A stretch of 64,000 bases of DNA from Bacteriovoracaceae bacterium. GTDB taxonomy: Bacteria; Bdellovibrionota; Bacteriovoracia; Bacteriovoracales; Bacteriovoracaceae. The stretch is from positions 832,001 to 896,000 of the forward strand of contig JBLWTJ010000001.1 of the NCBI GenBank assembly GCA_048270185.1. The letters run 5' to 3'. Both the position numbers and the translations under genes were made by a program. Shown here one piece after another: positions 1-64,000 of this stretch (positions are counted from its first letter, which is position 1; the number at the start of each line of letters is the position of its first letter). The notes under the pieces are model-generated. The model worked only from the letters and a program-made list of their open reading frames with translations, ran no database searches and was not told the DNA's origin.

Positions 1-523
1 TGGATTTGGTTTAGTTTGGTTATTTAATCGCTATATTCAAACAAAGGGCGGAAAGGCCAAGTGGGACAAGTTCACACTAAAGCTTCCAATTTTTGGGCCA
101 CTAATTACAATGGTGAACGTGTCTCGTTTTGCATCAACTCTTTCAACGCTTCTAAATTCAGGTGTACCAATTCTTGCCTCAATGCGAATTGTAAAAAACC
201 TAATTAGTAATGTTCATATGCAAGAGGCCATTGAAAATGCACGTATAAATATTTCAGAAGGTTCTTCCATGGCCGCTCCCCTAGTGGCTTCGGGCTATTT
301 TCCAATTATGGTAACGCACATGATCAGCCTGGGAGAGAAGTCAGGGGAACTCGAACCAATGCTAAACATTATTGCAGAAAACTATGAAGATCAGGTAGAA
401 TCTAAGCTCAGCGGCTTAACAACTATCCTCGAACCTATTATGATGGTCGGTATGGGTGGCGCAGTTGCCTTTATCGTTATGTCAGTAGTTGTTCCAATGA
501 TGGAGCTAAACTCGATTAAATAG
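1..523 (+). CDS. gspF: Type II secretion inner-membrane platform protein F (5' truncated by window)
   Basis: Frame open from base 2; RFASTLSTLLNSGVP, GEKSGELEPML and LEPIMM motifs of GspF/PilC; precedes pseudopilin genes. Confidence 0.92.
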   Translation, partial: GFGLVWLFNRYIQTKGGKAKWDKFTLKLPIFGPLITMVNVSRFASTLSTLLNSGVPILASMRIVKNLISNVHMQEAIENARINISEGSSMAAPLVASGYFPIMVTHMISLGEKSGELEPMLNIIAENYEDQVESKLSGLTTILEPIMMVGMGGAVAFIVMSVVVPMMELNSIK

Positions 524-573
524 CGAAAGAATTTAATTATAATTACGAGAAGACATTTAAGGAGATTAATTAA

Positions 574-1029
574 ATGAAGAAGAATTTTTTAAAGAACACA
601 GTAATTAAGAGTCAAGCAGGGATGACGCTAATTGAAATCCTAATTGCCCTAACTCTTATTTCACTTATGGGTACTTTCATTGCAGGTAGAGTATTTGATA
701 GCTTAGAAGAAGGACGTGTTAAATCTGCTCAAATTCAAATGAAGTCTCTTGAGTCACTTCTAAAAGACTTCAGAAGAAAGTGTAACTTCTATCCAACGAC
801 GGAAATGGGACTTGAAGCACTTACATCAAAGCCTTCTGGCGGCAGAGAGTGTAAGAATTATCCACCAAATGGATTCCTAGATGGCTCAGAAATCCCACTA
901 GATCCATGGGATATGGAATATATTTATACTTCAGATGGAAAGACTTACAATATCATGTCATATGGTAATGATAATGAAGAAGGCGGAGAAGGCTTCGCTC
1001 AAGATTTATACCTAAAAGAAAAGAAATAA
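574..1029 (+). CDS. gspG: T2SS major pseudopilin G
   Basis: Prepilin site G|MTLIE; YPTTEMGLEAL and DPW..Y motifs; AAGGAG RBS. Confidence 0.92.
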   Translation: MKKNFLKNTVIKSQAGMTLIEILIALTLISLMGTFIAGRVFDSLEEGRVKSAQIQMKSLESLLKDFRRKCNFYPTTEMGLEALTSKPSGGRECKNYPPNGFLDGSEIPLDPWDMEYIYTSDGKTYNIMSYGNDNEEGGEGFAQDLYLKEKK

Positions 1030-1034
1030 TACGA

Positions 1035-1700
1035 ATGCTTAAAGGTCATCGCCAATCGGGTTTTACATTAATTGAAATTCTGGTTTCGATGGCCTTAGCT
1101 TCCCTACTACTTTACATGGTAGCAGGTTCAACTTTCTCTTCACGTCGTAACCTCGACGAGACAATCGATAATATTGAAAGATTAATTCGCTACTCAAGTG
1201 ATGAAGCTTCTCTTCAAAATAAGTTTTTAAGACTTGGCTTTGAACTTGACGATTTTGATCAGAAGCTTCGCCTTGAAATCGCTCAAAAGAATGACTTTGT
1301 TATCGACCTAGAAGCAACTCGCTCTTTTGATGACATGACTGAAGAAGAGCAAAAAGAGGCCAAGAAGAAGGGTGGCTTCTTTAATCTTCCAGAATTTGAT
1401 GCCAATGACTATCGTCCATCTGGTGGAGTTCGTATTGTTGCCATTGGAAGTACCCTAACTCAAAAACTTCACACATCGGGTGTGCCCTATGTGTACTTTT
1501 ACCCCACAGGTGAAAAAGATTCTGTTATAATTATCATAGCAACTGAAGATGAAATGGTCGCCCTATCTACTCAGCCATATTCTCAAGTAATTGAGCGTGA
1601 GTATATAGCACTAGAAGATGTTAACTTCTCTAGTGAAGACTACATCGAAAAACTAACACAAAAAGCTAATGAACTTTATAACGAATGGTTAAGCAACTAA
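1035..1700 (+). CDS. gspH: T2SS minor pseudopilin (GspH-like)
   Basis: G|FTLIE N-methylation motif, FYPTGE motif, position after gspG. Confidence 0.7.
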   Translation: MLKGHRQSGFTLIEILVSMALASLLLYMVAGSTFSSRRNLDETIDNIERLIRYSSDEASLQNKFLRLGFELDDFDQKLRLEIAQKNDFVIDLEATRSFDDMTEEEQKEAKKKGGFFNLPEFDANDYRPSGGVRIVAIGSTLTQKLHTSGVPYVYFYPTGEKDSVIIIIATEDEMVALSTQPYSQVIEREYIALEDVNFSSEDYIEKLTQKANELYNEWLSN

Positions 1701-2200
1701 GAAATAATTCAGGTTTTACTCTAATTGAGGTACTAATTGCACTCGCAATTTTTGCGGTCTTTATTACTGCCTATATCACGGCCCAGGGCTTAAATATCAC
1801 TGATTCCATTGAAATGCGAACTGAGCTTAGACTTAGAGAGTTTGCCGTTGAAAAGATGAATGAAATTGTTGCTTACCCTCCAGACTTAAAAGATGCTCTC
1901 ACTCTAAAGCCAGAGGTTGGAAAGTTTGAAAGTAACGATGCTTTTAGCTATAGCATTGAATGGAAGAAATTTGCTGTTCCCGACTTCGATAAGATCTCAG
2001 GTAATGATCAAGATAGTAGTAACAATAATAACAATAGTAGTGGTATACAAAAACAAATTTTCACTGTTGTTAAAACGAACCTTGAAAAGCTTATTTGGCA
2101 AGTTAGTGTCACCGTAAAAGATGATCTCTCTGAAGAGAGCTTTACCATAAGTACTTGGATATCAGATCCTAAATACAAAGTTGAGATTAATGGTATCTAA
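1685..2200 (+). CDS. gspI: T2SS minor pseudopilin (GspI-like)
   Basis: G|FTLIEVLIALAIFA; gene order. Confidence 0.7.
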   Translation: MVKQLRNNSGFTLIEVLIALAIFAVFITAYITAQGLNITDSIEMRTELRLREFAVEKMNEIVAYPPDLKDALTLKPEVGKFESNDAFSYSIEWKKFAVPDFDKISGNDQDSSNNNNNSSGIQKQIFTVVKTNLEKLIWQVSVTVKDDLSEESFTISTWISDPKYKVEINGI

Positions 2201-3134
2201 TATAGAAGTTAAAGCAATTCTAAAAAATAGAAAAGGCTTCACACTAATCGAAGTTCTCATCGCTATTGCAATACTCTCTGTACTTATGACGGCCATTTAC
2301 TCTATCGTCGACAATAGCGTCAATACTAATGACCGTGTATCCAAAGAAGATCGAGAAATTCTTGAGTTAGAAATTGGTTTAATGAGACTGACAAGAGACT
2401 TAGAATTAATTCACTCTCCACTCTACTTTGACACAGAAAAGGTTGAAGACAATAAGAAGCTAGCTGCTTTAATTAATGCTAGTAAGAATACAAGTCGCTC
2501 GGGATCGACTGGCCAGTCTCAAAGTCAAGGACAAAACCAGGGAAGCTCGCAGTCACAATCACAACAGCAAAATCAAACAACAGCTCAAGTTGTTACAAGT
2601 CACGTTTATCAAAACCGTAACTTTGATAATCTTTCAACAAGTAATGCTCCTATTCCTATTGTTATCAATGAAGAAAAGGGTTCTCTCGTTTTCCTGTCGT
2701 CTTCTAATCGCCGTTTGTTAAAAGATTCAAAACAATCCAATCTTATGTGGATCCGCTACCGTGTTGCCACAACAAGTACGGAAGGTGTAGATGAAGAAGA
2801 ACAAAATAAAGAAGCACCTTACTCTCTTACTCGAACAGTTATTACAAAAGATCTCTACGATACAGAACTGGACTGGGAAAAAGCAAAAGAATACGCCGTT
2901 ATCAATAATCTTAAAGATTTTAGTTTTGAATTCTATAGTCCAGAAAAAGAAAAATTTGTTTCCTCACTTAAAGAACTCAATAAACTGAGAAAAACTCCAA
3001 GGCTCTTTAGAGTCAATATGGAATACTTATCAAAGACAGGTGAAGCATTATCAATATCGAGAACAATTCGTGTATTATGGCCTGATTACAACGGTACTGA
3101 AGACTTAAAGGAGAAGTATGACAAGAAAAACTAA
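2190..3134 (+). CDS. gspJ: T2SS minor pseudopilin (GspJ-like)
   Basis: G|FTLIEVLIAIAIL, LTRDL motif, late P-rich segment; ATG 2190 preferred over TTG 2181. Confidence 0.72.
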   Translation: MVSNIEVKAILKNRKGFTLIEVLIAIAILSVLMTAIYSIVDNSVNTNDRVSKEDREILELEIGLMRLTRDLELIHSPLYFDTEKVEDNKKLAALINASKNTSRSGSTGQSQSQGQNQGSSQSQSQQQNQTTAQVVTSHVYQNRNFDNLSTSNAPIPIVINEEKGSLVFLSSSNRRLLKDSKQSNLMWIRYRVATTSTEGVDEEEQNKEAPYSLTRTVITKDLYDTELDWEKAKEYAVINNLKDFSFEFYSPEKEKFVSSLKELNKLRKTPRLFRVNMEYLSKTGEALSISRTIRVLWPDYNGTEDLKEKYDKKN

Positions 3135-4473
3135 TGATCATCTCTCTGCAACTGATCTTCTAAAAAATGAATCTGGAATTGCCATTATCATGGTAACTAC
3201 GGCCGTTGCAATTCTTACCGTTCTCTTGGCCCAATTCACGTATGAGACGAAACTTAATAAGATTAGAATTGAAGGACAGGTCGATAAGGTTCAAGCAAAG
3301 CTTAATTCAGAAGCAGGAATTCAATATGCCCTATCTGTTTTGAAAGTCTACCGAGAAGCATGGAATAAACTAGAAGATAATACTTCTCTACAGGGAACGA
3401 TTAGTAAGCAGGATATTTCGTCAATTGTAACTCAGCCATTTATGGTACCAATTCCAGTAACTGGTGAAATGAATATTATTCAAAAAACGGCCATTGCAGA
3501 ATTTGAAAAAGAATCACTTATTCAAGGTTCAATTTCAGTTAGTATCTCTCCGGTTTCAGGCTTTCTAAACCCTAATTCGTTAAGAGTAATAAAAGCAGCA
3601 AATGCCCAAAACTCAAATCAATCAAGTAACTCAAGTCAATCAAATAGCTCAAGTCAAACTCCACAACAATTTATGGAAACGACTTTCACTGAAATGCTAG
3701 AAAAAACAATTCAAAATGAGATTGAGACAAATGAGGACTTTGCTCTACATTACTCAAATCTTGATCCTATTATGCTAGTCAAGGAATTAAAATTCTATGT
3801 CTCTGGTAAGAATGACTATGATGAACCTGAGAAAGCTGATATTGCTCGAAATTATCAAAATGCCGATATTACTCCAAAGCACGCGGCCTTTGAAACAACA
3901 GATGAACTCTACTCACTTGTTGGGTGGGACGATAAAATAGTCAATCTCATTAGGGATCGTATCAGTATCCACAATGTATCTGTTATTAACGTAAATGAAA
4001 TCACCCAAAATCAACTTAAAGTTCTCTTTCCTGATTTGACTGAAGTACACCTGGAAGACTTCTTTAACTATCGAAATGGTAACGAAGAAAAAGGAATGTC
4101 TCCAACTCCTTTAAAAACCGATAAGGACTTTAAAGAACTACTAACAAATCGAATTGGTGCAATGAGTTCAGCAGATTATGATAAACGCATTCAAGAATTT
4201 GCCAGTGCTAAAATTGTGATAAGTACTGGAGGAAAGTTGTTTAAAGTCGAATCCATTGGAGCTTATGGAAATTCAACTTTTAAATTAACCGCCTATATTG
4301 ATCTACCAATCAAGCCTCAAGTAAGTACAACTGCAAATGCAGGAGGACAAACTGGCGGTATTGCTGGAGGTTCTCAGTCAAGTAATCAAGGTGGCCAAGG
4401 AAGTCAAAACCAACAAACCCAAAGTAAGCATCATCTTCTAAGACCGCGAGTTGTTGAAATACGCACCTATTAA
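3118..4473 (+). CDS. gspK: T2SS pseudopilin tip protein K
   Basis: G|IAIIMV atypical prepilin lacking E5, SEAGIQYA, INVN helix-hairpin segment. Confidence 0.8.
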   Translation: MTRKTNDHLSATDLLKNESGIAIIMVTTAVAILTVLLAQFTYETKLNKIRIEGQVDKVQAKLNSEAGIQYALSVLKVYREAWNKLEDNTSLQGTISKQDISSIVTQPFMVPIPVTGEMNIIQKTAIAEFEKESLIQGSISVSISPVSGFLNPNSLRVIKAANAQNSNQSSNSSQSNSSSQTPQQFMETTFTEMLEKTIQNEIETNEDFALHYSNLDPIMLVKELKFYVSGKNDYDEPEKADIARNYQNADITPKHAAFETTDELYSLVGWDDKIVNLIRDRISIHNVSVINVNEITQNQLKVLFPDLTEVHLEDFFNYRNGNEEKGMSPTPLKTDKDFKELLTNRIGAMSSADYDKRIQEFASAKIVISTGGKLFKVESIGAYGNSTFKLTAYIDLPIKPQVSTTANAGGQTGGIAGGSQSSNQGGQGSQNQQTQSKHHLLRPRVVEIRTY

Positions 4474-4533
4474 TGGAAAATTTTTCATTAAAAAAAAAAC
4501 AGCAAAGTTATTGAAATTTGGTAAAATATTTCT

Positions 4534-6111
4534 ATGAGTATTTTAGTTATCGACTGTGGTTCCTACAGTATTAAATTCGTAGAAGGTAGAGTTCACAAGA
4601 AGAAATTCATTATCGATGATATTGAAGAGATTCTTTTAGAAGATGTTCGTGGGCCAAATGAAGTCGATCTATCAATCCATGAACTTCAGCAAAGAATCAT
4701 ATCAAGCTTTCTTACTGATCAAAATTATCATGGAAGAATCATTACTCAATTGCCAAATGAGTTCTTAACAAATCGTTATCTTGATCTTCCGGCCAAGTCT
4801 AAGAAAGACGCCGAACTTATGATCCCTTTTCAATTAGAAGAGGATCTACCTTTTAATATTATTGATACGCACTATATTGTTAATCTCTACAAGAAGATTA
4901 ATGGTCAATTCTCTGCCATCGTACAAATCGCCGAAAAGAATGTTTTTGCAACTTATCGCAACTTTCTAATGGCCTACCACACTCTTCCATCCAACCTAAC
5001 ATCTGAACTAAGTATTTATCAGAGTTTCGTTGAAGAGAAGAAACTAGAATCAAATGTTTGTATCCTTGATATTGGACATCAAACAACAAAAGCATACTTA
5101 GTTTATAACGGTATAATCTACACTCATCATATTTCATATACTGCAGGTCAGGCCATTGATGAGGCCATTTCTAAAACTTATGATATTGGACCAGGAGAGG
5201 CCCGTATCTTTAAACATGAAAATAGCTTCTTCTTAACCAAGTCTCAGCTTGATAGTGTGACGAAAGAGCAACAAGACTTTGCTCTTATGATGCATCAATC
5301 TTTCAAAGACCTACTCTCTCAAGTAGACCGTTGGTTACTTGGTCACCGAGTGAAGACAGGACAAAATATTGAGCATATCTACTTAACAGGTGGAAGCGCA
5401 AATATTAAGAATATCGAAAACTATATTACAGAACGACTCAAGGTTTCAGTATCCCAGTTTATGGCCCCTGGACTTGAGAAGATGGTTTCAAAAGAAGAGT
5501 ACAATGCTCTTACTCTTGCTTATACGATGGGAGCAATGAATACTTACCGTGAACCGGCAAAGAACTTCTTTACGAAGGAATTTGCATCGGCACTGAAAGA
5601 CGGTATTAAGTTAGAAAATACCCTCTTCACTTTTTATCGCATTGCTATCATTTGTCTAATCGCTTGTGCAGGAATGCTTTTTGAAACTTTCTATTTCACT
5701 GCAAAAGAAATAAAAACAACAGATCGAGATATTAAAAAATTATTTAAGAGTAGTAATCTAAATCTATCCAAGAAACAAGAAGCATATTTAAGACGCTCTC
5801 CAGATCGTCTTTTAAAAATTGTTAACCAGAAGAACAAGGCCATCGATGTCGACTTGGAAGTAATTTCAAGAGTTCCAAAATCGAGTGCTCTTAAAAATCT
5901 TCACACAATTACTTCTTCACTTAAAAGAAACAATCAAGTTTCTTTAACAAGTTACCAAGGTGATATCGAAAGTGCCAAAGCGACTTTTTCGAGTAAGTCA
6001 GAAAGAGATACAAAGCAGCTCTTGAAAGTCCTTAAGAAATTAGATGTAAATGAAGCTAATATTGATGATTCTAAGAAGAATGAAATTGTACTAAGCTTTA
6101 AAGGTAAATAA
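4534..6111 (+). CDS. gspL: GspL/PilM-like actin-fold T2SS assembly protein
   Basis: IDCGSYSIK, LDIGHQTT and LTGGSANI actin-like motifs, then a TM segment and periplasmic domain. Confidence 0.72.
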   Translation: MSILVIDCGSYSIKFVEGRVHKKKFIIDDIEEILLEDVRGPNEVDLSIHELQQRIISSFLTDQNYHGRIITQLPNEFLTNRYLDLPAKSKKDAELMIPFQLEEDLPFNIIDTHYIVNLYKKINGQFSAIVQIAEKNVFATYRNFLMAYHTLPSNLTSELSIYQSFVEEKKLESNVCILDIGHQTTKAYLVYNGIIYTHHISYTAGQAIDEAISKTYDIGPGEARIFKHENSFFLTKSQLDSVTKEQQDFALMMHQSFKDLLSQVDRWLLGHRVKTGQNIEHIYLTGGSANIKNIENYITERLKVSVSQFMAPGLEKMVSKEEYNALTLAYTMGAMNTYREPAKNFFTKEFASALKDGIKLENTLFTFYRIAIICLIACAGMLFETFYFTAKEIKTTDRDIKKLFKSSNLNLSKKQEAYLRRSPDRLLKIVNQKNKAIDVDLEVISRVPKSSALKNLHTITSSLKRNNQVSLTSYQGDIESAKATFSSKSERDTKQLLKVLKKLDVNEANIDDSKKNEIVLSFKGK

Positions 6112-6113
6112 TA

Positions 6114-6731
6114 ATGACTCAAAAGAGTGTTTTTAAAGAAATTGATCTTGCAATTGACAAGCAAATAGAAGAAGCCAGAGGTTCTAATTTTTTTCAAAGT
6201 GTCTCTGATCAACTTCGTTCATTTTCAGAAAATGAGCAAAAGATTATTAACCAATTCTTTTCAGCTCTAGTTGTTATTATCCCTCTCCTATTACTAGTTG
6301 GTGTCTTTACCTTTCGTACAATCCAAAAAAGTGAATTAAATGAAAGAAAAGAACTTGAAGCGGCCATTATTAATTTTAAAGAAGGAATGGTACAATTAAA
6401 AACTCAAGAAGGTGCGGTTGTTACAACTCAGCCCATCTATGAAAAGGGTGATTTTGTAAAACTTCTTGAGTCTGCAACTTCTCGTCTTAACTTAAAGTCA
6501 GGACAAGTTAATGTTGATGGCTTTCAAAAAAATAATCTTGGTGGATCGATCAATAAAATTGAAACAAATATTATGATTGAAAAATTTACGAATAAAGCCT
6601 TCGTGGGTCTACTTAACGAACTCCATCGTAAATTTAAGGCAATTGTTACAGAAATTGACCTCAATCGTACAAGTGATTCTAAGTTTGTCTCAGGAAAGTT
6701 GTCCATCGAATTCTACTCAAAGACAAATTAA
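6114..6731 (+). CDS. GspM/PilO-like bitopic protein
   Basis: Single TM plus periplasmic domain; position after gspL. Confidence 0.55.
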   Translation: MTQKSVFKEIDLAIDKQIEEARGSNFFQSVSDQLRSFSENEQKIINQFFSALVVIIPLLLLVGVFTFRTIQKSELNERKELEAAIINFKEGMVQLKTQEGAVVTTQPIYEKGDFVKLLESATSRLNLKSGQVNVDGFQKNNLGGSINKIETNIMIEKFTNKAFVGLLNELHRKFKAIVTEIDLNRTSDSKFVSGKLSIEFYSKTN

Positions 6732-6751
6732 AAACAAGGTAAGAGGCTTAA

Positions 6752-7690
6752 GTGAATACAGAAGTTGCTGATACAGGTTCAGAAAACGAAATTTACAAAA
6801 CAAAGAAGACAACTATTTTAATGATCGTCATCTTTGCCTCCCTTTCACTAATTGCAGGCTTTATCATGAACTTCTCCTTAGAGGATCGTATTCTTGGCCT
6901 GATCCATGACGGATTAAAGAAGAATCGCTCATGTCCTATGTTCTACAAAGAAGCCAAGGTTAGTTACTTTCTACCAGGAATTGCTATCAGTGATCTTGAA
7001 ATTTCTCCTCGTTGCTTAAGAGCACAAAGAGGGTTGATGATTAAGGATATTGACTTCTCTCTTGGGCTACCTAGTATCACACCAATGGGAGTTACATTTA
7101 CTTCTCAAATAAGTGAAATTGATGGATTAGCTAGTACCATTAATCTTAAGTCGATTCACAATATTTCGACTCAATATATTCGCATTGAAGAATCCACTCT
7201 AAACCTTGCTTCTCTTGAAGCAATAATGGGAAAATTAAAAGTTGAAGGAAGCCTGAATATGACGGCATTTATGAGCACAGATCTTAAATCAATCAAAGAT
7301 CTCGATGCTTATATCACTTCAAAGAATTTTATTATTCCAGGCCAAGTGATTCAAAACTTTGAAATCCCTACGCTACTGATTAATAATTTATCTCTTAAGG
7401 CCCATTCAGAAAATTCTGGTCCAATTGAGATTCAGGAATTGATCATTGGTTCAGAGGATTCTCCAATTAGAGCAAATGCAACAGGTTCAATCGAACTTAA
7501 TCAAAGAAATATCAACAATTCAAAAATCGATATTGAGGCCCAAGTAAAATTCTCACAAGACTTTATTGAGCAATTCTCGATCATCAATCTCTTTCTTGGA
7601 AGTGGAAAACCAGATGAACAGGGTTTCTACCATATGAGAATCACAGGTACTCTTGGACGCCCTAACCCACCAGTGATAGTTAGTCCCTAA
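6752..7690 (+). CDS. gspN: GspN-like T2SS protein
   Basis: N-terminal TM, beta-rich body, C-terminal ITGTLGRP; last gene of gsp run. Confidence 0.6.
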   Translation: MNTEVADTGSENEIYKTKKTTILMIVIFASLSLIAGFIMNFSLEDRILGLIHDGLKKNRSCPMFYKEAKVSYFLPGIAISDLEISPRCLRAQRGLMIKDIDFSLGLPSITPMGVTFTSQISEIDGLASTINLKSIHNISTQYIRIEESTLNLASLEAIMGKLKVEGSLNMTAFMSTDLKSIKDLDAYITSKNFIIPGQVIQNFEIPTLLINNLSLKAHSENSGPIEIQELIIGSEDSPIRANATGSIELNQRNINNSKIDIEAQVKFSQDFIEQFSIINLFLGSGKPDEQGFYHMRITGTLGRPNPPVIVSP

Positions 7691-7729
7691 ATTGTTGACT
7701 TCCCCTTATTCTTAAAGCATCTTTAAGCC

Positions 7730-8710
7730 ATGCAAACGTCATCAATAATAAATATTAAAGAAGCAAAGCAACAAATTGAAAGTGATATTCTTAGACTAAT
7801 AAAAAGTGGCAATTACAATAATTGGTTCCATGAAATCTATGAATATTCTCTACTTCCTGCAGGCAAGTTATTTCGCCCGCTGCTTGCCTATGCTAGTGCC
7901 CTAGACTTTGGTATGGACTTTGAAGACAAAACTGCGCAAAACGGAATTAGAAACTTCTCATGCGCACTAGAAATCCACCACACTTACACTCTTATCCATG
8001 ATGATATGCCATGCATGGATGATGACGAATATCGTCGTGGAAGATTATCAACTCATGCTAAATTTGGAAGTTGGCAGGCCCTACTTGCAGGGGATGCACT
8101 CCAGTCACTTAGTTTTTATTTAATTGCTAAGAATAAAGCACAGTATCGCAATGAAATTCTCGACTATGCACATTGGTGTCTTGGTGCAAAAGGCTTAATT
8201 CTTGGCCAGGCCCTTGATCTTGATCATCAAATGACAGAGAGCTTTAAAAACCTTATTCTTACTCATAAATTAAAAACGGCAAGACTTATACAACTAAGTC
8301 TTGTTGGAGCATACTTACAGACTCCAGCAGTTGAGTTTAAAACAGCTAAGGCCATCCACCGCTTAGGTGAACACATGGGCGTTGCATTTCAATTATTAGA
8401 TGATCTTTGCGAACTTGAAGATGAAGTATTAAGTGAACACGAGGAAGCTGTAAACCCTTGGAAAACTCGTCAAGAAGACTGCTTTAACGAATTAAGTCGA
8501 AATCTTTCGTATATGAAGCAATTCTTTCATCAGTATAAATGTGAAAATATTAGATTAGTATATGGTCAATACTTAGGAAAAGTCCTAACGATCATCAATA
8601 GCAACAAAGGCAATATTATTAAGCATCTAAATGTAGAGACAGGCCAAAGGCCCGCCTCTAATTATACTTTAGATCCAATTATTTCTTTGTTGAATACTTT
8701 GACTCTTTAG
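7730..8710 (+). CDS. ispA: Polyprenyl (farnesyl/geranylgeranyl) diphosphate synthase
   Basis: GKLFRP, LIHDDMPCMDDDEYRRG, GQALDL, KT and FQLLDD motifs. Confidence 0.9.
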   Translation: MQTSSIINIKEAKQQIESDILRLIKSGNYNNWFHEIYEYSLLPAGKLFRPLLAYASALDFGMDFEDKTAQNGIRNFSCALEIHHTYTLIHDDMPCMDDDEYRRGRLSTHAKFGSWQALLAGDALQSLSFYLIAKNKAQYRNEILDYAHWCLGAKGLILGQALDLDHQMTESFKNLILTHKLKTARLIQLSLVGAYLQTPAVEFKTAKAIHRLGEHMGVAFQLLDDLCELEDEVLSEHEEAVNPWKTRQEDCFNELSRNLSYMKQFFHQYKCENIRLVYGQYLGKVLTIINSNKGNIIKHLNVETGQRPASNYTLDPIISLLNTLTL

Positions 8711-9097
8711 GTTCAATTCTTTGAGGATACTTCTGGCCTGTTCAAGTTTATCTAAATCGATATTGTAATTTGCCAGCTTAGATTTTGGCGACTTCATTTG
8801 AACTTTCTTCTTAGAAGCTGTTGTTGCCACTTCCTTTTCAAGATCAACCTGACCGCGAAGAACCAACTTGGCCCTTTCAATTGTCAGTTTCTCATCGAAA
8901 AGCAGTCCTTTAATTCGAGCAAGAACTTGAATATCTTTCTGTTCAAAAAGCTTTTGACCAGTTGAAGAAATCAGCGGTGAAATCTCATCGAATTCACTCT
9001 CCCAAAATCTTAAGATATACGGCTTAACACCAACGATCGTACAAACTTCGTCTAACTTAAATAGAGACTTTTTAGGGATGTTTAGAGCTTCTAACAT
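8669..9097 (-). CDS. MerR-family HTH regulator
   Basis: IPKKSLFKLDEV...VKPYILRFWESEF; conserved position downstream of ihfA; ATG at 9097 directly after the ihfA stop. Confidence 0.85.
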   Translation of the reverse strand: MLEALNIPKKSLFKLDEVCTIVGVKPYILRFWESEFDEISPLISSTGQKLFEQKDIQVLARIKGLLFDEKLTIERAKLVLRGQVDLEKEVATTASKKKVQMKSPKSKLANYNIDLDKLEQARSILKELNLKSQSIQQRNNWI

Positions 9098-9098
9098 T

Positions 9099-9509
9099 CT
9101 AGAATCCATCTCCATCATTTTCAAAATCTTCAGTGTTATTTAAGAATGAACTAAGTGCATTTGGTTTACCATCTTTCGGAGGAATTGAAGTATCTTCTTT
9201 CCCTTTATCGTCAATACGGTGAACATAACGTCCAGTAATGTCTTCTTTTAGAACTTGCGAAGGTTTGAATGTAAGAACTCGTCTTGCAGAGATCTCCATT
9301 GCTTCACCAGTCTGTGGATTACGTCCCACTCTTGATGCTTTATCACGGATTGAGAAGTTTCCAAAACCAGAAATCTTCACTTTCTCACCACGTGCTAAAG
9401 TGTCCTTAATTACTTTAAATACTAGGTCTACAAGGTCAGACGCTTCTTTTTTTGAGAAGCCAGCTTCCTTATAAACTCTCTCGACAATATCAGCTTTAGT
9501 CAAGCTCAT
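9099..9509 (-). CDS. ihfA: Integration host factor alpha with C-terminal extension
   Basis: LTKADIVE, VKISGFGNF, GRNPQTGE and RRVLTFKPSQ motifs; GGAGG RBS before ATG 9509. Confidence 0.92.
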   Translation of the reverse strand: MSLTKADIVERVYKEAGFSKKEASDLVDLVFKVIKDTLARGEKVKISGFGNFSIRDKASRVGRNPQTGEAMEISARRVLTFKPSQVLKEDITGRYVHRIDDKGKEDTSIPPKDGKPNALSSFLNNTEDFENDGDGF

Positions 9510-9734
9510 TGCATTCCTCCATGAATCAAAAGAACCTTTATATATTAATAGGTTAGCAGAATAATACATATTGTACAAAAAAAATTTTGTAGGAAATATA
9601 TTTCTTTTTAATAACTTACAGACTCTGACCTTTAGCGCTTCATTTAAGAAAATTTTAAGTTGTTTGGATAAATAGAATCTATGTAAAATGTCTCTATCAA
9701 CTTCTTCTTGTCAAATTGGCGTATTGACATGAAC

Positions 9735-9777
9735 AATCCCCGGCATGAGTTTTACTCTTACCGGGGATTTTTTATTT
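9735..9777. terminator. GC-rich hairpin with + strand T-tract
   Basis: aatccccgg (9735-9743) pairs with ccggggatt (9761-9769), followed by ttttattt. Confidence 0.6.
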
Positions 9778-9800
9778 CTGACCATTTTAATCTGAATTAA

Positions 9801-11264
9801 TTAAGATTTCTTCTTCACGGCCTTCTTTTTGGCCTTCTTCTTACCAAGTTTTTCTTGTTCCTTGGCAATTCTCTTTAGAAGCTTTTGCTTTTCTTGTTCT
9901 TTCTTCTTGAGAGTTTCACTAAGTTTAACATCAACATCGTTTAACTCTTCAATAAGTTTCTTAGCGACAAGCTTTGGTGACTTGGCAATTTTTGTATACT
10001 CTTCAAGCTTCTTCTTCTCATCTTTGATAAGAAGCTTTCTCTTCTCAACCTCATCTTTCGTCATACGATAGATTGGCATATCTGCTAGGTATTCAGAGTA
10101 TACGTATTTCTTCTTATCAAGGTGTTCAACAAAAGACTTTCTATTTTTCGACTTCGTCGCCTTTTCGTATTCTTTGTCCTTAATAAATCTAATAATTTCA
10201 TTATTCTTTTGAATTGAATCCTTAAGGTCAAGACATCTTAGCTCATATCGACGAGTTACGACTTTTAGTCTTTCTTGCGTGAAGATCTCAATAATCTCTT
10301 CTGCACGATTAAAGATCTTCACCCCTCTTTCAGAAATTAGAGTGTAGTTAGGAGATAGACTTGAAGTCGCACCAATTTTCTTTTGGGCCTCTTCTAGTGT
10401 TACTTCCTGACCTTTCTTAAAGAGCAATTCAATATTGATCTCATTATCAACAGATGCATCGACAAAATCTTTTAGGTATCCATCATCAATGAACTTCGTT
10501 AAATGACGATAAATCTTCTTCGCATCATACCCACGAGGTAATTCAGTAATAAAGATTTTTCCATTCTTCTGCTCAAAGCCCATATCAAAAGTTAACTTTC
10601 CAGTTTTCTTATCTTCATGAACAGGAAGAGAGTAATTATTAACATGAGGCTTAACCTTGCGGGCCTTACCTGTTTCAATAAATGAAATCATTGAACGAAT
10701 AATGTCTTTGTGATGAAAGCTTGGAATCGTTGAAGAAAATCCTGTTCCAATTCCCTCTGCTCCATTTAGTAACATGAGGGGAAGCTTTGGCAGAAGCCCT
10801 ACAGGTTCCATTGATCTCTCATCATAATTGGGAACCATTTCAACTTGGTTCATATCATCAAATAAGAGAATTTCAGAAACTTTACCAAGTTTACATTCAA
10901 TATACCTTCCGGCCGCAGGATCTGTTTCCATTCGCTCACCGAAGTATCCTTTCTTATCAATAAGAGGATAGTTATTCGAGAAGGTATAGTCTTGGGCCAT
11001 ATTAACAATCGCTGATTCAATTGAAGCAGGACCGTGAGGGTGTAGAGTTAGCACTAGCCCTGTGGCCGCCGAAACTTTGAGAAGACCTTTTGATTGATTC
11101 TTCCAAAGTGTATATAGAATTCGTCTTTGACCAGGCTTTAAACCATCTTGAAGATAAGGAATGGCACGATCCATCAGGGTATAAATCTGATAAGTACGGT
11201 ACTCATCTCTGACGATATCTTCGAGGTTAATTGACTCTAGGGAATGAAGATAAATTTCTTGCAT
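9801..11264 (-). CDS. Type IIA topoisomerase subunit A, short form without beta-pinwheel CTD
   Basis: DGLKPGQRRILY, HPHG, catalytic AAGRY, LLNGAEGIGTGF, ITELP; 487 aa. Confidence 0.93.
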   Translation of the reverse strand: MQEIYLHSLESINLEDIVRDEYRTYQIYTLMDRAIPYLQDGLKPGQRRILYTLWKNQSKGLLKVSAATGLVLTLHPHGPASIESAIVNMAQDYTFSNNYPLIDKKGYFGERMETDPAAGRYIECKLGKVSEILLFDDMNQVEMVPNYDERSMEPVGLLPKLPLMLLNGAEGIGTGFSSTIPSFHHKDIIRSMISFIETGKARKVKPHVNNYSLPVHEDKKTGKLTFDMGFEQKNGKIFITELPRGYDAKKIYRHLTKFIDDGYLKDFVDASVDNEINIELLFKKGQEVTLEEAQKKIGATSSLSPNYTLISERGVKIFNRAEEIIEIFTQERLKVVTRRYELRCLDLKDSIQKNNEIIRFIKDKEYEKATKSKNRKSFVEHLDKKKYVYSEYLADMPIYRMTKDEVEKRKLLIKDEKKKLEEYTKIAKSPKLVAKKLIEELNDVDVKLSETLKKKEQEKQKLLKRIAKEQEKLGKKKAKKKAVKKKS

Positions 11265-11286
11265 TTTATTTTGTCCTTCTTACTTT

Positions 11287-13485
11287 TTAATCAAGGTAAT
11301 CGATCATATCTGCTAGAACACCACTGGCCTTCTTGCTCACTGCTTTTTTCTTAGAGGCCTTGGTTGCTTTTTTGGCAACTTTTTTAGCGGCTTTCTTTGC
11401 TGTTTTTTTAGCGACTTTCTTTGCTGTTTTCTTAGCAGCTTTTTTGGCAACTTTCTTGGCAGCTTTTTTAGCAGGTTTCTTTGGTGCTACCGGCTCTTCT
11501 GGAGGTACACCTTCATTTAAAATCGTCGATTCTTCTTCATCAAGAAGAAGATCTTTTCTTAAATTCGTATCTTTTCCAAAGCAGATATTTAGCATCTCTT
11601 TTGCTTTGCTTGGTTTATCGATAACAATCTTAGTGTATTCTTCTTTTGAAAGAACATATTTCCAAGCTTCAGGAGACATCTCCCCTAATCCCTTGTTGCG
11701 ATGAATTTGTCTAATCTTTGCTTCACCTGCATTTCTAAACTCATCTAATTCTTTATCAGATTCAAAGTATAGAGTTTTCTTATCTGTTACAACCTCAAAA
11801 AGAGGTGCCTTAGCAATCTGGATGGCACCCATTTCAAATAATTCAGGCCAAAACTGGTAGAAGAAATTTGTAAGAAGTGTATTGATATGCCCACCATCGA
11901 CATCCGAGTCAGCGAGGAAGACAATATTAGAATAACGTAGCTTCTTCTCATCAACTTCTTGACCTAGGACTAATCCAACTGATGCCATGATGTCTGAGAA
12001 TTCTTGGTTATTTAAAATATCTTTAATTCCCGCTTGGGCAACATTCATTGGCTTACCTCGAAGGGCAATACCACCTTGATATAATTTATTACGAGCTGAC
12101 CTTAGTCCACCAATGGCCGAGTCTCCCTCACAAATAAAGAGAGTACAAAGATCACGTTTCTTTCGTTCGTTGGCATCAAGTAGTTTTTCAACTCTTTGAC
12201 GTTTTTGCTTACGGCCTTTTGATGCCGCTTCTTTGAGAACTTGATACTTATGACGAGATTTCCCTCTTTCAATAACAACTTCAAGATACTCTTTATTCTT
12301 ACGCATGAACTTATCAATATACTTGGCCATCAATTCCTCAAGGGCCTTTTCAAGCTGAACATCACGCACTAGTTTTCTCTTCGTCTGAGACTCAAACCTA
12401 GGGTTTGGCATCGTCACTCCAAGAACAAAAGTTAGGCCAGAAAGAATATCGTTATCAACTAACTTAATCTTTTCTTTCTTTGCTTGTCTTTCTAACTTGT
12501 CTTTAATGGCATTGATAAAGATACGTCTAACACGATCATGGTGGAAACCACCGTCATATGTAGGAGTTGAATTGACGAAAGAAATAAATTTTTCACGCTC
12601 TTCACTCGATTTATCAATATTAAGAGAAAGAGACATATCAATCTTCCCCTTAACTTTCTTCTTCTTTGTATTTATTGTTTCGTAGACATAACTTGCTTCA
12701 CCAAAGTCATGAGCATTTGCCTCATCAATTCTTTGGGCCAGTTCAAAGAGTCCTTTGTTATAGTGATACTTTTCACCATTAAAAAAGAAGGCAAGACCTG
12801 GGTTATTATATGCAAGGTCAATAATACGCTTTCTCAATAGATCTTCATCGATAACATTATTCTTATAGACTTCTTTGGCAAGAGTTACTTGAATCGATAC
12901 ACCAGAAGCACCTTTGAAAGTCTTTGGTTTTGTTTGGCTTATCTTAAGAGCACCATCGATAAATTTCGTCGTCTGCTCTTTCTTCGAATTATAGTGCTTA
13001 ATCGTTACAATAAATTCATCTGCAGTAAGACATGTGGCCGCGGCACCTAGACCATTTTGTCCAAGTGTACGATGAAGAAATCCCTTCTCATCTGTTTCTT
13101 CGTCTTTAAACTTTGAACCTGTTCTAAACTCTGAATAAACCTGCTTTACTTTATTAAGTGGAAAACCAATCCCATTGTCGGCAACTGTAACAGTCTTACC
13201 ATCAGCACTTAGAGAAGTGTGAATCTCTGTAACGTGTCCGCGGTAGTATTCATCAATACAATTATCAAGTAGCTCCTCAATGGCCTTTGATTTTGCTTGG
13301 TGAAATTTAACGGTTTGAAAGTCGACTGACTTATCTTGGTAAACGTAAGTTTCTAAATCTTCGATATCATTAGATCCAAAGACCAGGGTAATACGATTTC
13401 GACAGTGCCATCTCTGATCTTTACTCTCAATGACGGCGTCTTTCGTCTTACCTTTACGATTTACCTTTTCAATGCTGCGTCCCAT
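11287..13485 (-). CDS. Type IIA topoisomerase subunit B with Lys/Ala-rich tail
   Basis: GHKL motifs ELLDNCIDE, DNGIG and GQNGLG; FESQTK; TOPRIM motifs EGDSA, LRGK and DSDVDG; NKGLGEM. Confidence 0.93.
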   Translation of the reverse strand: MGRSIEKVNRKGKTKDAVIESKDQRWHCRNRITLVFGSNDIEDLETYVYQDKSVDFQTVKFHQAKSKAIEELLDNCIDEYYRGHVTEIHTSLSADGKTVTVADNGIGFPLNKVKQVYSEFRTGSKFKDEETDEKGFLHRTLGQNGLGAAATCLTADEFIVTIKHYNSKKEQTTKFIDGALKISQTKPKTFKGASGVSIQVTLAKEVYKNNVIDEDLLRKRIIDLAYNNPGLAFFFNGEKYHYNKGLFELAQRIDEANAHDFGEASYVYETINTKKKKVKGKIDMSLSLNIDKSSEEREKFISFVNSTPTYDGGFHHDRVRRIFINAIKDKLERQAKKEKIKLVDNDILSGLTFVLGVTMPNPRFESQTKRKLVRDVQLEKALEELMAKYIDKFMRKNKEYLEVVIERGKSRHKYQVLKEAASKGRKQKRQRVEKLLDANERKKRDLCTLFICEGDSAIGGLRSARNKLYQGGIALRGKPMNVAQAGIKDILNNQEFSDIMASVGLVLGQEVDEKKLRYSNIVFLADSDVDGGHINTLLTNFFYQFWPELFEMGAIQIAKAPLFEVVTDKKTLYFESDKELDEFRNAGEAKIRQIHRNKGLGEMSPEAWKYVLSKEEYTKIVIDKPSKAKEMLNICFGKDTNLRKDLLLDEEESTILNEGVPPEEPVAPKKPAKKAAKKVAKKAAKKTAKKVAKKTAKKAAKKVAKKATKASKKKAVSKKASGVLADMIDYLD

Positions 13486-13558
13486 TCTTAAATTTTCCCC
13501 TATTCTAGCTTCGTGCTATAATCAATTCTGTATTAAGAATAAGGGAAACTAGCAGGCC

Positions 13559-14167
13559 TTGAAAGTTACAACGCGTCAACCATTGATAATTACAGCACTT
13601 TTTTTGCTAATTTCGATTTTTACAAATCATAGCTTTGCCAATGATTTTAGGGGGATCGAAGATGACATCAAAAATATTCTTGTCGAAAAAAAAAGAATTT
13701 ACCGCAAGGCACAAGTCGAGACGCACAAAAACAAACAAAGTTTAGATTACAGAATTTATGGGATTCATCCCAATAAGTGCAAGACTGCTCTGCGCAAGCT
13801 ATCGCGCTACGAAAAATTCAGTGAATATATCGATCTTGTAAAGCTATCTGGTTATTCAGAGAAGAAAAAGCAGATCTATCTCTATCTTGACCACACCCTC
13901 ATGCCTTTTCCAATGTCATTAAGCTTTAAAATTCCAAGAATCACAAGGCCAGGAGTCTATCCATTCACTTTTGATAAGGGATTCCTTAAAGGCCTAAAAG
14001 GTGAAATCAACGTTAGGCAATTAAAAGACGGACGTTGTCTCTTCTTTTCTACTTCATATTGGAAGGGTGAAAAGTCTTCAATCCCAGATACTCTATTTGA
14101 GATGTTTTCTGAGACACTTGGAGAGCTTGCCATGGAGAAATTATTTCGTATATCGCGCCGACTTTAA
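13559..14167 (+). CDS. Secreted hypothetical protein (possibly START/SRPBCC-like)
   Basis: Signal peptide ending SFA; fold guess is weak. Confidence 0.55.
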   Translation: MKVTTRQPLIITALFLLISIFTNHSFANDFRGIEDDIKNILVEKKRIYRKAQVETHKNKQSLDYRIYGIHPNKCKTALRKLSRYEKFSEYIDLVKLSGYSEKKKQIYLYLDHTLMPFPMSLSFKIPRITRPGVYPFTFDKGFLKGLKGEINVRQLKDGRCLFFSTSYWKGEKSSIPDTLFEMFSETLGELAMEKLFRISRRL

Positions 14168-15898
14168 CTCTTCAAAGAAAATCTTCTCACGAATATTCCA
14201 AAATTGACCTTTCTTGCGTGCAATAACGTACTTTGGTTTTCTAAAGAAATGTCGATCTTTTGAGACTTCTTCAATAGACTTTACCTTGTACTTTAATTCA
14301 GGGTTCTTTAAATGCTTTCGAACAAATGAATGAAAGAATGCCCCACGTTGGGAGTCACTTGTTAATTGATAGAATTCTTTTAGAGATTCTCCATTTACAT
14401 CGTAATAAGTAATTAAGAGACTACGACCTTTCTTGCCACTATATTCGCTAAAGATCATCTCCTCCACCCGCATAATGTGCGCATCCTTTAATTGCATGGC
14501 CTCTTTTAACTTCTTATCGGCATCGCGAATTTCATGCTCACAATAGTGGCATACATGGGCACTAATATCGTTGCTTTGTCCGCAATTTTCGCAAGTTTTA
14601 AAGCGAAAGAGAAAACCGCATTCTTCCACACTCATATCAGCTTCATTGATATGAATTCCCTGACATTTTCGCCCGTAATGTTCGATGACATGGCCTTCAC
14701 TATCCATCTTGCCCCAGAAGATATTCCCATGGCCACATTCAGGACAAAGAACTTGTACTTCCTCAGTGTCACCAGAAGGTCTTACTTCGCCTACTTCTGG
14801 TTTAAAAATATCGTGATCAAGTCCCGTATAATCAAGGATTAAACAATCAGTTTTTCCTTCATAGAGACGCAGTCCACGGCCAACAATTTGTTGGTATAAA
14901 CTAATGGACTCCGTCGGACGAAGAATTGCAATTAAATCGACATGAGGAGCATCAAAGCCAGTGGTTAAAACAGAGACATTAACTAAGAATTTAAGCTTTT
15001 GATCCTTGAAATCTTTAATTAATTTATCGCGCTCATCTTGAGGTGTTTCACCTGTCACAATAGCACTTAAACCTTCAGGTAAATAAGAGAGGACTTCTCG
15101 TGCGTGTTTAACCGTAGAAGTAAAGAGCATGACTCCACGCCTACTTTGAGCTTCTTGAGTGATATGCTTTACAATGCCAGGAGTAACACGGGCACTATCA
15201 TTTAAAATCTTTTCAATTTCTTGAGTTAGAAAGCGCCCTGTTTCATCATTAATTTCAAGCTTTGAAAAATCATAACAGGCCACAGGTGAATCAATTTTTA
15301 TCGGTCTTGTTAAGTACTTATTCTTAATCATAAAGCTAAGCGGTAGCTCATAAATACAATGCTTGAAAAAGCGCTCTTCTTTAGTTCTAAGAATTTCATG
15401 ATAGTGATAATTATAAACCCAGCCCATCCCTAAGCGGTAAGGCGTGGCAGTTAAGCCTAAGAAGAAAACCTTCTCATTTTGATGGCGCAATTTCTTAAAA
15501 ACTTGATGGTATTGCGAGTCTTCTTCTAGTGAAATTCGGTGACATTCATCAATAACAATAAGTGAAAAGTCTTTAAAGAATTCATCAGGAGCACGGGCAA
15601 CAGACTGGATAGAGCCAAAAATAACTTTATCATTATGGTCTTTTCGATTCATGGAAGCTGAAAAAATTCCGGCCTTTAAATCATAAGCTTCATACTTAGC
15701 ATGATTTTGCTCGACTAACTCTTTAACGTGAGCAAGAACAAGGACTCGACCTCGTGCAATTCGCGCAAGTTCAGCAATGACAAGACTCTTTCCTGCTCCA
15801 GTTGGTAGTACAATTAAAGCAGGATCACTTGATCTTTGAAAATGACGAATAGTCTTATCAACGGCCTCTGTTTGATAATCTCGTAACTTAAATACCAT
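14141..15898 (-). CDS. radD: SF2 DNA repair helicase RadD (YejH)
   Basis: LRDYQ, LPTGAGKS, DECH, TATP, TTGFDAP and QIVGRGLR motifs; C-terminal Cys clusters. Confidence 0.93.
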   Translation of the reverse strand: MVFKLRDYQTEAVDKTIRHFQRSSDPALIVLPTGAGKSLVIAELARIARGRVLVLAHVKELVEQNHAKYEAYDLKAGIFSASMNRKDHNDKVIFGSIQSVARAPDEFFKDFSLIVIDECHRISLEEDSQYHQVFKKLRHQNEKVFFLGLTATPYRLGMGWVYNYHYHEILRTKEERFFKHCIYELPLSFMIKNKYLTRPIKIDSPVACYDFSKLEINDETGRFLTQEIEKILNDSARVTPGIVKHITQEAQSRRGVMLFTSTVKHAREVLSYLPEGLSAIVTGETPQDERDKLIKDFKDQKLKFLVNVSVLTTGFDAPHVDLIAILRPTESISLYQQIVGRGLRLYEGKTDCLILDYTGLDHDIFKPEVGEVRPSGDTEEVQVLCPECGHGNIFWGKMDSEGHVIEHYGRKCQGIHINEADMSVEECGFLFRFKTCENCGQSNDISAHVCHYCEHEIRDADKKLKEAMQLKDAHIMRVEEMIFSEYSGKKGRSLLITYYDVNGESLKEFYQLTSDSQRGAFFHSFVRKHLKNPELKYKVKSIEEVSKDRHFFRKPKYVIARKKGQFWNIREKIFFEELKSARYTK

Positions 15899-16296
15899 TT
15901 CTATTTTCTTTATCCCTAAACATTACAAAATCTCTTTTAATCCTCATTGCTACGGCCTTAGTGCAATCCTATAAATTTAAAACTTTTCCTTGGAATATTA
16001 TTAAAGATACTTAACTAAATGTATATTTATGATTCGTTACATATTTGTTCAATTCATAAAATCTAAAACTAAAAATCGTAAGACGTTAGAATTTAAAACC
16101 ATAACTTTCAGAAGTGAAAACATCAAAGAATCACAACAAAAAAACCCTTAATTTCAGATAGTTAAATTACTTCTCCCTTTTTATTTGGCACCTCAAATGA
16201 AATAAAATAAATTGACTCACTAGTGATATTCACTCATTAAAAATAATTTATCATTCAGTTCGCCATTCAAACTATGATAGCAGAAAGGAGTTCTCT

Positions 16297-16899
16297 ATGA
16301 TCAATTCTATTTCCAAAAATATCTTAACTTACCCATGGGACAATCTAGACTTTGTTCAAAACTTTTTGGCCCAAACTTATTATTACGTTAATCATTCAGA
16401 GAAATTATTATGTCTATCGATGGCAAGGCTAAGTGAAGATAAAGAGTTTAGAAGATTTAAGGAGCACCTTATAGAAGAGAGTGCACACGACCGTCTGGCA
16501 ATAAATGACTTAAAAAAATTTAATTCAAATATAAACAATCATACTGAGTACGCCACAACAAAAGCATTCTATCAAACACAGTACTACTTGATCGAACACA
16601 AGCATCCACTGTCGTTATTAGGTTATATTCTTTTCTTAGAAGAGCTTGCGGATCAAGCAGGTAGATCAATTCATGAAAAACTAGAAGAATACTATAGTAA
16701 AACATCAGCTTTCATCAAGCTACACTATGAAGAAGATGAGGATCACGTTGAAGAGGCCAAGAAATTAATCAACACTCTACCTGAAGAGATAAAATCAATT
16801 ATTTATCAAAACTATGATGATTCAAAAAAGTTATATTATTCAATGCTTGATCAAATCGTCGAAGAAATTACTTCAAAGAATCAAAACAAAGCAGCATAG
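16297..16899 (+). CDS. Heme-oxygenase-like diiron (iron-containing redox) enzyme
   Basis: HLIEESAH, FLEE and LHYEEDEDH metal-ligand pattern; AAGGAG RBS. Confidence 0.8.
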   Translation: MINSISKNILTYPWDNLDFVQNFLAQTYYYVNHSEKLLCLSMARLSEDKEFRRFKEHLIEESAHDRLAINDLKKFNSNINNHTEYATTKAFYQTQYYLIEHKHPLSLLGYILFLEELADQAGRSIHEKLEEYYSKTSAFIKLHYEEDEDHVEEAKKLINTLPEEIKSIIYQNYDDSKKLYYSMLDQIVEEITSKNQNKAA

Positions 16900-16914
16900 A
16901 TAAGAAGGTTCAAG

Positions 16915-17655
16915 ATGCATGATATTAACCCAAATGATTTAAAGCTCTATTTAATCAAGCCGGGTGAAATAACACCGACTGGCTACACTTCTCTTCTATT
17001 AGATTTTTACTATAAATGGATGGATGTTTGGAGAAAATCATATATCAAACTAGGGGCACGAGAAGATGCGATCGAAAAACTCTACTCTGATCGACTCTTG
17101 ATACAGGATGAATTAGTTATTCTTACCTATCAAGGAGAAATTGTCTCAGGGGCGAGCTTTAAAATATTTAATCTTGCAAATCAGCTTCACCTTCATCAAG
17201 AATATTTTTCAGATATTGATGAATTAACAATGAAAAAACTATTAAAAATATCCGTTGATAATAAATTTATCTCATGTGGAGACTTAACACTTATTTCGAA
17301 ATTTACAACGAGTAAATCCGATTTCAATTGGAAGTACCTTATTTTGGCGGCTTTATTTGAAAGAAGTATTAGGCAAGATAATGGGCCACTTGTTGCCTAT
17401 ACAAATAATATAATGAAAATAACAAAGGGCTGTGTGGACTTAGGGGCAGAAGTGATAAAGAAAGAATTCAAGCATCACTTACCTTTTGGAGCAAGCTGTG
17501 TTGTCGATGTCATTTACGTCAACGATCGGACTCTAGAGAATGTATCGGAAGAAATGAAAGTTTATGGTCTTCTCGCCAGAGACTTACTTGATCGATGCTA
17601 TAGCAACTCTGATATTCCAGTATTCTCTCGAGAAAGAAAGAAGTCTACTGGATAA
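16915..17655 (+). CDS. Hypothetical protein, possible GNAT/acyl-transfer (LuxI/FeeM-like) fold
   Basis: 15 bp after the diiron enzyme gene; helix/strand pattern loosely GNAT-like (VILTYQGEIVSGASF ... CVDLGAEVI). Confidence 0.5.
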   Translation: MHDINPNDLKLYLIKPGEITPTGYTSLLLDFYYKWMDVWRKSYIKLGAREDAIEKLYSDRLLIQDELVILTYQGEIVSGASFKIFNLANQLHLHQEYFSDIDELTMKKLLKISVDNKFISCGDLTLISKFTTSKSDFNWKYLILAALFERSIRQDNGPLVAYTNNIMKITKGCVDLGAEVIKKEFKHHLPFGASCVVDVIYVNDRTLENVSEEMKVYGLLARDLLDRCYSNSDIPVFSRERKKSTG

Positions 17656-19012
17656 CAGAATCGTCGTCTTCATTAGATAAATATTCTTGGTCATCCTCTT
17701 CCTCTTCTACGCTTTCAAGAAAAATTGGAATCTTAACTTCTACTTTTGTTCCATGAGTATTATCAAAATCAATTGTACCACCAACACGGTCGACAATATA
17801 ACAAAGAATACCGAGCCCCATACCACTACCGGTCTCATTCTCTGTACCTACCCTTGAAGTAACTTTAGAGAATGCCTTAACAGAATTAATGATTTCATCT
17901 GAAATCCCTTCTCCATTATCCTCAACACAAAAACAAAGAGTCGTATTATCTGTATGAATATTTAATTTTACGATATCTCGATATGACGAGAACTTTAAGG
18001 CATTAGTTAAAAGGTTACCAACAATTGTCTTAACAATTATTTCACTGCTAACTTCTGTATAGCAGTCTTCATTTTCACCATTAAAATTCTTAATAAGTTT
18101 CACACGCTTTTGATTGAATCTATCTTTATAGTTCTCATCAATTGTTGTCATAACTTCAAAAATATTAATAGGATAAAGATTCTTTTCATTATCATTATAT
18201 TGATTACTAATCTCGGTCTTAAAGCGAATCAGCTCATCAAGTCGATCATTTGCTTTTTTTACATATGAGATATCATCTTTTTTAATTGCACGACTTAAAG
18301 ATAGTGAAACGAAATTTAAATCATTAGAAGTATCATGGATTAGCGCTTTATATAGAGAATTCGTTAGTTTTAACTCAGACTGTAATTTGTGATCAAGTGA
18401 TACTTTCTTATCGAGAAGCTTTAAAAGGAATCCCAACATAATTGAAACATATGTGAAGACAGCTCCTGTCCACCCCCATAATTCTGCACCTTCATCAAAT
18501 CTAAAGAATGGGTATGTTAATGTATTAACGATACCTGAAAACAGAATTAAAGAATAAAAGTAATTGGCAGCTTTGTTTAATCTCTTTAGATGAAAGTAAA
18601 GAGCAATAGCTCCAGGCATATATCCACTTATAGAGAATAAGAGAGTATAGGCCGTAAAATTATCTGTTTGAGAGAAAATAACCCCACTTATTGCGATACA
18701 AATAAGATGCAAAGAAATGAATTTATTTCGATATTTTGTAAGTTTACCGTCCATAAAGTAATTACCAAGGAAGTAAACAGGAATAAGTTGGAGCGTAAAT
18801 ACAGCAGCTGCCATCACTTTTGTTTGCCCAAAGAATAACGTTATAACGTAAACGATAAAGACGCTCGTAATAAACCTTTTAAACTGAGTGTAATCTTCAG
18901 TCTTATCAACCGCAGCAACGATGTAGACACAAATGTTACACATTACAAGAAAGGCCAGTAGCGAAATATATAGAATCAGCATATTATTCATAAAGTTATA
19001 TCTATCAAACAA
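17645..19012 (-). CDS. Multi-TM (about 7) sensor histidine kinase
   Basis: Hydrophobic N-terminal ~200 aa; H box LIHD, N box NLLTNALKFS, DNGEG, GSGMGL; exact start uncertain. Confidence 0.88.
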   Translation of the reverse strand: MFDRYNFMNNMLILYISLLAFLVMCNICVYIVAAVDKTEDYTQFKRFITSVFIVYVITLFFGQTKVMAAAVFTLQLIPVYFLGNYFMDGKLTKYRNKFISLHLICIAISGVIFSQTDNFTAYTLLFSISGYMPGAIALYFHLKRLNKAANYFYSLILFSGIVNTLTYPFFRFDEGAELWGWTGAVFTYVSIMLGFLLKLLDKKVSLDHKLQSELKLTNSLYKALIHDTSNDLNFVSLSLSRAIKKDDISYVKKANDRLDELIRFKTEISNQYNDNEKNLYPINIFEVMTTIDENYKDRFNQKRVKLIKNFNGENEDCYTEVSSEIIVKTIVGNLLTNALKFSSYRDIVKLNIHTDNTTLCFCVEDNGEGISDEIINSVKAFSKVTSRVGTENETGSGMGLGILCYIVDRVGGTIDFDNTHGTKVEVKIPIFLESVEEEEDDQEYLSNEDDDSVIQ

Positions 19013-19144
19013 ACTTTAGGTTAGAAAACATTAATAAATATTATGTATTTTCTACCAGTCCTAAGTGGTTAAAATCATTAGTAAGTTAAAAAATAATCAG
19101 CAAAAAAATTAATTAATTAATAACTCAATCTCAACTTAATTGAG

Positions 19145-20005
19145 TTACAAATTGGAATAACACTCTCTTAGTAAATTTCCATACTCTCTTTCAAGAGTAT
19201 CAAGTAAATCAGCAGATGAGCGAGGCGCTTGGTAGTACTTAACAAAGTGCTCATAAACATCACGTCTTAAATGATCGGGAAAGTTCAGCTCATTTAGATC
19301 AAGCCCCTTGCCTTTAATGAAGATCGAGCTAGGAGTGAAGCGTTTAGAATAATCTACAATATTTAAAGTATCTTTAAAGCGAATATCTCCATCAGGGAAT
19401 AAGCGGGCCTTAATTCTTGCAAGTCCCTTTTCTCCAAAGCATGAGTTCTTAATTGAATTTATACCGTGAGCAAGTAGCAAATCTTGAATATTTGATTTAA
19501 CACCGATGATTAGATCAGAGGCCGTGTAGCCAAAGAATTCATGTGTAGCAATGAGAGAATTCGTTCCCCTAGCGTTGGCCCTAAACCAATCTTGCGTGCG
19601 AGAGAGAGCCTCTTCAGTCGTGCTACGGCTCCCTTTTACAAGGACATCAAAGTCTGCGTGCATGAGTTCATGAAAAATCGTTGAAGCGAGAATATCAAAT
19701 TCATACTTACGAGACTGAGGAAAATCACTAGCACCTACAATACGATTACCACGCCAATTCTTTTCACGTAATACAATGGTATTGGTTTTATCGTTATAAG
19801 TCGCTTCAGCTCCAGACTTATTCATCATCCATCTTTCAAATGCATTCGGTTTGCGAATACGAACCTTTGAAATGACAGAATCGAGTCGAGATGAATTTAG
19901 ACCAAAGTGCTTATCTAAAGAATCTGAAAATTCAGAGATTGTCACCGGAGAGGCCGCAAGGACATAAGTTGCAAATAAGAGTGATAAAATAGCTTTCATA
20001 TCCAT
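19145..20005 (-). CDS. Secreted protein with HExxH zinc-peptidase motif
   Basis: Signal peptide; IFHELMH; downstream ATHE. Confidence 0.6.
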   Translation of the reverse strand: MDMKAILSLLFATYVLAASPVTISEFSDSLDKHFGLNSSRLDSVISKVRIRKPNAFERWMMNKSGAEATYNDKTNTIVLREKNWRGNRIVGASDFPQSRKYEFDILASTIFHELMHADFDVLVKGSRSTTEEALSRTQDWFRANARGTNSLIATHEFFGYTASDLIIGVKSNIQDLLLAHGINSIKNSCFGEKGLARIKARLFPDGDIRFKDTLNIVDYSKRFTPSSIFIKGKGLDLNELNFPDHLRRDVYEHFVKYYQAPRSSADLLDTLEREYGNLLRECYSNL

Positions 20006-20106
20006 ATTAAACCTCGTCCTACACGCAATTACTATATGTGTAAGATGATATGAGATTCGCTATTTCTTGAAATGTGAATTGAGATTAAGAGAGAATGAAT
20101 TTAGGT

Positions 20107-21441
20107 TTACTTATCAATACCGTTTAAAATAAAGGTAAAATTAGTACCCTTATCAAGTTCTGAAGTCACTTTAAACTCTCCACCAATTTCTTCGATGAAG
20201 TGGATTGCAATGGCAAGACCATTTCCTGATCCTTGTTCATTCATTGTGCCATTACTAGAATCTAACTCGTGTAAATTATAAAGCTTTCTAAGGGTCTTTT
20301 GGTTCATGCCAACGCCTTCATCAATCACTTCAATGACACAAAGATTTTCTTTCTTTAGATGGCTTAATTTTACAGTAACGCTACTATCTGAAGAAGAGAA
20401 CTTAATTGCATTTTGAATAAGATTTGTCAGAATATTTTCTTTTAAAATTGTTGGGTTTGTTTCGACAAAGACATCTGCTTCCGCATCAATTCTTAATTCA
20501 ACATTCTTATTGAGGGCGTAATCAGAGAGATCATTAAGACTTTCTTGGACTAGTTTTCGTATATCAATTTTCATTTTAAATAAACGTGTCGATTGTGAGT
20601 TTTTAATAATCCCATTGACCGCAGCAATATAGGAATCAATTTTATCAACTGCACCATCAATATCGCCACGAGAAATTTTCATTTTGGCAAACTCTAGCAT
20701 TTGAAGCTTATTATAGATATCGTGATTAAGGGTGCGATTTAAGACTTGAAGCTTGCGATTCAGCTCTAATTGCTTCACGGACATAGTTTCAAGCTTCATT
20801 GTTTTAAGTTCAAGAGAGTTAGCATACTCGAGATTTTCAAAAACCACGCGCTCAAGCTGGCGAGGGCCAACAAAGAAGCGTCGATGAATTTGCAAAATAC
20901 TCCAACGATTAAGAATACCGTTTAATTGAAATTCAACACGATCCTCATGCTCTTTAAAACTTACAGAGATGGGTTTTTTATACTTAAAGAACATCATGGG
21001 AAAGTGGCGAAAAATACCAACATACATATTCACAAACTCTTCAAATGGACGAGTATCACTGTGAAAAAGAAAAGAAATATTTAAGCTAGAGCGAGACCCT
21101 CGACTAAAATTGAGTGTTATATTTCGATAAAGGGCCTTAAATGCGTATTTTAGAAGGAAGCGAATAATAAAAACTTCCCCTGTAAAATAGCTAGCAACAT
21201 GAAGAAGTGAGCTAAAGATTGAATTCTCTACCCCGGTATTCGTAACTAACTTCACGTAGTCGGGGTAAGTCTGGGCAAAAGACTTAGTAATTAAACTAAA
21301 CTCTTCCCACGACAGCATATCCCTTTGATCTAATAATGAATTATAATCAAAGCCTAGATCCTCGAAGAATTCTCTCGGATCATCATTTTTAACCTTAATG
21401 GCATCAATATAAGCAACTAGCGCTTTATTACTTACGTCCAT
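20107..21441 (-). CDS. Cytoplasmic sensor histidine kinase
   Basis: LNHDIYN H box, NLIQNAIKFS, DEGVG, GSGNGL; no clear TM. Confidence 0.88.
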   Translation of the reverse strand: MDVSNKALVAYIDAIKVKNDDPREFFEDLGFDYNSLLDQRDMLSWEEFSLITKSFAQTYPDYVKLVTNTGVENSIFSSLLHVASYFTGEVFIIRFLLKYAFKALYRNITLNFSRGSRSSLNISFLFHSDTRPFEEFVNMYVGIFRHFPMMFFKYKKPISVSFKEHEDRVEFQLNGILNRWSILQIHRRFFVGPRQLERVVFENLEYANSLELKTMKLETMSVKQLELNRKLQVLNRTLNHDIYNKLQMLEFAKMKISRGDIDGAVDKIDSYIAAVNGIIKNSQSTRLFKMKIDIRKLVQESLNDLSDYALNKNVELRIDAEADVFVETNPTILKENILTNLIQNAIKFSSSDSSVTVKLSHLKKENLCVIEVIDEGVGMNQKTLRKLYNLHELDSSNGTMNEQGSGNGLAIAIHFIEEIGGEFKVTSELDKGTNFTFILNGIDK

Positions 21442-21567
21442 ACAAGAATTTTAGCGGAATAATGAACTAAAGGGAACTTAACTTACATAATAGTAAGGTA
21501 ATTTGTTTTACATAAACATCCTGCGGTAAAAGTACCTGAAAGGGCAGTTTTGAAGCAGAGATGAATG

Positions 21568-21618
21568 TTATGTCCAGTATGGACGGTATGTCTGCGAGAG
21601 GCAGGAGCCGGAGCAGAC
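21568..21618 (-). repeat. REP-like structured repeat, copy 1
   Basis: Reverse complement matches 39835-39885 at 42/51 positions. Confidence 0.8.
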
Positions 21619-21692
21619 GAATTAAAGAAAGCTAGCCGCAGGCGCGGCTTTCGGTTTAAGACACAAAAAGGAATGGTCCCTTTGCGCTTGAG

Positions 21693-21724
21693 ACAACAAA
21701 GCCAGCTTAAAAGCTGGCTTGTTG
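21693..21724 (-). terminator. Hairpin downstream of nqrF
   Basis: caacaaagccagctt/aagctggcttgttg inverted repeat. Confidence 0.6.
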
Positions 21725-21794
21725 AAGTTTGATTTCATTTCAGGCGCTGGGCGCCCTAACTGCGTCATATCTTCGCTTTGCGAAGATGCCGCAG

Positions 21795-23021
21795 TTAACC
21801 CCCGAAGTCGTCGAGCATGATATCTTCTCTTTCTACACCTAGATCGATAAGCATGTCGATTACACATTGGTTCATGATTGGAGGACCACATAGGTAGTAC
21901 TCACAATCTTCAGGAGCAGGGTGCTTACTTAGGTATTCATCATGTAGTACTTGGTGAATAAACCCTGTATAACCATCCCAATTATCTTCTGGTAGAGCAT
22001 CTGAAAGAGCTACGTGCCAAGTGAAGTTATCATTTTCGGCTTGTAGGCCATCAAAATCTTCAACGTAGAACATTTCTCTCTTAGAACGTGCACCGTACCA
22101 GAAAGTCATCTTACGTTTAGAGTGTAGTCTCTTAAGTTGGTCAAAGATGTGTGAACGCATTGGCGCCATACCAGCTCCACCACCAACGAAAACCATTTCT
22201 TTATCTGTATCACGAGCAAAGAACTCACCAAATGGTCCAGAGATAGTAACCTTATCTCCTGGTTTACAGCTAAAGATATAAGAAGACATTTTACCTGGAG
22301 GAGTTCCCTTAGGAGCTCTTGGAGGAGGAGAAGCAATACGCACGTTTAGCATAATGATCCCTTTCTCTTCCGGGTAATTTGCCATTGAGTAAGCTCTGAT
22401 CGTTTCTTCATTAACAGTCGAATTATACTGCCAAAGATTAAAGTGATCCCAGTCCCCTCTATATTCTTCTTCAACATCGAAGTCTTTGTAGTCAATAGAA
22501 AGTCCTGCAGGTCTTTCGATTTGGATGTAACCACCAGCTCTAAAAGGAACTGACTCACCTTCAGGAAGCTCAAGTACGAACTCCTTAATGAAAGTAGCAA
22601 CATTGTGGTTAGATCTAACCGTACATTCCCACTTCTTTACACCAAATACTGACTCTTCAACTTCAACTTCCATATCAGTTTTAATACCAACCTGACATGC
22701 TAGTCTTAGTCCCTCACGAGCTTCTTTCTTAGAAATATGTGACATTTCTGTCTCTAAGATTTCCCCTCCACCTGAGTGAACGTGTACAGTACATTGACCA
22801 CAAGTACCCCCACCACCACAGGCAGAAGATACGAATAATTTTTGATCAGCAAGAGCGTTTAGAAGCTTTCCACCAGCTGGAATGCTTACAACTTTCTCAC
22901 CGTTAATTGTTAATTTAACGTCACCACTTGAAACCAGCTTTGACTTAGCAAAAAGAATTACTAAAACAAGTGCCAGAACCACAACGGTAAACATTAAAAC
23001 ACCAAGAATAATTGCATTCAT
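21795..23021 (-). CDS. nqrF: Na+-translocating NADH:quinone reductase subunit F
   Basis: [12 protein letters not shown] 2Fe-2S motif, [18 protein letters not shown], terminal DDFGG. Confidence 0.98.
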
Positions 23022-23049
23022 AATATTTCCTTTTTATTACTTACCGTTA

Positions 23050-23661
23050 CTAAAGTTGGATTCCTGAAAAACTTAGGAAACCAAGTGCCATTAGACCTAC
23101 AGTGATAAAAGTGATCCCAAGACCCTTAAGTCCATCAGGAACGTCACTATACTTCATTTTCTCTCTAATACCTGCAAGAGCTGCAATCGCTAGGGCCCAT
23201 CCAAAACCTGAACCTAGACCGAAAACAACAGACTCTCCAAAATTATAATCTCTTTCCACCATGAAAAGTGAACCACCAAGAATGGCACAGTTTACAGTGA
23301 TAAGAGGAAGGAAAATCCCTAGAGCGTTATAAAGAGCTGGCATATACTTATCTAAGAACATTTCTAGGATCTGTACCATCGCCGCGATTACACCGATGTA
23401 ACAAATTAGACCTAGGAATGAAAGATCAGTACCAGGAATACCTGCCCAAGCAAGAGCATTGTCTTTTAGTAAGTAGTTAAAAAGTAGATTGTTAATTGGG
23501 ATTGTAATTGTTTGAACAACAACAACCGCAACACCTAGACCTAGAGAAGTCTTAACTTTTTTCGATACAGCTAGGAACGTACACATACCTAGGAAGAACG
23601 CAAGAGCTAAGTTTTCAATAAATACCGCTTTAATAAATAAACTTAAATAATGTTCTAACAT
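23050..23661 (-). CDS. nqrE: Na+-NQR subunit E
   Basis: [25 protein letters not shown]. Confidence 0.98.
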
Positions 23662-23674
23662 AATTCACCTACCC

Positions 23675-24292
23675 TTACATTTCTTCTACTTGATCTTTCT
23701 TCCAAGTACGTAGACCCCAGATGAAAAAACCAATTAAGAAGAACGCAGATGGTGCAAGAAGCGCCATACCATTAGTTTGGTACCAACCACCTTCTCCAGT
23801 TGTTGCTAAAATAGAAACTCCAAATAGCTTTCCTGAACCAAGAAGCTCTCTAAAGAATCCAACAAATACAAGAACGATTGAATAACCGATACCGTTACCA
23901 ATACCATCAAAGAATGACATAATTGGTGGGTTCTTCATCGCATATGCTTCCGCACGTCCCATAACAATACAGTTTGTAATGATAAGACCAATATAAACTG
24001 ACATCGATTTTGCAACATCATATACGTAAGCTTTTAGTACTTGATCTGTCACGATAACTAGTGAAGCAATAATCGTCATCATAACGATGATACGAATTGC
24101 ACTTGGAACGTGATTTCTAATAAGAGATACGAATAAGTTAGAGAAAGCTGTAACAACTGTTACCGCTAAACACATAACTGCTACTGACTCCATCTTCGTC
24201 GTAACCGCTAGAGCAGAACAAATACCAAGGATTTGAAGTGCAATTGGGTTATTCTCAAATAATGGAGAAACTACTGTTTCTTTAAAATTCAT
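23675..24292 (-). CDS. nqrD: Na+-NQR subunit D
   Basis: [32 protein letters not shown]. Confidence 0.98.
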
Positions 24293-25065
24293 TATTCACC
24301 CCCGCCTTGTGTGAATTTCTCAATGAATGGACCAAATGCATCGTCCCCCATCCAGTAGCGAACAGTTCCTGTTACACCATTAGCTGTCAGAGTCGCACCT
24401 GAAAGACCATCGATATCAAAGCTGCTTGCTTTACTAGCTTCACCTTTAATAACTTGAATTTGTGGATTTCCATTCTCTCCAAAGATTTTCTTCCCTGGCC
24501 AGACTGATCTCCAGTGTGGGTTATCAATCTCACCACCAAGACCTGGAGTCTCACCGTGCGAGTAGAAACCAATACCTTTAACAGTATTAAGATCTGTCTC
24601 AAGAACTAAGAAACCATACATTGTCGACCAAAGACCTTTCCCGTGAATTGGGAATACAACAGACTTAACTGTTTCACCGTCTTTAACGAAGAAAACTTTA
24701 CTGTACTTTGCACGGAATTTAATTCTTCCCTTATCTTGATCCGCAGGAATCTTATAATTCATCTTTGGATCTTTAGCAGCTTTAACAGCGTCGTATTTTG
24801 AAACATTCACATCAGTTACGTATTCACCTGTTGCAAGATCAACAAGCTTCTCTTCAATATTTGTGTATGCTTCTTCGATTTCTTTTTTCCCTGCTTTAGC
24901 TTCAACAAGCCCAGCAGTCATAAGAAGGTTCTTTTTAATATCTAATTCTTTATTAATCGTTTGTAGTGGCTTTAGTGAAACCGCAGACCAAGAAACGACG
25001 ACTGAACATATAACACAAAGAAGTGTCGCTACGATCAGAGTTTTTGCAGTACTATCATTACTCAT
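24292..25065 (-). CDS. nqrC: Na+-NQR subunit C
   Basis: [17 protein letters not shown]-attachment DGLSGATLT. Confidence 0.98.
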
Positions 25066-25074
25066 TACTGCCCC

Positions 25075-26274
25075 CTATACCGTCTTGTAGCCGTTTGCAC
25101 GTTTCTTGATATTACCTTGAATAACAAAGTAATCAATTAATGGTGCAAAACAATTTCCGAAAAGAATGGCAAGCATTGTTCCTTCCGGGAAAGCTGGGTT
25201 AATAACACGAACAAGGATAACCATGAAACCGATTAGGGCACCATAGAACCAATGTCCTTTTGGAGTCATTGAAGCTGATACTGGATCAGTTGCCATGAAT
25301 ACTGTACCGAATGCGAACCCACCAAGAACTAAATGCCAAAGAGGAGTTACTGAGAACATTGGATTAGTAGTTGATCCAATTACATTTAGAAGTCCAGAAG
25401 TAATAACGGCCGCTAAAGTCATTGAAAGCATGATTCTCCAAGAACCGATACCAGCGATAATTAGAACCGCAGCACCAATTAAACAAGCAAGAGCAGAAGT
25501 CTCACCCATTGAACCAGGAATAAGTCCTAAGAAAGCATCTTGCATTGAAACTGTGATCGCTTGAACACCACCAATTGCAGCTTGTGAAAGTGCAGTTGCT
25601 CCAGTGAATCCATCAACAGCAGTCCAAACCGCGTCACCTGAAATCTGTGCAGGATATGCAAAGAAAAGGAAAGCACGAGCAGTAAGAGCTGGGTTTAAGA
25701 AGTTTTTACCTGTTCCACCAAACACCTCTTTACCGATTAGAACACCGAAAGAGATCCCTACAGCAACTTGCCATAATGGGATAGTAGGAGGAAGAGTTAG
25801 AGGGAAAAGCATCCCAGTAACAAGGAAACCTTCATTGATTTCGTGACCACGAACGATCGCGAAAAGCGCTTCCCAAAAACCACCAGCAATTTGAGTTACT
25901 AGGAAGATTGGAAAGAAATAAAGGAAACCGTGAAGTAGATTAGCAACATAGCTATCAGGAGAAAAACCAGCTCCAAGTGCCATGATGATATCAGCACGCC
26001 ACCCCTCTGGAGTCATGCTAGCAGCTGCAAGAGCAGAGTTCGCTTGAAAACCAGTGTTGTACATTGCCATGAACATCGCAGGAATAAGAGCGATGGCCAC
26101 AGTGATCATTAATCTTTTTAAATCAAGTGTGTCTCTAACATGAACAGTACCTTTTGATACACCACCTGGTGTATAAAGGAATGTGTCGATCATTTCATAC
26201 ACAGCATAAAATTTTTCGAACTTTCCACCTTTGGCAAAGTTGTCATGTTGAGAATCTAGAAGTTTACGCAACAT
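25075..26274 (-). CDS. nqrB: Na+-NQR subunit B
   Basis: [41 protein letters not shown]. Confidence 0.98.
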
Positions 26275-26279
26275 TGTTA

Positions 26280-27623
26280 TTATCCTTCTTTCTCAATAGT
26301 AGTTAAGTTTTCTCTAAGTGCCGGACCGAAATCAACCTTACCAGGACTTACGAAAGTACAAAGAGCGATATCCTCTTCGTCTAACTCAAGGCTTCCTAGC
26401 TCAACAGCATAGTCGTGATCTTTTGTCACAAGTGCTCTTAAAAGTTGAGTTGGTAAAATATCTAGTGGCATTACTTTTTCAAATGATCCAACTGGAACCA
26501 TTGCTCTATCAGAACCATGAGTAGCAGTTGTGAAGTTGAAAATTTGCCCTGGCTTTAGCCAGTGTAAGAATGTGCGCTTAACAGAGAACTTATTAAGACC
26601 TGGTTTATGCCAACCAAGGAACTCTCTCTCACGACCTTCATTTAAAAGGCTGATCTGATTATGAAAACGTCCAAGGTAAGCAAAAGTGCCGGCCATTGAA
26701 CGACCATTAAATACTGAACCTGAAACAACTCTTACTTCTCCGTGTCCGATCTTCCCTGAAGTTACTTCTCCAAGGTGTGCACCAGCAATTGTTTTTACAA
26801 GAGTTGGATTAACAGATGCAGGACCTGCGATCGATATGATTCTTTCATTTGAAAGTTCACCAGTTGTAAATAATTTTCCGATTGCAATTACATCTTGGTA
26901 ACCAATTGACCAAACTGTTTTCTTTGCATTAACCGGATCAACAAAGTGAATATGTGTTCCAGCGTTCCCCGCAGGGTGAACACCAGTAAATTCTTTTGTT
27001 TCCACCTTAGTTGTACTTGGCTTTGGAATCGAAACTCCAGCAGCTTTACAAACATAAGTTTTTCCGTCAGTAAGCTTTGATAGAACCTCTACTCCATTGA
27101 CGAAGTCCTCACTGCTTTCAGCAATAATTAATGCTGGGTCAGCAGCAAGTGGATTTGTATCCATAGCTGTTACGAAAATTGAATGTGGTTCAGAATTAAG
27201 TGCAGGAGCTTTTGAAAATGGTCTTGTTCTTAGAGTTGGCCATAGACCTGATTCAACAAGAAGATCTTGTACTTCTTCTTTTGTTAAATCCTTAACTCCA
27301 GTCCCTTTGTAGTTTTCAAATGTAACTTGCTCATTACCTGAAACTTCAATTACTAAAGTTTCAAACGCTCTTCTTGCACCACGGTTAATTTCGATAACCT
27401 TTCCGCTTACAGGTGCAGTGTAAAGTACACCCTCAACTTTCTTACAAGAAAATAACGCTTGTCCTTTTTTAACTTCATCCCCTACTTGAACAAGCATAGT
27501 TGGTTTCATTCCAACATAATCTGTTCCAGTAAGAGCGACTTTAGTCACTTGAGGCCCTGCCTCAACCTTTTGTGATGGCTTCCCTGTGATAGGAAGGTCC
27601 AATCCTCTCTTAATGTGAATCAT
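26280..27623 (-). CDS. nqrA: Na+-NQR subunit A
   Basis: [28 protein letters not shown], terminal IEKEG. Confidence 0.98.
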
Positions 27624-27782
27624 AGCGACAAATCCCGTTATTTTGGTTTGTTAACAATAAAATATTTATGAAATTATTAATTTTTTTAACAGAAATACAT
27701 AAGGTTGTAACCCTAATTTTAACTAAATGCCATCTATCTAAAGAGACCAGTATGCGTCAAAACGAAGGCTGTTTAGTCTAAA

Positions 27783-28253
27783 TTATTGACCACAACATTT
27801 TTTATATTTCTTACCTGAGCCACATGGACATGGATCGTTGCGGCCAACTTTAGCACCATCTCTCTTAACCTGCGCTACAATAGGCTCTCCATCAACAAAG
27901 AACCAATCTCCGTCAATTTTTACGAACTCAGAACGTTCATAATGCACATGGTCTTGGCCACCTAAACCAAAGTGGGCCTTAAATTCAACCATCCCCCAAT
28001 CATCGCGCTCAGTTCCCTCGGCCGTATCAACAATCTCAAGACCTTTCCATTCAGATTTTGATGACCATGCCTTGATTTCATTTACATCCATATCTTCTCT
28101 ATGATCTGGGTGAGTTGAATCAACGATGAAATCGATATTTCCGATTGTGTAAGCGTGGTAACGTGCACTCATTAATTGCGCTGCTGTTTGGGCCTTAGCT
28201 TCACCCTTAACAATAGCTTCACATGTCTTTGTATCAAGACCAGAATTACTCAT
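27783..28253 (-). CDS. YchJ-family protein with C-terminal SEC-C motif
   Basis: [40 protein letters not shown] favours ATG 28253 (alternative 28265). Confidence 0.88.
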
Positions 28254-28265
28254 AATAAACTCCAT

Positions 28266-28928
28266 TTAAAATCGATATAATAAGTCAGTAAAATTGGTAT
28301 TTGTTTCATCAAAATATACCTTGCTTTCAAGTAGTCGACTAGAAATAAATGTAAAATGCTCTTTGAGCAATTTTTGATATTTTGTTCGACTGCGACGAAT
28401 AGCGTACTCGTCCTTAAACTCAAGCTCTTCTATTTGACGATCTAATTCTTTATCTGTTGGAACTGTGAGATAAAAATACTTGAATCTGGCAGCAATAATT
28501 GGCAGACAAAACTCAATTTCTTCATCTGATAAATATTGAAACACTGACGTGCAAATACCAAGATCATAAGATTTTTTTAAGTTCTCATTCTTCTTGCACC
28601 AAGTGACAATATCCATCTGGTGTAATTTAAATTTAGTGGATTCAACCTTATTAATTTCACGCTTTTTTACGATATTAAAAGCGTAAGCACTCGGCTCAAT
28701 TCCTTCGGCCTTATAGGGTTTGTATTCTTTTAATAAAGCTTCAAATAAATGCCCTAGACCAAAGCCTAGATCAACGATGGAGTTAATATCAATATATTCG
28801 AGCCCAAAGAGATTCTTGATATAGCCAACATGTTGTTCAACATTACCGATACCATCCATCTGATCGGCTTCTTCATAATTAACTTCCCAGTACTTGTCCG
28901 AGAAACCCTTAGCACCTAATTCTTTCAT
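28266..28928 (-). CDS. Class I SAM-dependent methyltransferase
   Basis: IVDLGFGLG motif I, GIEPS, YDLGICTSVFQY. Confidence 0.8.
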   Translation of the reverse strand: MKELGAKGFSDKYWEVNYEEADQMDGIGNVEQHVGYIKNLFGLEYIDINSIVDLGFGLGHLFEALLKEYKPYKAEGIEPSAYAFNIVKKREINKVESTKFKLHQMDIVTWCKKNENLKKSYDLGICTSVFQYLSDEEIEFCLPIIAARFKYFYLTVPTDKELDRQIEELEFKDEYAIRRSRTKYQKLLKEHFTFISSRLLESKVYFDETNTNFTDLLYRF

Positions 28929-30235
28929 GTATTTTTAATCCTTAATGTATTTCCAATTAAGTATGCATTTGAAATAAAGCGATAGATACCGACTGCGAAA
29001 ATTGCCCCCCACAGTAGTAAGAAAGATTGTTTCTCATAGCTTAAATAAGCTAGTGGAAGAAAGCAGGTTATGAATGCTATCACCATATGACGCCCTAGAA
29101 AATCAAAGCGATTAATTCCGAAAACAAGCCCATCATAGACATAGGCGATGGCAACAGGAATCTGCGCAAGAGCAAGGAAGTTGATAATATCTAAAATTAC
29201 TAATTGGATACTTTCGTCATAAGTAAATAGCGAAATAATTTGACGTCCAAGAAAAGTGAAGATGAAACAAAAGGCTATCCCCACAAGTCCTCCCATCATG
29301 AGAAGTTTCTTGTAAATATCATAAAGGTCTTCATGTCCCTTGTTACGATATAAAGTCCCGCCAATAATATTACCTGATGTTGCGATACCATCAGTAAAGA
29401 ACGAAGCAAATAGCCATAGATTTAAAATAATCTGATGCGCGGCCAATGCTTTAAGGGAAATCGAACTAGCGACCTTTGTCGCTAAAAAGAAACTTAAAGT
29501 TAGAAAAGCTGAGCGCATAAAAACATTGAGAGAACTTTTTCCCATGTGAAATGCATCTGAGATAATAATCTTTTGTGAAAAAAATAAATGACGAATCTTA
29601 TCATTCATTAATATGAAATATAGACATACAAAGAAGCCAAGGGCATTAGCGAAGACTGTTGCTGCAGCGACACTTTGAAGTCCTAGGCCAAATTGATAGA
29701 GCCCCAAGTAAGAAAAGATAATATTAGTTGCAGTTGCAAGACCAATAATACCTAGAACAATATTAACTTTTGCCATTCCCCTTAAAACAGATAAGGCCGA
29801 CATAAAGAGTAAAATGAAAATATGGCCATATAGGCGAACTAAAAAGTATTCATCACAAAGTCCGTAGAGTCCTTTATCAACACTTAAGAATTCATAAACA
29901 TAATTTCTGGCCGGAGAGAAAATAACAACGAGGATAACTCCAATGGCAATGGCCATTAAAAAAGTCACTTTTATAAGTGAAACAACATTGGGATATTCTT
30001 TCTGTGCTAACTTTTGTGAGATCGCCTGAATCGGCGCGTGTACTAAAAAATTAAACATCCATGTAATGGATGACATGATAGAGACACCAATGGCCATGGC
30101 CGCAAGCATTCTTGTATCAAAATTTCCAATCAGTGCCGTGTCGACAATTGAACTTAGAGGCTCAAGCATCGATGCTAGGATCGATGGAATAGAAAGGGCC
30201 CAAAGACCCTTATATGTTAACCAATCGCGATTCAA
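28925..30235 (-). CDS. MATE (DinF-like) efflux transporter
   Basis: EPLSSIVDTALIG, LAAHQI, ~12 TM. Confidence 0.9.
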   Translation of the reverse strand: MNRDWLTYKGLWALSIPSILASMLEPLSSIVDTALIGNFDTRMLAAMAIGVSIMSSITWMFNFLVHAPIQAISQKLAQKEYPNVVSLIKVTFLMAIAIGVILVVIFSPARNYVYEFLSVDKGLYGLCDEYFLVRLYGHIFILLFMSALSVLRGMAKVNIVLGIIGLATATNIIFSYLGLYQFGLGLQSVAAATVFANALGFFVCLYFILMNDKIRHLFFSQKIIISDAFHMGKSSLNVFMRSAFLTLSFFLATKVASSISLKALAAHQIILNLWLFASFFTDGIATSGNIIGGTLYRNKGHEDLYDIYKKLLMMGGLVGIAFCFIFTFLGRQIISLFTYDESIQLVILDIINFLALAQIPVAIAYVYDGLVFGINRFDFLGRHMVIAFITCFLPLAYLSYEKQSFLLLWGAIFAVGIYRFISNAYLIGNTLRIKNT

Positions 30236-30246
30236 TTTTATTTAAT

Positions 30247-30600
30247 CTAGTATTTAGTAATTGCTGAATAAATTGCAACAAAGATTAGGGCAAGAATTAG
30301 ACCTAAACCAGCTAGACGATTGTTCTTCATACGCTTTACTAAAATTGGTCCCAGTGCTGCGATCGCAACCCAAAGACCGACCTTAACCTTAACCCATAAT
30401 GGCCAACCAGCTCCATGGCTTACACCGATACGAGCAAGTAGCCCCATACCTGCAACAAATAAAAGTAAACTTGCTACACCTGATGTAATCTTAAATAACT
30501 TACCATTTGTTCCATTTGGCGAGATAAATTGAGGAGCAAAAGCTGCAACCATCAACACCAACATAAAAACGTGTAACACTTTGTAAAATTCATAACTCAT
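30247..30600 (-). CDS. Small 4-TM membrane protein (SirB2-like)
   Basis: YKVLH, GMGLL and WVKVK pattern. Confidence 0.6.
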   Translation of the reverse strand: MSYEFYKVLHVFMLVLMVAAFAPQFISPNGTNGKLFKITSGVASLLLFVAGMGLLARIGVSHGAGWPLWVKVKVGLWVAIAALGPILVKRMKNNRLAGLGLILALIFVAIYSAITKY

Positions 30601-31100
30601 TTCTTATCTCCATTTCTCTCTTCTAAACCTGTCAGTCTATCATTTATTATATTTAAAGTTTTATTTAATTTATTCAACTCTCTTTCAAGCATAAGGTCTT
30701 CACGGTGCATATCTGTTTGCATCCCTTCGACATTTCTTTTTAGCATTTTTACCTTTCGTCCAATGAGTGTGAACTCTCCACCCAGTAATATATTGGCAAA
30801 GATGGCAGTGTAAGTAGCAAAAACCCCTGTCCCAAAAATCATAAGAAGTACTCCAACGATTCTTCCTTCACGAGTCACAGGAGTAATATCACCATATCCA
30901 ACAGAAGTTAAGGTAACAAATGACCACCAAATGCTATCACTAAATTCTGTTACATTCGGATTGGCCGCGAGTTCAAAGTGGTAGAATGCCATAGCAAAGG
31001 CAATTGCACCAAAGTTACAAATGACGGTAATGACCCAAAAATCAATTGTCATAAATAACATAAAAAAGCGTTCGACAAAAATGCGTAGGCTTGAGCGCAA
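30597..31100 (-). CDS. KcsA-like 2-TM potassium channel
   Basis: WWSFVTLTSVGYGDITP selectivity filter, C-terminal coiled coil; TTG 31100 with GAGG RBS preferred. Confidence 0.88.
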   Translation of the reverse strand: MRSSLRIFVERFFMLFMTIDFWVITVICNFGAIAFAMAFYHFELAANPNVTEFSDSIWWSFVTLTSVGYGDITPVTREGRIVGVLLMIFGTGVFATYTAIFANILLGGEFTLIGRKVKMLKRNVEGMQTDMHREDLMLERELNKLNKTLNIINDRLTGLEERNGDKK

Positions 31101-31145
31101 AAGTACCTCTTCTATAAATTTTAAATATAACTTATAATATTGAAT

Positions 31146-31886
31146 ATGAGCTATTTTGGAAACAGCAATAAGGGAGAAAAGATCTTTCGCGGTGCATATA
31201 ACTATTTCCGCAAAGACAATCTCTACGCTGAAGAAACATTTGAAGTCTACAGACGCCCAAAGCAACACCAAGTGTACTTCGAAGGTGAAATGCTGGCCCG
31301 TGTAATGACCGGTGAACTTCTAAAAATCAATGTTGCCTATACAGTCGACAAGGAATACACACCAATTAAAGTTCAAATCATCAAGAGCCTTGGGGAACAG
31401 CTCTCAAAAGAGATCTTTCTCTTTGATCACTCAAATAGTGAACTGAAGTACCAATTTGAGTGTGGAGAAGAACGAAAAATGGAGTCCATTGCAACTTCAC
31501 CTAAATTCTTTGTTACGACTCCATTAAGCTGTTGCAGCATGCTCTTTTTGTGGTCAAAGAAGTTCGACTCTGTTGGAAAGAATTACTATTCATTCTTCTC
31601 AACGAATAATAATTGGAAGTACGAACACCCTATTATTAATAATAGTGTCGTAGTGGAGCGTGCATCTCAAACTTCAGAGTCACTTAAGATTGATGGTGCG
31701 AGTGTTACGGCCATTCAATATAAGATTTTTGAAAAAGTCGATATGGATGATACAAAAGATATTAAAGTTGCACCTGAGATTCTAAGTGTCTGGTTATCAC
31801 AACATCAAACGATCCCTTATATAATTAAAGATAAGCAAGGGACAAATATTACTATCAAGTACCTCAATAATCTCGATCGCAGCTAA
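31146..31886 (+). CDS. Hypothetical beta-rich protein
   Basis: Long ORF with no recognised motif. Confidence 0.6.
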   Translation: MSYFGNSNKGEKIFRGAYNYFRKDNLYAEETFEVYRRPKQHQVYFEGEMLARVMTGELLKINVAYTVDKEYTPIKVQIIKSLGEQLSKEIFLFDHSNSELKYQFECGEERKMESIATSPKFFVTTPLSCCSMLFLWSKKFDSVGKNYYSFFSTNNNWKYEHPIINNSVVVERASQTSESLKIDGASVTAIQYKIFEKVDMDDTKDIKVAPEILSVWLSQHQTIPYIIKDKQGTNITIKYLNNLDRS

Positions 31887-32369
31887 ATGAAAAGAGTGAA
31901 GAAGTTTCTCGTTTTTATACTCATTCTGTCATGTGCGAAACTACCAACAACAAGGTTTGAGCTTAAGGAAGAATTAGCAAGGCCTATGAATGAACAGCTA
32001 CGCCCCTTCATTTCAGATGGCTGTTCTAAATGGCCTGATGGAACATTAAAAAAGCCAGATGCATGGCTTAAGTGCTGCTTCAAACACGATCAGCAATATT
32101 GGCTTGGAGGTACACAGTCCCAACGCTATAATGCCGATCAACAACTGAAGGCCTGTGTAAAAGAAGAGTTTGCAGATTGGATGTCAATTGTCATGTACCT
32201 TGGAGTTCGAATTGGTGGTGTTGCCGAATTTCAAACATCTTATCGTTGGGGCTATGGCTGGAATTATGACCGTGGCTATCTTCCTCTAACGCAAAAAGAA
32301 GTTAATTATGCTAAGACAATAGCACCAAAAGAATCTGATGCTATTGAAAAATATCTAAGACAAAATTAA
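31887..32369 (+). CDS. Lipoprotein with phospholipase A2-like CCxxHD motif
   Basis: Lipobox ILSC; SDGCS..PD, CCFKHDQQY, NADQQLKAC. Confidence 0.6.
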   Translation: MKRVKKFLVFILILSCAKLPTTRFELKEELARPMNEQLRPFISDGCSKWPDGTLKKPDAWLKCCFKHDQQYWLGGTQSQRYNADQQLKACVKEEFADWMSIVMYLGVRIGGVAEFQTSYRWGYGWNYDRGYLPLTQKEVNYAKTIAPKESDAIEKYLRQN

Positions 32370-35278
32370 TTTAGCGTTTGAACAAAGTCTTTAGAGGCTT
32401 CAAGAGCATCTTTAAAATTCGCACGATGTATTTGATAAGGTTCCATCTGTTTTGTAAGCTTTGCCATTGTCGAGTTCTTCCACTTCTTGATTCGTGAATC
32501 AATAACAACAACAGCTCCTGCATCAGATTCAGTTCTTAAAAGTCGTCCAAGTTTTTGGTGAAGACTTCTTGTACGGTGAGCAAGATAATAATCTTCGAAT
32601 TCATTTCCAATATTGGTCTCGTAGTACTCACGTCTAAGTCGCACAACTTGATCCATTGAAAGATCAGGAATCTTATCAATAAAGACAAATCTTAGGGCAT
32701 CTCCTGGAACATCAATCCCCTCTCCAAAGGACTCCATTCCAATGAGGATTCCATTTCCAGATTCTTTAAAGTCTTCGACTACATTGGCCCCCATTCCTTG
32801 AACAAAGACCGGCAGCTTCCCTTCAAACTTATCAAGCATATATTCCACGGCCTTCTCAAATCGAGCGCGAGCAGAGAAAAGCAGAAGGGAGCGTCCATCA
32901 ATATCCTCAATAAAAGGAGTCAGACGATCACAAATCGTCTTTACAAAGTCTTTGTCATAAAGGGATGGCGTATCATCACATAAGAAAACTCTTGTGCGAT
33001 CTTTGTAGTCATAGACAGAAGGTAGAAATAACCCCGTTCTAAATCTTCTTTCAGGCTCACTGTAGAGATAACCAGTGGACCATTCCATCCCTTTACTTCC
33101 AAGATCGCCATGTTCATTGCCAAGAGTTGCCGATGTATAGACAACTGAAGATGAAGTTTGCAGAAGTTGGTCATGTAGGATTTTACCTGTATTAATTGGC
33201 CCAGCACTTAGTAAGAAACCTTGTTTCTCATGGTACTTCATTGAAAAAGAATATGGCTGAGTTGATGTTTCAATCTTTAATAGAAGTGATAATGCATTCA
33301 TCACATCTTCAAGTGTTCCAACGAAAGACTCAAAGCGAGTCCATGCTGTAATCTCAGGCTGTCCCTGCATATCACTTACTTGCCAACGAATGGTATATGG
33401 ATAAAGTCGATCATATACTGACTTTAGTAGGTGGTAGATACTCTCCAGGTGATGAAAAACACTTAGGCGAAGTGCTTCCTTTTCATTTGGCATAATCATC
33501 GGAAGCTCATTCCAGAACTTATCAGTATAACGAGGCATCTTTTTAAAGATCATTTCAAACTTATCAGGTAATTCAAATAAGTGTTCCCTTAGCATCGATG
33601 CCGTATCAATTGAAAGCATTCTTAAAGAAGAGATTTCTTCTTCTTGTTTACCGCTTTCATCATCTCCCATCATATTTGAAATAAGATAGAAGAGAGAGCC
33701 TAAACCTTGAAGATTTTGTAATTGCTTTTGTAAGCTTTCTAAATCACTTTGCCCAACTTCTGCCGAGAATGAATTAGTCGCCTCACCTTCAATCTTATGG
33801 GCCTCATCCACTACAACATAAGCTGGACGTGGAAAAGACTTTGTCCAAGAAAACATGAGAGCGTGGTTACCAACAATGATATCCGCTTCCTTTGCATCTC
33901 TAAGTCCCCTAATATAAGTACAATTCGTATAGAATGGGCATTGCTTATTCGAGCAGGCCCTATAATCAACGGCCAGATCCTTTTGCGCCTGATCAAAATT
34001 TTCTAACTTCATTCGCAGAACAAAAGGTAGATCATCTTTTGCAATCATATGCTCTAGTGCACTATTAGAATTATGATAGAAGAGAGCATCAAAATAGATA
34101 TCTGCAAACTTTTCTTTGAGATCATTTCCTTGAGAGAATAGATCTGTTTCATTCTGTCTTTGCGTAAAGAGTAGTTCACAAAAGTGGTTACTAGAGCCAA
34201 CTAATTGTCTGATCTTTAAGTCTTTTGGTGATACACCTAAGAGCTTATGAAGAGCTGGCACATCCTTATTCATGGCCTGTGCCTGAAGTGTCTTTGTTCC
34301 AGTCGCAATTAATACTTGTTTTTGCTCAGTGATAGCAAATAAAGCTGCAGGTACTAAATACCCTAAAGTCTTTCCTGTTCCCGTTGGAGCCTGAATCATT
34401 GAGTGAATATGATTCTTAAATGATTGACCGACTTTTAGAGCAAGTCCTTCTTGTGACTGTCGATACTTGTAACCATTAAAAAGTGTTGAAACTTTTTCTT
34501 CATCACCGAAGATCTTCTTAACATTTTCACCAGAAAATTTAAGATCAAAATTCTGATGATATTCCTGCTTATCTTCTAACGTTTTAGGGTATGCCCACGC
34601 GAGAGCTTGATCAATATGCTTTGTCGGATCAAAATCTATTTGCTCAGCAATTTCCATGACCTCTTCTTCATAGAGGCATAGAAATTTAAAAAACCAATAA
34701 TCTTGTAATGAATACTTATGCATTAGAGACATTAGAAAGTTATACTTACCAGCGTCTTTCTTCGTCATAAGTGTTGTGACAATAACAACCTTAAGGAGGT
34801 CCACTGAGTCTTGTAGACCACGGTGAAGTTCTTTATCTGCTAAACCAAATCCAACGATAAAGTTCTCTAGTTTAAGAGAAGACATATGTGGAAAAATTAA
34901 TGACAAGAAATAAAGTGAATCTTGCCAACGGTGTCCTTCTCTAAAGTCTAATTTTTCAAAATGGTGATCGAGAAAACCTTCCTCAAAGTCTGCATTATGA
35001 GCGAGAATATCATGGCCATCAAGCTCAAGAACTTCACCAATAACATCTTCTAAGCGCGGAGCTTTCTTAAGCATCTTATTGTCGATGCCAGTAAGCTTTT
35101 GAATAAATTTTGAAATTTCAAAATCTGGACGGCATAGTGATTCATATTGTTGAATCAACTTTGTCCCTTCAAATTGCAAAAATCCAACATCAATTATTTC
35201 ATCGACGCTAGCATCTGCTCCTGAAGTTTCAATGTCTAATAAGGCCCATTTACCAAGTGTGTTATTTTCTGTCGTCAT
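32366..35278 (-). CDS. dinG: DEDDh exonuclease fused to DinG-family helicase
   Basis: DIETSG, AHNADFE and HRGLQD exonuclease motifs; QAPTGTGKT, Fe-S Cys, DEAH, SATL, EGIDVPG, GRLLR. Confidence 0.88.
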   Translation of the reverse strand: MTTENNTLGKWALLDIETSGADASVDEIIDVGFLQFEGTKLIQQYESLCRPDFEISKFIQKLTGIDNKMLKKAPRLEDVIGEVLELDGHDILAHNADFEEGFLDHHFEKLDFREGHRWQDSLYFLSLIFPHMSSLKLENFIVGFGLADKELHRGLQDSVDLLKVVIVTTLMTKKDAGKYNFLMSLMHKYSLQDYWFFKFLCLYEEEVMEIAEQIDFDPTKHIDQALAWAYPKTLEDKQEYHQNFDLKFSGENVKKIFGDEEKVSTLFNGYKYRQSQEGLALKVGQSFKNHIHSMIQAPTGTGKTLGYLVPAALFAITEQKQVLIATGTKTLQAQAMNKDVPALHKLLGVSPKDLKIRQLVGSSNHFCELLFTQRQNETDLFSQGNDLKEKFADIYFDALFYHNSNSALEHMIAKDDLPFVLRMKLENFDQAQKDLAVDYRACSNKQCPFYTNCTYIRGLRDAKEADIIVGNHALMFSWTKSFPRPAYVVVDEAHKIEGEATNSFSAEVGQSDLESLQKQLQNLQGLGSLFYLISNMMGDDESGKQEEEISSLRMLSIDTASMLREHLFELPDKFEMIFKKMPRYTDKFWNELPMIMPNEKEALRLSVFHHLESIYHLLKSVYDRLYPYTIRWQVSDMQGQPEITAWTRFESFVGTLEDVMNALSLLLKIETSTQPYSFSMKYHEKQGFLLSAGPINTGKILHDQLLQTSSSVVYTSATLGNEHGDLGSKGMEWSTGYLYSEPERRFRTGLFLPSVYDYKDRTRVFLCDDTPSLYDKDFVKTICDRLTPFIEDIDGRSLLLFSARARFEKAVEYMLDKFEGKLPVFVQGMGANVVEDFKESGNGILIGMESFGEGIDVPGDALRFVFIDKIPDLSMDQVVRLRREYYETNIGNEFEDYYLAHRTRSLHQKLGRLLRTESDAGAVVVIDSRIKKWKNSTMAKLTKQMEPYQIHRANFKDALEASKDFVQTLN

Positions 35279-35397
35279 ATATTCCTAGACTCCCCTCACT
35301 ATTTAACTTAGCACCGTTAAATCGTATTGATAATCAACTTTTTATGTCATATTCTACTAAGCATAATACTAACGTTTAACTACCTTAAAGGACTGCC

Positions 35398-35793
35398 ATG
35401 TCTTCAGCGACATTTTTCCAAATCCAATCATTTTTGATTCTATCTTTAATGATTTACGGAGTAACACAAAGCAAAAAGAGAATGAAGCACGTCAAGATTA
35501 TGTCTGCAGCTATTATCTGGGATATCATTCTTGTTCTTCAAATTGAACTAAACAGAAGTGCAATCGATAAAGCACTAGAGGTTTTCCAATCACAAGCAGC
35601 TCTAAAGATTCACCTCTTCTTTGCTGTTTCAAGTGTGGTTCTCTACTTCATTATGATCTTTACAGGGCGTAAAGTTCTTAAAGGTTATAATAGCTATAAA
35701 AAGAAGCACCGTTTTCTTGGTATCACGACTCTAGCTTTTAGAATTCTAACTTTCATTACAAGCTTCTACGCTGTATCGAAAACTCTAGCATAG
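35398..35793 (+). CDS. DUF420-like membrane protein
   Basis: 4 TM with conserved His residues (KHVKIM, IHLFFA, KHRFLG). Confidence 0.6.
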   Translation: MSSATFFQIQSFLILSLMIYGVTQSKKRMKHVKIMSAAIIWDIILVLQIELNRSAIDKALEVFQSQAALKIHLFFAVSSVVLYFIMIFTGRKVLKGYNSYKKKHRFLGITTLAFRILTFITSFYAVSKTLA

Positions 35794-35802
35794 GACAAAT
35801 TT

Positions 35803-36054
35803 ATGTTATTTGAACAAGTAAAAACAATTATCGAAGAGAATATTAAAGATTCACAAGTGCAGGTCTATGACCTAACTGGTGGTGGTGATCACTTAGGAAT
35901 TACAATCATCAGTGATGAATTCAAGGGCAAGATGCTTCTTGCTCAACATAGAATGGTCATGGATGTTTTAAAGCAGAAATTAAGTGAAGATCTTCACGCT
36001 GTTCAACTTAAGACTTTAACAGTTGAACAAGCACAATCTCAGGGGTTAATCTAA
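35803..36054 (+). CDS. BolA/IbaG family protein
   Basis: GGGDH, SDEFKGK, QHRMV, LHAVQLKT. Confidence 0.93.
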   Translation: MLFEQVKTIIEENIKDSQVQVYDLTGGGDHLGITIISDEFKGKMLLAQHRMVMDVLKQKLSEDLHAVQLKTLTVEQAQSQGLI

Positions 36055-36075
36055 CCCCTGAAGCATTTTTACGGC

Positions 36076-36192
36076 CTAATGATGGTCGTCCATCATTGCA
36101 TCATCAAAGTCCTTACATGCAATAGCTAGAGAAGCTGGTAGAAGGGCCCAAAAACCTACTAAACATAGTGCAACAAATACTTCTAAACTCAT
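36076..36192 (-). CDS. 38-aa single-TM small protein (not in ORF track)
   Basis: AAGGA RBS; MSLEVFVALCLVGFWALLPASLAIACKDFDDAMMDDHH. Confidence 0.55.
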   Translation of the reverse strand: MSLEVFVALCLVGFWALLPASLAIACKDFDDAMMDDHH

Positions 36193-36236
36193 ATATTATC
36201 CTTTTACAGGTTAAATTTAATTGATTCTAAATTCGA

Positions 36237-37445
36237 TTATAAGTCATTTAGACTTTCTTGACTAGAAAATTCGACCTCTGGCAATTGCCCCTTTTCGATG
36301 TCGACTTCCATAATCTTTTGAAATCTCTTAGAAATCTTTCCTGTTGTTATATTAATATTATTGACGTCCTTCGTGACTGTCGCAAGATGCTTTGTCAGAT
36401 CAGTCCATCTCTTTTCATAAAGGCCAAAGTCCACCCCTAATTTATTAATCTCTTCATGGAGAATCGACATATACTTAGAGCGCTCCATATTCATCATAAC
36501 ACTTTGAACTGTCGTCAGTGTTGCCATGAAAGTTGTAGGACTTGCTATCCAAACATTCTTCTTTTGTGAATAGGCAATGATATCTTCATGATAAGCATGA
36601 ATTTCAGCAAAGATGGCCTCGGCCGGCAAGAAGAGAACGGCCTGCTCCGAAGTCTCTCCATTTAAAATATACTTTGAAGAGATATCATCGATATGTTTTT
36701 TAACGTTCTTTACAAATTCTTTTCGAGCATTTGCCTTCTCTTCAATACTTCCTTCAAACATGCGCTTAAAGTTCTCAAGAGGAAATTTTGAGTCCACACA
36801 AAGCTTTCCAATAGGCTCAGGCAGATCAAGCATCGCATCGACTAATTTATCATTAGAGAGTTTATATTGAAGTTTGTAGTACTTATCACCATCTCCAAAG
36901 ACAGACTTTAAAAGAGAAGTCAGCTGAACCTCTCCGAAGATCCCACGGGACTTCTTATCTGTTAGAACCTCTTGTAGGCTAACAACATTAGTTGAAAGAG
37001 ATTCAATTTTCTTTTGGGCCTCATCAATTTTTGCAAGGCGAGCGATAATTCCAGTGAATGTTTCATTTGTCTTCTTGAAACCTTCATTAAGATTTTCTTG
37101 AACCTTATTATTAATCTTTTCAAGCTTGTCTTGAATTGCAAGGTTAGTCTTATCAAATTTCTTTTCCAGATCTTGAGTCAGTTGATCCTTAAACATAAAC
37201 ATATCTTTATTTAAGGCCCCCTTAGTCTCCATTAGACGCTCAACAACGATTTCACGTAGATTTGAAAAATTCTCTGCAAGCTGATTATTATTTTTAAAGA
37301 GTGTATCTGTGATCTCATCTTTTTGCGTACGAACAAGAGAAGTTACTTCATCGAAATTAACAGTGTGCTCTTTTTTAAAGATCACAAATAAGAAAGCGAT
37401 AATTGCGACTTGTAATAAAATGATAATGATTAATATTGGCGTCAT
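36237..37445 (-). CDS. rmuC: DNA recombination protein RmuC
   Basis: N-terminal TM and coiled coil; KSRGIFGEVQL, VDSKFP, FLPAEAIF, ASPTT. Confidence 0.93.
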   Translation of the reverse strand: MTPILIIIILLQVAIIAFLFVIFKKEHTVNFDEVTSLVRTQKDEITDTLFKNNNQLAENFSNLREIVVERLMETKGALNKDMFMFKDQLTQDLEKKFDKTNLAIQDKLEKINNKVQENLNEGFKKTNETFTGIIARLAKIDEAQKKIESLSTNVVSLQEVLTDKKSRGIFGEVQLTSLLKSVFGDGDKYYKLQYKLSNDKLVDAMLDLPEPIGKLCVDSKFPLENFKRMFEGSIEEKANARKEFVKNVKKHIDDISSKYILNGETSEQAVLFLPAEAIFAEIHAYHEDIIAYSQKKNVWIASPTTFMATLTTVQSVMMNMERSKYMSILHEEINKLGVDFGLYEKRWTDLTKHLATVTKDVNNINITTGKISKRFQKIMEVDIEKGQLPEVEFSSQESLNDL

Positions 37446-37450
37446 TTAGC

Positions 37451-38392
37451 TTATTCCTCAACTATTGAAAGTGTTAAATTCTGTGGACGACTACTCTTCT
37501 TCTGTTCTTTAAGAAATTGTAATCCATCAACCCACTCACCTTGAATGCGAACTCCCCAGTGCAAGTGCGGCGCACTTGAGCGTCCAGTATTACCACTTAA
37601 AGCAATGATTTGACCACGTTTTACCATATCACCTTGCTTGACCTTAAATTTTGACAGGTGGCAATACATAGTAATGATACCCGCTCCGTGATCGATAAAC
37701 ACTGCGTTACCATTAAAGAACAAATCGTGAACCAGAATAACTCTTCCATCGTTTGAAGCCTTCACAGGAGTTGGTTTGCGAGCACGCATATCTACTCCAG
37801 AGTGCCAGCTATTCTTCTTGTCATTGAAAACCCTGCGATTTCCGTAAACGGCCGTAATTTTACTATTTAGAGGCCTGATAAATTCTCTTTGCGTCAAAGA
37901 CTTCGAGATCGAAGCACTTGCATAAGCTTCATTTTGTAGCGCTACTTCCTGCTTCCAGCGCTGGACGGCCTCAGGAGAAAGATCCACGTGTTTCTTAGAT
38001 ACTTTGATATAACTCTTCTTGTACTCAAAAGGCTTCACTTCAAAAGTAGCAAAGTGATATTGAACGTCATGGCCATAAACATCAGACTTTAAATAACAGT
38101 GAACTGTCGTTGGTGCGTTGGTTTCCTCACCGTCCTTCGTCTCAAAGTACCAGTACTTAGGTCCCCAAACTGCTTCCATCACGCCATCTTTAACATCGTA
38201 GCCTAATTCTTTATCACCACAGACAATTTTAAAGTTTTCCCCAATTGTCGGAAGTCTCAAGGAAATCTTATTGACCTTCCCAGGATATGCTACCCTTTGT
38301 TCCACATTGTATGAACCTAGTTTCGGAAGAGGTTTAATATTTGCGCAAGAATAGATAAAGAAAAGAAGTGCTAGTATTGTGATTTGTCTCAT
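37451..38392 (-). CDS. M23 family peptidase lipoprotein
   Basis: Lipobox YSC; HSGVD, YCHLS, GNTGRSSAPHLHW. Confidence 0.92.
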   Translation of the reverse strand: MRQITILALLFFIYSCANIKPLPKLGSYNVEQRVAYPGKVNKISLRLPTIGENFKIVCGDKELGYDVKDGVMEAVWGPKYWYFETKDGEETNAPTTVHCYLKSDVYGHDVQYHFATFEVKPFEYKKSYIKVSKKHVDLSPEAVQRWKQEVALQNEAYASASISKSLTQREFIRPLNSKITAVYGNRRVFNDKKNSWHSGVDMRARKPTPVKASNDGRVILVHDLFFNGNAVFIDHGAGIITMYCHLSKFKVKQGDMVKRGQIIALSGNTGRSSAPHLHWGVRIQGEWVDGLQFLKEQKKSSRPQNLTLSIVEE

Positions 38393-38494
38393 AAGAAAAT
38401 TATGACAAAGAAGTCACGTTTTTTAAATGCCTATTGCTTTAAAAGTACTGAAAATCAGGGTATAAACAAATATATTTATTTTTAAGGGGTATCA

Positions 38495-39835
38495 ATGGCA
38501 GCGATTAAGCCACAAAATGCAAAAGGGACAAGAGATTTCGGTCCAATCGAATCAGCAAGAAGAAATTTTATTTTTGAGACGATCAAAGAACGCTTCCAGT
38601 CACATGGTTTCATGCCACTTGAAACTCCAGCAGTTGAAAATCTAAATGTTCTAACAGGTAAATACGGAGAGGAAGGAGATAAACTTCTTTTTCGCGTTCT
38701 AAACTCAGGTGACTTTCTAAAGAAAGTAAAACCACAAGACTTAGAAGAAAAAAACCTTGGGGCCGTCTCAAGTAAGATGTGTGATCGTGGGCTACGTTAT
38801 GATCTAACAATTCCATTTGCCCGTTTTGTTTGTGCCAACCTAAATGATCTGGCCCTGCCATTTAAGCGCTATCAAATCCAACCAGTATGGCGAGCTGACC
38901 GTCCTCAAAAAGGTCGCTACCGCGAATTCTACCAATGTGATGGTGACATCATTGGAACAGAATCTCTTCTTAGTGAAGTTTCACTTGTTGAAGTTTATCA
39001 CGATGTTTTCAATGACCTAAAAATCGACGGTGTTGAAATCGTCATTAATAATAGAAAAATCCTCCAAGGAATCGCAAGTGTTCTTGGCGTTAGCGACAAG
39101 CTAACGGATATGACAGTTGCCATTGATAAGCTCGATAAAATTGGAGCTGAAAAAGTTGGCGAAGAACTTCTTGGCCGTGGCTTTAGTGCCGATCAAGTTG
39201 CAAAGCTATCGACTCTTCTAACACTTGAAGGCGATTCAGATAAGAAGCTTGCGACAATTAAGTCATTCTTAGGTGAAGATGAAATCGGAAAACTTGGACT
39301 AGAAGAACTTGAATTTGTTCTATCAAATGTAAGTGAACTTGGAATTGAGAATTTAGTATTTGATCCTACTCTTGCAAGAGGCCTTGACTACTACACAGGT
39401 TGCATCTTTGAAGTAAAACTTGTGGACGGTTCAATGGGAAGCATCGGTGGCGGTGGACGCTATGATGATCTTACAAGTATGTTTGGCCAAAAAGAAAAGC
39501 TCTCGGGAGTTGGAATCTCTTTTGGTGCAGAAAGAATTTATGATGTCATGCTTGATCGTGGCCTCTTTGAAGATATTAGTGCCAGCGTTGATTATATGAT
39601 CATCAATATGAGTGATGAGGATCAAAAAGAATATCTTAAAATTGCTCGCAAGTTTAGAGCTCAAGGTCATTCAATTGAGATCTACCCTACTTCGGCAAAG
39701 ATGAAGAAGCAGATGACTTACGCTAATAAGCGTGGGGTTAAGAATGTGATCTTCTATGGGGAAGCTGAGAAAGAGAAAGGTGTTCTGCAAGTCAAGAACA
39801 TGGAATCTGGGGAACAATCAGAAATTCAAAAATAG
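38495..39835 (+). CDS. hisS: Histidyl-tRNA synthetase
   Basis: KGTRDF, LRYDLT, WRADRPQKGRYREFYQCD, LARGLDYYTG, GGGRYD. Confidence 0.98.
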   Translation: MAAIKPQNAKGTRDFGPIESARRNFIFETIKERFQSHGFMPLETPAVENLNVLTGKYGEEGDKLLFRVLNSGDFLKKVKPQDLEEKNLGAVSSKMCDRGLRYDLTIPFARFVCANLNDLALPFKRYQIQPVWRADRPQKGRYREFYQCDGDIIGTESLLSEVSLVEVYHDVFNDLKIDGVEIVINNRKILQGIASVLGVSDKLTDMTVAIDKLDKIGAEKVGEELLGRGFSADQVAKLSTLLTLEGDSDKKLATIKSFLGEDEIGKLGLEELEFVLSNVSELGIENLVFDPTLARGLDYYTGCIFEVKLVDGSMGSIGGGGRYDDLTSMFGQKEKLSGVGISFGAERIYDVMLDRGLFEDISASVDYMIINMSDEDQKEYLKIARKFRAQGHSIEIYPTSAKMKKQMTYANKRGVKNVIFYGEAEKEKGVLQVKNMESGEQSEIQK

Positions 39836-39885
39836 TCGACTTCTGCTCCTGCCTCTCGTCGACATACCGTCTATCCTCGACATAA
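39835..39885 (+). repeat. REP-like structured repeat, copy 2
   Basis: Starts in the hisS stop codon; 42/51 match to the reverse complement of 21568-21618. Confidence 0.8.
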
Positions 39886-39918
39886 AAAAAAGCCACTCTA
39901 AGAGTGGCCTTTTTATTT
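39884..39918. terminator. Bidirectional intrinsic terminator between hisS and the histone gene
   Basis: A-run, gccactc-taa-gagtggc stem, T-run. Confidence 0.8.
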
Positions 39919-39940
39919 CTAACGAAATGTATTCGTTCGA

Positions 39941-40201
39941 TTATCCAAGGATATCGTATGGACGAATAGTCTTTCTACCGTTAGCTGTACATCTCTTTTG
40001 AGCTTGATCAACTAGCCAGTATACGTACTCGTTCATAGCTTCAAGAGCGTCTGAAGATACATTGTATCCTTTACCCTTAAGTGCTTCTTTAGTCTTAGAA
40101 CCAACTAGTAGCATTTCTTTTTTCTTAGATGCTGCTTTCTTAGTTGTTTTCTTAGCTGCCTTCTTTGGAGCTGCTTTTTTAGTAGCTTTTTTCTTTGCCA
40201 T
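39941..40201 (-). CDS. Bacterial histone (Bd0055/HBb-like) with Lys/Ala-rich N-terminal tail
   Basis: Core EMLLVGSKTKEALK..GYNVSSDALEAM...A.....GRKTIRPYDI fits the histone fold with the RKTxxxxD clamp; GAGG RBS. Confidence 0.9.
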   Translation of the reverse strand: MAKKKATKKAAPKKAAKKTTKKAASKKKEMLLVGSKTKEALKGKGYNVSSDALEAMNEYVYWLVDQAQKRCTANGRKTIRPYDILG

Positions 40202-40391
40202 TTTAAACCTCTTGTTTAGTAGTTTTTAACGAAAAATATCTTATATTGTAATTTTAAGGACCTAGCTTAATGAACGTCAATAAAAAAAACGGATTGCCAC
40301 CTTTAATTGCCAAAAAAAGCCCCTAATCTCAACTAAATAAGTGGGTAAATCGGTCACCTTTGCAGCGATTTTGATCTTAAGGTAATCTTTC

Positions 40392-40838
40392 ATGATGGAC
40401 ATCCAAGATATTAGAATTGCTACACAGAAAAGTAATCAATTCATTCTCGCTTTCGAAAACCTCACGAGTAATACAGAGGTCCTCGACACCAGTAAGAGTC
40501 AATTAGTTCTGCTTGAGAGTCCTACTCAAATCTGTGCACTCATACCAAAGAAAAGTTGTGCTAACGGACACCGAATTGAACTTTATATTATTCAAGCAAA
40601 TGATCTTCAAAAGAATCAAATTAATGATATTCGAAAGGCTCCAAAAGCAATTCGCCTCTCTTGTATCGTCAAGGATCTTGAAGAGTATAACGAAGAACAA
40701 AACCATGTTGTTTTCAAAGTACTTGAGGACAATATTGGTCAACATAAAGAAATAGAAGCCGTCATCTTAGAGCGACAAGAAAATTTTAATAATCTCATTA
40801 AAGAGTTTAGAAACACACAAATTGTAGAAGACGAGTAA
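40392..40838 (+). CDS. Hypothetical protein
   Basis: ORF ends 4 bp before the next gene; no recognised motif. Confidence 0.55.
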   Translation: MMDIQDIRIATQKSNQFILAFENLTSNTEVLDTSKSQLVLLESPTQICALIPKKSCANGHRIELYIIQANDLQKNQINDIRKAPKAIRLSCIVKDLEEYNEEQNHVVFKVLEDNIGQHKEIEAVILERQENFNNLIKEFRNTQIVEDE

Positions 40839-40842
40839 AGCG

Positions 40843-42168
40843 ATGGATAGAGAATCATTTTTCAAAGATATGGAAGTCTTGGTGATCGAATCAATTGGTA
40901 ACGCCCGCGTTGCCTACGAGAATGCATTCAAGGCCCTAGGTATTGAGCGCAAGAACGTGCGTTTTGCGAAGACCTTTAATGACGCTCTTATTGAAATGAG
41001 AAATTTCAAACCTTCATTGATCTTCTCATATGAAGTTATTGGCGAGGATCGCTACACTAGTGTTCTAAAAGAACACTTAAAAATTCTACCAAATCGTCTT
41101 AAAAATAGTTTCATTCTTCTGACGCAGAATGATTCAATTGATGCCATTTCAAAAATTGCTCAACAACAAGTCGATCTCGTTCTCCCTATTCCTTTTACAG
41201 TCGAAAGTATAAAGGCCCTTATGGAAGAACTCTATCAAATGAAGTCCTCACCTAGTGAGTATCGTGTTCTTATCAATGAAGCTTATGAATTTATAGGAAA
41301 AGAACACGAAAGAGTTTTTGAAATTACGGCCAAGGCACGAGAAGTTTCAAAGAACCCATTTGAAGCTCATTACCTCGAAGCTCTTTGTCAATTTAAAGAA
41401 GAAAAATACGATGAAGCCGTCATCACTTTAGAGAAGTCTTATGCAATCAATCCAAGAGACTTTAATACATTAAAACTCTTCTTTAAAACTTATAAGCATC
41501 AAAAAAATTACTATATGGCGCTTCAATACTCTCTTAAGCTTCACGCCGACTACCCGATATCACCCGATATGCTAAAAGACTTATCAATGGTTGCAGTAGC
41601 AGCAGGAAAGCATGAGTTAATACTTAACTACTACGAAGCCTATAAGAAAATTAACGAACCATCTGCAGAAATAAAGGACTCTATTGCTGCGGCCCTAGTT
41701 ATCTATGCTCGTTGTGAACTTGCAAAAATTGATTTCTTTAAAGAAGATATGCAGTCACTTTCTAAGAATAAAAAGTACAAAGAGACTCTTAAGCTACTAG
41801 AAGAAGCATCAATTATCTGTACGGACAAACCAGCTATTCTTGAGAAGATGGTAGTGATTTTGACACAAACACCAGATAACAAGACGACAAAATTCATTCA
41901 AGTAAAACAAAAGGAAAAATTTCCAAAATACGAGAATGCACCTCTTATGGATGCCCTTGTTACAGATAAGGACTCTACTCCATCACAGGCCTTGAAAATG
42001 GCCATTGATACCTTAAATAGTGGTTTTAAATCAGAAGAGCTTTATGAAATCATCATCAAAAGATCTATTGAGATGGATAGAAATAAAGAAAGTACGCAAG
42101 AATGGTATGATCAGGCCGTTAAAATCTATCCAAAACTAAAGCCTCGTCTCGATAAAATTTACCGCTAA
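40843..42168 (+). CDS. Degenerate receiver domain plus TPR protein
   Basis: VLVIES / PSLIFS / FILLT / PIPFT receiver-like pattern, then TPR helices (AHYLEALC..YDEAVITLEKSYAINP). Confidence 0.65.
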   Translation: MDRESFFKDMEVLVIESIGNARVAYENAFKALGIERKNVRFAKTFNDALIEMRNFKPSLIFSYEVIGEDRYTSVLKEHLKILPNRLKNSFILLTQNDSIDAISKIAQQQVDLVLPIPFTVESIKALMEELYQMKSSPSEYRVLINEAYEFIGKEHERVFEITAKAREVSKNPFEAHYLEALCQFKEEKYDEAVITLEKSYAINPRDFNTLKLFFKTYKHQKNYYMALQYSLKLHADYPISPDMLKDLSMVAVAAGKHELILNYYEAYKKINEPSAEIKDSIAAALVIYARCELAKIDFFKEDMQSLSKNKKYKETLKLLEEASIICTDKPAILEKMVVILTQTPDNKTTKFIQVKQKEKFPKYENAPLMDALVTDKDSTPSQALKMAIDTLNSGFKSEELYEIIIKRSIEMDRNKESTQEWYDQAVKIYPKLKPRLDKIYR

Positions 42169-42268
42169 ATTGTAATTCCAACCCCTTTGCTGTGCGCAAC
42201 AAGATAAATTACTTTGCATAATTTCCCCAAAATTATATAAAAAAGCAATTTTTTAGGGGGAGATTACC

Positions 42269-42877
42269 ATGATTAGAGCTACGATTCTATTAGTTGCTAT
42301 TGTCTATTTAACAAGTACGATGGCGCAATTTAGAGCACCAAGAATTCCAAGTCACACACAAGCGACTTGCTATGAAAAGCTATGTGCTAATTCACGTGAC
42401 TGTCGTTCACAAGATGAGCGCATGAGAGTTTTTGATGCATGTACAAGACAACTTGATACGAAATGTATTGATAATTCAATGGCCACTCTTTCAAGATATG
42501 ATCAAGATGATATTAACGAGAAAGTTCAAATCGCTCGTTCATGTCAGTATGTATACTCAGCATCACAGGCTATCGTATTTAATAATCTTTCAAGATACGA
42601 TCGCAATGACTTAAGTGAAGTGACTTACTTAAACTCAAGACTATGGCTAGCTGAGCCAGCTTGTCTTGCAAGTGCAGCTTCACGTCTTAGTCGTTATGAC
42701 TTTAACGATGTTGAAGATATAAGAAGAGTAACAGCTCAGTGTACTGGAACGTTCAATGCTCAATGTTTTGAAATTCTATGTAAGAGTAAATGGGACTGTA
42801 ATACTCAAGAAGAAGTAATCAATGCCCTTAGTAGATGTATTAGCGGACCAAGTAAGCAGGACCGCAGAAGACTATAA
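42269..42877 (+). CDS. Secreted Cys-rich protein with internal repeats
   Basis: Signal peptide; LSRYD x3; GGGGAG RBS. Confidence 0.75.
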   Translation: MIRATILLVAIVYLTSTMAQFRAPRIPSHTQATCYEKLCANSRDCRSQDERMRVFDACTRQLDTKCIDNSMATLSRYDQDDINEKVQIARSCQYVYSASQAIVFNNLSRYDRNDLSEVTYLNSRLWLAEPACLASAASRLSRYDFNDVEDIRRVTAQCTGTFNAQCFEILCKSKWDCNTQEEVINALSRCISGPSKQDRRRL

Positions 42878-42931
42878 GTCGACTATAAAAAATAAAAAGC
42901 TTTACACACAACACACAACACAGGTTTTTTA

Positions 42932-45139
42932 ATGATTAAAAATTTCTTTAAAATAACGGCCATCGGGATGATGGCCAATTTTACACTAGCGAGCCTAGAT
43001 CACCCTATTCTATTCTCCGGACGTCTCCAAAATTCTTGTAGTTTTGTGAGCGATACAACTGTTCTCGACGTTGTTGATTCTCTTTCCGTAGCAATCAAAG
43101 ATATTCGAGACGATCGTTATCGTTGTCAATCGATCTACGCCAACTCGAAAGCATTCCTATCGTCACTATCTGATGGTTACCTGGGTCGTGCTAATGAGGT
43201 TTCAATTGTGGACTCAAACTTAGAGTCTCTATCAAATGAAGTCTATAAGATGGTAACGAATCAGACTTATGCTGGTGAATACGACGCTGAGATCATGGCC
43301 CTTCAACAAAAACGTTCAGAAATTTTAGATGATGAGTATCAGAACAATAATAATGTTATGAACTCTCTTGGGATGGCCGGGGCAATCTTAGATGATCTAA
43401 GAGCAGCACCAGAGTGTGATGAAGACCTTGGAAATAAAATGCTACGTCCGGCAATTATGCTCATGGGACAAGTTGCAGGATCTTTCTACCCTGGCTCAAG
43501 CCTTCTAACGTCGGCTGCCTCAACAGGTCTTGCCAATATGGTTGATAGCCTCGTCTCTTATGTTAATTACAAAGGTGATGAAGCGAGATCGGCACTTGAA
43601 GATTTATACAGAGACCGTAATTACTATGTTTCATATAAGTGTGCTTATAAGAATATCAATGCCATGACTTGTAATCTGCGTCGAAAGGACGCAACACGAG
43701 AAGATGCGGTATGGCTCTACAATTATATCCAAAGCCTTGATACACCTGATAAAGACTTTGAGCGTATTAAAGACCTAAGAAAGCACTACCCAAGATTACA
43801 ACGAATTCTAAGTGAGTTGCGCGATATTTACGAAACAGCTAATCAACAGGATACAATTGTAACGATTGCCACACTTCAAAAAGAGCAAGCAAAGCTTCAG
43901 CTTTTTCAACCAGATCCATACTTTATTCAAGAGTGGTCAGATGAGTACGAAAATATCAAGCCATGGAGTAGCTGGGCACACCAACTGACTTGGTACTCCA
44001 ATGTTAATAAGAAATTAAAAGTTTACTGTCGAGAATTCATGGATGGTAAGTACTGGGTTAATGAGCAATCAGACTGTCAGGAAGATGCCATCGCAAAAAA
44101 TGATGACCGCTCTCTTTATATTCAAGAAGTAATCAAGCCAGCACTTCGAGATCTTGCTGCAGATAAAGAAAGACTTTCGGAAAAACTTAGAAATACTGTT
44201 AACGTTGAAAGACTTTATAAAGTAATCGAGGCCGAAGATAATTGGCGTGATAATAAGAATGAGTTCTCAATCACAGAAGTTATTGAAGCTTTCGAAGATG
44301 ATCTAAGAAATACAGACACAAGACCAGAGGCCACAAGTCTATTTGCAATTCGTATTAGAAAAGCACTAAAGGCACTAAGAGCGCTAGTTAAGTTTGAAAA
44401 TGTTGTGGATAATACAACGACGAGTATGCCAGAAGATTGTGATATCGAGAATCCAACTTGTAAGTGCAATAGTTTCAAGGACCTCTCTCAAGCGGCTTAC
44501 ACATATCTTGCCAACAACCTTTCAGACGGTGATGTTCTTTCAGTCGAGACAATTGATGCTAGTTTTTATAACTATATTAGAACAGTTGAAGAGTACTTCC
44601 TCTACGGTCTACCGTATGCAGAGTCTCCAAAACTTACTTATCAAGACAGTTTAAATTACTCGAAGTATGTTTTCCTTGTTCCAATTTACCGTGGCATTCA
44701 AGAGAATCTTTTACGCGGAAATAATGTTGGGGCAAGTAATATTCCATTACTAAACCGCGCTCGAGAAAGTTTTGAAAAAGTTTTTGGAAAAGAAATTATT
44801 AGTATCCTTCACAAGAATGTGAAGCGTGCACTTGATAAGGGCCCAAGAGATGATATTTACCGTGACACTCTCCACTCTTGTGCGATCTACTATCCAATGA
44901 TTAAGAAGAAAGGCAAGGCCTTGGACTTCAAGCGCCGTGCCGTCGTAAAGAATTGTAAGAAGCTACTTGATAAGAGTGGCGGGATTCCATACCTCATCGA
45001 AGGAAGTGCTAAGTTCTCAACAAAGAATGAGTCCTACCGCTCACAGTGTTTCTACCGTGACTACGAAGAGGCCGTGACAGTTAAGAAAACTGAGCTTGCT
45101 CGTGATCTTGACCGTACAGGTGATTTACCAGAATTATAA
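42932..45139 (+). CDS. Large secreted hypothetical protein
   Basis: Signal peptide, multiple Cys, helical; 735 aa. Confidence 0.7.
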   Translation: MIKNFFKITAIGMMANFTLASLDHPILFSGRLQNSCSFVSDTTVLDVVDSLSVAIKDIRDDRYRCQSIYANSKAFLSSLSDGYLGRANEVSIVDSNLESLSNEVYKMVTNQTYAGEYDAEIMALQQKRSEILDDEYQNNNNVMNSLGMAGAILDDLRAAPECDEDLGNKMLRPAIMLMGQVAGSFYPGSSLLTSAASTGLANMVDSLVSYVNYKGDEARSALEDLYRDRNYYVSYKCAYKNINAMTCNLRRKDATREDAVWLYNYIQSLDTPDKDFERIKDLRKHYPRLQRILSELRDIYETANQQDTIVTIATLQKEQAKLQLFQPDPYFIQEWSDEYENIKPWSSWAHQLTWYSNVNKKLKVYCREFMDGKYWVNEQSDCQEDAIAKNDDRSLYIQEVIKPALRDLAADKERLSEKLRNTVNVERLYKVIEAEDNWRDNKNEFSITEVIEAFEDDLRNTDTRPEATSLFAIRIRKALKALRALVKFENVVDNTTTSMPEDCDIENPTCKCNSFKDLSQAAYTYLANNLSDGDVLSVETIDASFYNYIRTVEEYFLYGLPYAESPKLTYQDSLNYSKYVFLVPIYRGIQENLLRGNNVGASNIPLLNRARESFEKVFGKEIISILHKNVKRALDKGPRDDIYRDTLHSCAIYYPMIKKKGKALDFKRRAVVKNCKKLLDKSGGIPYLIEGSAKFSTKNESYRSQCFYRDYEEAVTVKKTELARDLDRTGDLPEL

Positions 45140-45140
45140 T

Positions 45141-45172
45141 ATTGCCAACCTTTAGAAGGTTGGCTATTATTC
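45141..45172 (+). terminator. Hairpin after the 735-aa gene
   Basis: gccaacctt-tag-aaggttggc. Confidence 0.55.
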
Positions 45173-45194
45173 TTCTACGAAATATTCCAATTGA

Positions 45195-45270
45195 GGGCCT
45201 TTAGCTCAGCTGGGAGAGCGCTTCGCTGGCAGCGAAGAGGTCAGCGGTTCGATCCCGCTAAGGTCCACCA
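45195..45270 (+). tRNA. tRNA-Ala (GGC)
   Basis: 76 nt; GGGCCTT/AAGGTCC acceptor stem with G3:U70; CTTCG-CTGGCAG-CGAAG anticodon arm; GGTTCGATCC; encoded CCA. Confidence 0.98.
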
Positions 45271-45403
45271 TTTTTCTTTCTTACATTTTTCAATCAAAAT
45301 TCAGTTCAAGCTAACCACCCAATAACATTACTAACCATGTATCAACTACTTGTGTTCGCTGTTTCTTCTAAAAGTCTTCCAGAATCTCTTCAAGTCTCTA
45401 CCG

Positions 45404-45433
45404 TTGGCTAATCTTGGCTAAAATTTTGGCTAA
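45404..45433 (+). repeat. TTGGCTAA x3 direct repeats
   Basis: Copies at 45404, 45414 and 45426. Confidence 0.8.
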
Positions 45434-45449
45434 CGTGGTTGTAGCACTA

Positions 45450-45465
45450 TGCCGGAATTACCAGA
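45450..45465 (+). repeat. 16-bp direct repeat TGCCGGAATTACCAGA, copy 1
   Basis: Exact copy at 62010-62025; 20/21 match when extended left to CACT. Confidence 0.9.
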
Positions 45466-45585
45466 TGTATAGACCCGACTTATTGAACAACTAATTAAAT
45501 CAATGAGATAGTATTGTTTATGGGCATTTCAGCGTTTTAGTCATTTCATTTCTTTTCACATCTTTTAACGTCATTTCACAAAAAC

Positions 45586-45612
45586 AGTCGTGAAAGTCGT
45601 GAGAGTCGTGAG
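45586..45612 (+). repeat. AGTCGTGAR x3 tandem repeat
   Basis: 9-bp period upstream of the ORF at 45701. Confidence 0.8.
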
Positions 45613-45700
45613 AAGTTTTACCAGTTTATTCCCCATATTTAGCCTGCTCAAAAAGCCTTTATTAACAGCTATTTTTAGCAATAAACAACGGAGGCAAGAA

Positions 45701-46051
45701 ATGTCTAAAAAAGAAAACAAGAATGTTACTTACAATTCTCTAAGAGTTAAAAATGAAACTAAAGCTTTGCTACAAAATTTATTAGCAAAGATTAACAAGA
45801 ATGAAGATTGCGGGAAAATCACCTCTGACAAAATCATTCATCACTTAGTTAAAAATGTGACAAATGAAGACATCAAAGCACTACAGCTAGAATCTATAAC
45901 ATGGGAGCATGAAGATCGTAGATTGAAGAAGCTTTGGGAAAAGAAAAAAGGCAAAATTTCTGAGAATAAATGGAAGGAAATGCTCTACATTGGTCAACTT
46001 GCTGAGTTCATAAATGAACATTCTAGGCTGAAAGTTGGGGCAAATGCTTAG
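45701..46051 (+). CDS. Small hypothetical protein, possible ribbon-helix-helix DNA binder
   Basis: GGAGG RBS; TYNSLRVKNETKALLQNL strand-helix pattern. Confidence 0.6.
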   Translation: MSKKENKNVTYNSLRVKNETKALLQNLLAKINKNEDCGKITSDKIIHHLVKNVTNEDIKALQLESITWEHEDRRLKKLWEKKKGKISENKWKEMLYIGQLAEFINEHSRLKVGANA

Positions 46052-46122
46052 AGAGAATATGTACATTAATCAGGGGAGACTGTCACATTTCTTCCCTGAT
46101 TATAAAGACTTACAGTTAAACC

Positions 46123-46153
46123 TTGACAAACTACGCTAAGTAGCGTAGTTTGT
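46123..46153 (+). promoter_or_regulatory. Sigma70 promoter overlapped by a 13-bp inverted-repeat operator
   Basis: TTGACA (46123) - 17 bp - TAGTTT (46146); acaaactacgcta-ag-tagcgtagtttgt. Confidence 0.8.
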
Positions 46154-46167
46154 AAAAAAGATTAAGG

Positions 46168-46488
46168 ATGATTAGCAAGAAAATTATTTATTACACACTG
46201 GAAAACGGAGACTCCCCCTTTGAGAATTGGCTCAAGAAATTAGACAATTTAAGCCGAGCAATTGTCGTTAGATTTGTTCAAAGAGTTGCAACTGGAGGAG
46301 CAAAAAAATCCATCAAAGCTTTAAAAGATGGAATTTTTGAAATTAAAATAACTCACGGCCCAGGTTATAGAGTTTACTTTGCTGAAGATGGTGATGAGAT
46401 CATTATTCTTTTAGTTGGTGGTGACAAGAAAACCCAAAGTCGTGACATTGATAAAGCAAAGGAGTATTGGAGGAATTATGGCAAATAG
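46168..46488 (+). CDS. RelE/HigB-like type II toxin (addiction module killer)
   Basis: SPFENWL, GIFEIKI.HGPGYRVYF, LLVGGDKKTQSRDI.KAK.YW. Confidence 0.92.
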   Translation: MISKKIIYYTLENGDSPFENWLKKLDNLSRAIVVRFVQRVATGGAKKSIKALKDGIFEIKITHGPGYRVYFAEDGDEIIILLVGGDKKTQSRDIDKAKEYWRNYGK

Positions 46489-46789
46489 ACATAAAGACTT
46501 TAATGAATTGGTCGCTCAAGAATTTGAAGATTTAGGTTTTGCTCAAGCATATATTACAAATTTGATAAACAATGAAGACCTTACTTTGGAAGATGCCCTA
46601 AGAGAATCAATCAAATCTATGGGCCTACAAGCATTTGCTGAAAAGGCAGAAATTTCTATTTCTTATGTCTCTGACTTCGTAAATAAACGTCGCAAATGGA
46701 GCACTGATAATCTTGTGAAATACATTGAGCAAGTGTTCAATCTAAAAATAAAAATGAGCGTAGAAGTTCAAAATAACGAAGTGGCTTAG
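46478..46789 (+). CDS. HTH antitoxin (HigA-like)
   Basis: Overlaps the toxin end; GGAGG RBS; MGLQAFAEKAEISISYVS HTH. Confidence 0.8.
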   Translation: MANRHKDFNELVAQEFEDLGFAQAYITNLINNEDLTLEDALRESIKSMGLQAFAEKAEISISYVSDFVNKRRKWSTDNLVKYIEQVFNLKIKMSVEVQNNEVA

Positions 46790-46829
46790 CTGCCGCTTTG
46801 TTCGTAATTGCTAATACATATGAGGCTGC

Positions 46830-47288
46830 CTATGCAGCCTCTAGGTTGTCTTCAATAAAATTTTCAAGATCATATAACCAGTAATAATTTGATCCATTAT
46901 CGAATGTAATTACTTGGTCATCTTGCTCTAATCCGTCCATATATTCTGATTTAGCAATATCCCATGCAATTGGGTCTTGCTCTTTCATAACTTCAACTGT
47001 CAAAAGTTCAAGAAATCCAACTTTAGTTGTTTCGCCATAGCAATCTTCAATCATTTGCTCGAAACTTTCAGTTATATCAACTGTTTCAAGGTTCTCTTCG
47101 AGTATGTTTTCGATAACCCAATCAGTTCCATATTCACACCCATATTCAGGTAATAGCCTCATCAGATCGTCTGAGTGACATGTCTTACAAGTTCCAGTTG
47201 GTGCTTCCTTGTAACATGAGTAACAAAATGGAATAGTTTTATTGAAAGCTATTTTTTCTAAATTTTTATTAATTTCTTTTAAACACAT
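46830..47288 (-). CDS. Zinc-ribbon protein with highly acidic C-terminal region
   Basis: CYSC...CKTC; AGGAG RBS before ATG 47288. Confidence 0.75.
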   Translation of the reverse strand: MCLKEINKNLEKIAFNKTIPFCYSCYKEAPTGTCKTCHSDDLMRLLPEYGCEYGTDWVIENILEENLETVDITESFEQMIEDCYGETTKVGFLELLTVEVMKEQDPIAWDIAKSEYMDGLEQDDQVITFDNGSNYYWLYDLENFIEDNLEAA

Positions 47289-47294
47289 AATTTT

Positions 47295-47462
47295 GCTCCT
47301 ATATAATTGTTTCATTTCTTGGAAGCCGAAGTAACGAAGTCGAGTGCATTTCAAGGAAAAACTCGGAGGGTTCCCTCTGGGAGACCGTGTTTTTCCTTGA
47401 AATGTTAGGGAGCGTAGTGAATGAATAGCGTACAAAATGAAGACAATTTATATATTAGGAGC
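47295..47462. promoter_or_regulatory. Large nested imperfect inverted repeat
   Basis: Perfect 16-bp inner stem 47347-47362/47389-47404; outer imperfect stem gctcctatataattgtttcattt / aaatgaagacaatttatatattaggagc. Confidence 0.7.
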
Positions 47463-47533
47463 TTTAATCAGTTTACTAAGAAGCAAATAATTGAAATAAA
47501 TAACTAATAATACAGTTCTTGTTAGGGGTTACT

Positions 47534-49330
47534 ATGTCAAACAATGAAAAAAAGAATTTCACACTCGATAATTTGATTGAGATTTTTACTGAAAACGACT
47601 GTATTGAGAAATGTTTATCTAAAATCTCGAAAGAAAAAAATGATGATACTGAAATAGACAAAGATGTGTTGTTAATCGAAGAAGTCTTAAGACTTGGCTT
47701 GGATGGAAAAAACGAAAAGGAACCATTTAAACCTTTCATGGAATATCAGGGCAAGAGAACATTGTCGTTGGAAGATATAAAGACAGAACAATATCAGGTA
47801 ATAGAAAACTTAATTGGTAAAATAAAAAGTCATCATGTCAATGCTAGACTAGCAGATGTCCTCTGGGCCGGATGCCAAGATTACCCAAAAGTAGAACTGG
47901 CACTAGAATCTTATCTTTCATACATAGAAGACTTTGTTAGCAGTGAAGAAAAAAGATCAAAGGCACTAATACGAGATGAATTAAAGAGATGTTCCTCTCT
48001 TCTGCGTTTAACTAAAGACAAAGATACTCTTAAAGAAAGATTGTCTAATATTTTCAAAATATTAATTAGTCCTAAAGACAAGGAGCCAAGTGACTTTACA
48101 AGATTTATCTATTTTAAGATTTACGCTTTTGCAAACCTTGAAGATGATAAGAATATTATTCAAATGTCAGAGAATTATGCAGATGAATCAAAAACTCAGA
48201 AGCACTTTAGAAAATATCGTGACTACTTAGATATATGTTTAAAGTTACACAAAAAAGCAAAAGACGTTGATAAAAGAGATCAGACCCTTAATCTTATTTG
48301 TGACTCATATTTCGATGAAATTAAAAGTATAAAAGAAGACGGGGGCAATGGCCTAATGTTAACCGAAGCATGCTCAAGAGCTTTGTACGAAAATATGATG
48401 GCACATAAAATAACGAGAAGTCGAAAAGAAGCAATTGATGATATACATGCAGAATTAAATAATGCCTCACTTAAATCACAAGATGAAATGAAGTCTTCTC
48501 CATTTGACATAGACCTTTCAAAACCAATGGAAGAAACATTTAAAGCAATTGAGAAGCTAGATACTATAAATGGTATATTGGCTTTAACTTATAAAACGAT
48601 TCCTCAAGAAGTTGAATATTATCAAAATCATGCAAAAGAAGCTGTAAAGGGTTCTCTGCGCCATTTGTTTTCGACAATACATTATGATGACAATGCGAGA
48701 ATAGTTGATAGAGATAATGGCCTCTCTTTTGAGAATGAAGATGAGAATGCTTCGATTTTACTCTCAGAAGCCTTATTTCTATTTAAAAACGGAGTCTTAA
48801 TAAAAGGAACTTGCATAGATCACGGCAGAAATACTCTCCTTCTTAGACATGACATCACTGAATATGATTTTGAAAGTTTTCTTACAAATAATCCTTTTAT
48901 ACCTCCAAACAGAATCTCCATAATCAGAAAAGCCTTATGGTATGGGTTTATTGGGAAATGGGAAGAATCAATGTATTTATTAGTCCCTCAATTTGAAAAC
49001 TGTTTTCGGCATTTCTTAGAAAATGTAGGTGTAATAGTTACTCTTATTGATGAAGATATAGTTCAACAAGAAAGAACTTTAAGCTCTCTGTTACATCTAC
49101 CTGAATTTAAAAAAGTATTTGGTGAAGCTCATCTCTTTCAAATTAAAGCTCTTTTGTCAGAAAATAAAGGTTTTAACTTCAGGAACAGGCTTTCACATGG
49201 ACTAATTGGAGATGATTTCTACGACTCATGTTCTTATTTCTCTCCATTTGTTTGGGGCTATTTCATTTACCTTAGCTATATGCTTAGGGAAACTTTCTAT
49301 GAAAAGCTCAACCAAGTCAAAGAAATCTAA
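47534..49330 (+). CDS. DUF4209-type protein with C-terminal HEPN-like domain
   Basis: ARLADVLW N-terminal motif; PQFENCFR and NFRNRLSHG (RxxxxH). Confidence 0.78.
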   Translation: MSNNEKKNFTLDNLIEIFTENDCIEKCLSKISKEKNDDTEIDKDVLLIEEVLRLGLDGKNEKEPFKPFMEYQGKRTLSLEDIKTEQYQVIENLIGKIKSHHVNARLADVLWAGCQDYPKVELALESYLSYIEDFVSSEEKRSKALIRDELKRCSSLLRLTKDKDTLKERLSNIFKILISPKDKEPSDFTRFIYFKIYAFANLEDDKNIIQMSENYADESKTQKHFRKYRDYLDICLKLHKKAKDVDKRDQTLNLICDSYFDEIKSIKEDGGNGLMLTEACSRALYENMMAHKITRSRKEAIDDIHAELNNASLKSQDEMKSSPFDIDLSKPMEETFKAIEKLDTINGILALTYKTIPQEVEYYQNHAKEAVKGSLRHLFSTIHYDDNARIVDRDNGLSFENEDENASILLSEALFLFKNGVLIKGTCIDHGRNTLLLRHDITEYDFESFLTNNPFIPPNRISIIRKALWYGFIGKWEESMYLLVPQFENCFRHFLENVGVIVTLIDEDIVQQERTLSSLLHLPEFKKVFGEAHLFQIKALLSENKGFNFRNRLSHGLIGDDFYDSCSYFSPFVWGYFIYLSYMLRETFYEKLNQVKEI

Positions 49331-50175
49331 TCACAGCTATTAGAACAGCAGGGCTTATCTTTACCTTCTACTTTCTTCTGTGGTCTTGAAAGTTTAATTA
49401 TTGTAAATCCACCTTTAATAACAATAAAAGATACAAATGCTCCAATAACAAGGTCTGGAATATTGCTGTTTAGATAATAAACGAGGACACCTGATACAAT
49501 AACACCAGTATTTACAATGACATCATTTGCTGAAAATATCCAACTAGCCTTCATGTGAACCTCACCATCTTTATGTTTGTGTATCAAAACTAAGCATAAA
49601 ACATTAGCAATTAGGGCAATTATTGAAATAATGATCATGTAATTGGATAGAGGTTCACTTCCTGTGTAAAACTTTCGACCTACTTCAACAAGACATAAAA
49701 GGCCTAACGATATTTGCATGATACCACTAAGAAAGGCTGTTCTATTTTTTGTAACAATGCTTCTTCCGACAGCATACAAGCTGATACCATACACAAATGA
49801 GTCGGCTAACATATCCAATCCATCTGCTATTAATCCTGTAGATTCTGCATAAATCCCAACAAATATCTCAACGATGAACATTGTAAAATTTATCGCTAAC
49901 AAATATTTAAGGGTTCTTGCTTCAACACTAGGCCCAATATCAGGTATGTCTTCTTCAGAAATACTTTCAGTTGAAACAAGTTCGCCAGGTAATGATACAT
50001 TCTTTAATTCATTCAAAATCATATCACTAGTTATACTATGGTAAAAAGTAACAACTCTTTTATCTAAATCAAATTCTGCCTTTATATCCGTGCTAATCTT
50101 CTCAATAAGACTTTCTATTATTTTAACTTCAGACGGGCAGTCCATCTTTTGAATTTTAACAATACTCTTTTTCAT
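49327..50175 (-). CDS. CDF cation transporter with N-terminal HMA-like domain
   Basis: MDCPSE; GLIADGLDMLAD; HMKASWIFSANDV. Confidence 0.85.
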   Translation of the reverse strand: MKKSIVKIQKMDCPSEVKIIESLIEKISTDIKAEFDLDKRVVTFYHSITSDMILNELKNVSLPGELVSTESISEEDIPDIGPSVEARTLKYLLAINFTMFIVEIFVGIYAESTGLIADGLDMLADSFVYGISLYAVGRSIVTKNRTAFLSGIMQISLGLLCLVEVGRKFYTGSEPLSNYMIIISIIALIANVLCLVLIHKHKDGEVHMKASWIFSANDVIVNTGVIVSGVLVYYLNSNIPDLVIGAFVSFIVIKGGFTIIKLSRPQKKVEGKDKPCCSNSCD

Positions 50176-50206
50176 TTTTTTCCTTTTCTTATAACTCACT
50201 TAGATA

Positions 50207-50545
50207 TTATTGTAGCATCTTCTGTAAGTCATCTCGAACTTCCATTTTTTTAAACGGTGGAACATTACTTCCTCCTGTATTACCTATTGGTAGAATACCA
50301 AACATAGAACCTAATACTCCTGTAGGAATACGAAATAATTGACCTATGATTTCTTTTAAATCTTTTTGCAAGAAACCAATTTTAAGCATATAGATATGAG
50401 TAATCGTGTGAGGAATTATATACCTTTGCCCCAAGACATGTGCGTCCTCAAGAAAAGAGAAAGCTTCCTCATATTGCTTTAAACTAATTAATCCCTTGGC
50501 CTTTGCAAGTTTTAGGTAAAAATTCTTTTTTAGTTTCGTATTCAT
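50207..50545 (-). CDS. DUF3703-like protein
   Basis: LEDAHVLGQ, H...H..ML, EIIGQLFR, PIGNTGGSNV. Confidence 0.8.
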   Translation of the reverse strand: MNTKLKKNFYLKLAKAKGLISLKQYEEAFSFLEDAHVLGQRYIIPHTITHIYMLKIGFLQKDLKEIIGQLFRIPTGVLGSMFGILPIGNTGGSNVPPFKKMEVRDDLQKMLQ

Positions 50546-50558
50546 CAACAAAGTTCCA

Positions 50559-51326
50559 TTATTTATTATTAAAAGAAATTGAGTTAATATCTTCAATACT
50601 ACACAATGTTCTTAAATCACCGTTAGATTGTGTTTTTTTCTTTCTAAGCTTTGAAATTGTATTATTCATAATATGTCGAACTAATAATTTAAAAAGCACT
50701 TTTTTTAGACCTTTAGGATTTGTTCCATACTTCTCGTAAAACTCATCAGGTGAATCAAATATACCTAAATCTTTTACAATACCTTCTTTTTGAATATAGG
50801 TATTATTATTCCCACTCCACTCTACCTGAGGAGACTGGAAGTCATCACTAGCAACACCATATCCACAAAGTGTTTTAGGATTACTTGTGAAATATGACTT
50901 TAAAGAACTTAAATATTCTTTATCTAATATAAAACCTTCGAGGTTATACCAACTCCCATTGAAATTAACCTCAATCCAGCTATGAAAAATTTCTTTTGGA
51001 GTTAACCAATAAAAGATTCCTGTAACAGCTCCATATTGTAGTCTTTTATCAATCGTGAAACCATGAAAACGAGCTTCAATTCCGGCACCTCGAAGTAGTG
51101 CAAGTAAAAGGTTTGATTTTGTATTACATTGGCCATACCCATCATTCAAAACCTTTGAGGCAGGAATGTCATCACTCTCGTTATAACCAAATTTAATTTC
51201 ATCCCTAACGAACAAATAGCAAGCGTTTATTATCTCTTGTTGCTCAGTAAGACCGTTGGTTATCTTATCTATTACCCTTTTTATCTCATAGTGGTTAAAG
51301 TTTAAAATTTTTGTTTCATTCATCAT
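50559..51326 (-). CDS. Transglutaminase-like protein
   Basis: FVRDEIKFGYN, GYGQCNTK (Cys), HSWIEV (His). Confidence 0.88.
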   Translation of the reverse strand: MMNETKILNFNHYEIKRVIDKITNGLTEQQEIINACYLFVRDEIKFGYNESDDIPASKVLNDGYGQCNTKSNLLLALLRGAGIEARFHGFTIDKRLQYGAVTGIFYWLTPKEIFHSWIEVNFNGSWYNLEGFILDKEYLSSLKSYFTSNPKTLCGYGVASDDFQSPQVEWSGNNNTYIQKEGIVKDLGIFDSPDEFYEKYGTNPKGLKKVLFKLLVRHIMNNTISKLRKKKTQSNGDLRTLCSIEDINSISFNNK

Positions 51327-51367
51327 TGGACCTCTCTAGTTAATGTTTATTAAGTATAGAGCAAGCA

Positions 51368-52066
51368 TTAATTATGATCTTTTATAAACTGGCTATTCTT
51401 AAGGATTTCAGAAGGTGAAAGACCAAATGATGCCTTAATAACCTTTGATAAGTGTGTGGAATCACTGAAACCTGCTCCCAAGGCAATATCAGTTAATTTC
51501 ATGTTTTTATTGCTAGCAAAGGATGATATTGCTCTTCTAAGCTTCTTCCAAAGAATATACTTTCTAAAGGGTACTCCTACTTGTTCTTTAAACAAATGTA
51601 ACATTCTGCTTTCAGATAAGGCCATTTCTTTTGATATTTCACTCAGTCGAATTTCTTCTAGGAATTCAGCACTATCTATCATCTCTTTTACCTTAATAAT
51701 TCTAGAGTCTAAATTTTTACCACTTCCGAGTCCAAGGTGCTTAAGTAGAGGTTCAACATCTCCTATTTCAGTTGGAAAAGTATCGAGATTACGAAGCTTT
51801 GATCTCAATTCAGATAAATTAAACAAAGACTCATTATCTATTAAAATAGATAGGAAGTGAGAACAGCTCCCTAGAAAATTATGTGTTTCCTGAGAAGGAA
51901 TAAATACAACCTTTGAACTAATTAGCTCTTCCCCAACCTTAACTTCGAAAGACTCATCGTTTAACGAAAATGTTAATTGATGAGCAAGGTGAGAGTGTTT
52001 TTCGGTATTAAGAGAATCAGATATAATTACAGCGTAAAATTCAAATAGATAAATTTGATTATTCAT
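51368..52066 (-). CDS. AraC-family regulator
   Basis: HSHLAHQ cupin-like N-terminus; LSESRMLHLFK and AGFSDSTHL..FGLSP. Confidence 0.9.
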   Translation of the reverse strand: MNNQIYLFEFYAVIISDSLNTEKHSHLAHQLTFSLNDESFEVKVGEELISSKVVFIPSQETHNFLGSCSHFLSILIDNESLFNLSELRSKLRNLDTFPTEIGDVEPLLKHLGLGSGKNLDSRIIKVKEMIDSAEFLEEIRLSEISKEMALSESRMLHLFKEQVGVPFRKYILWKKLRRAISSFASNKNMKLTDIALGAGFSDSTHLSKVIKASFGLSPSEILKNSQFIKDHN

Positions 52067-52934
52067 TTCTCTCACACTTCGCTTCAAACTCAATTGTTGA
52101 ATATGTAACATTATAGGTCTTTAAAATCTCTTTTACTTTAATTTTCAATGAATCAACAGTCCCAATCTTTGTATCTTCTGGAACGAGGACATGAAACCGT
52201 AAATAGTAAGTCGAATCATCAATTGACCATCCTTTAACAGCGTGTATATCGTAGACGAGATCAAGATCCATTATTTCTTTTTTTAACTGCTCAAACTCAA
52301 GCTCATCAGGGAATTTTTGGAGAAAAATTAACCCAACTTTTATTAAATTTTTATAAACCCCTCTAAGTATTACTAAAGAAATCAAAATCGAAAGGATAGA
52401 ATCCAGTATATACCAAGGTTTAAATAGTAAAATCACACTCACAATTAATACAGCAACCCATCCAAGTAAATCCTCTAAGAGGTGAAACATGACCATTTTC
52501 GTATTCATGCCATCATCTTTAGACAACCTAAAAGCAGCAAATGAGTTAACTGCAATCCCTAGAATTGCTAGACCTAACATTCCTTCGGGAGATACTTTTT
52601 CTGGCGACATTATTCTTTGAGAAGCTTCATAAATCACGAAAATACTTCCCAATAATAAAATCATTCCATTAATTAGAGCTGAGAGTATAGAAAAGCGTCG
52701 ATAGCCAAATGTAAACTTCTTATCCGCATCTTTATGGCTTAATTTTTCAGCAAAGTATGAAAAGAGTAGAGCAAGACTATCGCCAAAGTCATGTAAAGCA
52801 TCGGAGTAAATAGCAACACTATTGGTTAAGTAGCCACCGATTAACTCTATAACTGCAAAACCAGCATTAAGAAAAAAGGCAACAAGTATGTTCTTGCTGC
52901 CATGATGATGTGAGTGATTATGCGTTCCTGACAT
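52059..52934 (-). CDS. czcD: CDF Zn/Co/Cd transporter (CzcD-like)
   Basis: His-rich N-terminus, SDALHDFGD, TFGYRR, HLLED. Confidence 0.88.
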   Translation of the reverse strand: MSGTHNHSHHHGSKNILVAFFLNAGFAVIELIGGYLTNSVAIYSDALHDFGDSLALLFSYFAEKLSHKDADKKFTFGYRRFSILSALINGMILLLGSIFVIYEASQRIMSPEKVSPEGMLGLAILGIAVNSFAAFRLSKDDGMNTKMVMFHLLEDLLGWVAVLIVSVILLFKPWYILDSILSILISLVILRGVYKNLIKVGLIFLQKFPDELEFEQLKKEIMDLDLVYDIHAVKGWSIDDSTYYLRFHVLVPEDTKIGTVDSLKIKVKEILKTYNVTYSTIEFEAKCERNE

Positions 52935-52946
52935 TATTCATCCTAT

Positions 52947-53228
52947 TTAGCGTCTTCCACCGCGATCTACCCAATTCTGATTTGCCTTTTTGATATTGGT
53001 TTCAAGGTCGTTCTTAAAGTCATTAAGTTTTTCACTAGTCGAAAAGTAATAAGTTTTTCCTCCGTGCTCAAACTTATATTCTACTTTGCCTTTAGTTTTT
53101 AAATCTCCATGAGCTACGCTATAGGCACATTGTTTTTCATACTTATGGTGATGATGCTCAGTTTTATTATGATGATGAGCACATGATGCTAAAAACATAG
53201 TTAGTAAGACTGCGATAAGGTATTTCAT
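52947..53228 (-). CDS. His-rich YHS-domain lipoprotein
   Basis: Lipobox LASC, HHH tracts, HGGKTYYFST. Confidence 0.75.
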   Translation of the reverse strand: MKYLIAVLLTMFLASCAHHHNKTEHHHHKYEKQCAYSVAHGDLKTKGKVEYKFEHGGKTYYFSTSEKLNDFKNDLETNIKKANQNWVDRGGRR

Positions 53229-56200
53229 TATAATTCTCCTTTAAATAGATTTGGTTGCATTTGTTTTATAAATAATCTGTATAAACTTGGTAATACTATC
53301 AATGTTAGTGCTGTCGCAGATAAGATTCCTCCAACAACAACAGTTGCAAGTGGTTTCTGTACTTCAGCACCAAGTCCAGTTGAAAACATCATTGGTAAAA
53401 ATCCAAAGATATCGGTTAGGGCAGTCATAAGAACAGGTCTAAGTCTTGTCATGGCCCCTTCTCTAACGACATCGTCTGGTGTTTTCCCATCTAAAATTAG
53501 TCTGTTAAAATATGTCACAAGGACAACCCCATTTAATATACTAATTCCACAAAGTGCTATAAAGCCAACTCCGGCTGATATACTAAAAGGCATATTCATA
53601 ACATTTAATGCAATAACACCTCCGATTAAGGCCATTGGCGCACATGCAAATATTAACACCACCTGAGAGAAGTTTTTAAATGCAGCATATAGCATTGCAA
53701 GAATTATCAAGAGGGCCATTGGAACAAGTACGCCTAATCTTTCTTTGGCACTTTGAAGGTTTTTAAAACTACCTCCCCATTCGATGTAATACCCCTCTGG
53801 AAGCTTTACTTTTTCTTCAACCATTTTCTTAGCTTTATTTACAAAGCTTTCAATATCTCTAACTTCAGGATTAATAAGTACAGCAATACGCCTTTGCGAG
53901 TTTTCTCGACCTACAGCCGAGAAGGTCTCTACAAAATCAATATCTGCGACTTGTTCAATGGGAACAGTATGACCTTCAGCAATACCAACAGGTAATTTTC
54001 TAACTGTCATTATGTCTTTTCGTTCTTCCTCAGAAAGCCTAGTTACAATAGGAAACTTGCGTACTCCATCATAGACATGTCCTACTTCTCGACCTCCAAT
54101 CGCCGTGTTAATTGCATCTAGTACTGGACGTGCAGTAACTCCCAATTGAGCTAGTTCATCCATTTTGGGTGTATATTGAAGTAGAGGTGATTTTCCTTTA
54201 GATTCAGACTCAGCCTCTCCCGCTCCCTCAATACTACCAACAATTTCAGCAACCTCTTTGGAGTATGCTATTAGTTTATCCAAATCTTCACCGAATACTT
54301 TTGCTGAAACATCTGCACGAGTTCCTTCTAAAAGCTCATTAAAACGTAATTCGACTGGTTGAGAAACTAGCATAACTTGACCAGGGACATGTAAATCTAA
54401 TTTTTCCTTTACAGCCTTCATCAAACTCTTTTTGTCCGTAATAGAACTATCTTTCGGCCATTCTTCTTTGTTGTTAAGCATCACATATGAGTCTGAGATA
54501 TTCACACCCATCGGATCTGTTGCTACCTCCGCAGCTCCAGTTCTCGCAAAAACATTTTTAACCTGTGGAAAATCCAAAACAATTTTCTCTGAAAGTCTCT
54601 GTAATTTTACCGAGTTCTCAATACTAATATTAGCAGGACGAATAAATTGTAACGCAAAATCACCTTCATCAAGTTGAGGAATAAATTCTGCACCTAATCT
54701 TGAGAATAAAAATACCCCCACGACTATTGAAGCTATTCCAATACCAAGAACAAACTTTTTTGCCCTTAATGCCATACCTAATGTAGGACTAAATGCCTTT
54801 TCAGCGAGACTCATTAAGAATGGTTTTTTATCTCTTGTTTTTCCACTTAAGAATGTTGCGGCCAATGCAGGAACAACTGTAAAAGAAAGGAGAAGCGCTG
54901 ATGCTAAGGCCATTATAAATGTTGTAGCCATAGGGCCAAACATTTTACCTTCAACACCAGTTAGGGCAAAAAGTGGAATAAAAACTACAATAACAATTAA
55001 TTCACCAAACCCAGCAGCAGACCGAATTTCAATTGCTGAGTCTATGACTACTTGCTTAACCTCGGCTCTGGTCATTTCTCTTCCAAGCATCTTTCCTTTA
55101 CTTTGAAGTCGATGTACACAGTTTTCTATAACAATAACAGCTCCATCAATAATAATCCCAAAATCAAGAGCACCCAAACTCATTAAGTTACCAGATACAT
55201 TTTGCCACTTCATTAAGATAAAGGTCATAAGAAGTGATACAGGAATCATAAGAGATGTAATAATTGCTGCTCTTATATTACCAACAAGTAAAAGTAAGAA
55301 TAGTATTACAAGTCCTGCCCCCATTAGTAGGTTATGCTCTACTGTCCCAAGAGTAGCATCTACCATATTTGATCGATCATAAAGCACCTTGAGTTTTACC
55401 CAAGGAGGTAGATCCTTTTTAATATCATCAAGTTTTACAGACACTCTTTGAGCTACAGCTCTAGAGTTTTCCCCAAGCAGCATAAAAGCTGTTCCAATAA
55501 TAGACTCTTCGCCATTTACAGTTGCAGCTCCTGTTCTAATCTCTTTATCGTATTTTACTTGGGAAATATCCTTAATCTTTATGACTTGATATGAAGAAAG
55601 TCTTTTTACAACGACTGACTCAATATCTTTAATATTATTTAATAACCCAACTCCTCTAACGAGAAGTTGCTCTCCTGTCTGCTGAATATAACCGCCACCA
55701 ACATTTAGATTAGTACGTTCAATCGCAGACTCAATATCATCAAAATGAAGACCATATTTGGCCATTTCCTGAATATTTGGCTGGATAAAAAACTGTTTTT
55801 CATATCCACCAATAGTATTAACTTCGGTGACTCCTTTAACGGTTAGAAGTCTTGGCTTAATAAACCAATCTTGAAGAGATCTCAAGTCCATTAGTTGAAT
55901 CAATCTTTTTTCAGGGTCTGTTTCAGGAACCTTAGCTTCAATTGAGTAATGGAAAATTTCTCCAAGTCCAGTACTAATAGGGCCCATTTCTGGAACAACT
56001 CCATCTGGTAGCTCAATATTTTGAAGCTTTTCAGAAGCAAGTTGCCTGGCCCTAAAAATATCCGTCTCTTCTTTAAAGATAACAGTTACTTGAGAAATAC
56101 CATATCGAGATATTGAACGAATTGTTTCAACGCCAGGAATTCCATTCATAGAATATTCAATCGGAAAAGTTACCATTCTCTCGACTTCTTCTGGAACTAG

Positions 56201-56365
56201 GCCTTTCACCTGTGTGTTTATTTGAACTTGTGTATTGGTGATATCAGGAACAGCATCAATAGATAACTCCTGAAAAGACTTCATACCAAATACAATCAGT
56301 AGCAATGTTGCCATAAAGACAAACATTCGATTATTTACGGAGAATTCAATAACTTTATTAATCAT
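53228..56365 (-). CDS. czcA: Heavy-metal efflux RND transporter (CzcA/CusA family)
   Basis: IDAVPDITN, NLMSLGALDFGIIIDG, RLRPVLMTAL; 1045 aa. Confidence 0.95.
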   Translation of the reverse strand: MINKVIEFSVNNRMFVFMATLLLIVFGMKSFQELSIDAVPDITNTQVQINTQVKGLVPEEVERMVTFPIEYSMNGIPGVETIRSISRYGISQVTVIFKEETDIFRARQLASEKLQNIELPDGVVPEMGPISTGLGEIFHYSIEAKVPETDPEKRLIQLMDLRSLQDWFIKPRLLTVKGVTEVNTIGGYEKQFFIQPNIQEMAKYGLHFDDIESAIERTNLNVGGGYIQQTGEQLLVRGVGLLNNIKDIESVVVKRLSSYQVIKIKDISQVKYDKEIRTGAATVNGEESIIGTAFMLLGENSRAVAQRVSVKLDDIKKDLPPWVKLKVLYDRSNMVDATLGTVEHNLLMGAGLVILFLLLLVGNIRAAIITSLMIPVSLLMTFILMKWQNVSGNLMSLGALDFGIIIDGAVIVIENCVHRLQSKGKMLGREMTRAEVKQVVIDSAIEIRSAAGFGELIVIVVFIPLFALTGVEGKMFGPMATTFIMALASALLLSFTVVPALAATFLSGKTRDKKPFLMSLAEKAFSPTLGMALRAKKFVLGIGIASIVVGVFLFSRLGAEFIPQLDEGDFALQFIRPANISIENSVKLQRLSEKIVLDFPQVKNVFARTGAAEVATDPMGVNISDSYVMLNNKEEWPKDSSITDKKSLMKAVKEKLDLHVPGQVMLVSQPVELRFNELLEGTRADVSAKVFGEDLDKLIAYSKEVAEIVGSIEGAGEAESESKGKSPLLQYTPKMDELAQLGVTARPVLDAINTAIGGREVGHVYDGVRKFPIVTRLSEEERKDIMTVRKLPVGIAEGHTVPIEQVADIDFVETFSAVGRENSQRRIAVLINPEVRDIESFVNKAKKMVEEKVKLPEGYYIEWGGSFKNLQSAKERLGVLVPMALLIILAMLYAAFKNFSQVVLIFACAPMALIGGVIALNVMNMPFSISAGVGFIALCGISILNGVVLVTYFNRLILDGKTPDDVVREGAMTRLRPVLMTALTDIFGFLPMMFSTGLGAEVQKPLATVVVGGILSATALTLIVLPSLYRLFIKQMQPNLFKGEL

Positions 56366-56373
56366 GTTAATTC

Positions 56374-57048
56374 CTAGTGTGAGTGACCGTACTCTGATTT
56401 ATCTGTTGAATAAACATCTGTTACTCGTAAAAGACCAACGCCATTTACAACAATCTGATCTCCAAAATCAACACCTTTAACTTCTACCTGATAGCCATCA
56501 GAAAGCTCTTTTGTAATTTTCGCTGGCATAAACTTAAAAAATCCTGCTCTAAACCTATACACACCTTTTTTATTTTTGGATGCCACTAAAGTCTTCTTAG
56601 AAATCTTAAAAGAAGAACCATCTACTGTATTAAGTTTTAGTTTCAAAGTCTTAATGGCTTCTTTTGAAAGTTTGAACCCTTTAATTTCATCTACTTCCTC
56701 TATAGCTTTTCCTTTTCCAATGGCCTTTCCTCCACCGTGTCCTTCATGAGAACCATGACCTTCGTGTGAACCATGATCATGCCCATCTTCTTCTTTATGT
56801 TTATCATGCTCATGACCGTCATCTTCATTGTGGCCTTTATGCCCATGATCATCGTGGCCGGCATGAGAATCTTTCTTCTTTTTTTTCTTGTGATTATGAC
56901 CATCCCCATCACTGTGGTCATGAGATTCCTCTTTAGAATGCTTTTCTTTTTTTTCATGAGAACTGTGATCATGTCCATCTTCTGCAAAAGAACTAAATCC
57001 TAGAAGGGATGTAACTATAATTCCTGATAATATTAATTTACGATTCAT
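56374..57048 (-). CDS. His-rich periplasmic protein resembling a minimal adaptor (MFP C-terminal part only)
   Basis: Signal peptide, ~85-aa H/D/E/K/G tract, VEVKGVDFGDQIVVNGVGLL. Confidence 0.65.
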   Translation of the reverse strand: MNRKLILSGIIVTSLLGFSSFAEDGHDHSSHEKKEKHSKEESHDHSDGDGHNHKKKKKKDSHAGHDDHGHKGHNEDDGHEHDKHKEEDGHDHGSHEGHGSHEGHGGGKAIGKGKAIEEVDEIKGFKLSKEAIKTLKLKLNTVDGSSFKISKKTLVASKNKKGVYRFRAGFFKFMPAKITKELSDGYQVEVKGVDFGDQIVVNGVGLLRVTDVYSTDKSEYGHSH

Positions 57049-57609
57049 TTATATCTCCTGTTTATAATATTTACTACATTCTGATTCATCTAAGTGAGTG
57101 CTTCCAAATAAACCCTTTAAGTTATTAAGAATTTCATAAGAGTTCTCAAGATAATTTGAAAATGATTGTGGACACACGTCAAAATATCCTTCAATGCATT
57201 TATCTCTAATCTCTTCAACCATTTCTTTCTCAACGAGAGTTGCTGAGCAAAACTCTCCGATTTCCATAACTGATCTTATCTCCCTAACTAATTGTTTTCT
57301 CTTTCTTCGTGTGCCGATATTATTCTTTATATAATCATTAAGTTCAGTAATCTTTAGTGAGAAATCATTAATAACAACAAGATAATCTGCATCAAATTTA
57401 TTAAACAGTTCCTCGTCCATTATTTTTAGATTAATATTCTCAAAATCTAAAATACCTTTGACTTTAGTCGCTTCAGCGGTAGATGAGTTTACAGTTTTAC
57501 ATATTCGGATTTTACTCCCGGGCCTTTTCTTGCATACTCGCTCACTTGCATATACATTTTGAATAAGCAAAATACTGAAAATAAAAAACGCTATATTTCT
57601 AGTTTTCAT
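57049..57609 (-). CDS. Secreted Cys-containing hypothetical protein
   Basis: Signal peptide ending VYA; six Cys. Confidence 0.65.
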   Translation of the reverse strand: MKTRNIAFFIFSILLIQNVYASERVCKKRPGSKIRICKTVNSSTAEATKVKGILDFENINLKIMDEELFNKFDADYLVVINDFSLKITELNDYIKNNIGTRRKRKQLVREIRSVMEIGEFCSATLVEKEMVEEIRDKCIEGYFDVCPQSFSNYLENSYEILNNLKGLFGSTHLDESECSKYYKQEI

Positions 57610-57613
57610 AACT

Positions 57614-58858
57614 CTATTCCTCTATATTTAAAATTGGACCACTACTGTAATCACCACTAAAAGTGATCCTTTTGAGTTTCTCTACTAAATCTGAAAATCG
57701 AAACTGATATGAGAGTAGTAATATTTTAGATGCATATAGATTGTCTAAAATCTCGACCATTTCCATAACGTTAAGGGTTCCACCAATCGCGATGTGGCTC
57801 ATCATTGCTTCATAATTAGAATTAGCTAATTCAATTCTCTCTTGAGTAATAGTGTAGTTATGAATTAAAGAGTTATATTCTTTAACAAGAACATTTACTT
57901 GTCTCTTAATGATTTCTATCGTTCCTTTGAGCTGTGTCTTTAATATTCTTCCCTCAGATTTAGAGATTCGTATGCTAGCTCCCATACCAAATCCCAATCC
58001 ATCCTGAATTGGTATATGATCAAAAACTCCATTTCCTTCACCCATTGAGAATGTAGATGTTCCTAAAATACTAAAGTTAATTTGTCCTCTCACTTTAGAA
58101 AGGGCATTAATCAAGTGTTCATACTGAACGACTTCAGGAGATGCTTCTATCGCTTTAAATATAATTTTAGAAAAATCAATTTTAGAAGCTCCCTCTAGCT
58201 TCGGAAGTATTGGAGGTTGAATCACAACATCTTCTTCATTATTAATTCCTGTTAGAAACTGTAGTTCTTTTATCTCTGAGTAAACTAAATTTTCAAGATT
58301 TCGTGAGTCCTCTACCAGTGAAAGATATCTATCCCTTACTAAGTTGTAAGCGAATAAGTTTCCATTTCCAAAAATATTTCTGGTCTTTGCAATTTCCATT
58401 ATTTCTTTATATTTTTTTTGCTTTTGCAGAACAAGATTAGCAAAAACTTCGTCACGATAAACACTTACAAATAGTAATTTTGCTGTATTAACTTCATTGG
58501 CCCAAAGTGCTCTATATTGTTCTTTTCTAGCTTTATAAAGATGCTTGGATTGAGCGACTTTAAACCAATTTGCTGGAACTAAAAAAGGTGCAAAGTCTTG
58601 GATAATATCTCCAATGGCCAGAGGGTCAACAAAAACCGCTGGAAGCTTAAGTAGATTCCAAATATTTAACTTTGGAAGCAAATTAGCACGGGAAAACTTT
58701 ATGTTTTCTTTTTTTTGGTAAACTCGCTCAGCATTTTCTATTACAAGAAAGTTGTCGTTAGAGACCTTCTTAGCAACATCTTCTAGCTTTAGTTCTACTG
58801 GGCCTGCAAAGGAAAATGAAGAAGATATGAGTATTGATATCAGTAATAAGTTCTTCAT
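57614..58858 (-). CDS. TolC-like outer membrane efflux protein
   Basis: Signal peptide; LKLEDVA, SRANLLPKLN, AIEASPEV repeat pattern. Confidence 0.72.
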   Translation of the reverse strand: MKNLLLISILISSSFSFAGPVELKLEDVAKKVSNDNFLVIENAERVYQKKENIKFSRANLLPKLNIWNLLKLPAVFVDPLAIGDIIQDFAPFLVPANWFKVAQSKHLYKARKEQYRALWANEVNTAKLLFVSVYRDEVFANLVLQKQKKYKEIMEIAKTRNIFGNGNLFAYNLVRDRYLSLVEDSRNLENLVYSEIKELQFLTGINNEEDVVIQPPILPKLEGASKIDFSKIIFKAIEASPEVVQYEHLINALSKVRGQINFSILGTSTFSMGEGNGVFDHIPIQDGLGFGMGASIRISKSEGRILKTQLKGTIEIIKRQVNVLVKEYNSLIHNYTITQERIELANSNYEAMMSHIAIGGTLNVMEMVEILDNLYASKILLLSYQFRFSDLVEKLKRITFSGDYSSGPILNIEE

Positions 58859-58860
58859 AA

Positions 58861-59514
58861 TTAAATCCTTGTAAGAGAAAAGTTATAGATCATAGCATTG
58901 GTACTAGAGCGCAATTTCCCCTTAAACTCTTGAATGTAGTTTACGAATCCGTCTTTTATTTGATTTGCCAAGGCATGGCTCTGTGCCATAACGTCCTGAT
59001 CCTCTACATTTTGTCCGTCATCAGGTGTATCGGACAGAAAAAGCTGATAAGTATTTGAACACCCCTCAGAAATTAAGTTCATAATACCTTTCTTTAAGTC
59101 AGGCTTAATATTTTGTAAAACACAACCAACGGCTGATAATTGACTATTAGGGTTCCATTGCATTATTTGAACGTTTAAATTTAAATTTTGAAGTTCATAC
59201 TCTAGCTCTGCAAGTGTCCTAGTTCGATCAACATCATAATCTGGAATAGTTGGTGTAATTAGCAAACGGATCATGTAAGTAGATTCTTTTACGGAAAACT
59301 GTCCTTCAAACTCTCCTTCAACTGCATTGATAAAAGTTCTTCTTTTATCTAAGTCAACTTCAAGTTTTTCTGCCCACTCCTGTAGGTTTTGGTTTTGAGC
59401 ATTAATTTCTTCTTTTGTCTGTATCCCTGTTTGTTCTTTCAATCCCTCTTCGCCATCGCTACATGCGATCAGTGAAAGTAACATAAATGCCATAAGTATT
59501 ATTTTTGACTTCAT
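58861..59514 (-). CDS. Hypothetical lipoprotein
   Basis: Lipobox LIAC. Confidence 0.7.
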   Translation of the reverse strand: MKSKIILMAFMLLSLIACSDGEEGLKEQTGIQTKEEINAQNQNLQEWAEKLEVDLDKRRTFINAVEGEFEGQFSVKESTYMIRLLITPTIPDYDVDRTRTLAELEYELQNLNLNVQIMQWNPNSQLSAVGCVLQNIKPDLKKGIMNLISEGCSNTYQLFLSDTPDDGQNVEDQDVMAQSHALANQIKDGFVNYIQEFKGKLRSSTNAMIYNFSLTRI

Positions 59515-59534
59515 AATATCCCCCTTAGTAGGTT

Positions 59535-60755
59535 TTAAAGTTTTTTATTCTCAATTTCCCCATTTAACTTATATATATTCCAAAGAGCTTCCGTTGCTCC
59601 ATTTTCAAATTCAAACCTTGTGTTAAAAAATTCTATTAATTGTCTGTGTGACTCAATTACAAGTGATGTAGAAATAATTCCTCTCTTAAATAGAGATTCA
59701 ATTTTTCTATGCTTTTTTTCTAATTTTTCTTTATTTGCAATGGTTTTTAGTGAATCTTTATATTGGTTGTACTTTTGCACCCACGATTGAATATCTAGCT
59801 TACTTTCTTGCTTTATGTTCCTCAAGTTCAGGCTTGCCGCTAAAACATCTTTAGCTGCCTTTGCTCTACCACCACCATTAATATTCAGTATTGGTAAGTC
59901 CATTGTTAGCGCAATACCGACAGTGTTTGTTTGGCTGACATTAAGCTTTTCATATTCATAAGTTGGCCCAATCTGAAGATTTGGGTAACTATTAGATTTT
60001 TCTAAATCTAAGTTCGATTTTGCCAACTCTAAAGCAAGTGATGCTATTTTAAGCTTTGAGTAGTTCTCAACTTTCATATCACTATTAAAACTCTCACTTA
60101 AATTCACAGTAAAAGGAAGAGCGTTTCGTGGGATAATGCAGTTTTCTCCCATAAAGAAAGACAAATGTGTTGTTAGATTCATTTTTTCAGAATTAAGCTG
60201 CGAGATTTTAAGCTTATAATCATTTACAGCTAATTCAAGAGTTTCACCTTCTACCTGTTGTTCAGGAGAAAGAGACTTTCTTTTCTTGATAGTTCTTAGA
60301 ATTTTATTGAATGCATCTAAAGACTCTTTATAAAGAGGAATCAATTCATATACTTGCCTCAAGCGGTGAAGTTTAATAACTGTATCAATTATAGTTTGCT
60401 GGTTTTCAAATTCTGCTACGGCCATGCCAGTCTTAAATGTATTTCTTGCAACATTAACCCTTGAGTCACGTTTTCCGCCTAGCTCAAAAGTGTGCTTTAG
60501 AGAAACAGAGGTACGATAAATATTTCCCTCAACTGAGTCACCAACAGTACTCTCGGCATCTAACTCAGGATTAGGTCTTTGTCCTGCTACTTCTATAGTA
60601 GATTCGAGAGCCTTTCCCTTTGCCTCATTAAAAGCGATACTTGGATGGTTTTTCTTAACTAGCTCTAAGATATCATTTGAACTTTTAAGGTTACATTTTG
60701 CATAAGTATTAAATGTACAAATACTAATAAAGATGACTAATAAACTATTCTTCAT
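59535..60755 (-). CDS. czcC: CzcC/TolC-like outer membrane factor
   Basis: NHP, RPNPEL, ELGGKRDSR, YPNLQIG, DLPI motifs. Confidence 0.85.
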   Translation of the reverse strand: MKNSLLVIFISICTFNTYAKCNLKSSNDILELVKKNHPSIAFNEAKGKALESTIEVAGQRPNPELDAESTVGDSVEGNIYRTSVSLKHTFELGGKRDSRVNVARNTFKTGMAVAEFENQQTIIDTVIKLHRLRQVYELIPLYKESLDAFNKILRTIKKRKSLSPEQQVEGETLELAVNDYKLKISQLNSEKMNLTTHLSFFMGENCIIPRNALPFTVNLSESFNSDMKVENYSKLKIASLALELAKSNLDLEKSNSYPNLQIGPTYEYEKLNVSQTNTVGIALTMDLPILNINGGGRAKAAKDVLAASLNLRNIKQESKLDIQSWVQKYNQYKDSLKTIANKEKLEKKHRKIESLFKRGIISTSLVIESHRQLIEFFNTRFEFENGATEALWNIYKLNGEIENKKL

Positions 60756-61016
60756 TCCCATTTTTCCTTTTTTTATATGAGAGGGGCGAGAGATCTCTCC
60801 CACTCTAACTTCTTAAAGTAACCAAAATCATGTTTGTGCTTATTGCTCAAAGAGTTAACTCTATTATCTGACAATGCCTCTAGAGGACTGGCTCCTACAG
60901 GCAATGCTGTTATCAAAGCTAAATTGTTATTAAATTTCATTAAACTTCACCTAATTAGTTAGTAATTATTCCAAGTAAGCATACGCATAGATGCTTATAA
61001 AGAATCTAAAATCTAA

Positions 61017-61370
61017 TTAGGAGAACATCGGAGGCTTTAAAGCCGGATCAAGAAATAGGGTTTTATAGTGGTGGTTGTAATACCAAAGGACTTTATTATT
61101 AATACCTGTAGGACTTTTTAGTGAAGCCTGACTCTGAGCTGGGGCAATATTATGTAAACCACTACAATGGTGAGAACAGTGCTCCGTGTGGTCGCCACAG
61201 TCATTCTCTTGGCAATCTGCACTTACAATCTCAGACGCAGTTGTAAAAGAGCCTACACTAGAAATTTCAGACTCAACACTTGAAGTAAGTTCATGAATAC
61301 CATTTGACTCAGCAAATGAGCTGAATAAAAATGAAATCAAAATGAATAGTGAAAAGAATCTTCCAATCAT
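61017..61370 (-). CDS. Secreted Cys/His-rich protein (CzcI-like position)
   Basis: Signal peptide; DCGDHTEHCSHHCSGLH; terminal KPP. Confidence 0.65.
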   Translation of the reverse strand: MIGRFFSLFILISFLFSSFAESNGIHELTSSVESEISSVGSFTTASEIVSADCQENDCGDHTEHCSHHCSGLHNIAPAQSQASLKSPTGINNKVLWYYNHHYKTLFLDPALKPPMFS

Positions 61371-61506
61371 ATATACATAATTATCAACGTGTATCTTGTT
61401 TAGTCAAGTAATAATTTCACTGTAAATATATTAAGAAAATTCTCTGGTTACAGTTAGTCAAGCTTCCTCCTTCAAAGCCTTTCGGCATGGGTGAAAGGAG
61501 GAGAGC

Positions 61507-61665
61507 ATGACTAACAAAGACAACAAAATTGAATTTGAGATTAATCTAAAATTTAAAATGAGGGATTACAGATTAAAGTTTGCAACTAAGAGAGCTTGGG
61601 TCGTTTCATTTATACTAATCATTCTAAAGATAATATTTAAAACCTACAACGACTCCTCACCATAG
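61507..61665 (+). CDS. 52-aa small protein with C-terminal hydrophobic helix (not in ORF track)
   Basis: AAGGAGG RBS; MTNKDNKIEFEINLKFKMRDYRLKFATKRAWVVSFILIILKIIFKTYNDSSP. Confidence 0.6.
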   Translation: MTNKDNKIEFEINLKFKMRDYRLKFATKRAWVVSFILIILKIIFKTYNDSSP

Positions 61666-61668
61666 TTA

Positions 61669-62007
61669 TTAACTTCTAGCTGCCCACATAGTCTTAATCA
61701 CAGAATCTTCAACTAAATATGTAATTAAAAGCGATCTATTTTCGCCAGTAGATTTTTTAGTTTTTCTTTCGACTGTGGTTACATAATCACCAAGAGTAAT
61801 AACCTCTAATACTTCAACTTCCTCGAAGTCCTCAGTTCCAAAAGAAGATTTTAGATGACCCCTTAGAATGTCTTTACCTTTAAAAAGAGATTCATTATCT
61901 GGAAGGAGTAATACTTCAATCTGGTCGTCGCAATACGCAAGACACTTTTCAATGTCTTGATTGTTGTACTCCTCTATCTGTTTTAGGACTATTTCTTTAA
62001 CATTCAC
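61669..62007 (-). CDS. SnoaL/NTF2-like protein
   Basis: IVLKQIEEYNNQDIE, GKDILR, TYLVEDSVIKTMW. Confidence 0.8.
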   Translation of the reverse strand: MNVKEIVLKQIEEYNNQDIEKCLAYCDDQIEVLLLPDNESLFKGKDILRGHLKSSFGTEDFEEVEVLEVITLGDYVTTVERKTKKSTGENRSLLITYLVEDSVIKTMWAARS

Positions 62008-62009
62008 TT

Positions 62010-62025
62010 TGCCGGAATTACCAGA
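62010..62025 (+). repeat. 16-bp direct repeat TGCCGGAATTACCAGA, copy 2
   Basis: Exact copy of 45450-45465. Confidence 0.9.
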
Positions 62026-62122
62026 ATTAGAAACTATTATAACCCAATTTCAACAACATCCAGCGGAAATATTTCCACAAACAATTCATAACAACTAGTA
62101 ATCACTTTAAAAACCGCATAGG

Positions 62123-62142
62123 TTTGACGAATTTTCGTCAAA
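62123..62142. promoter_or_regulatory. 9-bp inverted repeat upstream of the transposase RBS
   Basis: tttgacgaa-tt-ttcgtcaaa. Confidence 0.5.
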
Positions 62143-62154
62143 AGGGAGTCCTTT

Positions 62155-63339
62155 ATGAAAAAGCAATATCGTAAATATAGCGATGAAATAAAAGAAATCA
62201 TTATACGAACGGGAAACCCAAATGCGTTTCCAGAATTGAATATACCAAGATCAACTGCGCTATATTGGATTCGTCATTCAAAGAAGAAAGTTTCTATCGG
62301 AGACAGACGAATAAACTCAGCTAATAAAAATGAGGTCGAATATTTGAAAAACAAGCTCGAGAAAGAAAGGGCAAAAGTATGCTTTTTGAAAGAAGTAAAT
62401 ACTCTCCTATCAGATGAAGTCTCTATAAAGAAATCAAAGAAAATATGCGCTGTCATAAGCAAGTACAGTCAATACCATTCAGCTACTATTCTTTGCCATT
62501 TAGCAAAGATCGATCACTCAAAATACATGCGATATAAGTTTAATACATCAACAAACCGCTCACTCTATTTACGAAGATCGAAACTTTCAAGCAAAGAACT
62601 GCGAATAATAGAAAGACTGTCAAAATCAAAAAGTCTTTCTCACCTTCCTGCAAAACGTCTTCAACTTTATGCCTACAGAAAAGGATTACTTTACTGTAGC
62701 TACGGAACCTGGAGAAAGTATATTAAAATATTTAGCGAAAGAAGAAATAAGAAGAAATATAATAAAAGTAAAAATAGAATAGGACTTAGAGCAACACGTC
62801 CAAATGATATTTGGCATATCGACATAACTGAATTTAAGTCAAAACCACATGGGAAAATTTATCTTCAGTCAGTAATTGATAACTATTCTCGAAAAATAGT
62901 GTCCTGGAGAATAAGTCATACAAAGGACAAAAGTGTAACTCTTAAAACTTTAAAATGCGTTCTGAAAGTAGAAACTCCTAAAATGATTGTTTTTGATGGT
63001 GGAAAAGAAAACACGGCCATAGACGTGAGCAATTTGCTACAAATGAAAAATATTAAAAAATTCATTTGTAAGAAAGACATTCGGTTTTCAAACTCCATGG
63101 TCGAATCCTTCTTTAATATTCTAAAGTCTAATTATGTGAACAAGTATCGGTGCTATAACTTTGTGGAACTCTACAAAACAATTAAAGAAGCGATAAGAAA
63201 ATATCACCTAGCCCCCATTCCATGTCATCATGGTGCAAATGCTCTAGAAATTTATAACAGAAATATAAATACACTATTTCTAAAAGAAGATCTGAGATAT
63301 AAAATTATGACAAGCTCTCTGGACCGTTATCAAAAATGA
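62155..63339 (+). CDS. DDE (rve, IS3/IS481-like) transposase
   Basis: N-terminal HTH (IPRSTALYW); PNDIWHIDIT, IDNYSRKI, FDGGKEN, NSMVESFF..LK. Confidence 0.88.
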   Translation: MKKQYRKYSDEIKEIIIRTGNPNAFPELNIPRSTALYWIRHSKKKVSIGDRRINSANKNEVEYLKNKLEKERAKVCFLKEVNTLLSDEVSIKKSKKICAVISKYSQYHSATILCHLAKIDHSKYMRYKFNTSTNRSLYLRRSKLSSKELRIIERLSKSKSLSHLPAKRLQLYAYRKGLLYCSYGTWRKYIKIFSERRNKKKYNKSKNRIGLRATRPNDIWHIDITEFKSKPHGKIYLQSVIDNYSRKIVSWRISHTKDKSVTLKTLKCVLKVETPKMIVFDGGKENTAIDVSNLLQMKNIKKFICKKDIRFSNSMVESFFNILKSNYVNKYRCYNFVELYKTIKEAIRKYHLAPIPCHHGANALEIYNRNINTLFLKEDLRYKIMTSSLDRYQK

Positions 63340-63657
63340 AAAAACAAGTACAAACCTATCCTCACCCTTGATGAAGCTAGAACACTTCTTTATCAAACAG
63401 AGAGAACAAACTTCCCATACCGTATAGGAATTGAAAAGCACATCACTTTTCACACTCTAAGGGCTTGCTTTGCGACTCACGTATTGGCCTCAGGAGCTGA
63501 ACCGACTCAGGTTATGAAAATGGGAGGCTGGTCAGATTTTAAAACCTTTCAAATCTACGTCCGTATGGCGGGGGTTGATGTGAAGGGAGTGACAGACGAC
63601 TTTAGGGTGACTCCTAACCTTGGTTCACTTGATAATGTCATTAGACTTAAAAAATAA
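63340..63657 (+). pseudogene. Tyrosine integrase remnant (no start codon, internal deletion)
   Basis: KPILTLDEARTLL...ITFHTLRACFATH...VMKMGGWSDFKTFQIY; box I Arg segment absent. Confidence 0.85.
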
Positions 63658-63661
63658 GCTT

Positions 63662-63695
63662 AATGAGGGAGAATATCTCCCTCATTTTAGCTATT
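63662..63695 (+). terminator. Hairpin after the integrase remnant
   Basis: aatgagggaga-ata-tctccctcatt followed by T-rich sequence. Confidence 0.65.
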
Positions 63696-63740
63696 TACGC
63701 GTCTGTATGGCATAATAACATATTAGAATTATTAGCACAG

Positions 63741-63769
63741 TTGAAAAAGTATCACATTTGTGATACTTT
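63741..63769 (+). promoter_or_regulatory. Sigma70 promoter with 11-bp inverted-repeat operator
   Basis: TTGAAA (63741) - 17 bp - TACTTT (63764) with an upstream TG; aaagtatcaca-tt-tgtgatacttt. Confidence 0.7.
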
Positions 63770-63784
63770 AGTGTCAGGAGGCTT

Positions 63785-64000
63785 ATGAATGCCTTAGAAA
63801 ATGAAGTTGATGGAGAGCTATTTTTAGAGAAGCTCATTATTGTTTACGAAAAAGGTGAACTAGATTTTTGGGAGGAGCGAAATAATCCTCCAAACTTATC
63901 TAAAGATGACTTTGATATTGTTCTCTATAAAATAGGACAAGTAGATAATTTGAAGTGGCCAGTAAGAAAAAGTCAAAATGGGCCACATGGAAAAACAGGT
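63785..64000 (+). CDS. Hypothetical protein, runs off the window
   Basis: AGGAGG RBS; open frame MNALENEVDGELFLEKL... Confidence 0.65.
   Translation, partial: MNALENEVDGELFLEKLIIVYEKGELDFWEERNNPPNLSKDDFDIVLYKIGQVDNLKWPVRKSQNGPHGKTG

Follow-up and report, generated by a model that had tools for sequence, protein, structure and literature searches.

Three adjacent genes in the stretch of 64,000 nucleotides analysed here (the window), encoding a predicted diiron oxidase (ORF1), a putative N-acyl transferase (ORF2) and a membrane sensor kinase (HK1), form a conserved module. In our judgement there is about an even chance that they specify a small-molecule synthase pair together with its dedicated sensor, the chemistry and the sensing being what we infer. 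Found together across predatory bacteria, the trio makes a strong, if putative, candidate for a system of chemical signalling that would be new. No published description of the module was found in the literature on signalling in Bdellovibrio and Halobacteriovorax or in that on heme-oxygenase-like diiron enzymes. The coordinates of the module and its surroundings are given in Table 1.

Table 1. Features of the module and of the adjoining region, in positions of the window.
Feature	Position	Strand	Description
radD	14141-15898	-	Diverges from ORF1
Intergenic radD-ORF1	15899-16296		398 bp, GC 0.266; taken to be the promoter and 5' part of the two-gene unit ORF1-ORF2
ORF1	16297-16899	+	200 aa
ORF2	16915-17655	+	246 aa; starts 15 bp 3' of ORF1
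ORF2/HK1 overlap	17645-17655		11 bp, tail-to-tail 3' ends, convergent transcription
HK1	17645-19012	-	455 aa
ORF4	19145-20005		
HK2	20107-21441		Second kinase, two genes from the module

The earlier note had placed these genes in an AT-rich patch, and the GC content of positions 15899-19144 (0.318) was indeed below that of all 304 segments of the same length that were sampled (mean 0.363, sd 0.021). An AGGAG sequence was located 6 bp 5' of the ATG of ORF1, and the start of HK1 was uncertain, either the TTG at 19012 or an ATG seven codons downstream. The leader of about 400 bp described in that note kept its length, but it corresponded to the space between two divergent genes, and no RNA element could be recognised in it. 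As an RNA leader this region was rejected: no match to Rfam was obtained at E up to 1, the promoter-like sites (15) showed no excess over the 16.5 expected from shuffled sequences, and the repeats were weak. The tail-to-tail overlap of ORF2 and HK1 was corroborated, and so was the lack of a response regulator next to the kinase, since none was detected in the 64 kb among the non-nested ORFs of 90 aa or longer, of which 62 of 63 were scanned (all but the NqrF-like ORF at 21795-23021). Two further genes were kept outside the module: ORF4, because none of the related loci holds a relative of it, and HK2, because it has no TM segments, does not recur in related loci and shows no relationship to the family of PAS partners described below (hhalign E = 0.14).

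The conservation of the module was analyzed in a comparison set of 72 related oxidase loci, mostly from Bdellovibrionota. A relative of ORF2 directly adjoined the oxidase in 64 of these loci, and two natural fusions of an ORF2-like N-terminus to a diiron oxidase C-terminus were found (L071, 469 aa; P0044, 452 aa). The linkage of oxidase homologues to multi-TM kinases, on which the earlier proposal depended, was also observed across genomes, as a kinase carrying a membrane domain of about 220 aa homologous to that of HK1 was encoded in 26/72 loci. This kinase was located upstream on the same strand in 14 loci, convergent and overlapping in 7, one gene away in 4 and divergent in 1, and the convergent overlaps with the enzyme pair measured 4-22 bp (L001, L004, L006, L007, L010, L027, and L048). 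All three families were present at the same time in 23 of the 72 loci, in divergent genomes and in several gene orders. Three other loci (L042, L044, and L054) kept the oxidase and the kinase, with a methyltransferase in the place of ORF2. When the window was compared with its nearest relative (L001), the only shared genes were those of the module; the module moves as a unit, which was counted in its favour.

An adjacency of unrelated genes brought together by chance in an AT-rich gap would be in line with the abundance of kinases in these genomes, one of which, the unrelated HK2, is encoded only two genes away. Nevertheless, this explanation is already contradicted by the recurrence of the module in related loci, where the three families occur together in several orders and the sensor domain of the kinase is family-specific. 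The adjacency is therefore more than chance, and a fortuitous origin was given a negligible probability.

ORF1 is predicted from its sequence to be a heme-oxygenase-like diiron oxidase/oxygenase (HDO). Residues 21-164 matched the family PF14518 Haem_oxygenas_2 (E = 8.5e-14; the score of 52.2 bits exceeds the curated cut-off, 28.9), which was also present in all of the 36 homologues retrieved by a word search. The ligand motifs H-x2-EE-x2-H and H-x3-D-x2-H reported previously were found as HLIEESAH (H57, E60, E61, and H64) and HYEEDEDH (H143, D147, and H150). Among 74 homologues, the candidate ligands E61, H64 and E115 were invariant (74/74 each), H143 and D147 were each conserved in 73 and H150 in 72. 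According to the available part of a review, HDOs bind their metals through three His and three carboxylates placed on three core helices, and the characterised ones act on fatty acids and amino acids (PMC13108848). Since the conserved set of ORF1 matches this scheme, E61, H64, E115, H143, D147, and H150 were assigned by analogy as its candidate 3-His/3-carboxylate set. The seven-helix fold expected of a PF14518 member and the candidate 3H/3C set liken ORF1 to UndA, BesC, SznF, AetD, HrmI, PolF, MboA, and CADD, as these are described in the same part of that review (PMC13108848). The closest solved sequence was 3dde (E = 3.2e-13), which has no assigned function, and the similarity in sequence to solved HDOs was only weak (MboA 9ypi, E = 4.5e-4; UndA, E = 0.47). 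The C-terminus of the protein reads ...KAA.

A housekeeping role for ORF1 in cofactor metabolism, as a TenA/PqqC/CADD-like enzyme of the thiamin, PQQ or folate pathways with unrelated neighbours, would be consistent with weak matches to TENA_THI-4 (E = 0.0088) and to the CADD model TIGR04305 (E = 0.0018), and with the label 'thiaminase' that some sources give to ORF1 homologues. However, both scores were far below the curated cut-offs (17.9 bits against 200 for TIGR04305), and the homologues of ORF1 conserve the full diiron ligand set. Furthermore, the pairing of the oxidase with the GNAT-like protein in 64/72 loci, sometimes as a fusion, and the lack of thiamin, PQQ or folate genes among the scanned neighbours argue against this role, which we regard as highly improbable.

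ORF2 belongs, judging from its structural model, to an unclassified family of the GNAT superfamily with a LuxI/FeeM-like fold, and it is proposed to be a putative N-acyl transferase resembling signal synthases. The protein had been described earlier as an unknown of 246 aa, and no match in Pfam and no meaningful match in NCBIfam were obtained for it. None of 30 representatives of its family reached a cut-off in these two collections, nor did any of the 62 relatives found in the loci when compared with Pfam. A sequence-profile search of the PDB with ORF2 gave no matches at E up to 10. The FeeM model PF21926 produced best values of E = 0.051-0.095 in 3 of 92 members of the ORF2 family, with none reaching the cut-off. 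When the family was aligned by hhalign with single FeeM-like proteins, E values of 0.31 and 0.17 were obtained, and with an alignment of five FeeM sequences the value was 0.011 with a probability of 3.9%, which is not significant, although the alignment was in register over 106 columns.

The acyltransferase fold that the earlier note had suspected was found in the AF2 model of ORF2 (pLDDT 93.6, pTM 0.91). In a Foldseek search of the PDB, the ten best matches were all AHL synthases or FeeM, followed by other GNATs. The AHL synthases included RpaI (6wn0, E = 1.9e-6), EsaI (1kzf, E = 4.7e-6), LasI (1ro5, E = 1.6e-5), and BjaI (5w8c, E = 2.2e-5), with target-normalised TM-scores of 0.52-0.58, and FeeM (2g0b_D) was matched with E = 8.0e-5 and a target-normalised TM-score of 0.59. 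Over all of the matches the TM-scores were 0.44-0.59 and the rmsd 6-8 A, a likeness at the level of the fold only. An Atlas search with a protein language model once again gave GNAT/FeeM as the nearest named clusters, at 0.93. Additionally, in two loci (L029 and L047) a PF21926 FeeM protein (E = 1.3e-29 and 1.3e-31) was encoded immediately upstream of the oxidase, in the slot usually occupied by the ORF2 relative; FeeM and the ORF2 relatives are interchangeable in this genomic slot.

Since the five best Foldseek matches were AHL synthases (RpaI, EsaI, LasI), ahead of FeeM, ORF2 could be thought of as a divergent LuxI-like synthase that makes an acyl-homoserine lactone from SAM and acyl-ACP or acyl-CoA, ORF1 then modifying the acyl chain or the lactone. 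Some luxI/luxR pairs likewise have convergent synthase and receptor genes that overlap at their 3' ends. Nevertheless, the signature of those synthases, PF00765 Autoind_synth, was absent from ORF2 and from the 30 representatives (E up to 1) as well as from the 62 locus relatives (E up to 0.1), and no LuxR-type receptor was present among the locus neighbours scanned. The module also differs from LuxI/LuxR in its additional, obligatory diiron oxidase. Moreover, the E-value gaps between the LuxI-type matches and FeeM were small, and where a named enzyme takes the ORF2 slot, it is FeeM, which acylates amino acids. AHL-type chemistry is thus considered quite improbable, and an amino-acid N-acyl transferase is preferred for ORF2.

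HK1 is, as far as its sequence indicates, a sensor histidine kinase with a membrane domain that has no family name. A HATPase_c domain (E = 1.1e-17) was detected, together with an H-box (DHp) of the form ..LIHDTSNDL.., and the four motifs of the H, N, G1, and G2 boxes (HD..N.L, N...N..KFS, D.G.G, and G.G.G) recurred in 80% or more of 26 members of the HK1 family. HK1 gave no HisKA match, although some relatives did, L041 among them. Hydropathy averaged over 26 relatives indicated about seven hydrophobic segments in residues 1-200, connected by short loops only, in agreement with the kinase of about seven TM segments described before. From its N-terminus, the protein consists of a sensor domain of about 220 aa containing these segments, the DHp H-box and the HATPase_c core, and Pfam detected no receiver domain (Response_reg). 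Residues 1-215 were covered by no curated family of Pfam or NCBIfam, and the Atlas search with the sensor domain returned unnamed clusters and, as no more than a weak lead, 7TMR-DISM at 0.84.

The kinase was one of two mutually exclusive partners of the enzyme pair. A soluble PAS-fold protein was encoded instead of the kinase in 28 of the 72 loci, accompanied in 15 of these 28 by an XRE HTH gene, and no locus contained both the kinase and the PAS partner. Neither partner was found in 18 loci, including all six from Myxococcota, some of these contigs being short. The model of the PAS partner (pLDDT 94.5) matched the PAS structures of LOV, HIF-2a and ARNT, and the cytoplasmic PAS-fold protein with its XRE-type DNA-binding protein was taken to be the alternative receptor in related lineages. 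The distribution of partner types could be fitted to the oxidase tree with only 3 changes, against 18.9 in shuffles (0/500 shuffles as low), a clustering that also follows from common descent. As the 7-TM domain and the PAS pocket are unrelated and exclude each other beside the same enzymes, their exchange would be most easily explained by a shared ligand related to the pathway.

The same enzymes could also belong to a regulated effector or membrane-lipid pathway, in which the oxidised product, an N-acyl amino acid or an aminolipid, would be used, in predation for instance, as an antibiotic, a surfactant or a constituent of membranes, and HK1 or the PAS/XRE pair would answer another cue or a perturbation of the membrane instead of being the specific receptor of a diffusible self-signal. 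Pathway-specific regulators often adjoin biosynthetic genes, and the nearest named Atlas cluster of ORF2 carries PF13444, which presumably also covers OlsB-type aminolipid synthases, together with PF00583. Lipid-related genes were found near the module in other loci, a fatty-acid desaturase in 6 and a PlsC-type acyltransferase in 5. Antibiotics are among the known products of FeeM-type enzymes, and so are lipids that modify biofilms and lipids of the cell envelope, as described in the available parts of two sources (PMC7293339, PMC10404671). Against such a pathway, two unrelated types of sensor take each other's place next to the enzyme pair, with no locus having both, and the module is tiny, with no exporter or transporter beside it and no further lipid-assembly genes among the ORFs scanned in the 64-kb window. 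An effector or lipid pathway is the main rival of the signalling scheme and was judged rather unlikely.

The arrangement was compared with known systems. In the fee, tyz (TyzA/TyzC) and stieleriacine clusters, as in the module, an acyltransferase of the LuxI/FeeM fold adjoins an O2-dependent oxidase of an N-acyl amino acid, a function that is predicted in our case. The oxidase of the tyz cluster is an O2-dependent desaturase that acts on the N-acyl-Tyr product, a precedent for the chemistry proposed here, and TyzA was recognisable only by its structure, in the accessible text of the source (PMC10404671); ORF2 is similar in that structure alone reveals its kinship. The likeness to FeeM-type clusters extends to the two loci in which a real FeeM gene replaces ORF2. 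The differences lie in the oxidase, which is of the flavin or nitroreductase type in those clusters and a heme-oxygenase-like diiron enzyme in the module, and in the ORF2 family, which, unlike FeeM, is not detected by PF21926. Furthermore, the module is tied to a dedicated sensor (7-TM kinase or PAS/XRE), whereas none is reported for fee, tyz or stieleriacine in the portions of text available.

In the LuxM/LuxN, CqsA/CqsS, LqsA/LqsS, and PhcB/PhcS systems, the synthase gene lies beside a multi-TM kinase without a periplasmic domain. Such two-component quorum-sensing kinases, with the signals that they sense, appear by name in the available parts of two sources (PMC8895600, PMC11960443). HK1 was likened by its layout to the LuxN/CqsS type, as a multi-TM sensor without an extracytoplasmic domain next to a putative synthase, and its expected ligand would be hydrophobic and acyl-derived, as in these systems. 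In the part of the source available (PMC8895600), LuxN and CqsS are described as hybrid kinases, the type that ends in a receiver domain, unlike HK1, whose sensor domain, moreover, matches no curated family. The chemistry of the synthases also differs, being GNAT-like plus HDO in the module and that of the PLP-dependent CqsA, LuxM-type enzymes or a methyltransferase in the known pairs.

In the signalling scheme that we favour, ORF2 would use acyl-ACP or acyl-CoA as the donor of a fatty acyl group for an amine, most likely that of an amino acid, giving an N-acyl amino acid. ORF1, as an O2-activating diiron HDO, would tailor this product or a precursor by desaturation, oxidative decarboxylation or hydroxylation. 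The lipid context of other loci was counted in favour of this scheme: besides the desaturase and PlsC genes already mentioned, an aromatic amino acid hydroxylase was encoded in 5 loci, and an acyl-CoA dehydrogenase and an acyl-ACP thioesterase in one scanned locus each (L013 and L024). The hydrophobic product would partition into membranes, where it may be detected by the 7-TM domain of HK1, and the resulting change in autophosphorylation would be passed on to a response regulator encoded elsewhere. The analysis establishes the family and fold of each of the three proteins, the conservation of the ligand set, the linkage of the genes, the fusions and the exclusive partners, and we infer which substrates are used, in which order the two enzymes act, the exit of the product from the cell and its binding by HK1. 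Several observations count against the scheme: the likeness of ORF2 to known synthases at the level of the fold only, the 18 loci with neither partner, the three loci with a methyltransferase in the place of ORF2, and the absence of a response regulator among the ORFs scanned in the window and of an exporter beside the module. The linkage to the sensor is ambiguous, because a regulator of the pathway that answers another cue would be just as likely to adjoin the enzymes; a product sensed as a signal by HK1 and a kinase regulating a lipid or effector pathway are not separable here. Tentatively, and with confidence somewhat short of even, the module may represent an unrecognised and widespread system of cell-cell or self-signalling in predatory Bdellovibrionota and a few other lineages. 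Under this proposal a new LuxI-like family and a diiron oxidase would produce an oxidised N-acyl amino acid, with a 7-TM kinase of a new class and a PAS/XRE pair as its interchangeable receptors, and the synthases may be short-lived through ssrA-like C-terminal Ala-Ala tails.

No endogenous pair of signal synthase and receptor in Bdellovibrio-like predators was found described in the literature searched. About a dozen members of the heme-oxygenase-like diiron family are characterised according to the available text of the 2026 review (PMC13108848), in which the words GNAT, N-acyl, quorum and signal are absent. If the proposed signalling system is true, a new reaction context would be added to this family, and both a new sequence family with an autoinducer-synthase fold and a new ligand-binding membrane domain would be defined. 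The mutual replacement of the membrane kinase and the PAS/XRE pair would then constitute a natural experiment, and a synthase-sensor module extending across the phylum would offer a concrete handle on how these predators coordinate attack, growth and release.

The three genes of the module, ORF1 (candidate diiron oxidase), ORF2 (second enzyme, of an unnamed family) and HK1 (multi-TM histidine kinase), were recovered with exactly the coordinates, strands and 11-bp tail-to-tail overlap described in the earlier note. The AT-rich patch reported there was also observed, since at 0.318 the GC content of 15899-19144 fell below that of every one of 304 equally long windows sampled (mean 0.363, sd 0.021). 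The leader of about 400 bp held as an AT-rich intergenic region, across which a RadD helicase gene (NF053632, 896 bits) is the divergent neighbour of ORF1. This region gave no sign of an RNA element, as nothing in Rfam matched it at E up to 1 and its repeats were only weak, and its promoter-like sites (15 vs 16.5 expected from shuffles) were not in excess.

Coordinates of the features described (window, or the related locus named)
Feature	Sequence	Position	Strand	Remarks
Intergenic region	window	15899-16296		398 bp; 5' of ORF1; GC 0.266
ORF1	window	16297-16899	+	200 aa
ORF1 C-terminus	window	16882-16899		...NQNKAA
ORF2	window	16915-17655	+	246 aa; start 15 bp 3' of ORF1
HK1	window	17645-19012	-	455 aa; stop codon 11 bp within 3' end of ORF2
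Protein with HELMH motif	window	19145-20005	-	286 aa
HK2, second orphan histidine kinase	window	20107-21441	-	444 aa; two genes from module
NqrF-like ORF	window	21795-23021
GyrB/ParE-type topoisomerase subunit	window	11287-13485	-	DNA_gyraseB, Toprim
tRNA (Ala-GGC)	window	45195-45270		sole tRNA
Mobile/defence-flavoured genes	window	45590-49330		next to the tRNA
Gp49/HigB-like	window	46168-46488		after the tRNA
DUF7380/DUF4209 protein	window	47519-49330		after the tRNA
rve-family integrase	window	62155-63339
SAM-methyltransferase-like gene	L042	6640-7467		in ORF2 position
SAM-methyltransferase-like gene	L044	1002-1829		in ORF2 position
SAM-methyltransferase-like gene	L054			equivalent ORF, in ORF2 position
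PAS partner	L020	6590-7261	-	example
XRE gene	L009	6612-6872	-	example
Extended module	L041	6619-9643		example

ORF1 matched PF14518 (Haem_oxygenas_2) with 52.2 bits, above the cut-off of 28.9. Its candidate metal ligands were nearly invariant among 74 homologues (E61, H64 and E115 in all 74, H143 and D147 in 73, H150 in 72) and correspond to the 3-His/3-carboxylate scheme of the heme-oxygenase-like diiron oxidases/oxygenases (HDOs), whose substrates are chiefly fatty acids and amino acids (PMC13108848). The closest solved sequences were 3dde (E 3.2e-13), a protein without assigned function, MboA (4.5e-4) and UndA (0.47), and for this reason ORF1 is, as judged by sequence, no close relative of any characterised HDO member.

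ORF2 belongs to no Pfam or NCBIfam family, and an exhaustive HMMER search (E up to 0.001) of 1.84 billion representatives returned just 33 relatives, of 191-252 aa except for P0044 (452 aa), a fusion. The AlphaFold2 model, built from a 30-sequence alignment, was confident (pLDDT 93.6, pTM 0.91). When it was compared with the PDB by Foldseek, the top ranks were taken by the AHL synthases RpaI (1.9e-6), EsaI (4.7e-6), LasI (1.6e-5) and BjaI (2.2e-5) and by the N-acyl amino acid synthase FeeM (8.0e-5), followed by generic GNAT acetyltransferases, with moderate TM-scores (0.44-0.59). The acyltransferase call, weak when it was first made, was thereby strengthened. By an independent route, the nearest named neighbours of ORF2 in Atlas, a protein-language-model cluster search, were GNAT/FeeM clusters (0.93). 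PF00765 (LuxI-type AHL synthases) matched neither ORF2 nor any family member; PF21926 (FeeM) reached only E 0.05-0.1, below the cut-off, in 3 of 92 members, and when profiles were compared with a small set of aligned FeeM sequences, the result was in register but not significant. Because the modelled fold is that of LuxI/FeeM but sequence methods confirm neither membership, ORF2 is predicted to represent a new GNAT-superfamily family with an autoinducer-synthase/FeeM fold, outside the LuxI and FeeM families. True AHL chemistry for ORF2 was considered improbable.

A GTDB-based collection with one genome per species was then scanned with the oxidase alignment, and 72 related loci were obtained. 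By record label, many records being MAGs, these were 30 Bacteriovoracales-like, 28 Bdellovibrio/Oligoflexia-like, six Myxococcota and eight other or unclear. A member of the ORF2 family, detected with its HMM, adjoined the oxidase in 64 of the 72. Two of the remaining loci (L029 and L047) carried a bona fide PF21926 FeeM gene in the ORF2 position (E 1e-29 and 1e-31), and two natural fusions, L071 (469 aa) and P0044, joined an ORF2-like N-terminus to an oxidase C-terminus according to domain coordinates. Therefore, the ORF1 and ORF2 families are predicted to be an obligate functional pair.

The other loci without an ORF2 relative were L057 (an unnamed 329-aa ORF), L058 (a methyltransferase upstream of the oxidase), L028 (cut off by the contig end) and a Bdellovibrionaceae clade, L042, L044 and L054, in which the oxidase and 7-TM kinase are kept and a SAM-methyltransferase-like gene lies 3' of the oxidase in place of ORF2. 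A single-domain response regulator comes after the kinase in this clade. The full 6-kb flanks of L042 held no ORF2 relative; in L044 and L054 the contig ends about 330 bp or less from the oxidase.

HK1, which has no receiver domain, combines a catalytic core of standard type, in which the H, N, G1 and G2 boxes are conserved, with an N-terminal domain of about 220 aa containing about seven hydrophobic segments joined by short loops, which is covered by no curated family and no named Atlas cluster. Of the 63 non-nested ORFs of 90 aa or longer across the 64 kb, 62 (all but the NqrF-like one) were scanned for a receiver domain and none had one, in agreement with the description of HK1 as a kinase without adjacent response regulator. 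The proposed linkage between oxidase and multi-TM kinase was borne out by a two-step HMM search with the first 215 residues of HK1, by which 26 of the 72 loci were found to encode a kinase with this membrane domain (in L010 and L035 the hit is an ORF of the TM domain alone). The kinase lay upstream on the same strand as the enzyme pair in 14 loci, convergent with an overlap of 4-22 bp in seven loci and in the window, one gene away in four and divergent in one. This adjacency thus persisted across differing gene orders, and chance was judged a scarcely credible explanation.

A different partner, a protein that is soluble, about 230 aa long and without a Pfam family, was found in 28 other loci, among them those of B. 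bacteriovorus Bd16 and Bdellovibrio sp. HCB-162. Its model (pLDDT 94.5) showed a helical N-terminal part and a C-terminal PAS fold, matched by Foldseek to LOV, NifL and HIF-2a/ARNT PAS-B (E ~1e-3, TMt 0.53-0.69, ~120 residues). Members of the family share the motif EIY..Q.FRN..F...SY.L..L, and in 15 of the 28 loci the gene is accompanied by a small one for an XRE-type HTH protein. Both partner types occurred together in none of the 72 loci and neither in 18, some of them on short contigs. Partner type required three changes on the oxidase tree (quick maximum-likelihood, 74 rows) vs 18.9 when shuffled, with 0 of 500 shuffles as low, which shows stable co-inheritance with the oxidase; the pattern is not evidence of co-evolution, because relatives have labels in common.

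Since two structurally unrelated ligand-binding modules replace each other beside the same enzymes, and since the HK1-type kinase has no domain outside the membrane, a sensing role was inferred indirectly. We favour, at about an even chance, a synthase pair whose product is sensed by HK1 or by PAS/XRE. ORF2 would use acyl-ACP or acyl-CoA for the N-acylation of an amine, probably an amino acid, and ORF1 would oxidatively tailor this product or its precursor. The 7-TM domain of HK1 would sense the hydrophobic product inside the membrane; in other lineages, the PAS protein with its XRE regulator would do so in the cytoplasm. A chemical precedent is an O2-dependent desaturase with N-acyl-Tyr as substrate (PMC10404671). 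Cofactor metabolism was regarded as very improbable.

The neighbours across loci included fatty-acid desaturases (six), PlsC-type acyltransferases (five), aromatic amino acid hydroxylases (five) and single-domain response regulators (seven loci), with an acyl-CoA dehydrogenase beside the module in L013 and an acyl-ACP thioesterase in L024. The main rival, in which the product would be a lipid or effector whose synthesis the sensors simply control, is possible but on the unlikely side. The hydroxylase neighbour hints at an aromatic amino acid as substrate. An extended module was seen in one Bacteriovoracaceae clade (L041, L045, L050, L056, L060, L062), with genes downstream for a trypsin-like peptidase, a 248-aa protein without a name and another multi-TM kinase, distinct from the first, and, in five of the six loci, the hydroxylase and PlsC-type acyltransferase upstream.

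The three module genes are all that the window shares with L001, its nearest relative; this result and the low GC indicate a cassette moving as one unit. Near the module, HK2 has no TM segments and an N-terminal stretch of about 200 aa without assignment. It is not related to the family of the PAS partner, nor is it conserved among the related loci. The adjacent HELMH (HExxH-type) protein, with a signal-like hydrophobic N-terminal stretch, no Pfam/NCBIfam family and relatives in none of the 72 loci, may be a secreted metallopeptidase. Elsewhere in the window, the topoisomerase subunit has a C-terminal tail of AKK/KKA repeats, about 70 aa long and similar to histone H1-like DNA-binding tails, and the tRNA, defence-flavoured genes and integrase may constitute an island.

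The favoured synthase/receptor reading is similar in logic to LuxM/LuxN and CqsA/CqsS, in which an autoinducer synthase is combined with a membrane kinase, and to FeeM-type pathways in its oxidative tailoring. The module differs from LuxI and FeeM in the Pfam results for ORF2, and HK1 differs from LuxN/CqsS in lacking a receiver domain; its sensor domain matches no curated family. The words GNAT, N-acyl, quorum and signal are all absent from the 2026 HDO review, and no description of the module was found in the literature searched, which excluded subscription-only papers. The module was rated a candidate synthase and receptor system with new enzyme and sensor families.

Additionally, the ORF1 and ORF2 families of the related loci often have a C-terminal Ala or Ala-Ala, typically in the form K-[AVSI]-A. 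A terminal A was present in 48/72 and 43/63 members, respectively, vs 70/789 among background ORFs 150 aa or longer, and AA in 27/72 and 20/63 vs 23/789; the count for the PAS partner was 2/31. ORF2 of the window ends in ...STG, without an Ala tail. From their sequence, these tails look like an ssrA-like degron, and if they are, rapid proteolytic turnover of the synthases would be suggested.

Follow-up and report, generated by a model that had tools for sequence, protein, structure and literature searches.

A probable face-to-face histone with a variable lysine-rich N-terminal tail in a bacterium of the Bacteriovoracaceae

To our knowledge, the experimental study of bacterial histones began only in 2023. 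Structural and DNA-binding work has been published on HBb (Bd0055) of Bdellovibrio bacteriovorus (PDB 8CMP, 8FVX) and on HLp of Leptospira perolatii (PDB 9QT0/9QT1/9QT2); in the portions of that literature drawn on here, the solved chains are 64-66 aa long and have little N-terminal to the histone core. The alpha3 histones are defined by a histone fold with a short alpha2 and an alpha3 of only a few residues (Schwab 2024, PMC11390915). The same source places face-to-face (FtF) histones in the Bdellovibrionota class Bacteriovoracia, and describes tails as common on the bacterial FtF histones and as mostly positively charged. For HLp, a tetramer with about 60 bp of DNA wrapped around it has been described (Hu et al. 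2025, PMC12701072). What holds its tetramer together is R49, S52 and N53 from one chain, joined to F63, T61 and R55 from the partner chain; R49, N53 and R55 are reported to be conserved across the tetrameric bacterial FtF histones, and the first six residues of the protein are unseen in the DNA-bound crystals (PMC12701072). HBb, by contrast, is described as a histone that occurs only as a dimer and bends or coats DNA, and the sections of the literature used here give it neither the R and N interface residues nor a long tail.

Here, we compare with these systems a histone gene found in a 64,000-nucleotide stretch of DNA, hereafter the window, which comprises positions 832,001 to 896,000 of contig JBLWTJ010000001.1 in the Bacteriovoracaceae assembly GCA_048270185.1. 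The source genome amounts to 3.35 Mb in 30 contigs, has a GC content of 36.6% and is 95.9% complete. The features of the locus, in window coordinates, are as follows.

39941..40201, minus strand: the histone gene, 86 codons and a TAA stop, with an ATG start (ORF list and translation)
40118..40201, minus strand: the tail-coding part, residues 1-28 with 14 lysines (composition, AF2 model, Tandem Repeats Finder)
39944..40117, minus strand: the histone-fold core, residues 29-86 (AF2 model, Foldseek, phmmer against the PDB)
40208..40213, minus strand: Shine-Dalgarno sequence AAGAGG, 6 nt 5' of the ATG, in which GAGG was scored at a spacing of 6
40251..40280, minus strand: weak promoter-like sequence TTGACG-18-TAAAAT, matching 10/12 consensus positions (consensus scan)
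39884..39909, minus strand: intrinsic terminator, a GC hairpin followed by U8, apparently bidirectional and common to hisS; with its A8 and T-run flanks the hairpin occupies 39884-39918

The open reading frame is real, far beyond what chance would produce, and the ORF list, the translation and the composition all bear out an earlier note, made from the letters of the window, that read it as an 86-aa protein with a 28-aa tail containing 14 lysines. Since it is convergent with hisS (38495-39835, plus strand, Pfam tRNA-synt_His) and divergent from the gene on its other side, which starts at 40392 on the plus strand, the histone gene stands alone. The hairpin at its 3' end is strong (MFE -22.2 kcal/mol, z -5.4, equalled in 0/200 shuffles); because there is an A8 on its far side and the hairpin scan enters it on the plus strand, the terminator would seem to act in both directions and to be common to the convergent hisS. 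The gene had been called monocistronic with its own terminator; its solitary position and the strong hairpin agree with that description, but the terminator is shared and so not strictly its own. Promoter-like sites were no commoner than chance in the consensus scan (2 found against 2.8 expected in shuffles), and no conserved operon or neighborhood was found among 29 loci compared over 1.5-kb flanks: hisS and the two genes on the far side adjoin the histone in only 1/29, the single positive being a genome of the same genus.

The AF2 model of the protein is a monomer, built on 35 homologues with a mean pLDDT of 76, and is silent on the oligomeric state. For the 58-residue core, which ends NGRKTIRPYDILG, it predicts (core pLDDT 86-94) an alpha1 helix at residues 34-42, an alpha2 at 50-73 and a truncated alpha3 of 5 residues at 81-85; as modelled, the core is an alpha3-truncated histone fold. 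The best Foldseek matches are all alpha3 histones, and model and matches together uphold the earlier reading of a single histone fold. Against the PDB, HLp came first in Foldseek (9qt1_A, TMt 0.91, rmsd 1.0 A; 9qt0_A, TMt 0.92, rmsd 0.9 A) with an identity of 45-46%, followed by HBb (TMt 0.84-0.88, 33% identity), and the archaeal FtF histone HTkC was matched at 37-38% identity. The phmmer search of the PDB gave E 6.2e-12 for HLp, 1.3e-3 for HBb and 7.2e-3 for HTkC. The family models fell short of their cut-offs, Pfam CBFD_NFYB_HMF scoring 19.5 bits (cut-off 21.4) and NCBIfam archaea_histone 15.9 bits (cut-off 50). Weak matches to NinG, to ATP synthase gamma and to alpha-synuclein chains of the PDB were rejected, as they reflect the low complexity of the lysine-rich tail.

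The residues that matter most for the architecture of HLp can be followed into this protein with the phmmer alignment, in which the numbering of the HLp paper equals our residue number minus 21. The interface trio R49/N53/R55 of HLp aligns to R70, N74 and R76, all of which are present; N74 and R76 are invariant in the 35 aligned homologues, and position 70 of homologues is R or K. The DNA-contacting S14, K15, K17 and K21 align to S35, K36 and K38, which are invariant, and to K42, which is nearly so. The RxTxxxxD motif, or RD clamp, of loop L2 is there as well (R76-K-T78-I-R-P-Y-D83), its R76, T78 and D83 being invariant in the same alignment. With HLp the protein thus has in common the alpha3-truncated fold, the R/N/R trio, the RD clamp and the S-K-x-K of alpha1. 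It differs from HLp at several interface or contact positions (S52->A73, T61->Y82, F63->I84, T27->V48, G29->S50), in an L2 that reads R-K-T, as in HBb and the nucleosomal histones, and not R-T-T, and in its N terminus: the solved HLp chain of 65 aa has only a short stretch N-terminal to the core, where our histone carries 28 tail residues with 14 lysines. By sequence it lies nearer to the FtF members than to the other alpha3 categories, and HLp is also first by fold. Every sequence-level feature of the FtF histones that we examined is present, and to judge from these features the family assignment moves from HBb, with whose core the protein had at first been grouped, to FtF/HLp.

A protein that works like HBb, as a dimer that bends DNA and has simply gained a tail, is nonetheless a reading that the comparison must address. 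It could appeal to an HBb fold match that is also strong and to the G-R-K-T of L2 that both proteins share. The two also have the phylum and the alpha3-truncated fold in common. However, sequence similarity to HBb lies nine orders of magnitude below that to HLp, and HBb has Ser and Asp where this histone has R70 and N74, two interface residues that the bacterial dimers, as presented in the sections of Schwab 2024 (PMC11390915) relied on here, lack. The marks of the HBb-type bacterial dimer are accordingly not found, R70 and N74 being present and the HBb match reaching only E 1.3e-3. Moreover, the genome has a separate paralogue which is the HBb-like one, and we regard a dimer-only histone at this locus as quite unlikely.

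That second histone-fold gene was matched at 261525-261749 of contig C3 (about 1469-1731 on the plus strand of the extracted locus). HBb is its best solved relative (E 4.1e-9, against 5.1e-6 for HLp), and its N-terminal extension of ~35 residues is not lysine-rich and has no Cys; because the extension is without Cys, it is not a ZZ histone. The earlier note had proposed a check for a tail-less paralogue, and a paralogue does exist, of the HBb-like kind, but it bears an N-terminal extension of its own that is different and not lysine-rich. Weak second matches of an HBb-like kind occur in many of the relatives in our 61-genome survey. The bacterial dimers are reported mainly from the class Bdellovibrionia (Schwab 2024, PMC11390915); the source genome, a member of the Bacteriovoracia, holds both the FtF and the HBb-like types. 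It also holds three HU/IHF genes, whereas Leptospira is reported to be without HU; hence the histone need not be the main organiser of the nucleoid, unlike what has been proposed for Leptospira. One of the three lies in the window (9099-9578, minus strand; Bac_DNA_binding, E 7.3e-32) and encodes a C-terminal extension of ~45 residues with an acidic end.

The tailed histone has many relatives. Among 1586 candidates, 525 proteins matched at E <= 1e-3, of which we examined the best 120; the closest, among the matches listed, come from Halobacteriovorax, Bacteriovorax, Halobacteriovoraceae and Bdellovibrionota, and include several named Halobacteriovorax strains. In a survey of 61 family genomes (one per genus, plus the source genome), a match at E <= 1e-3 was obtained in 44 and none in 17; 35 of the 44 were strong (E <= 1.7e-17) and 9 only weak (5.3e-7 to 7.8e-4). 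An HMMER search with the 58-residue core retrieved 237 cluster representatives at E <= 1e-3, the best 150 of which comprise 116 singlets and 34 doublets. The doublets are ~118-130 aa long (P0121-P0130 and others) and several of them outrank all singlets; a doublet histone has been reported for Bacteriovorax sp. ICPB 3264, and is not of the type described here. N-terminal extensions were surveyed in the 91 singlets, among these best 150 of 237, in which the whole core aligned and the C-terminal extension was <=12 aa. Their median length was 15 aa, with 57 reaching >=10 aa and 24 reaching >=25 aa; 44 of the 57 have a net charge of at least +3 and 24 of the 57 are at least 35% Lys. An extension of >=25 aa with >=10 Lys was present in 13/91, a figure that includes one 650-aa multidomain protein and one start that is probably over-called, and tails of similar size and kind thus turn up again and again, in roughly a dozen distinct clusters defined at 50% identity. 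This survey, together with Schwab 2024 (PMC11390915) as far as it was drawn on here, supersedes the idea that only eukaryotic histones and a few archaeal ones bear such tails.

Because the core itself begins with a methionine, the evidence that the tail is made deserves attention. An in-frame basic extension N-terminal to the core start was present in 120/120 of the best 120 of 525 homologues, and in 109/120 of these the protein begins M-[A/S]-K. Counted up to the conserved core start, a measure that gives 29 for P0001, the tails of these 120 are 6-47 aa long (median 22), with >=15 aa in 100/120 and <=8 in 10/120. We also compared the translation signals of 30 loci, the histone locus and those of 29 other genomes: a 4-nt Shine-Dalgarno core lies 4-12 nt 5' of the tail start in 23/30 of them. 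Two of the 30 loci open the core with ACA or GTT and not with a start codon, so that only the tail start would be usable in them; at two loci, L027 and L034, we found no tail with an ATG start. One RNA-library contig covers 39937-40220, running from the stop codon to a point 19 nt 5' of the ATG; compared with our tail it has lost 3 nt and gained 27 nt, each change keeping the frame. The library is that of a relative and not of the same strain, consists of contigs only and may contain DNA. The run shared 0.06 of the sampled words, and 5/5 compared pieces were <90% alike; the parts left uncovered prove nothing, and the contig depths of 88.5 for the histone and 7.15 for hisS cannot rank expression.

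Initiation at the internal Met30, so that the tail is absent or both forms are made, was the outcome that could have undone the earlier note. It draws on the near invariance of the Met at the core start in the 35-sequence alignment and on the start codon found there in 28/30 loci. Yet a Shine-Dalgarno core precedes this Met in 0/30 loci, as against 23/30 for the tail start, two loci have ACA or GTT in its place, and the upstream frame is open and lysine-rich in 120/120 of the best 120 of 525 homologues. HLp, moreover, has Thr at the corresponding position, which argues that the core Met is a structural residue. We conclude from these comparisons that the tail is very probably translated, and consider an internal start extremely improbable.

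What kind of tail is it? Residues 1-28 (MAKKKATKKAAPKKAAKKTTKKAASKKK) consist of 14 K, 8 A, 3 T, 1 S, 1 P and 1 M, with a net charge of +14 and no Arg, Gly or Gln. As the AF2 pLDDT is <50 over residues 1-24, the tail is predicted to be disordered; model and composition thus sustain the reading of a disordered lysine-rich N-terminal tail on a histone fold. Its DNA is made of imperfect 12- and 15-nt repeats (Tandem Repeats Finder rows at 40131-40165 and 40153-40187), and the homologue P0003, with 100% identity over the aligned 67%, has a tail that is 8 residues longer. In the pooled tails of the best 120 of 525 homologues, K makes up 46.7%, A 22.8%, T 10.1%, S 4.1% and P 2.6%, the residues R, G and Q accounting for only 1.3%, 0.6% and 0.2%; the median K fraction of these tails is 0.48 and their net charge ranges from +2 to +19, with a median of +10. 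The distant locus L042 encodes a tail rich in Arg and Thr, which suggests that the charge of the tail is kept and its sequence is not.

Eukaryotic core histones and Asgard archaeal histones, in the descriptions available to us, likewise carry a basic, disordered stretch N-terminal to their histone fold. Eukaryotic histone tails contain Arg, Gly and Gln in fixed motifs. The present tail has none of these three residues and, in the best 120 of 525 homologues, no constant sequence over its 6-47 aa, so that fixed, conserved sites are not found, and the core beneath it is alpha3-truncated and not nucleosomal. Short K/A/P/T repeats with copy-number polymorphism, the signature of H1-like repeat tails, are found instead. 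They have counterparts in Mycobacterium HupB and Ku, Pseudomonas AlgP and Chlamydia Hc2, which as far as described in the sources used here combine short K/A/P repeats, disorder and polymorphism of repeat number; the repeats are C-terminal in Ku and AlgP and form part of Hc2, and none of these three proteins is credited there with a histone fold, whereas here the repeat is N-terminal on such a fold. By its composition and variability, then, the tail resembles the H1-like lysine-rich tails (AlgP, Hc2) and those of HupB and Ku more closely than a core-histone tail. The term "eukaryote-like", applied to it in the earlier note, fits poorly with a K/A/T/P repeat without R, G or Q that recurs on many proteins of the genome.

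The same comparison bears on the suggestion that the tail is regulatory in the eukaryotic manner, with acetyl or methyl groups added to its lysines in the course of the predatory cycle. Its 14 lysines, lying in a disordered stretch, would offer substrates, and a single gene each of the Hist_deacetyl and SIR2 families is present in the genome. These genes are, however, not diagnostic, since the two families also gave matches in 9 and 10 of the 14 control genomes, and no SET domain was found in the genome, which is 95.9% complete. Neither the sequence nor the length of the tail is conserved, and so no fixed modification sites are to be expected; we judge a regulatory tail of this sort to be highly unlikely.

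The repeat is not confined to the histone. In the source genome, by inspection and Pfam, the (A/V/T)KK repeat of its tail was recognized on 12 or more further proteins encoded there. A crude scan of six-frame ORFs of >=50 aa, spurious ones included, gave >=11 K in a 25-aa window for 29/9108 ORFs, the histone ORF having 13. Topoisomerase I (C1:1138703-1141249, minus strand) carries an N-terminal repeat of ~70 residues ahead of its Toprim domain. In the window itself, a GyrA/ParC-like protein of 487 aa with the DNA_topoisoIV domain only (9801-11264, minus strand) and an adjoining GyrB-like protein of 732 aa (11287-13485, minus strand) both end in a C-terminal repeat; at 487 aa, the A-like subunit is too short for the usual C-terminal domain. 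A protein that on reading its sequence resembles IF-2 has the repeat, as does, at its C terminus, a zinc protease. More unexpected are two metabolic enzymes without a known role with nucleic acids, a fumarate hydratase with an N-terminal repeat of ~100 residues (C1:716823-718010, minus strand) and a PNP_UDP_1 phosphorylase, also with an N-terminal repeat (C1:1735567-1736649, minus strand). Finally, at least four proteins consist mostly of the repeat, of which they contain up to ~175 residues, and two of these stand-alone proteins have strongly acidic C-terminal halves. They matched no Pfam family, and NCBIfam matches them only far below cut-off. Their positions in the genome (G000) are given below.

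C2:333548-334492: stand-alone repeat protein (L014)
C2:348016-349056: stand-alone repeat protein (L013)
C1:1220173-1220679: stand-alone repeat protein (L011)
C1:98417-99211: stand-alone repeat protein (L012)

No paper on a shared repeat-tail system in the Bdellovibrionota was found in our literature search. Nor did that search, within the texts it covered, find any on these tails in this lineage, and no experimentally characterised tailed FtF histone of the Bdellovibrionota was found in the literature examined.

Taken by analogy with HLp, the observations make it likely that this is an FtF alpha3-truncated histone of Halobacteriovorax, with a tetrameric, DNA-wrapping core and tails that serve as electrostatic arms. 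The 58-residue core would pair into dimers, and two dimers would close as a ring-shaped tetramer around which about 60 bp of DNA could wrap without sequence preference, held by the Ser and Lys residues of alpha1 and by the R-K-T of L2. The four K/A/T/P tails of such a tetramer would bring ~+56 of charge, or about half the number of phosphates (120) in 60 bp. As non-specific electrostatic arms, the tails may strengthen binding to DNA and offset the charge of its wrapped or linker parts, and in this way aid compaction, much as lysine-rich tails do on other nucleoid proteins of bacteria; tail length would shift fast by in-frame gain or loss of short repeats. Schwab 2024 (PMC11390915) describes tailed FtF histones of this same category in this same host class, the Bacteriovoracia.

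Such variability invites the opposite view, that repeat slippage in an AT-rich genome has produced the tail as an almost neutral side effect, without any specific role, and that the core works alone. Tails of 6-47 aa sit on cores that are 69-100% identical (best 120 of 525), and across genera they range from 0 to 38 aa in the 30 loci; the tail DNA is an imperfect 12/15-nt repeat in a genome of 36.6% GC, and the fumarate hydratase, the PNP_UDP_1 phosphorylase and the zinc protease carry the same repeat. Lysine-rich tails are said to arise easily in AT-rich DNA, and those of some Leptospira histones and of HupB were probably gained by frame extension there (review, PMC10919886, in the portion used here). 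Against this, most lineages have retained a basic tail (>=15 aa in 100/120 of the best 120 of 525), a net charge of at least +3 is found in 44/57 of the N-extensions of >=10 aa among the wider representatives, and the reading frame is unbroken in all homologues examined. Composition, too, has remained K/A/T/P, whereas drift ought to have altered it. A neutral tail is therefore unlikely in our estimation, and we retain the reading of the tails as electrostatic arms; nonetheless, because near-tail-less orthologues exist within the family and the same repeat is present on metabolic enzymes, the tail may contribute little.

The protein is, in sum, a catalogued type of histone on which tails are common; it is a good object of study and not a new kind of protein. 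The known picture is unchanged, since the family, its presence in the class Bacteriovoracia and its tails are already in print in the sources as used here. Close relatives of this histone differ mainly in tail length, with 6-47 residues on near-identical cores among the best 120 of 525. Nature thus supplies a graded series of tail lengths, in a lineage that includes named strains, which is suited to testing the role of a bacterial histone tail, be it in wrapping, compaction or regulation. We put forward, only tentatively and as a rather doubtful possibility, that one chain may join a DNA-wrapping FtF core with four H1-like polylysine arms, and belong to a genome-wide set of proteins with the (A/V/T)KK repeat. 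If this were true, the quickly changing number of repeats would tune the packing of the nucleoid in a small predator, and the repeat would draw the histone to the nucleoid or to another polyanion phase, along with topoisomerase I, the two type IIA topoisomerase proteins, IF-2, several enzymes and four or more stand-alone repeat proteins.
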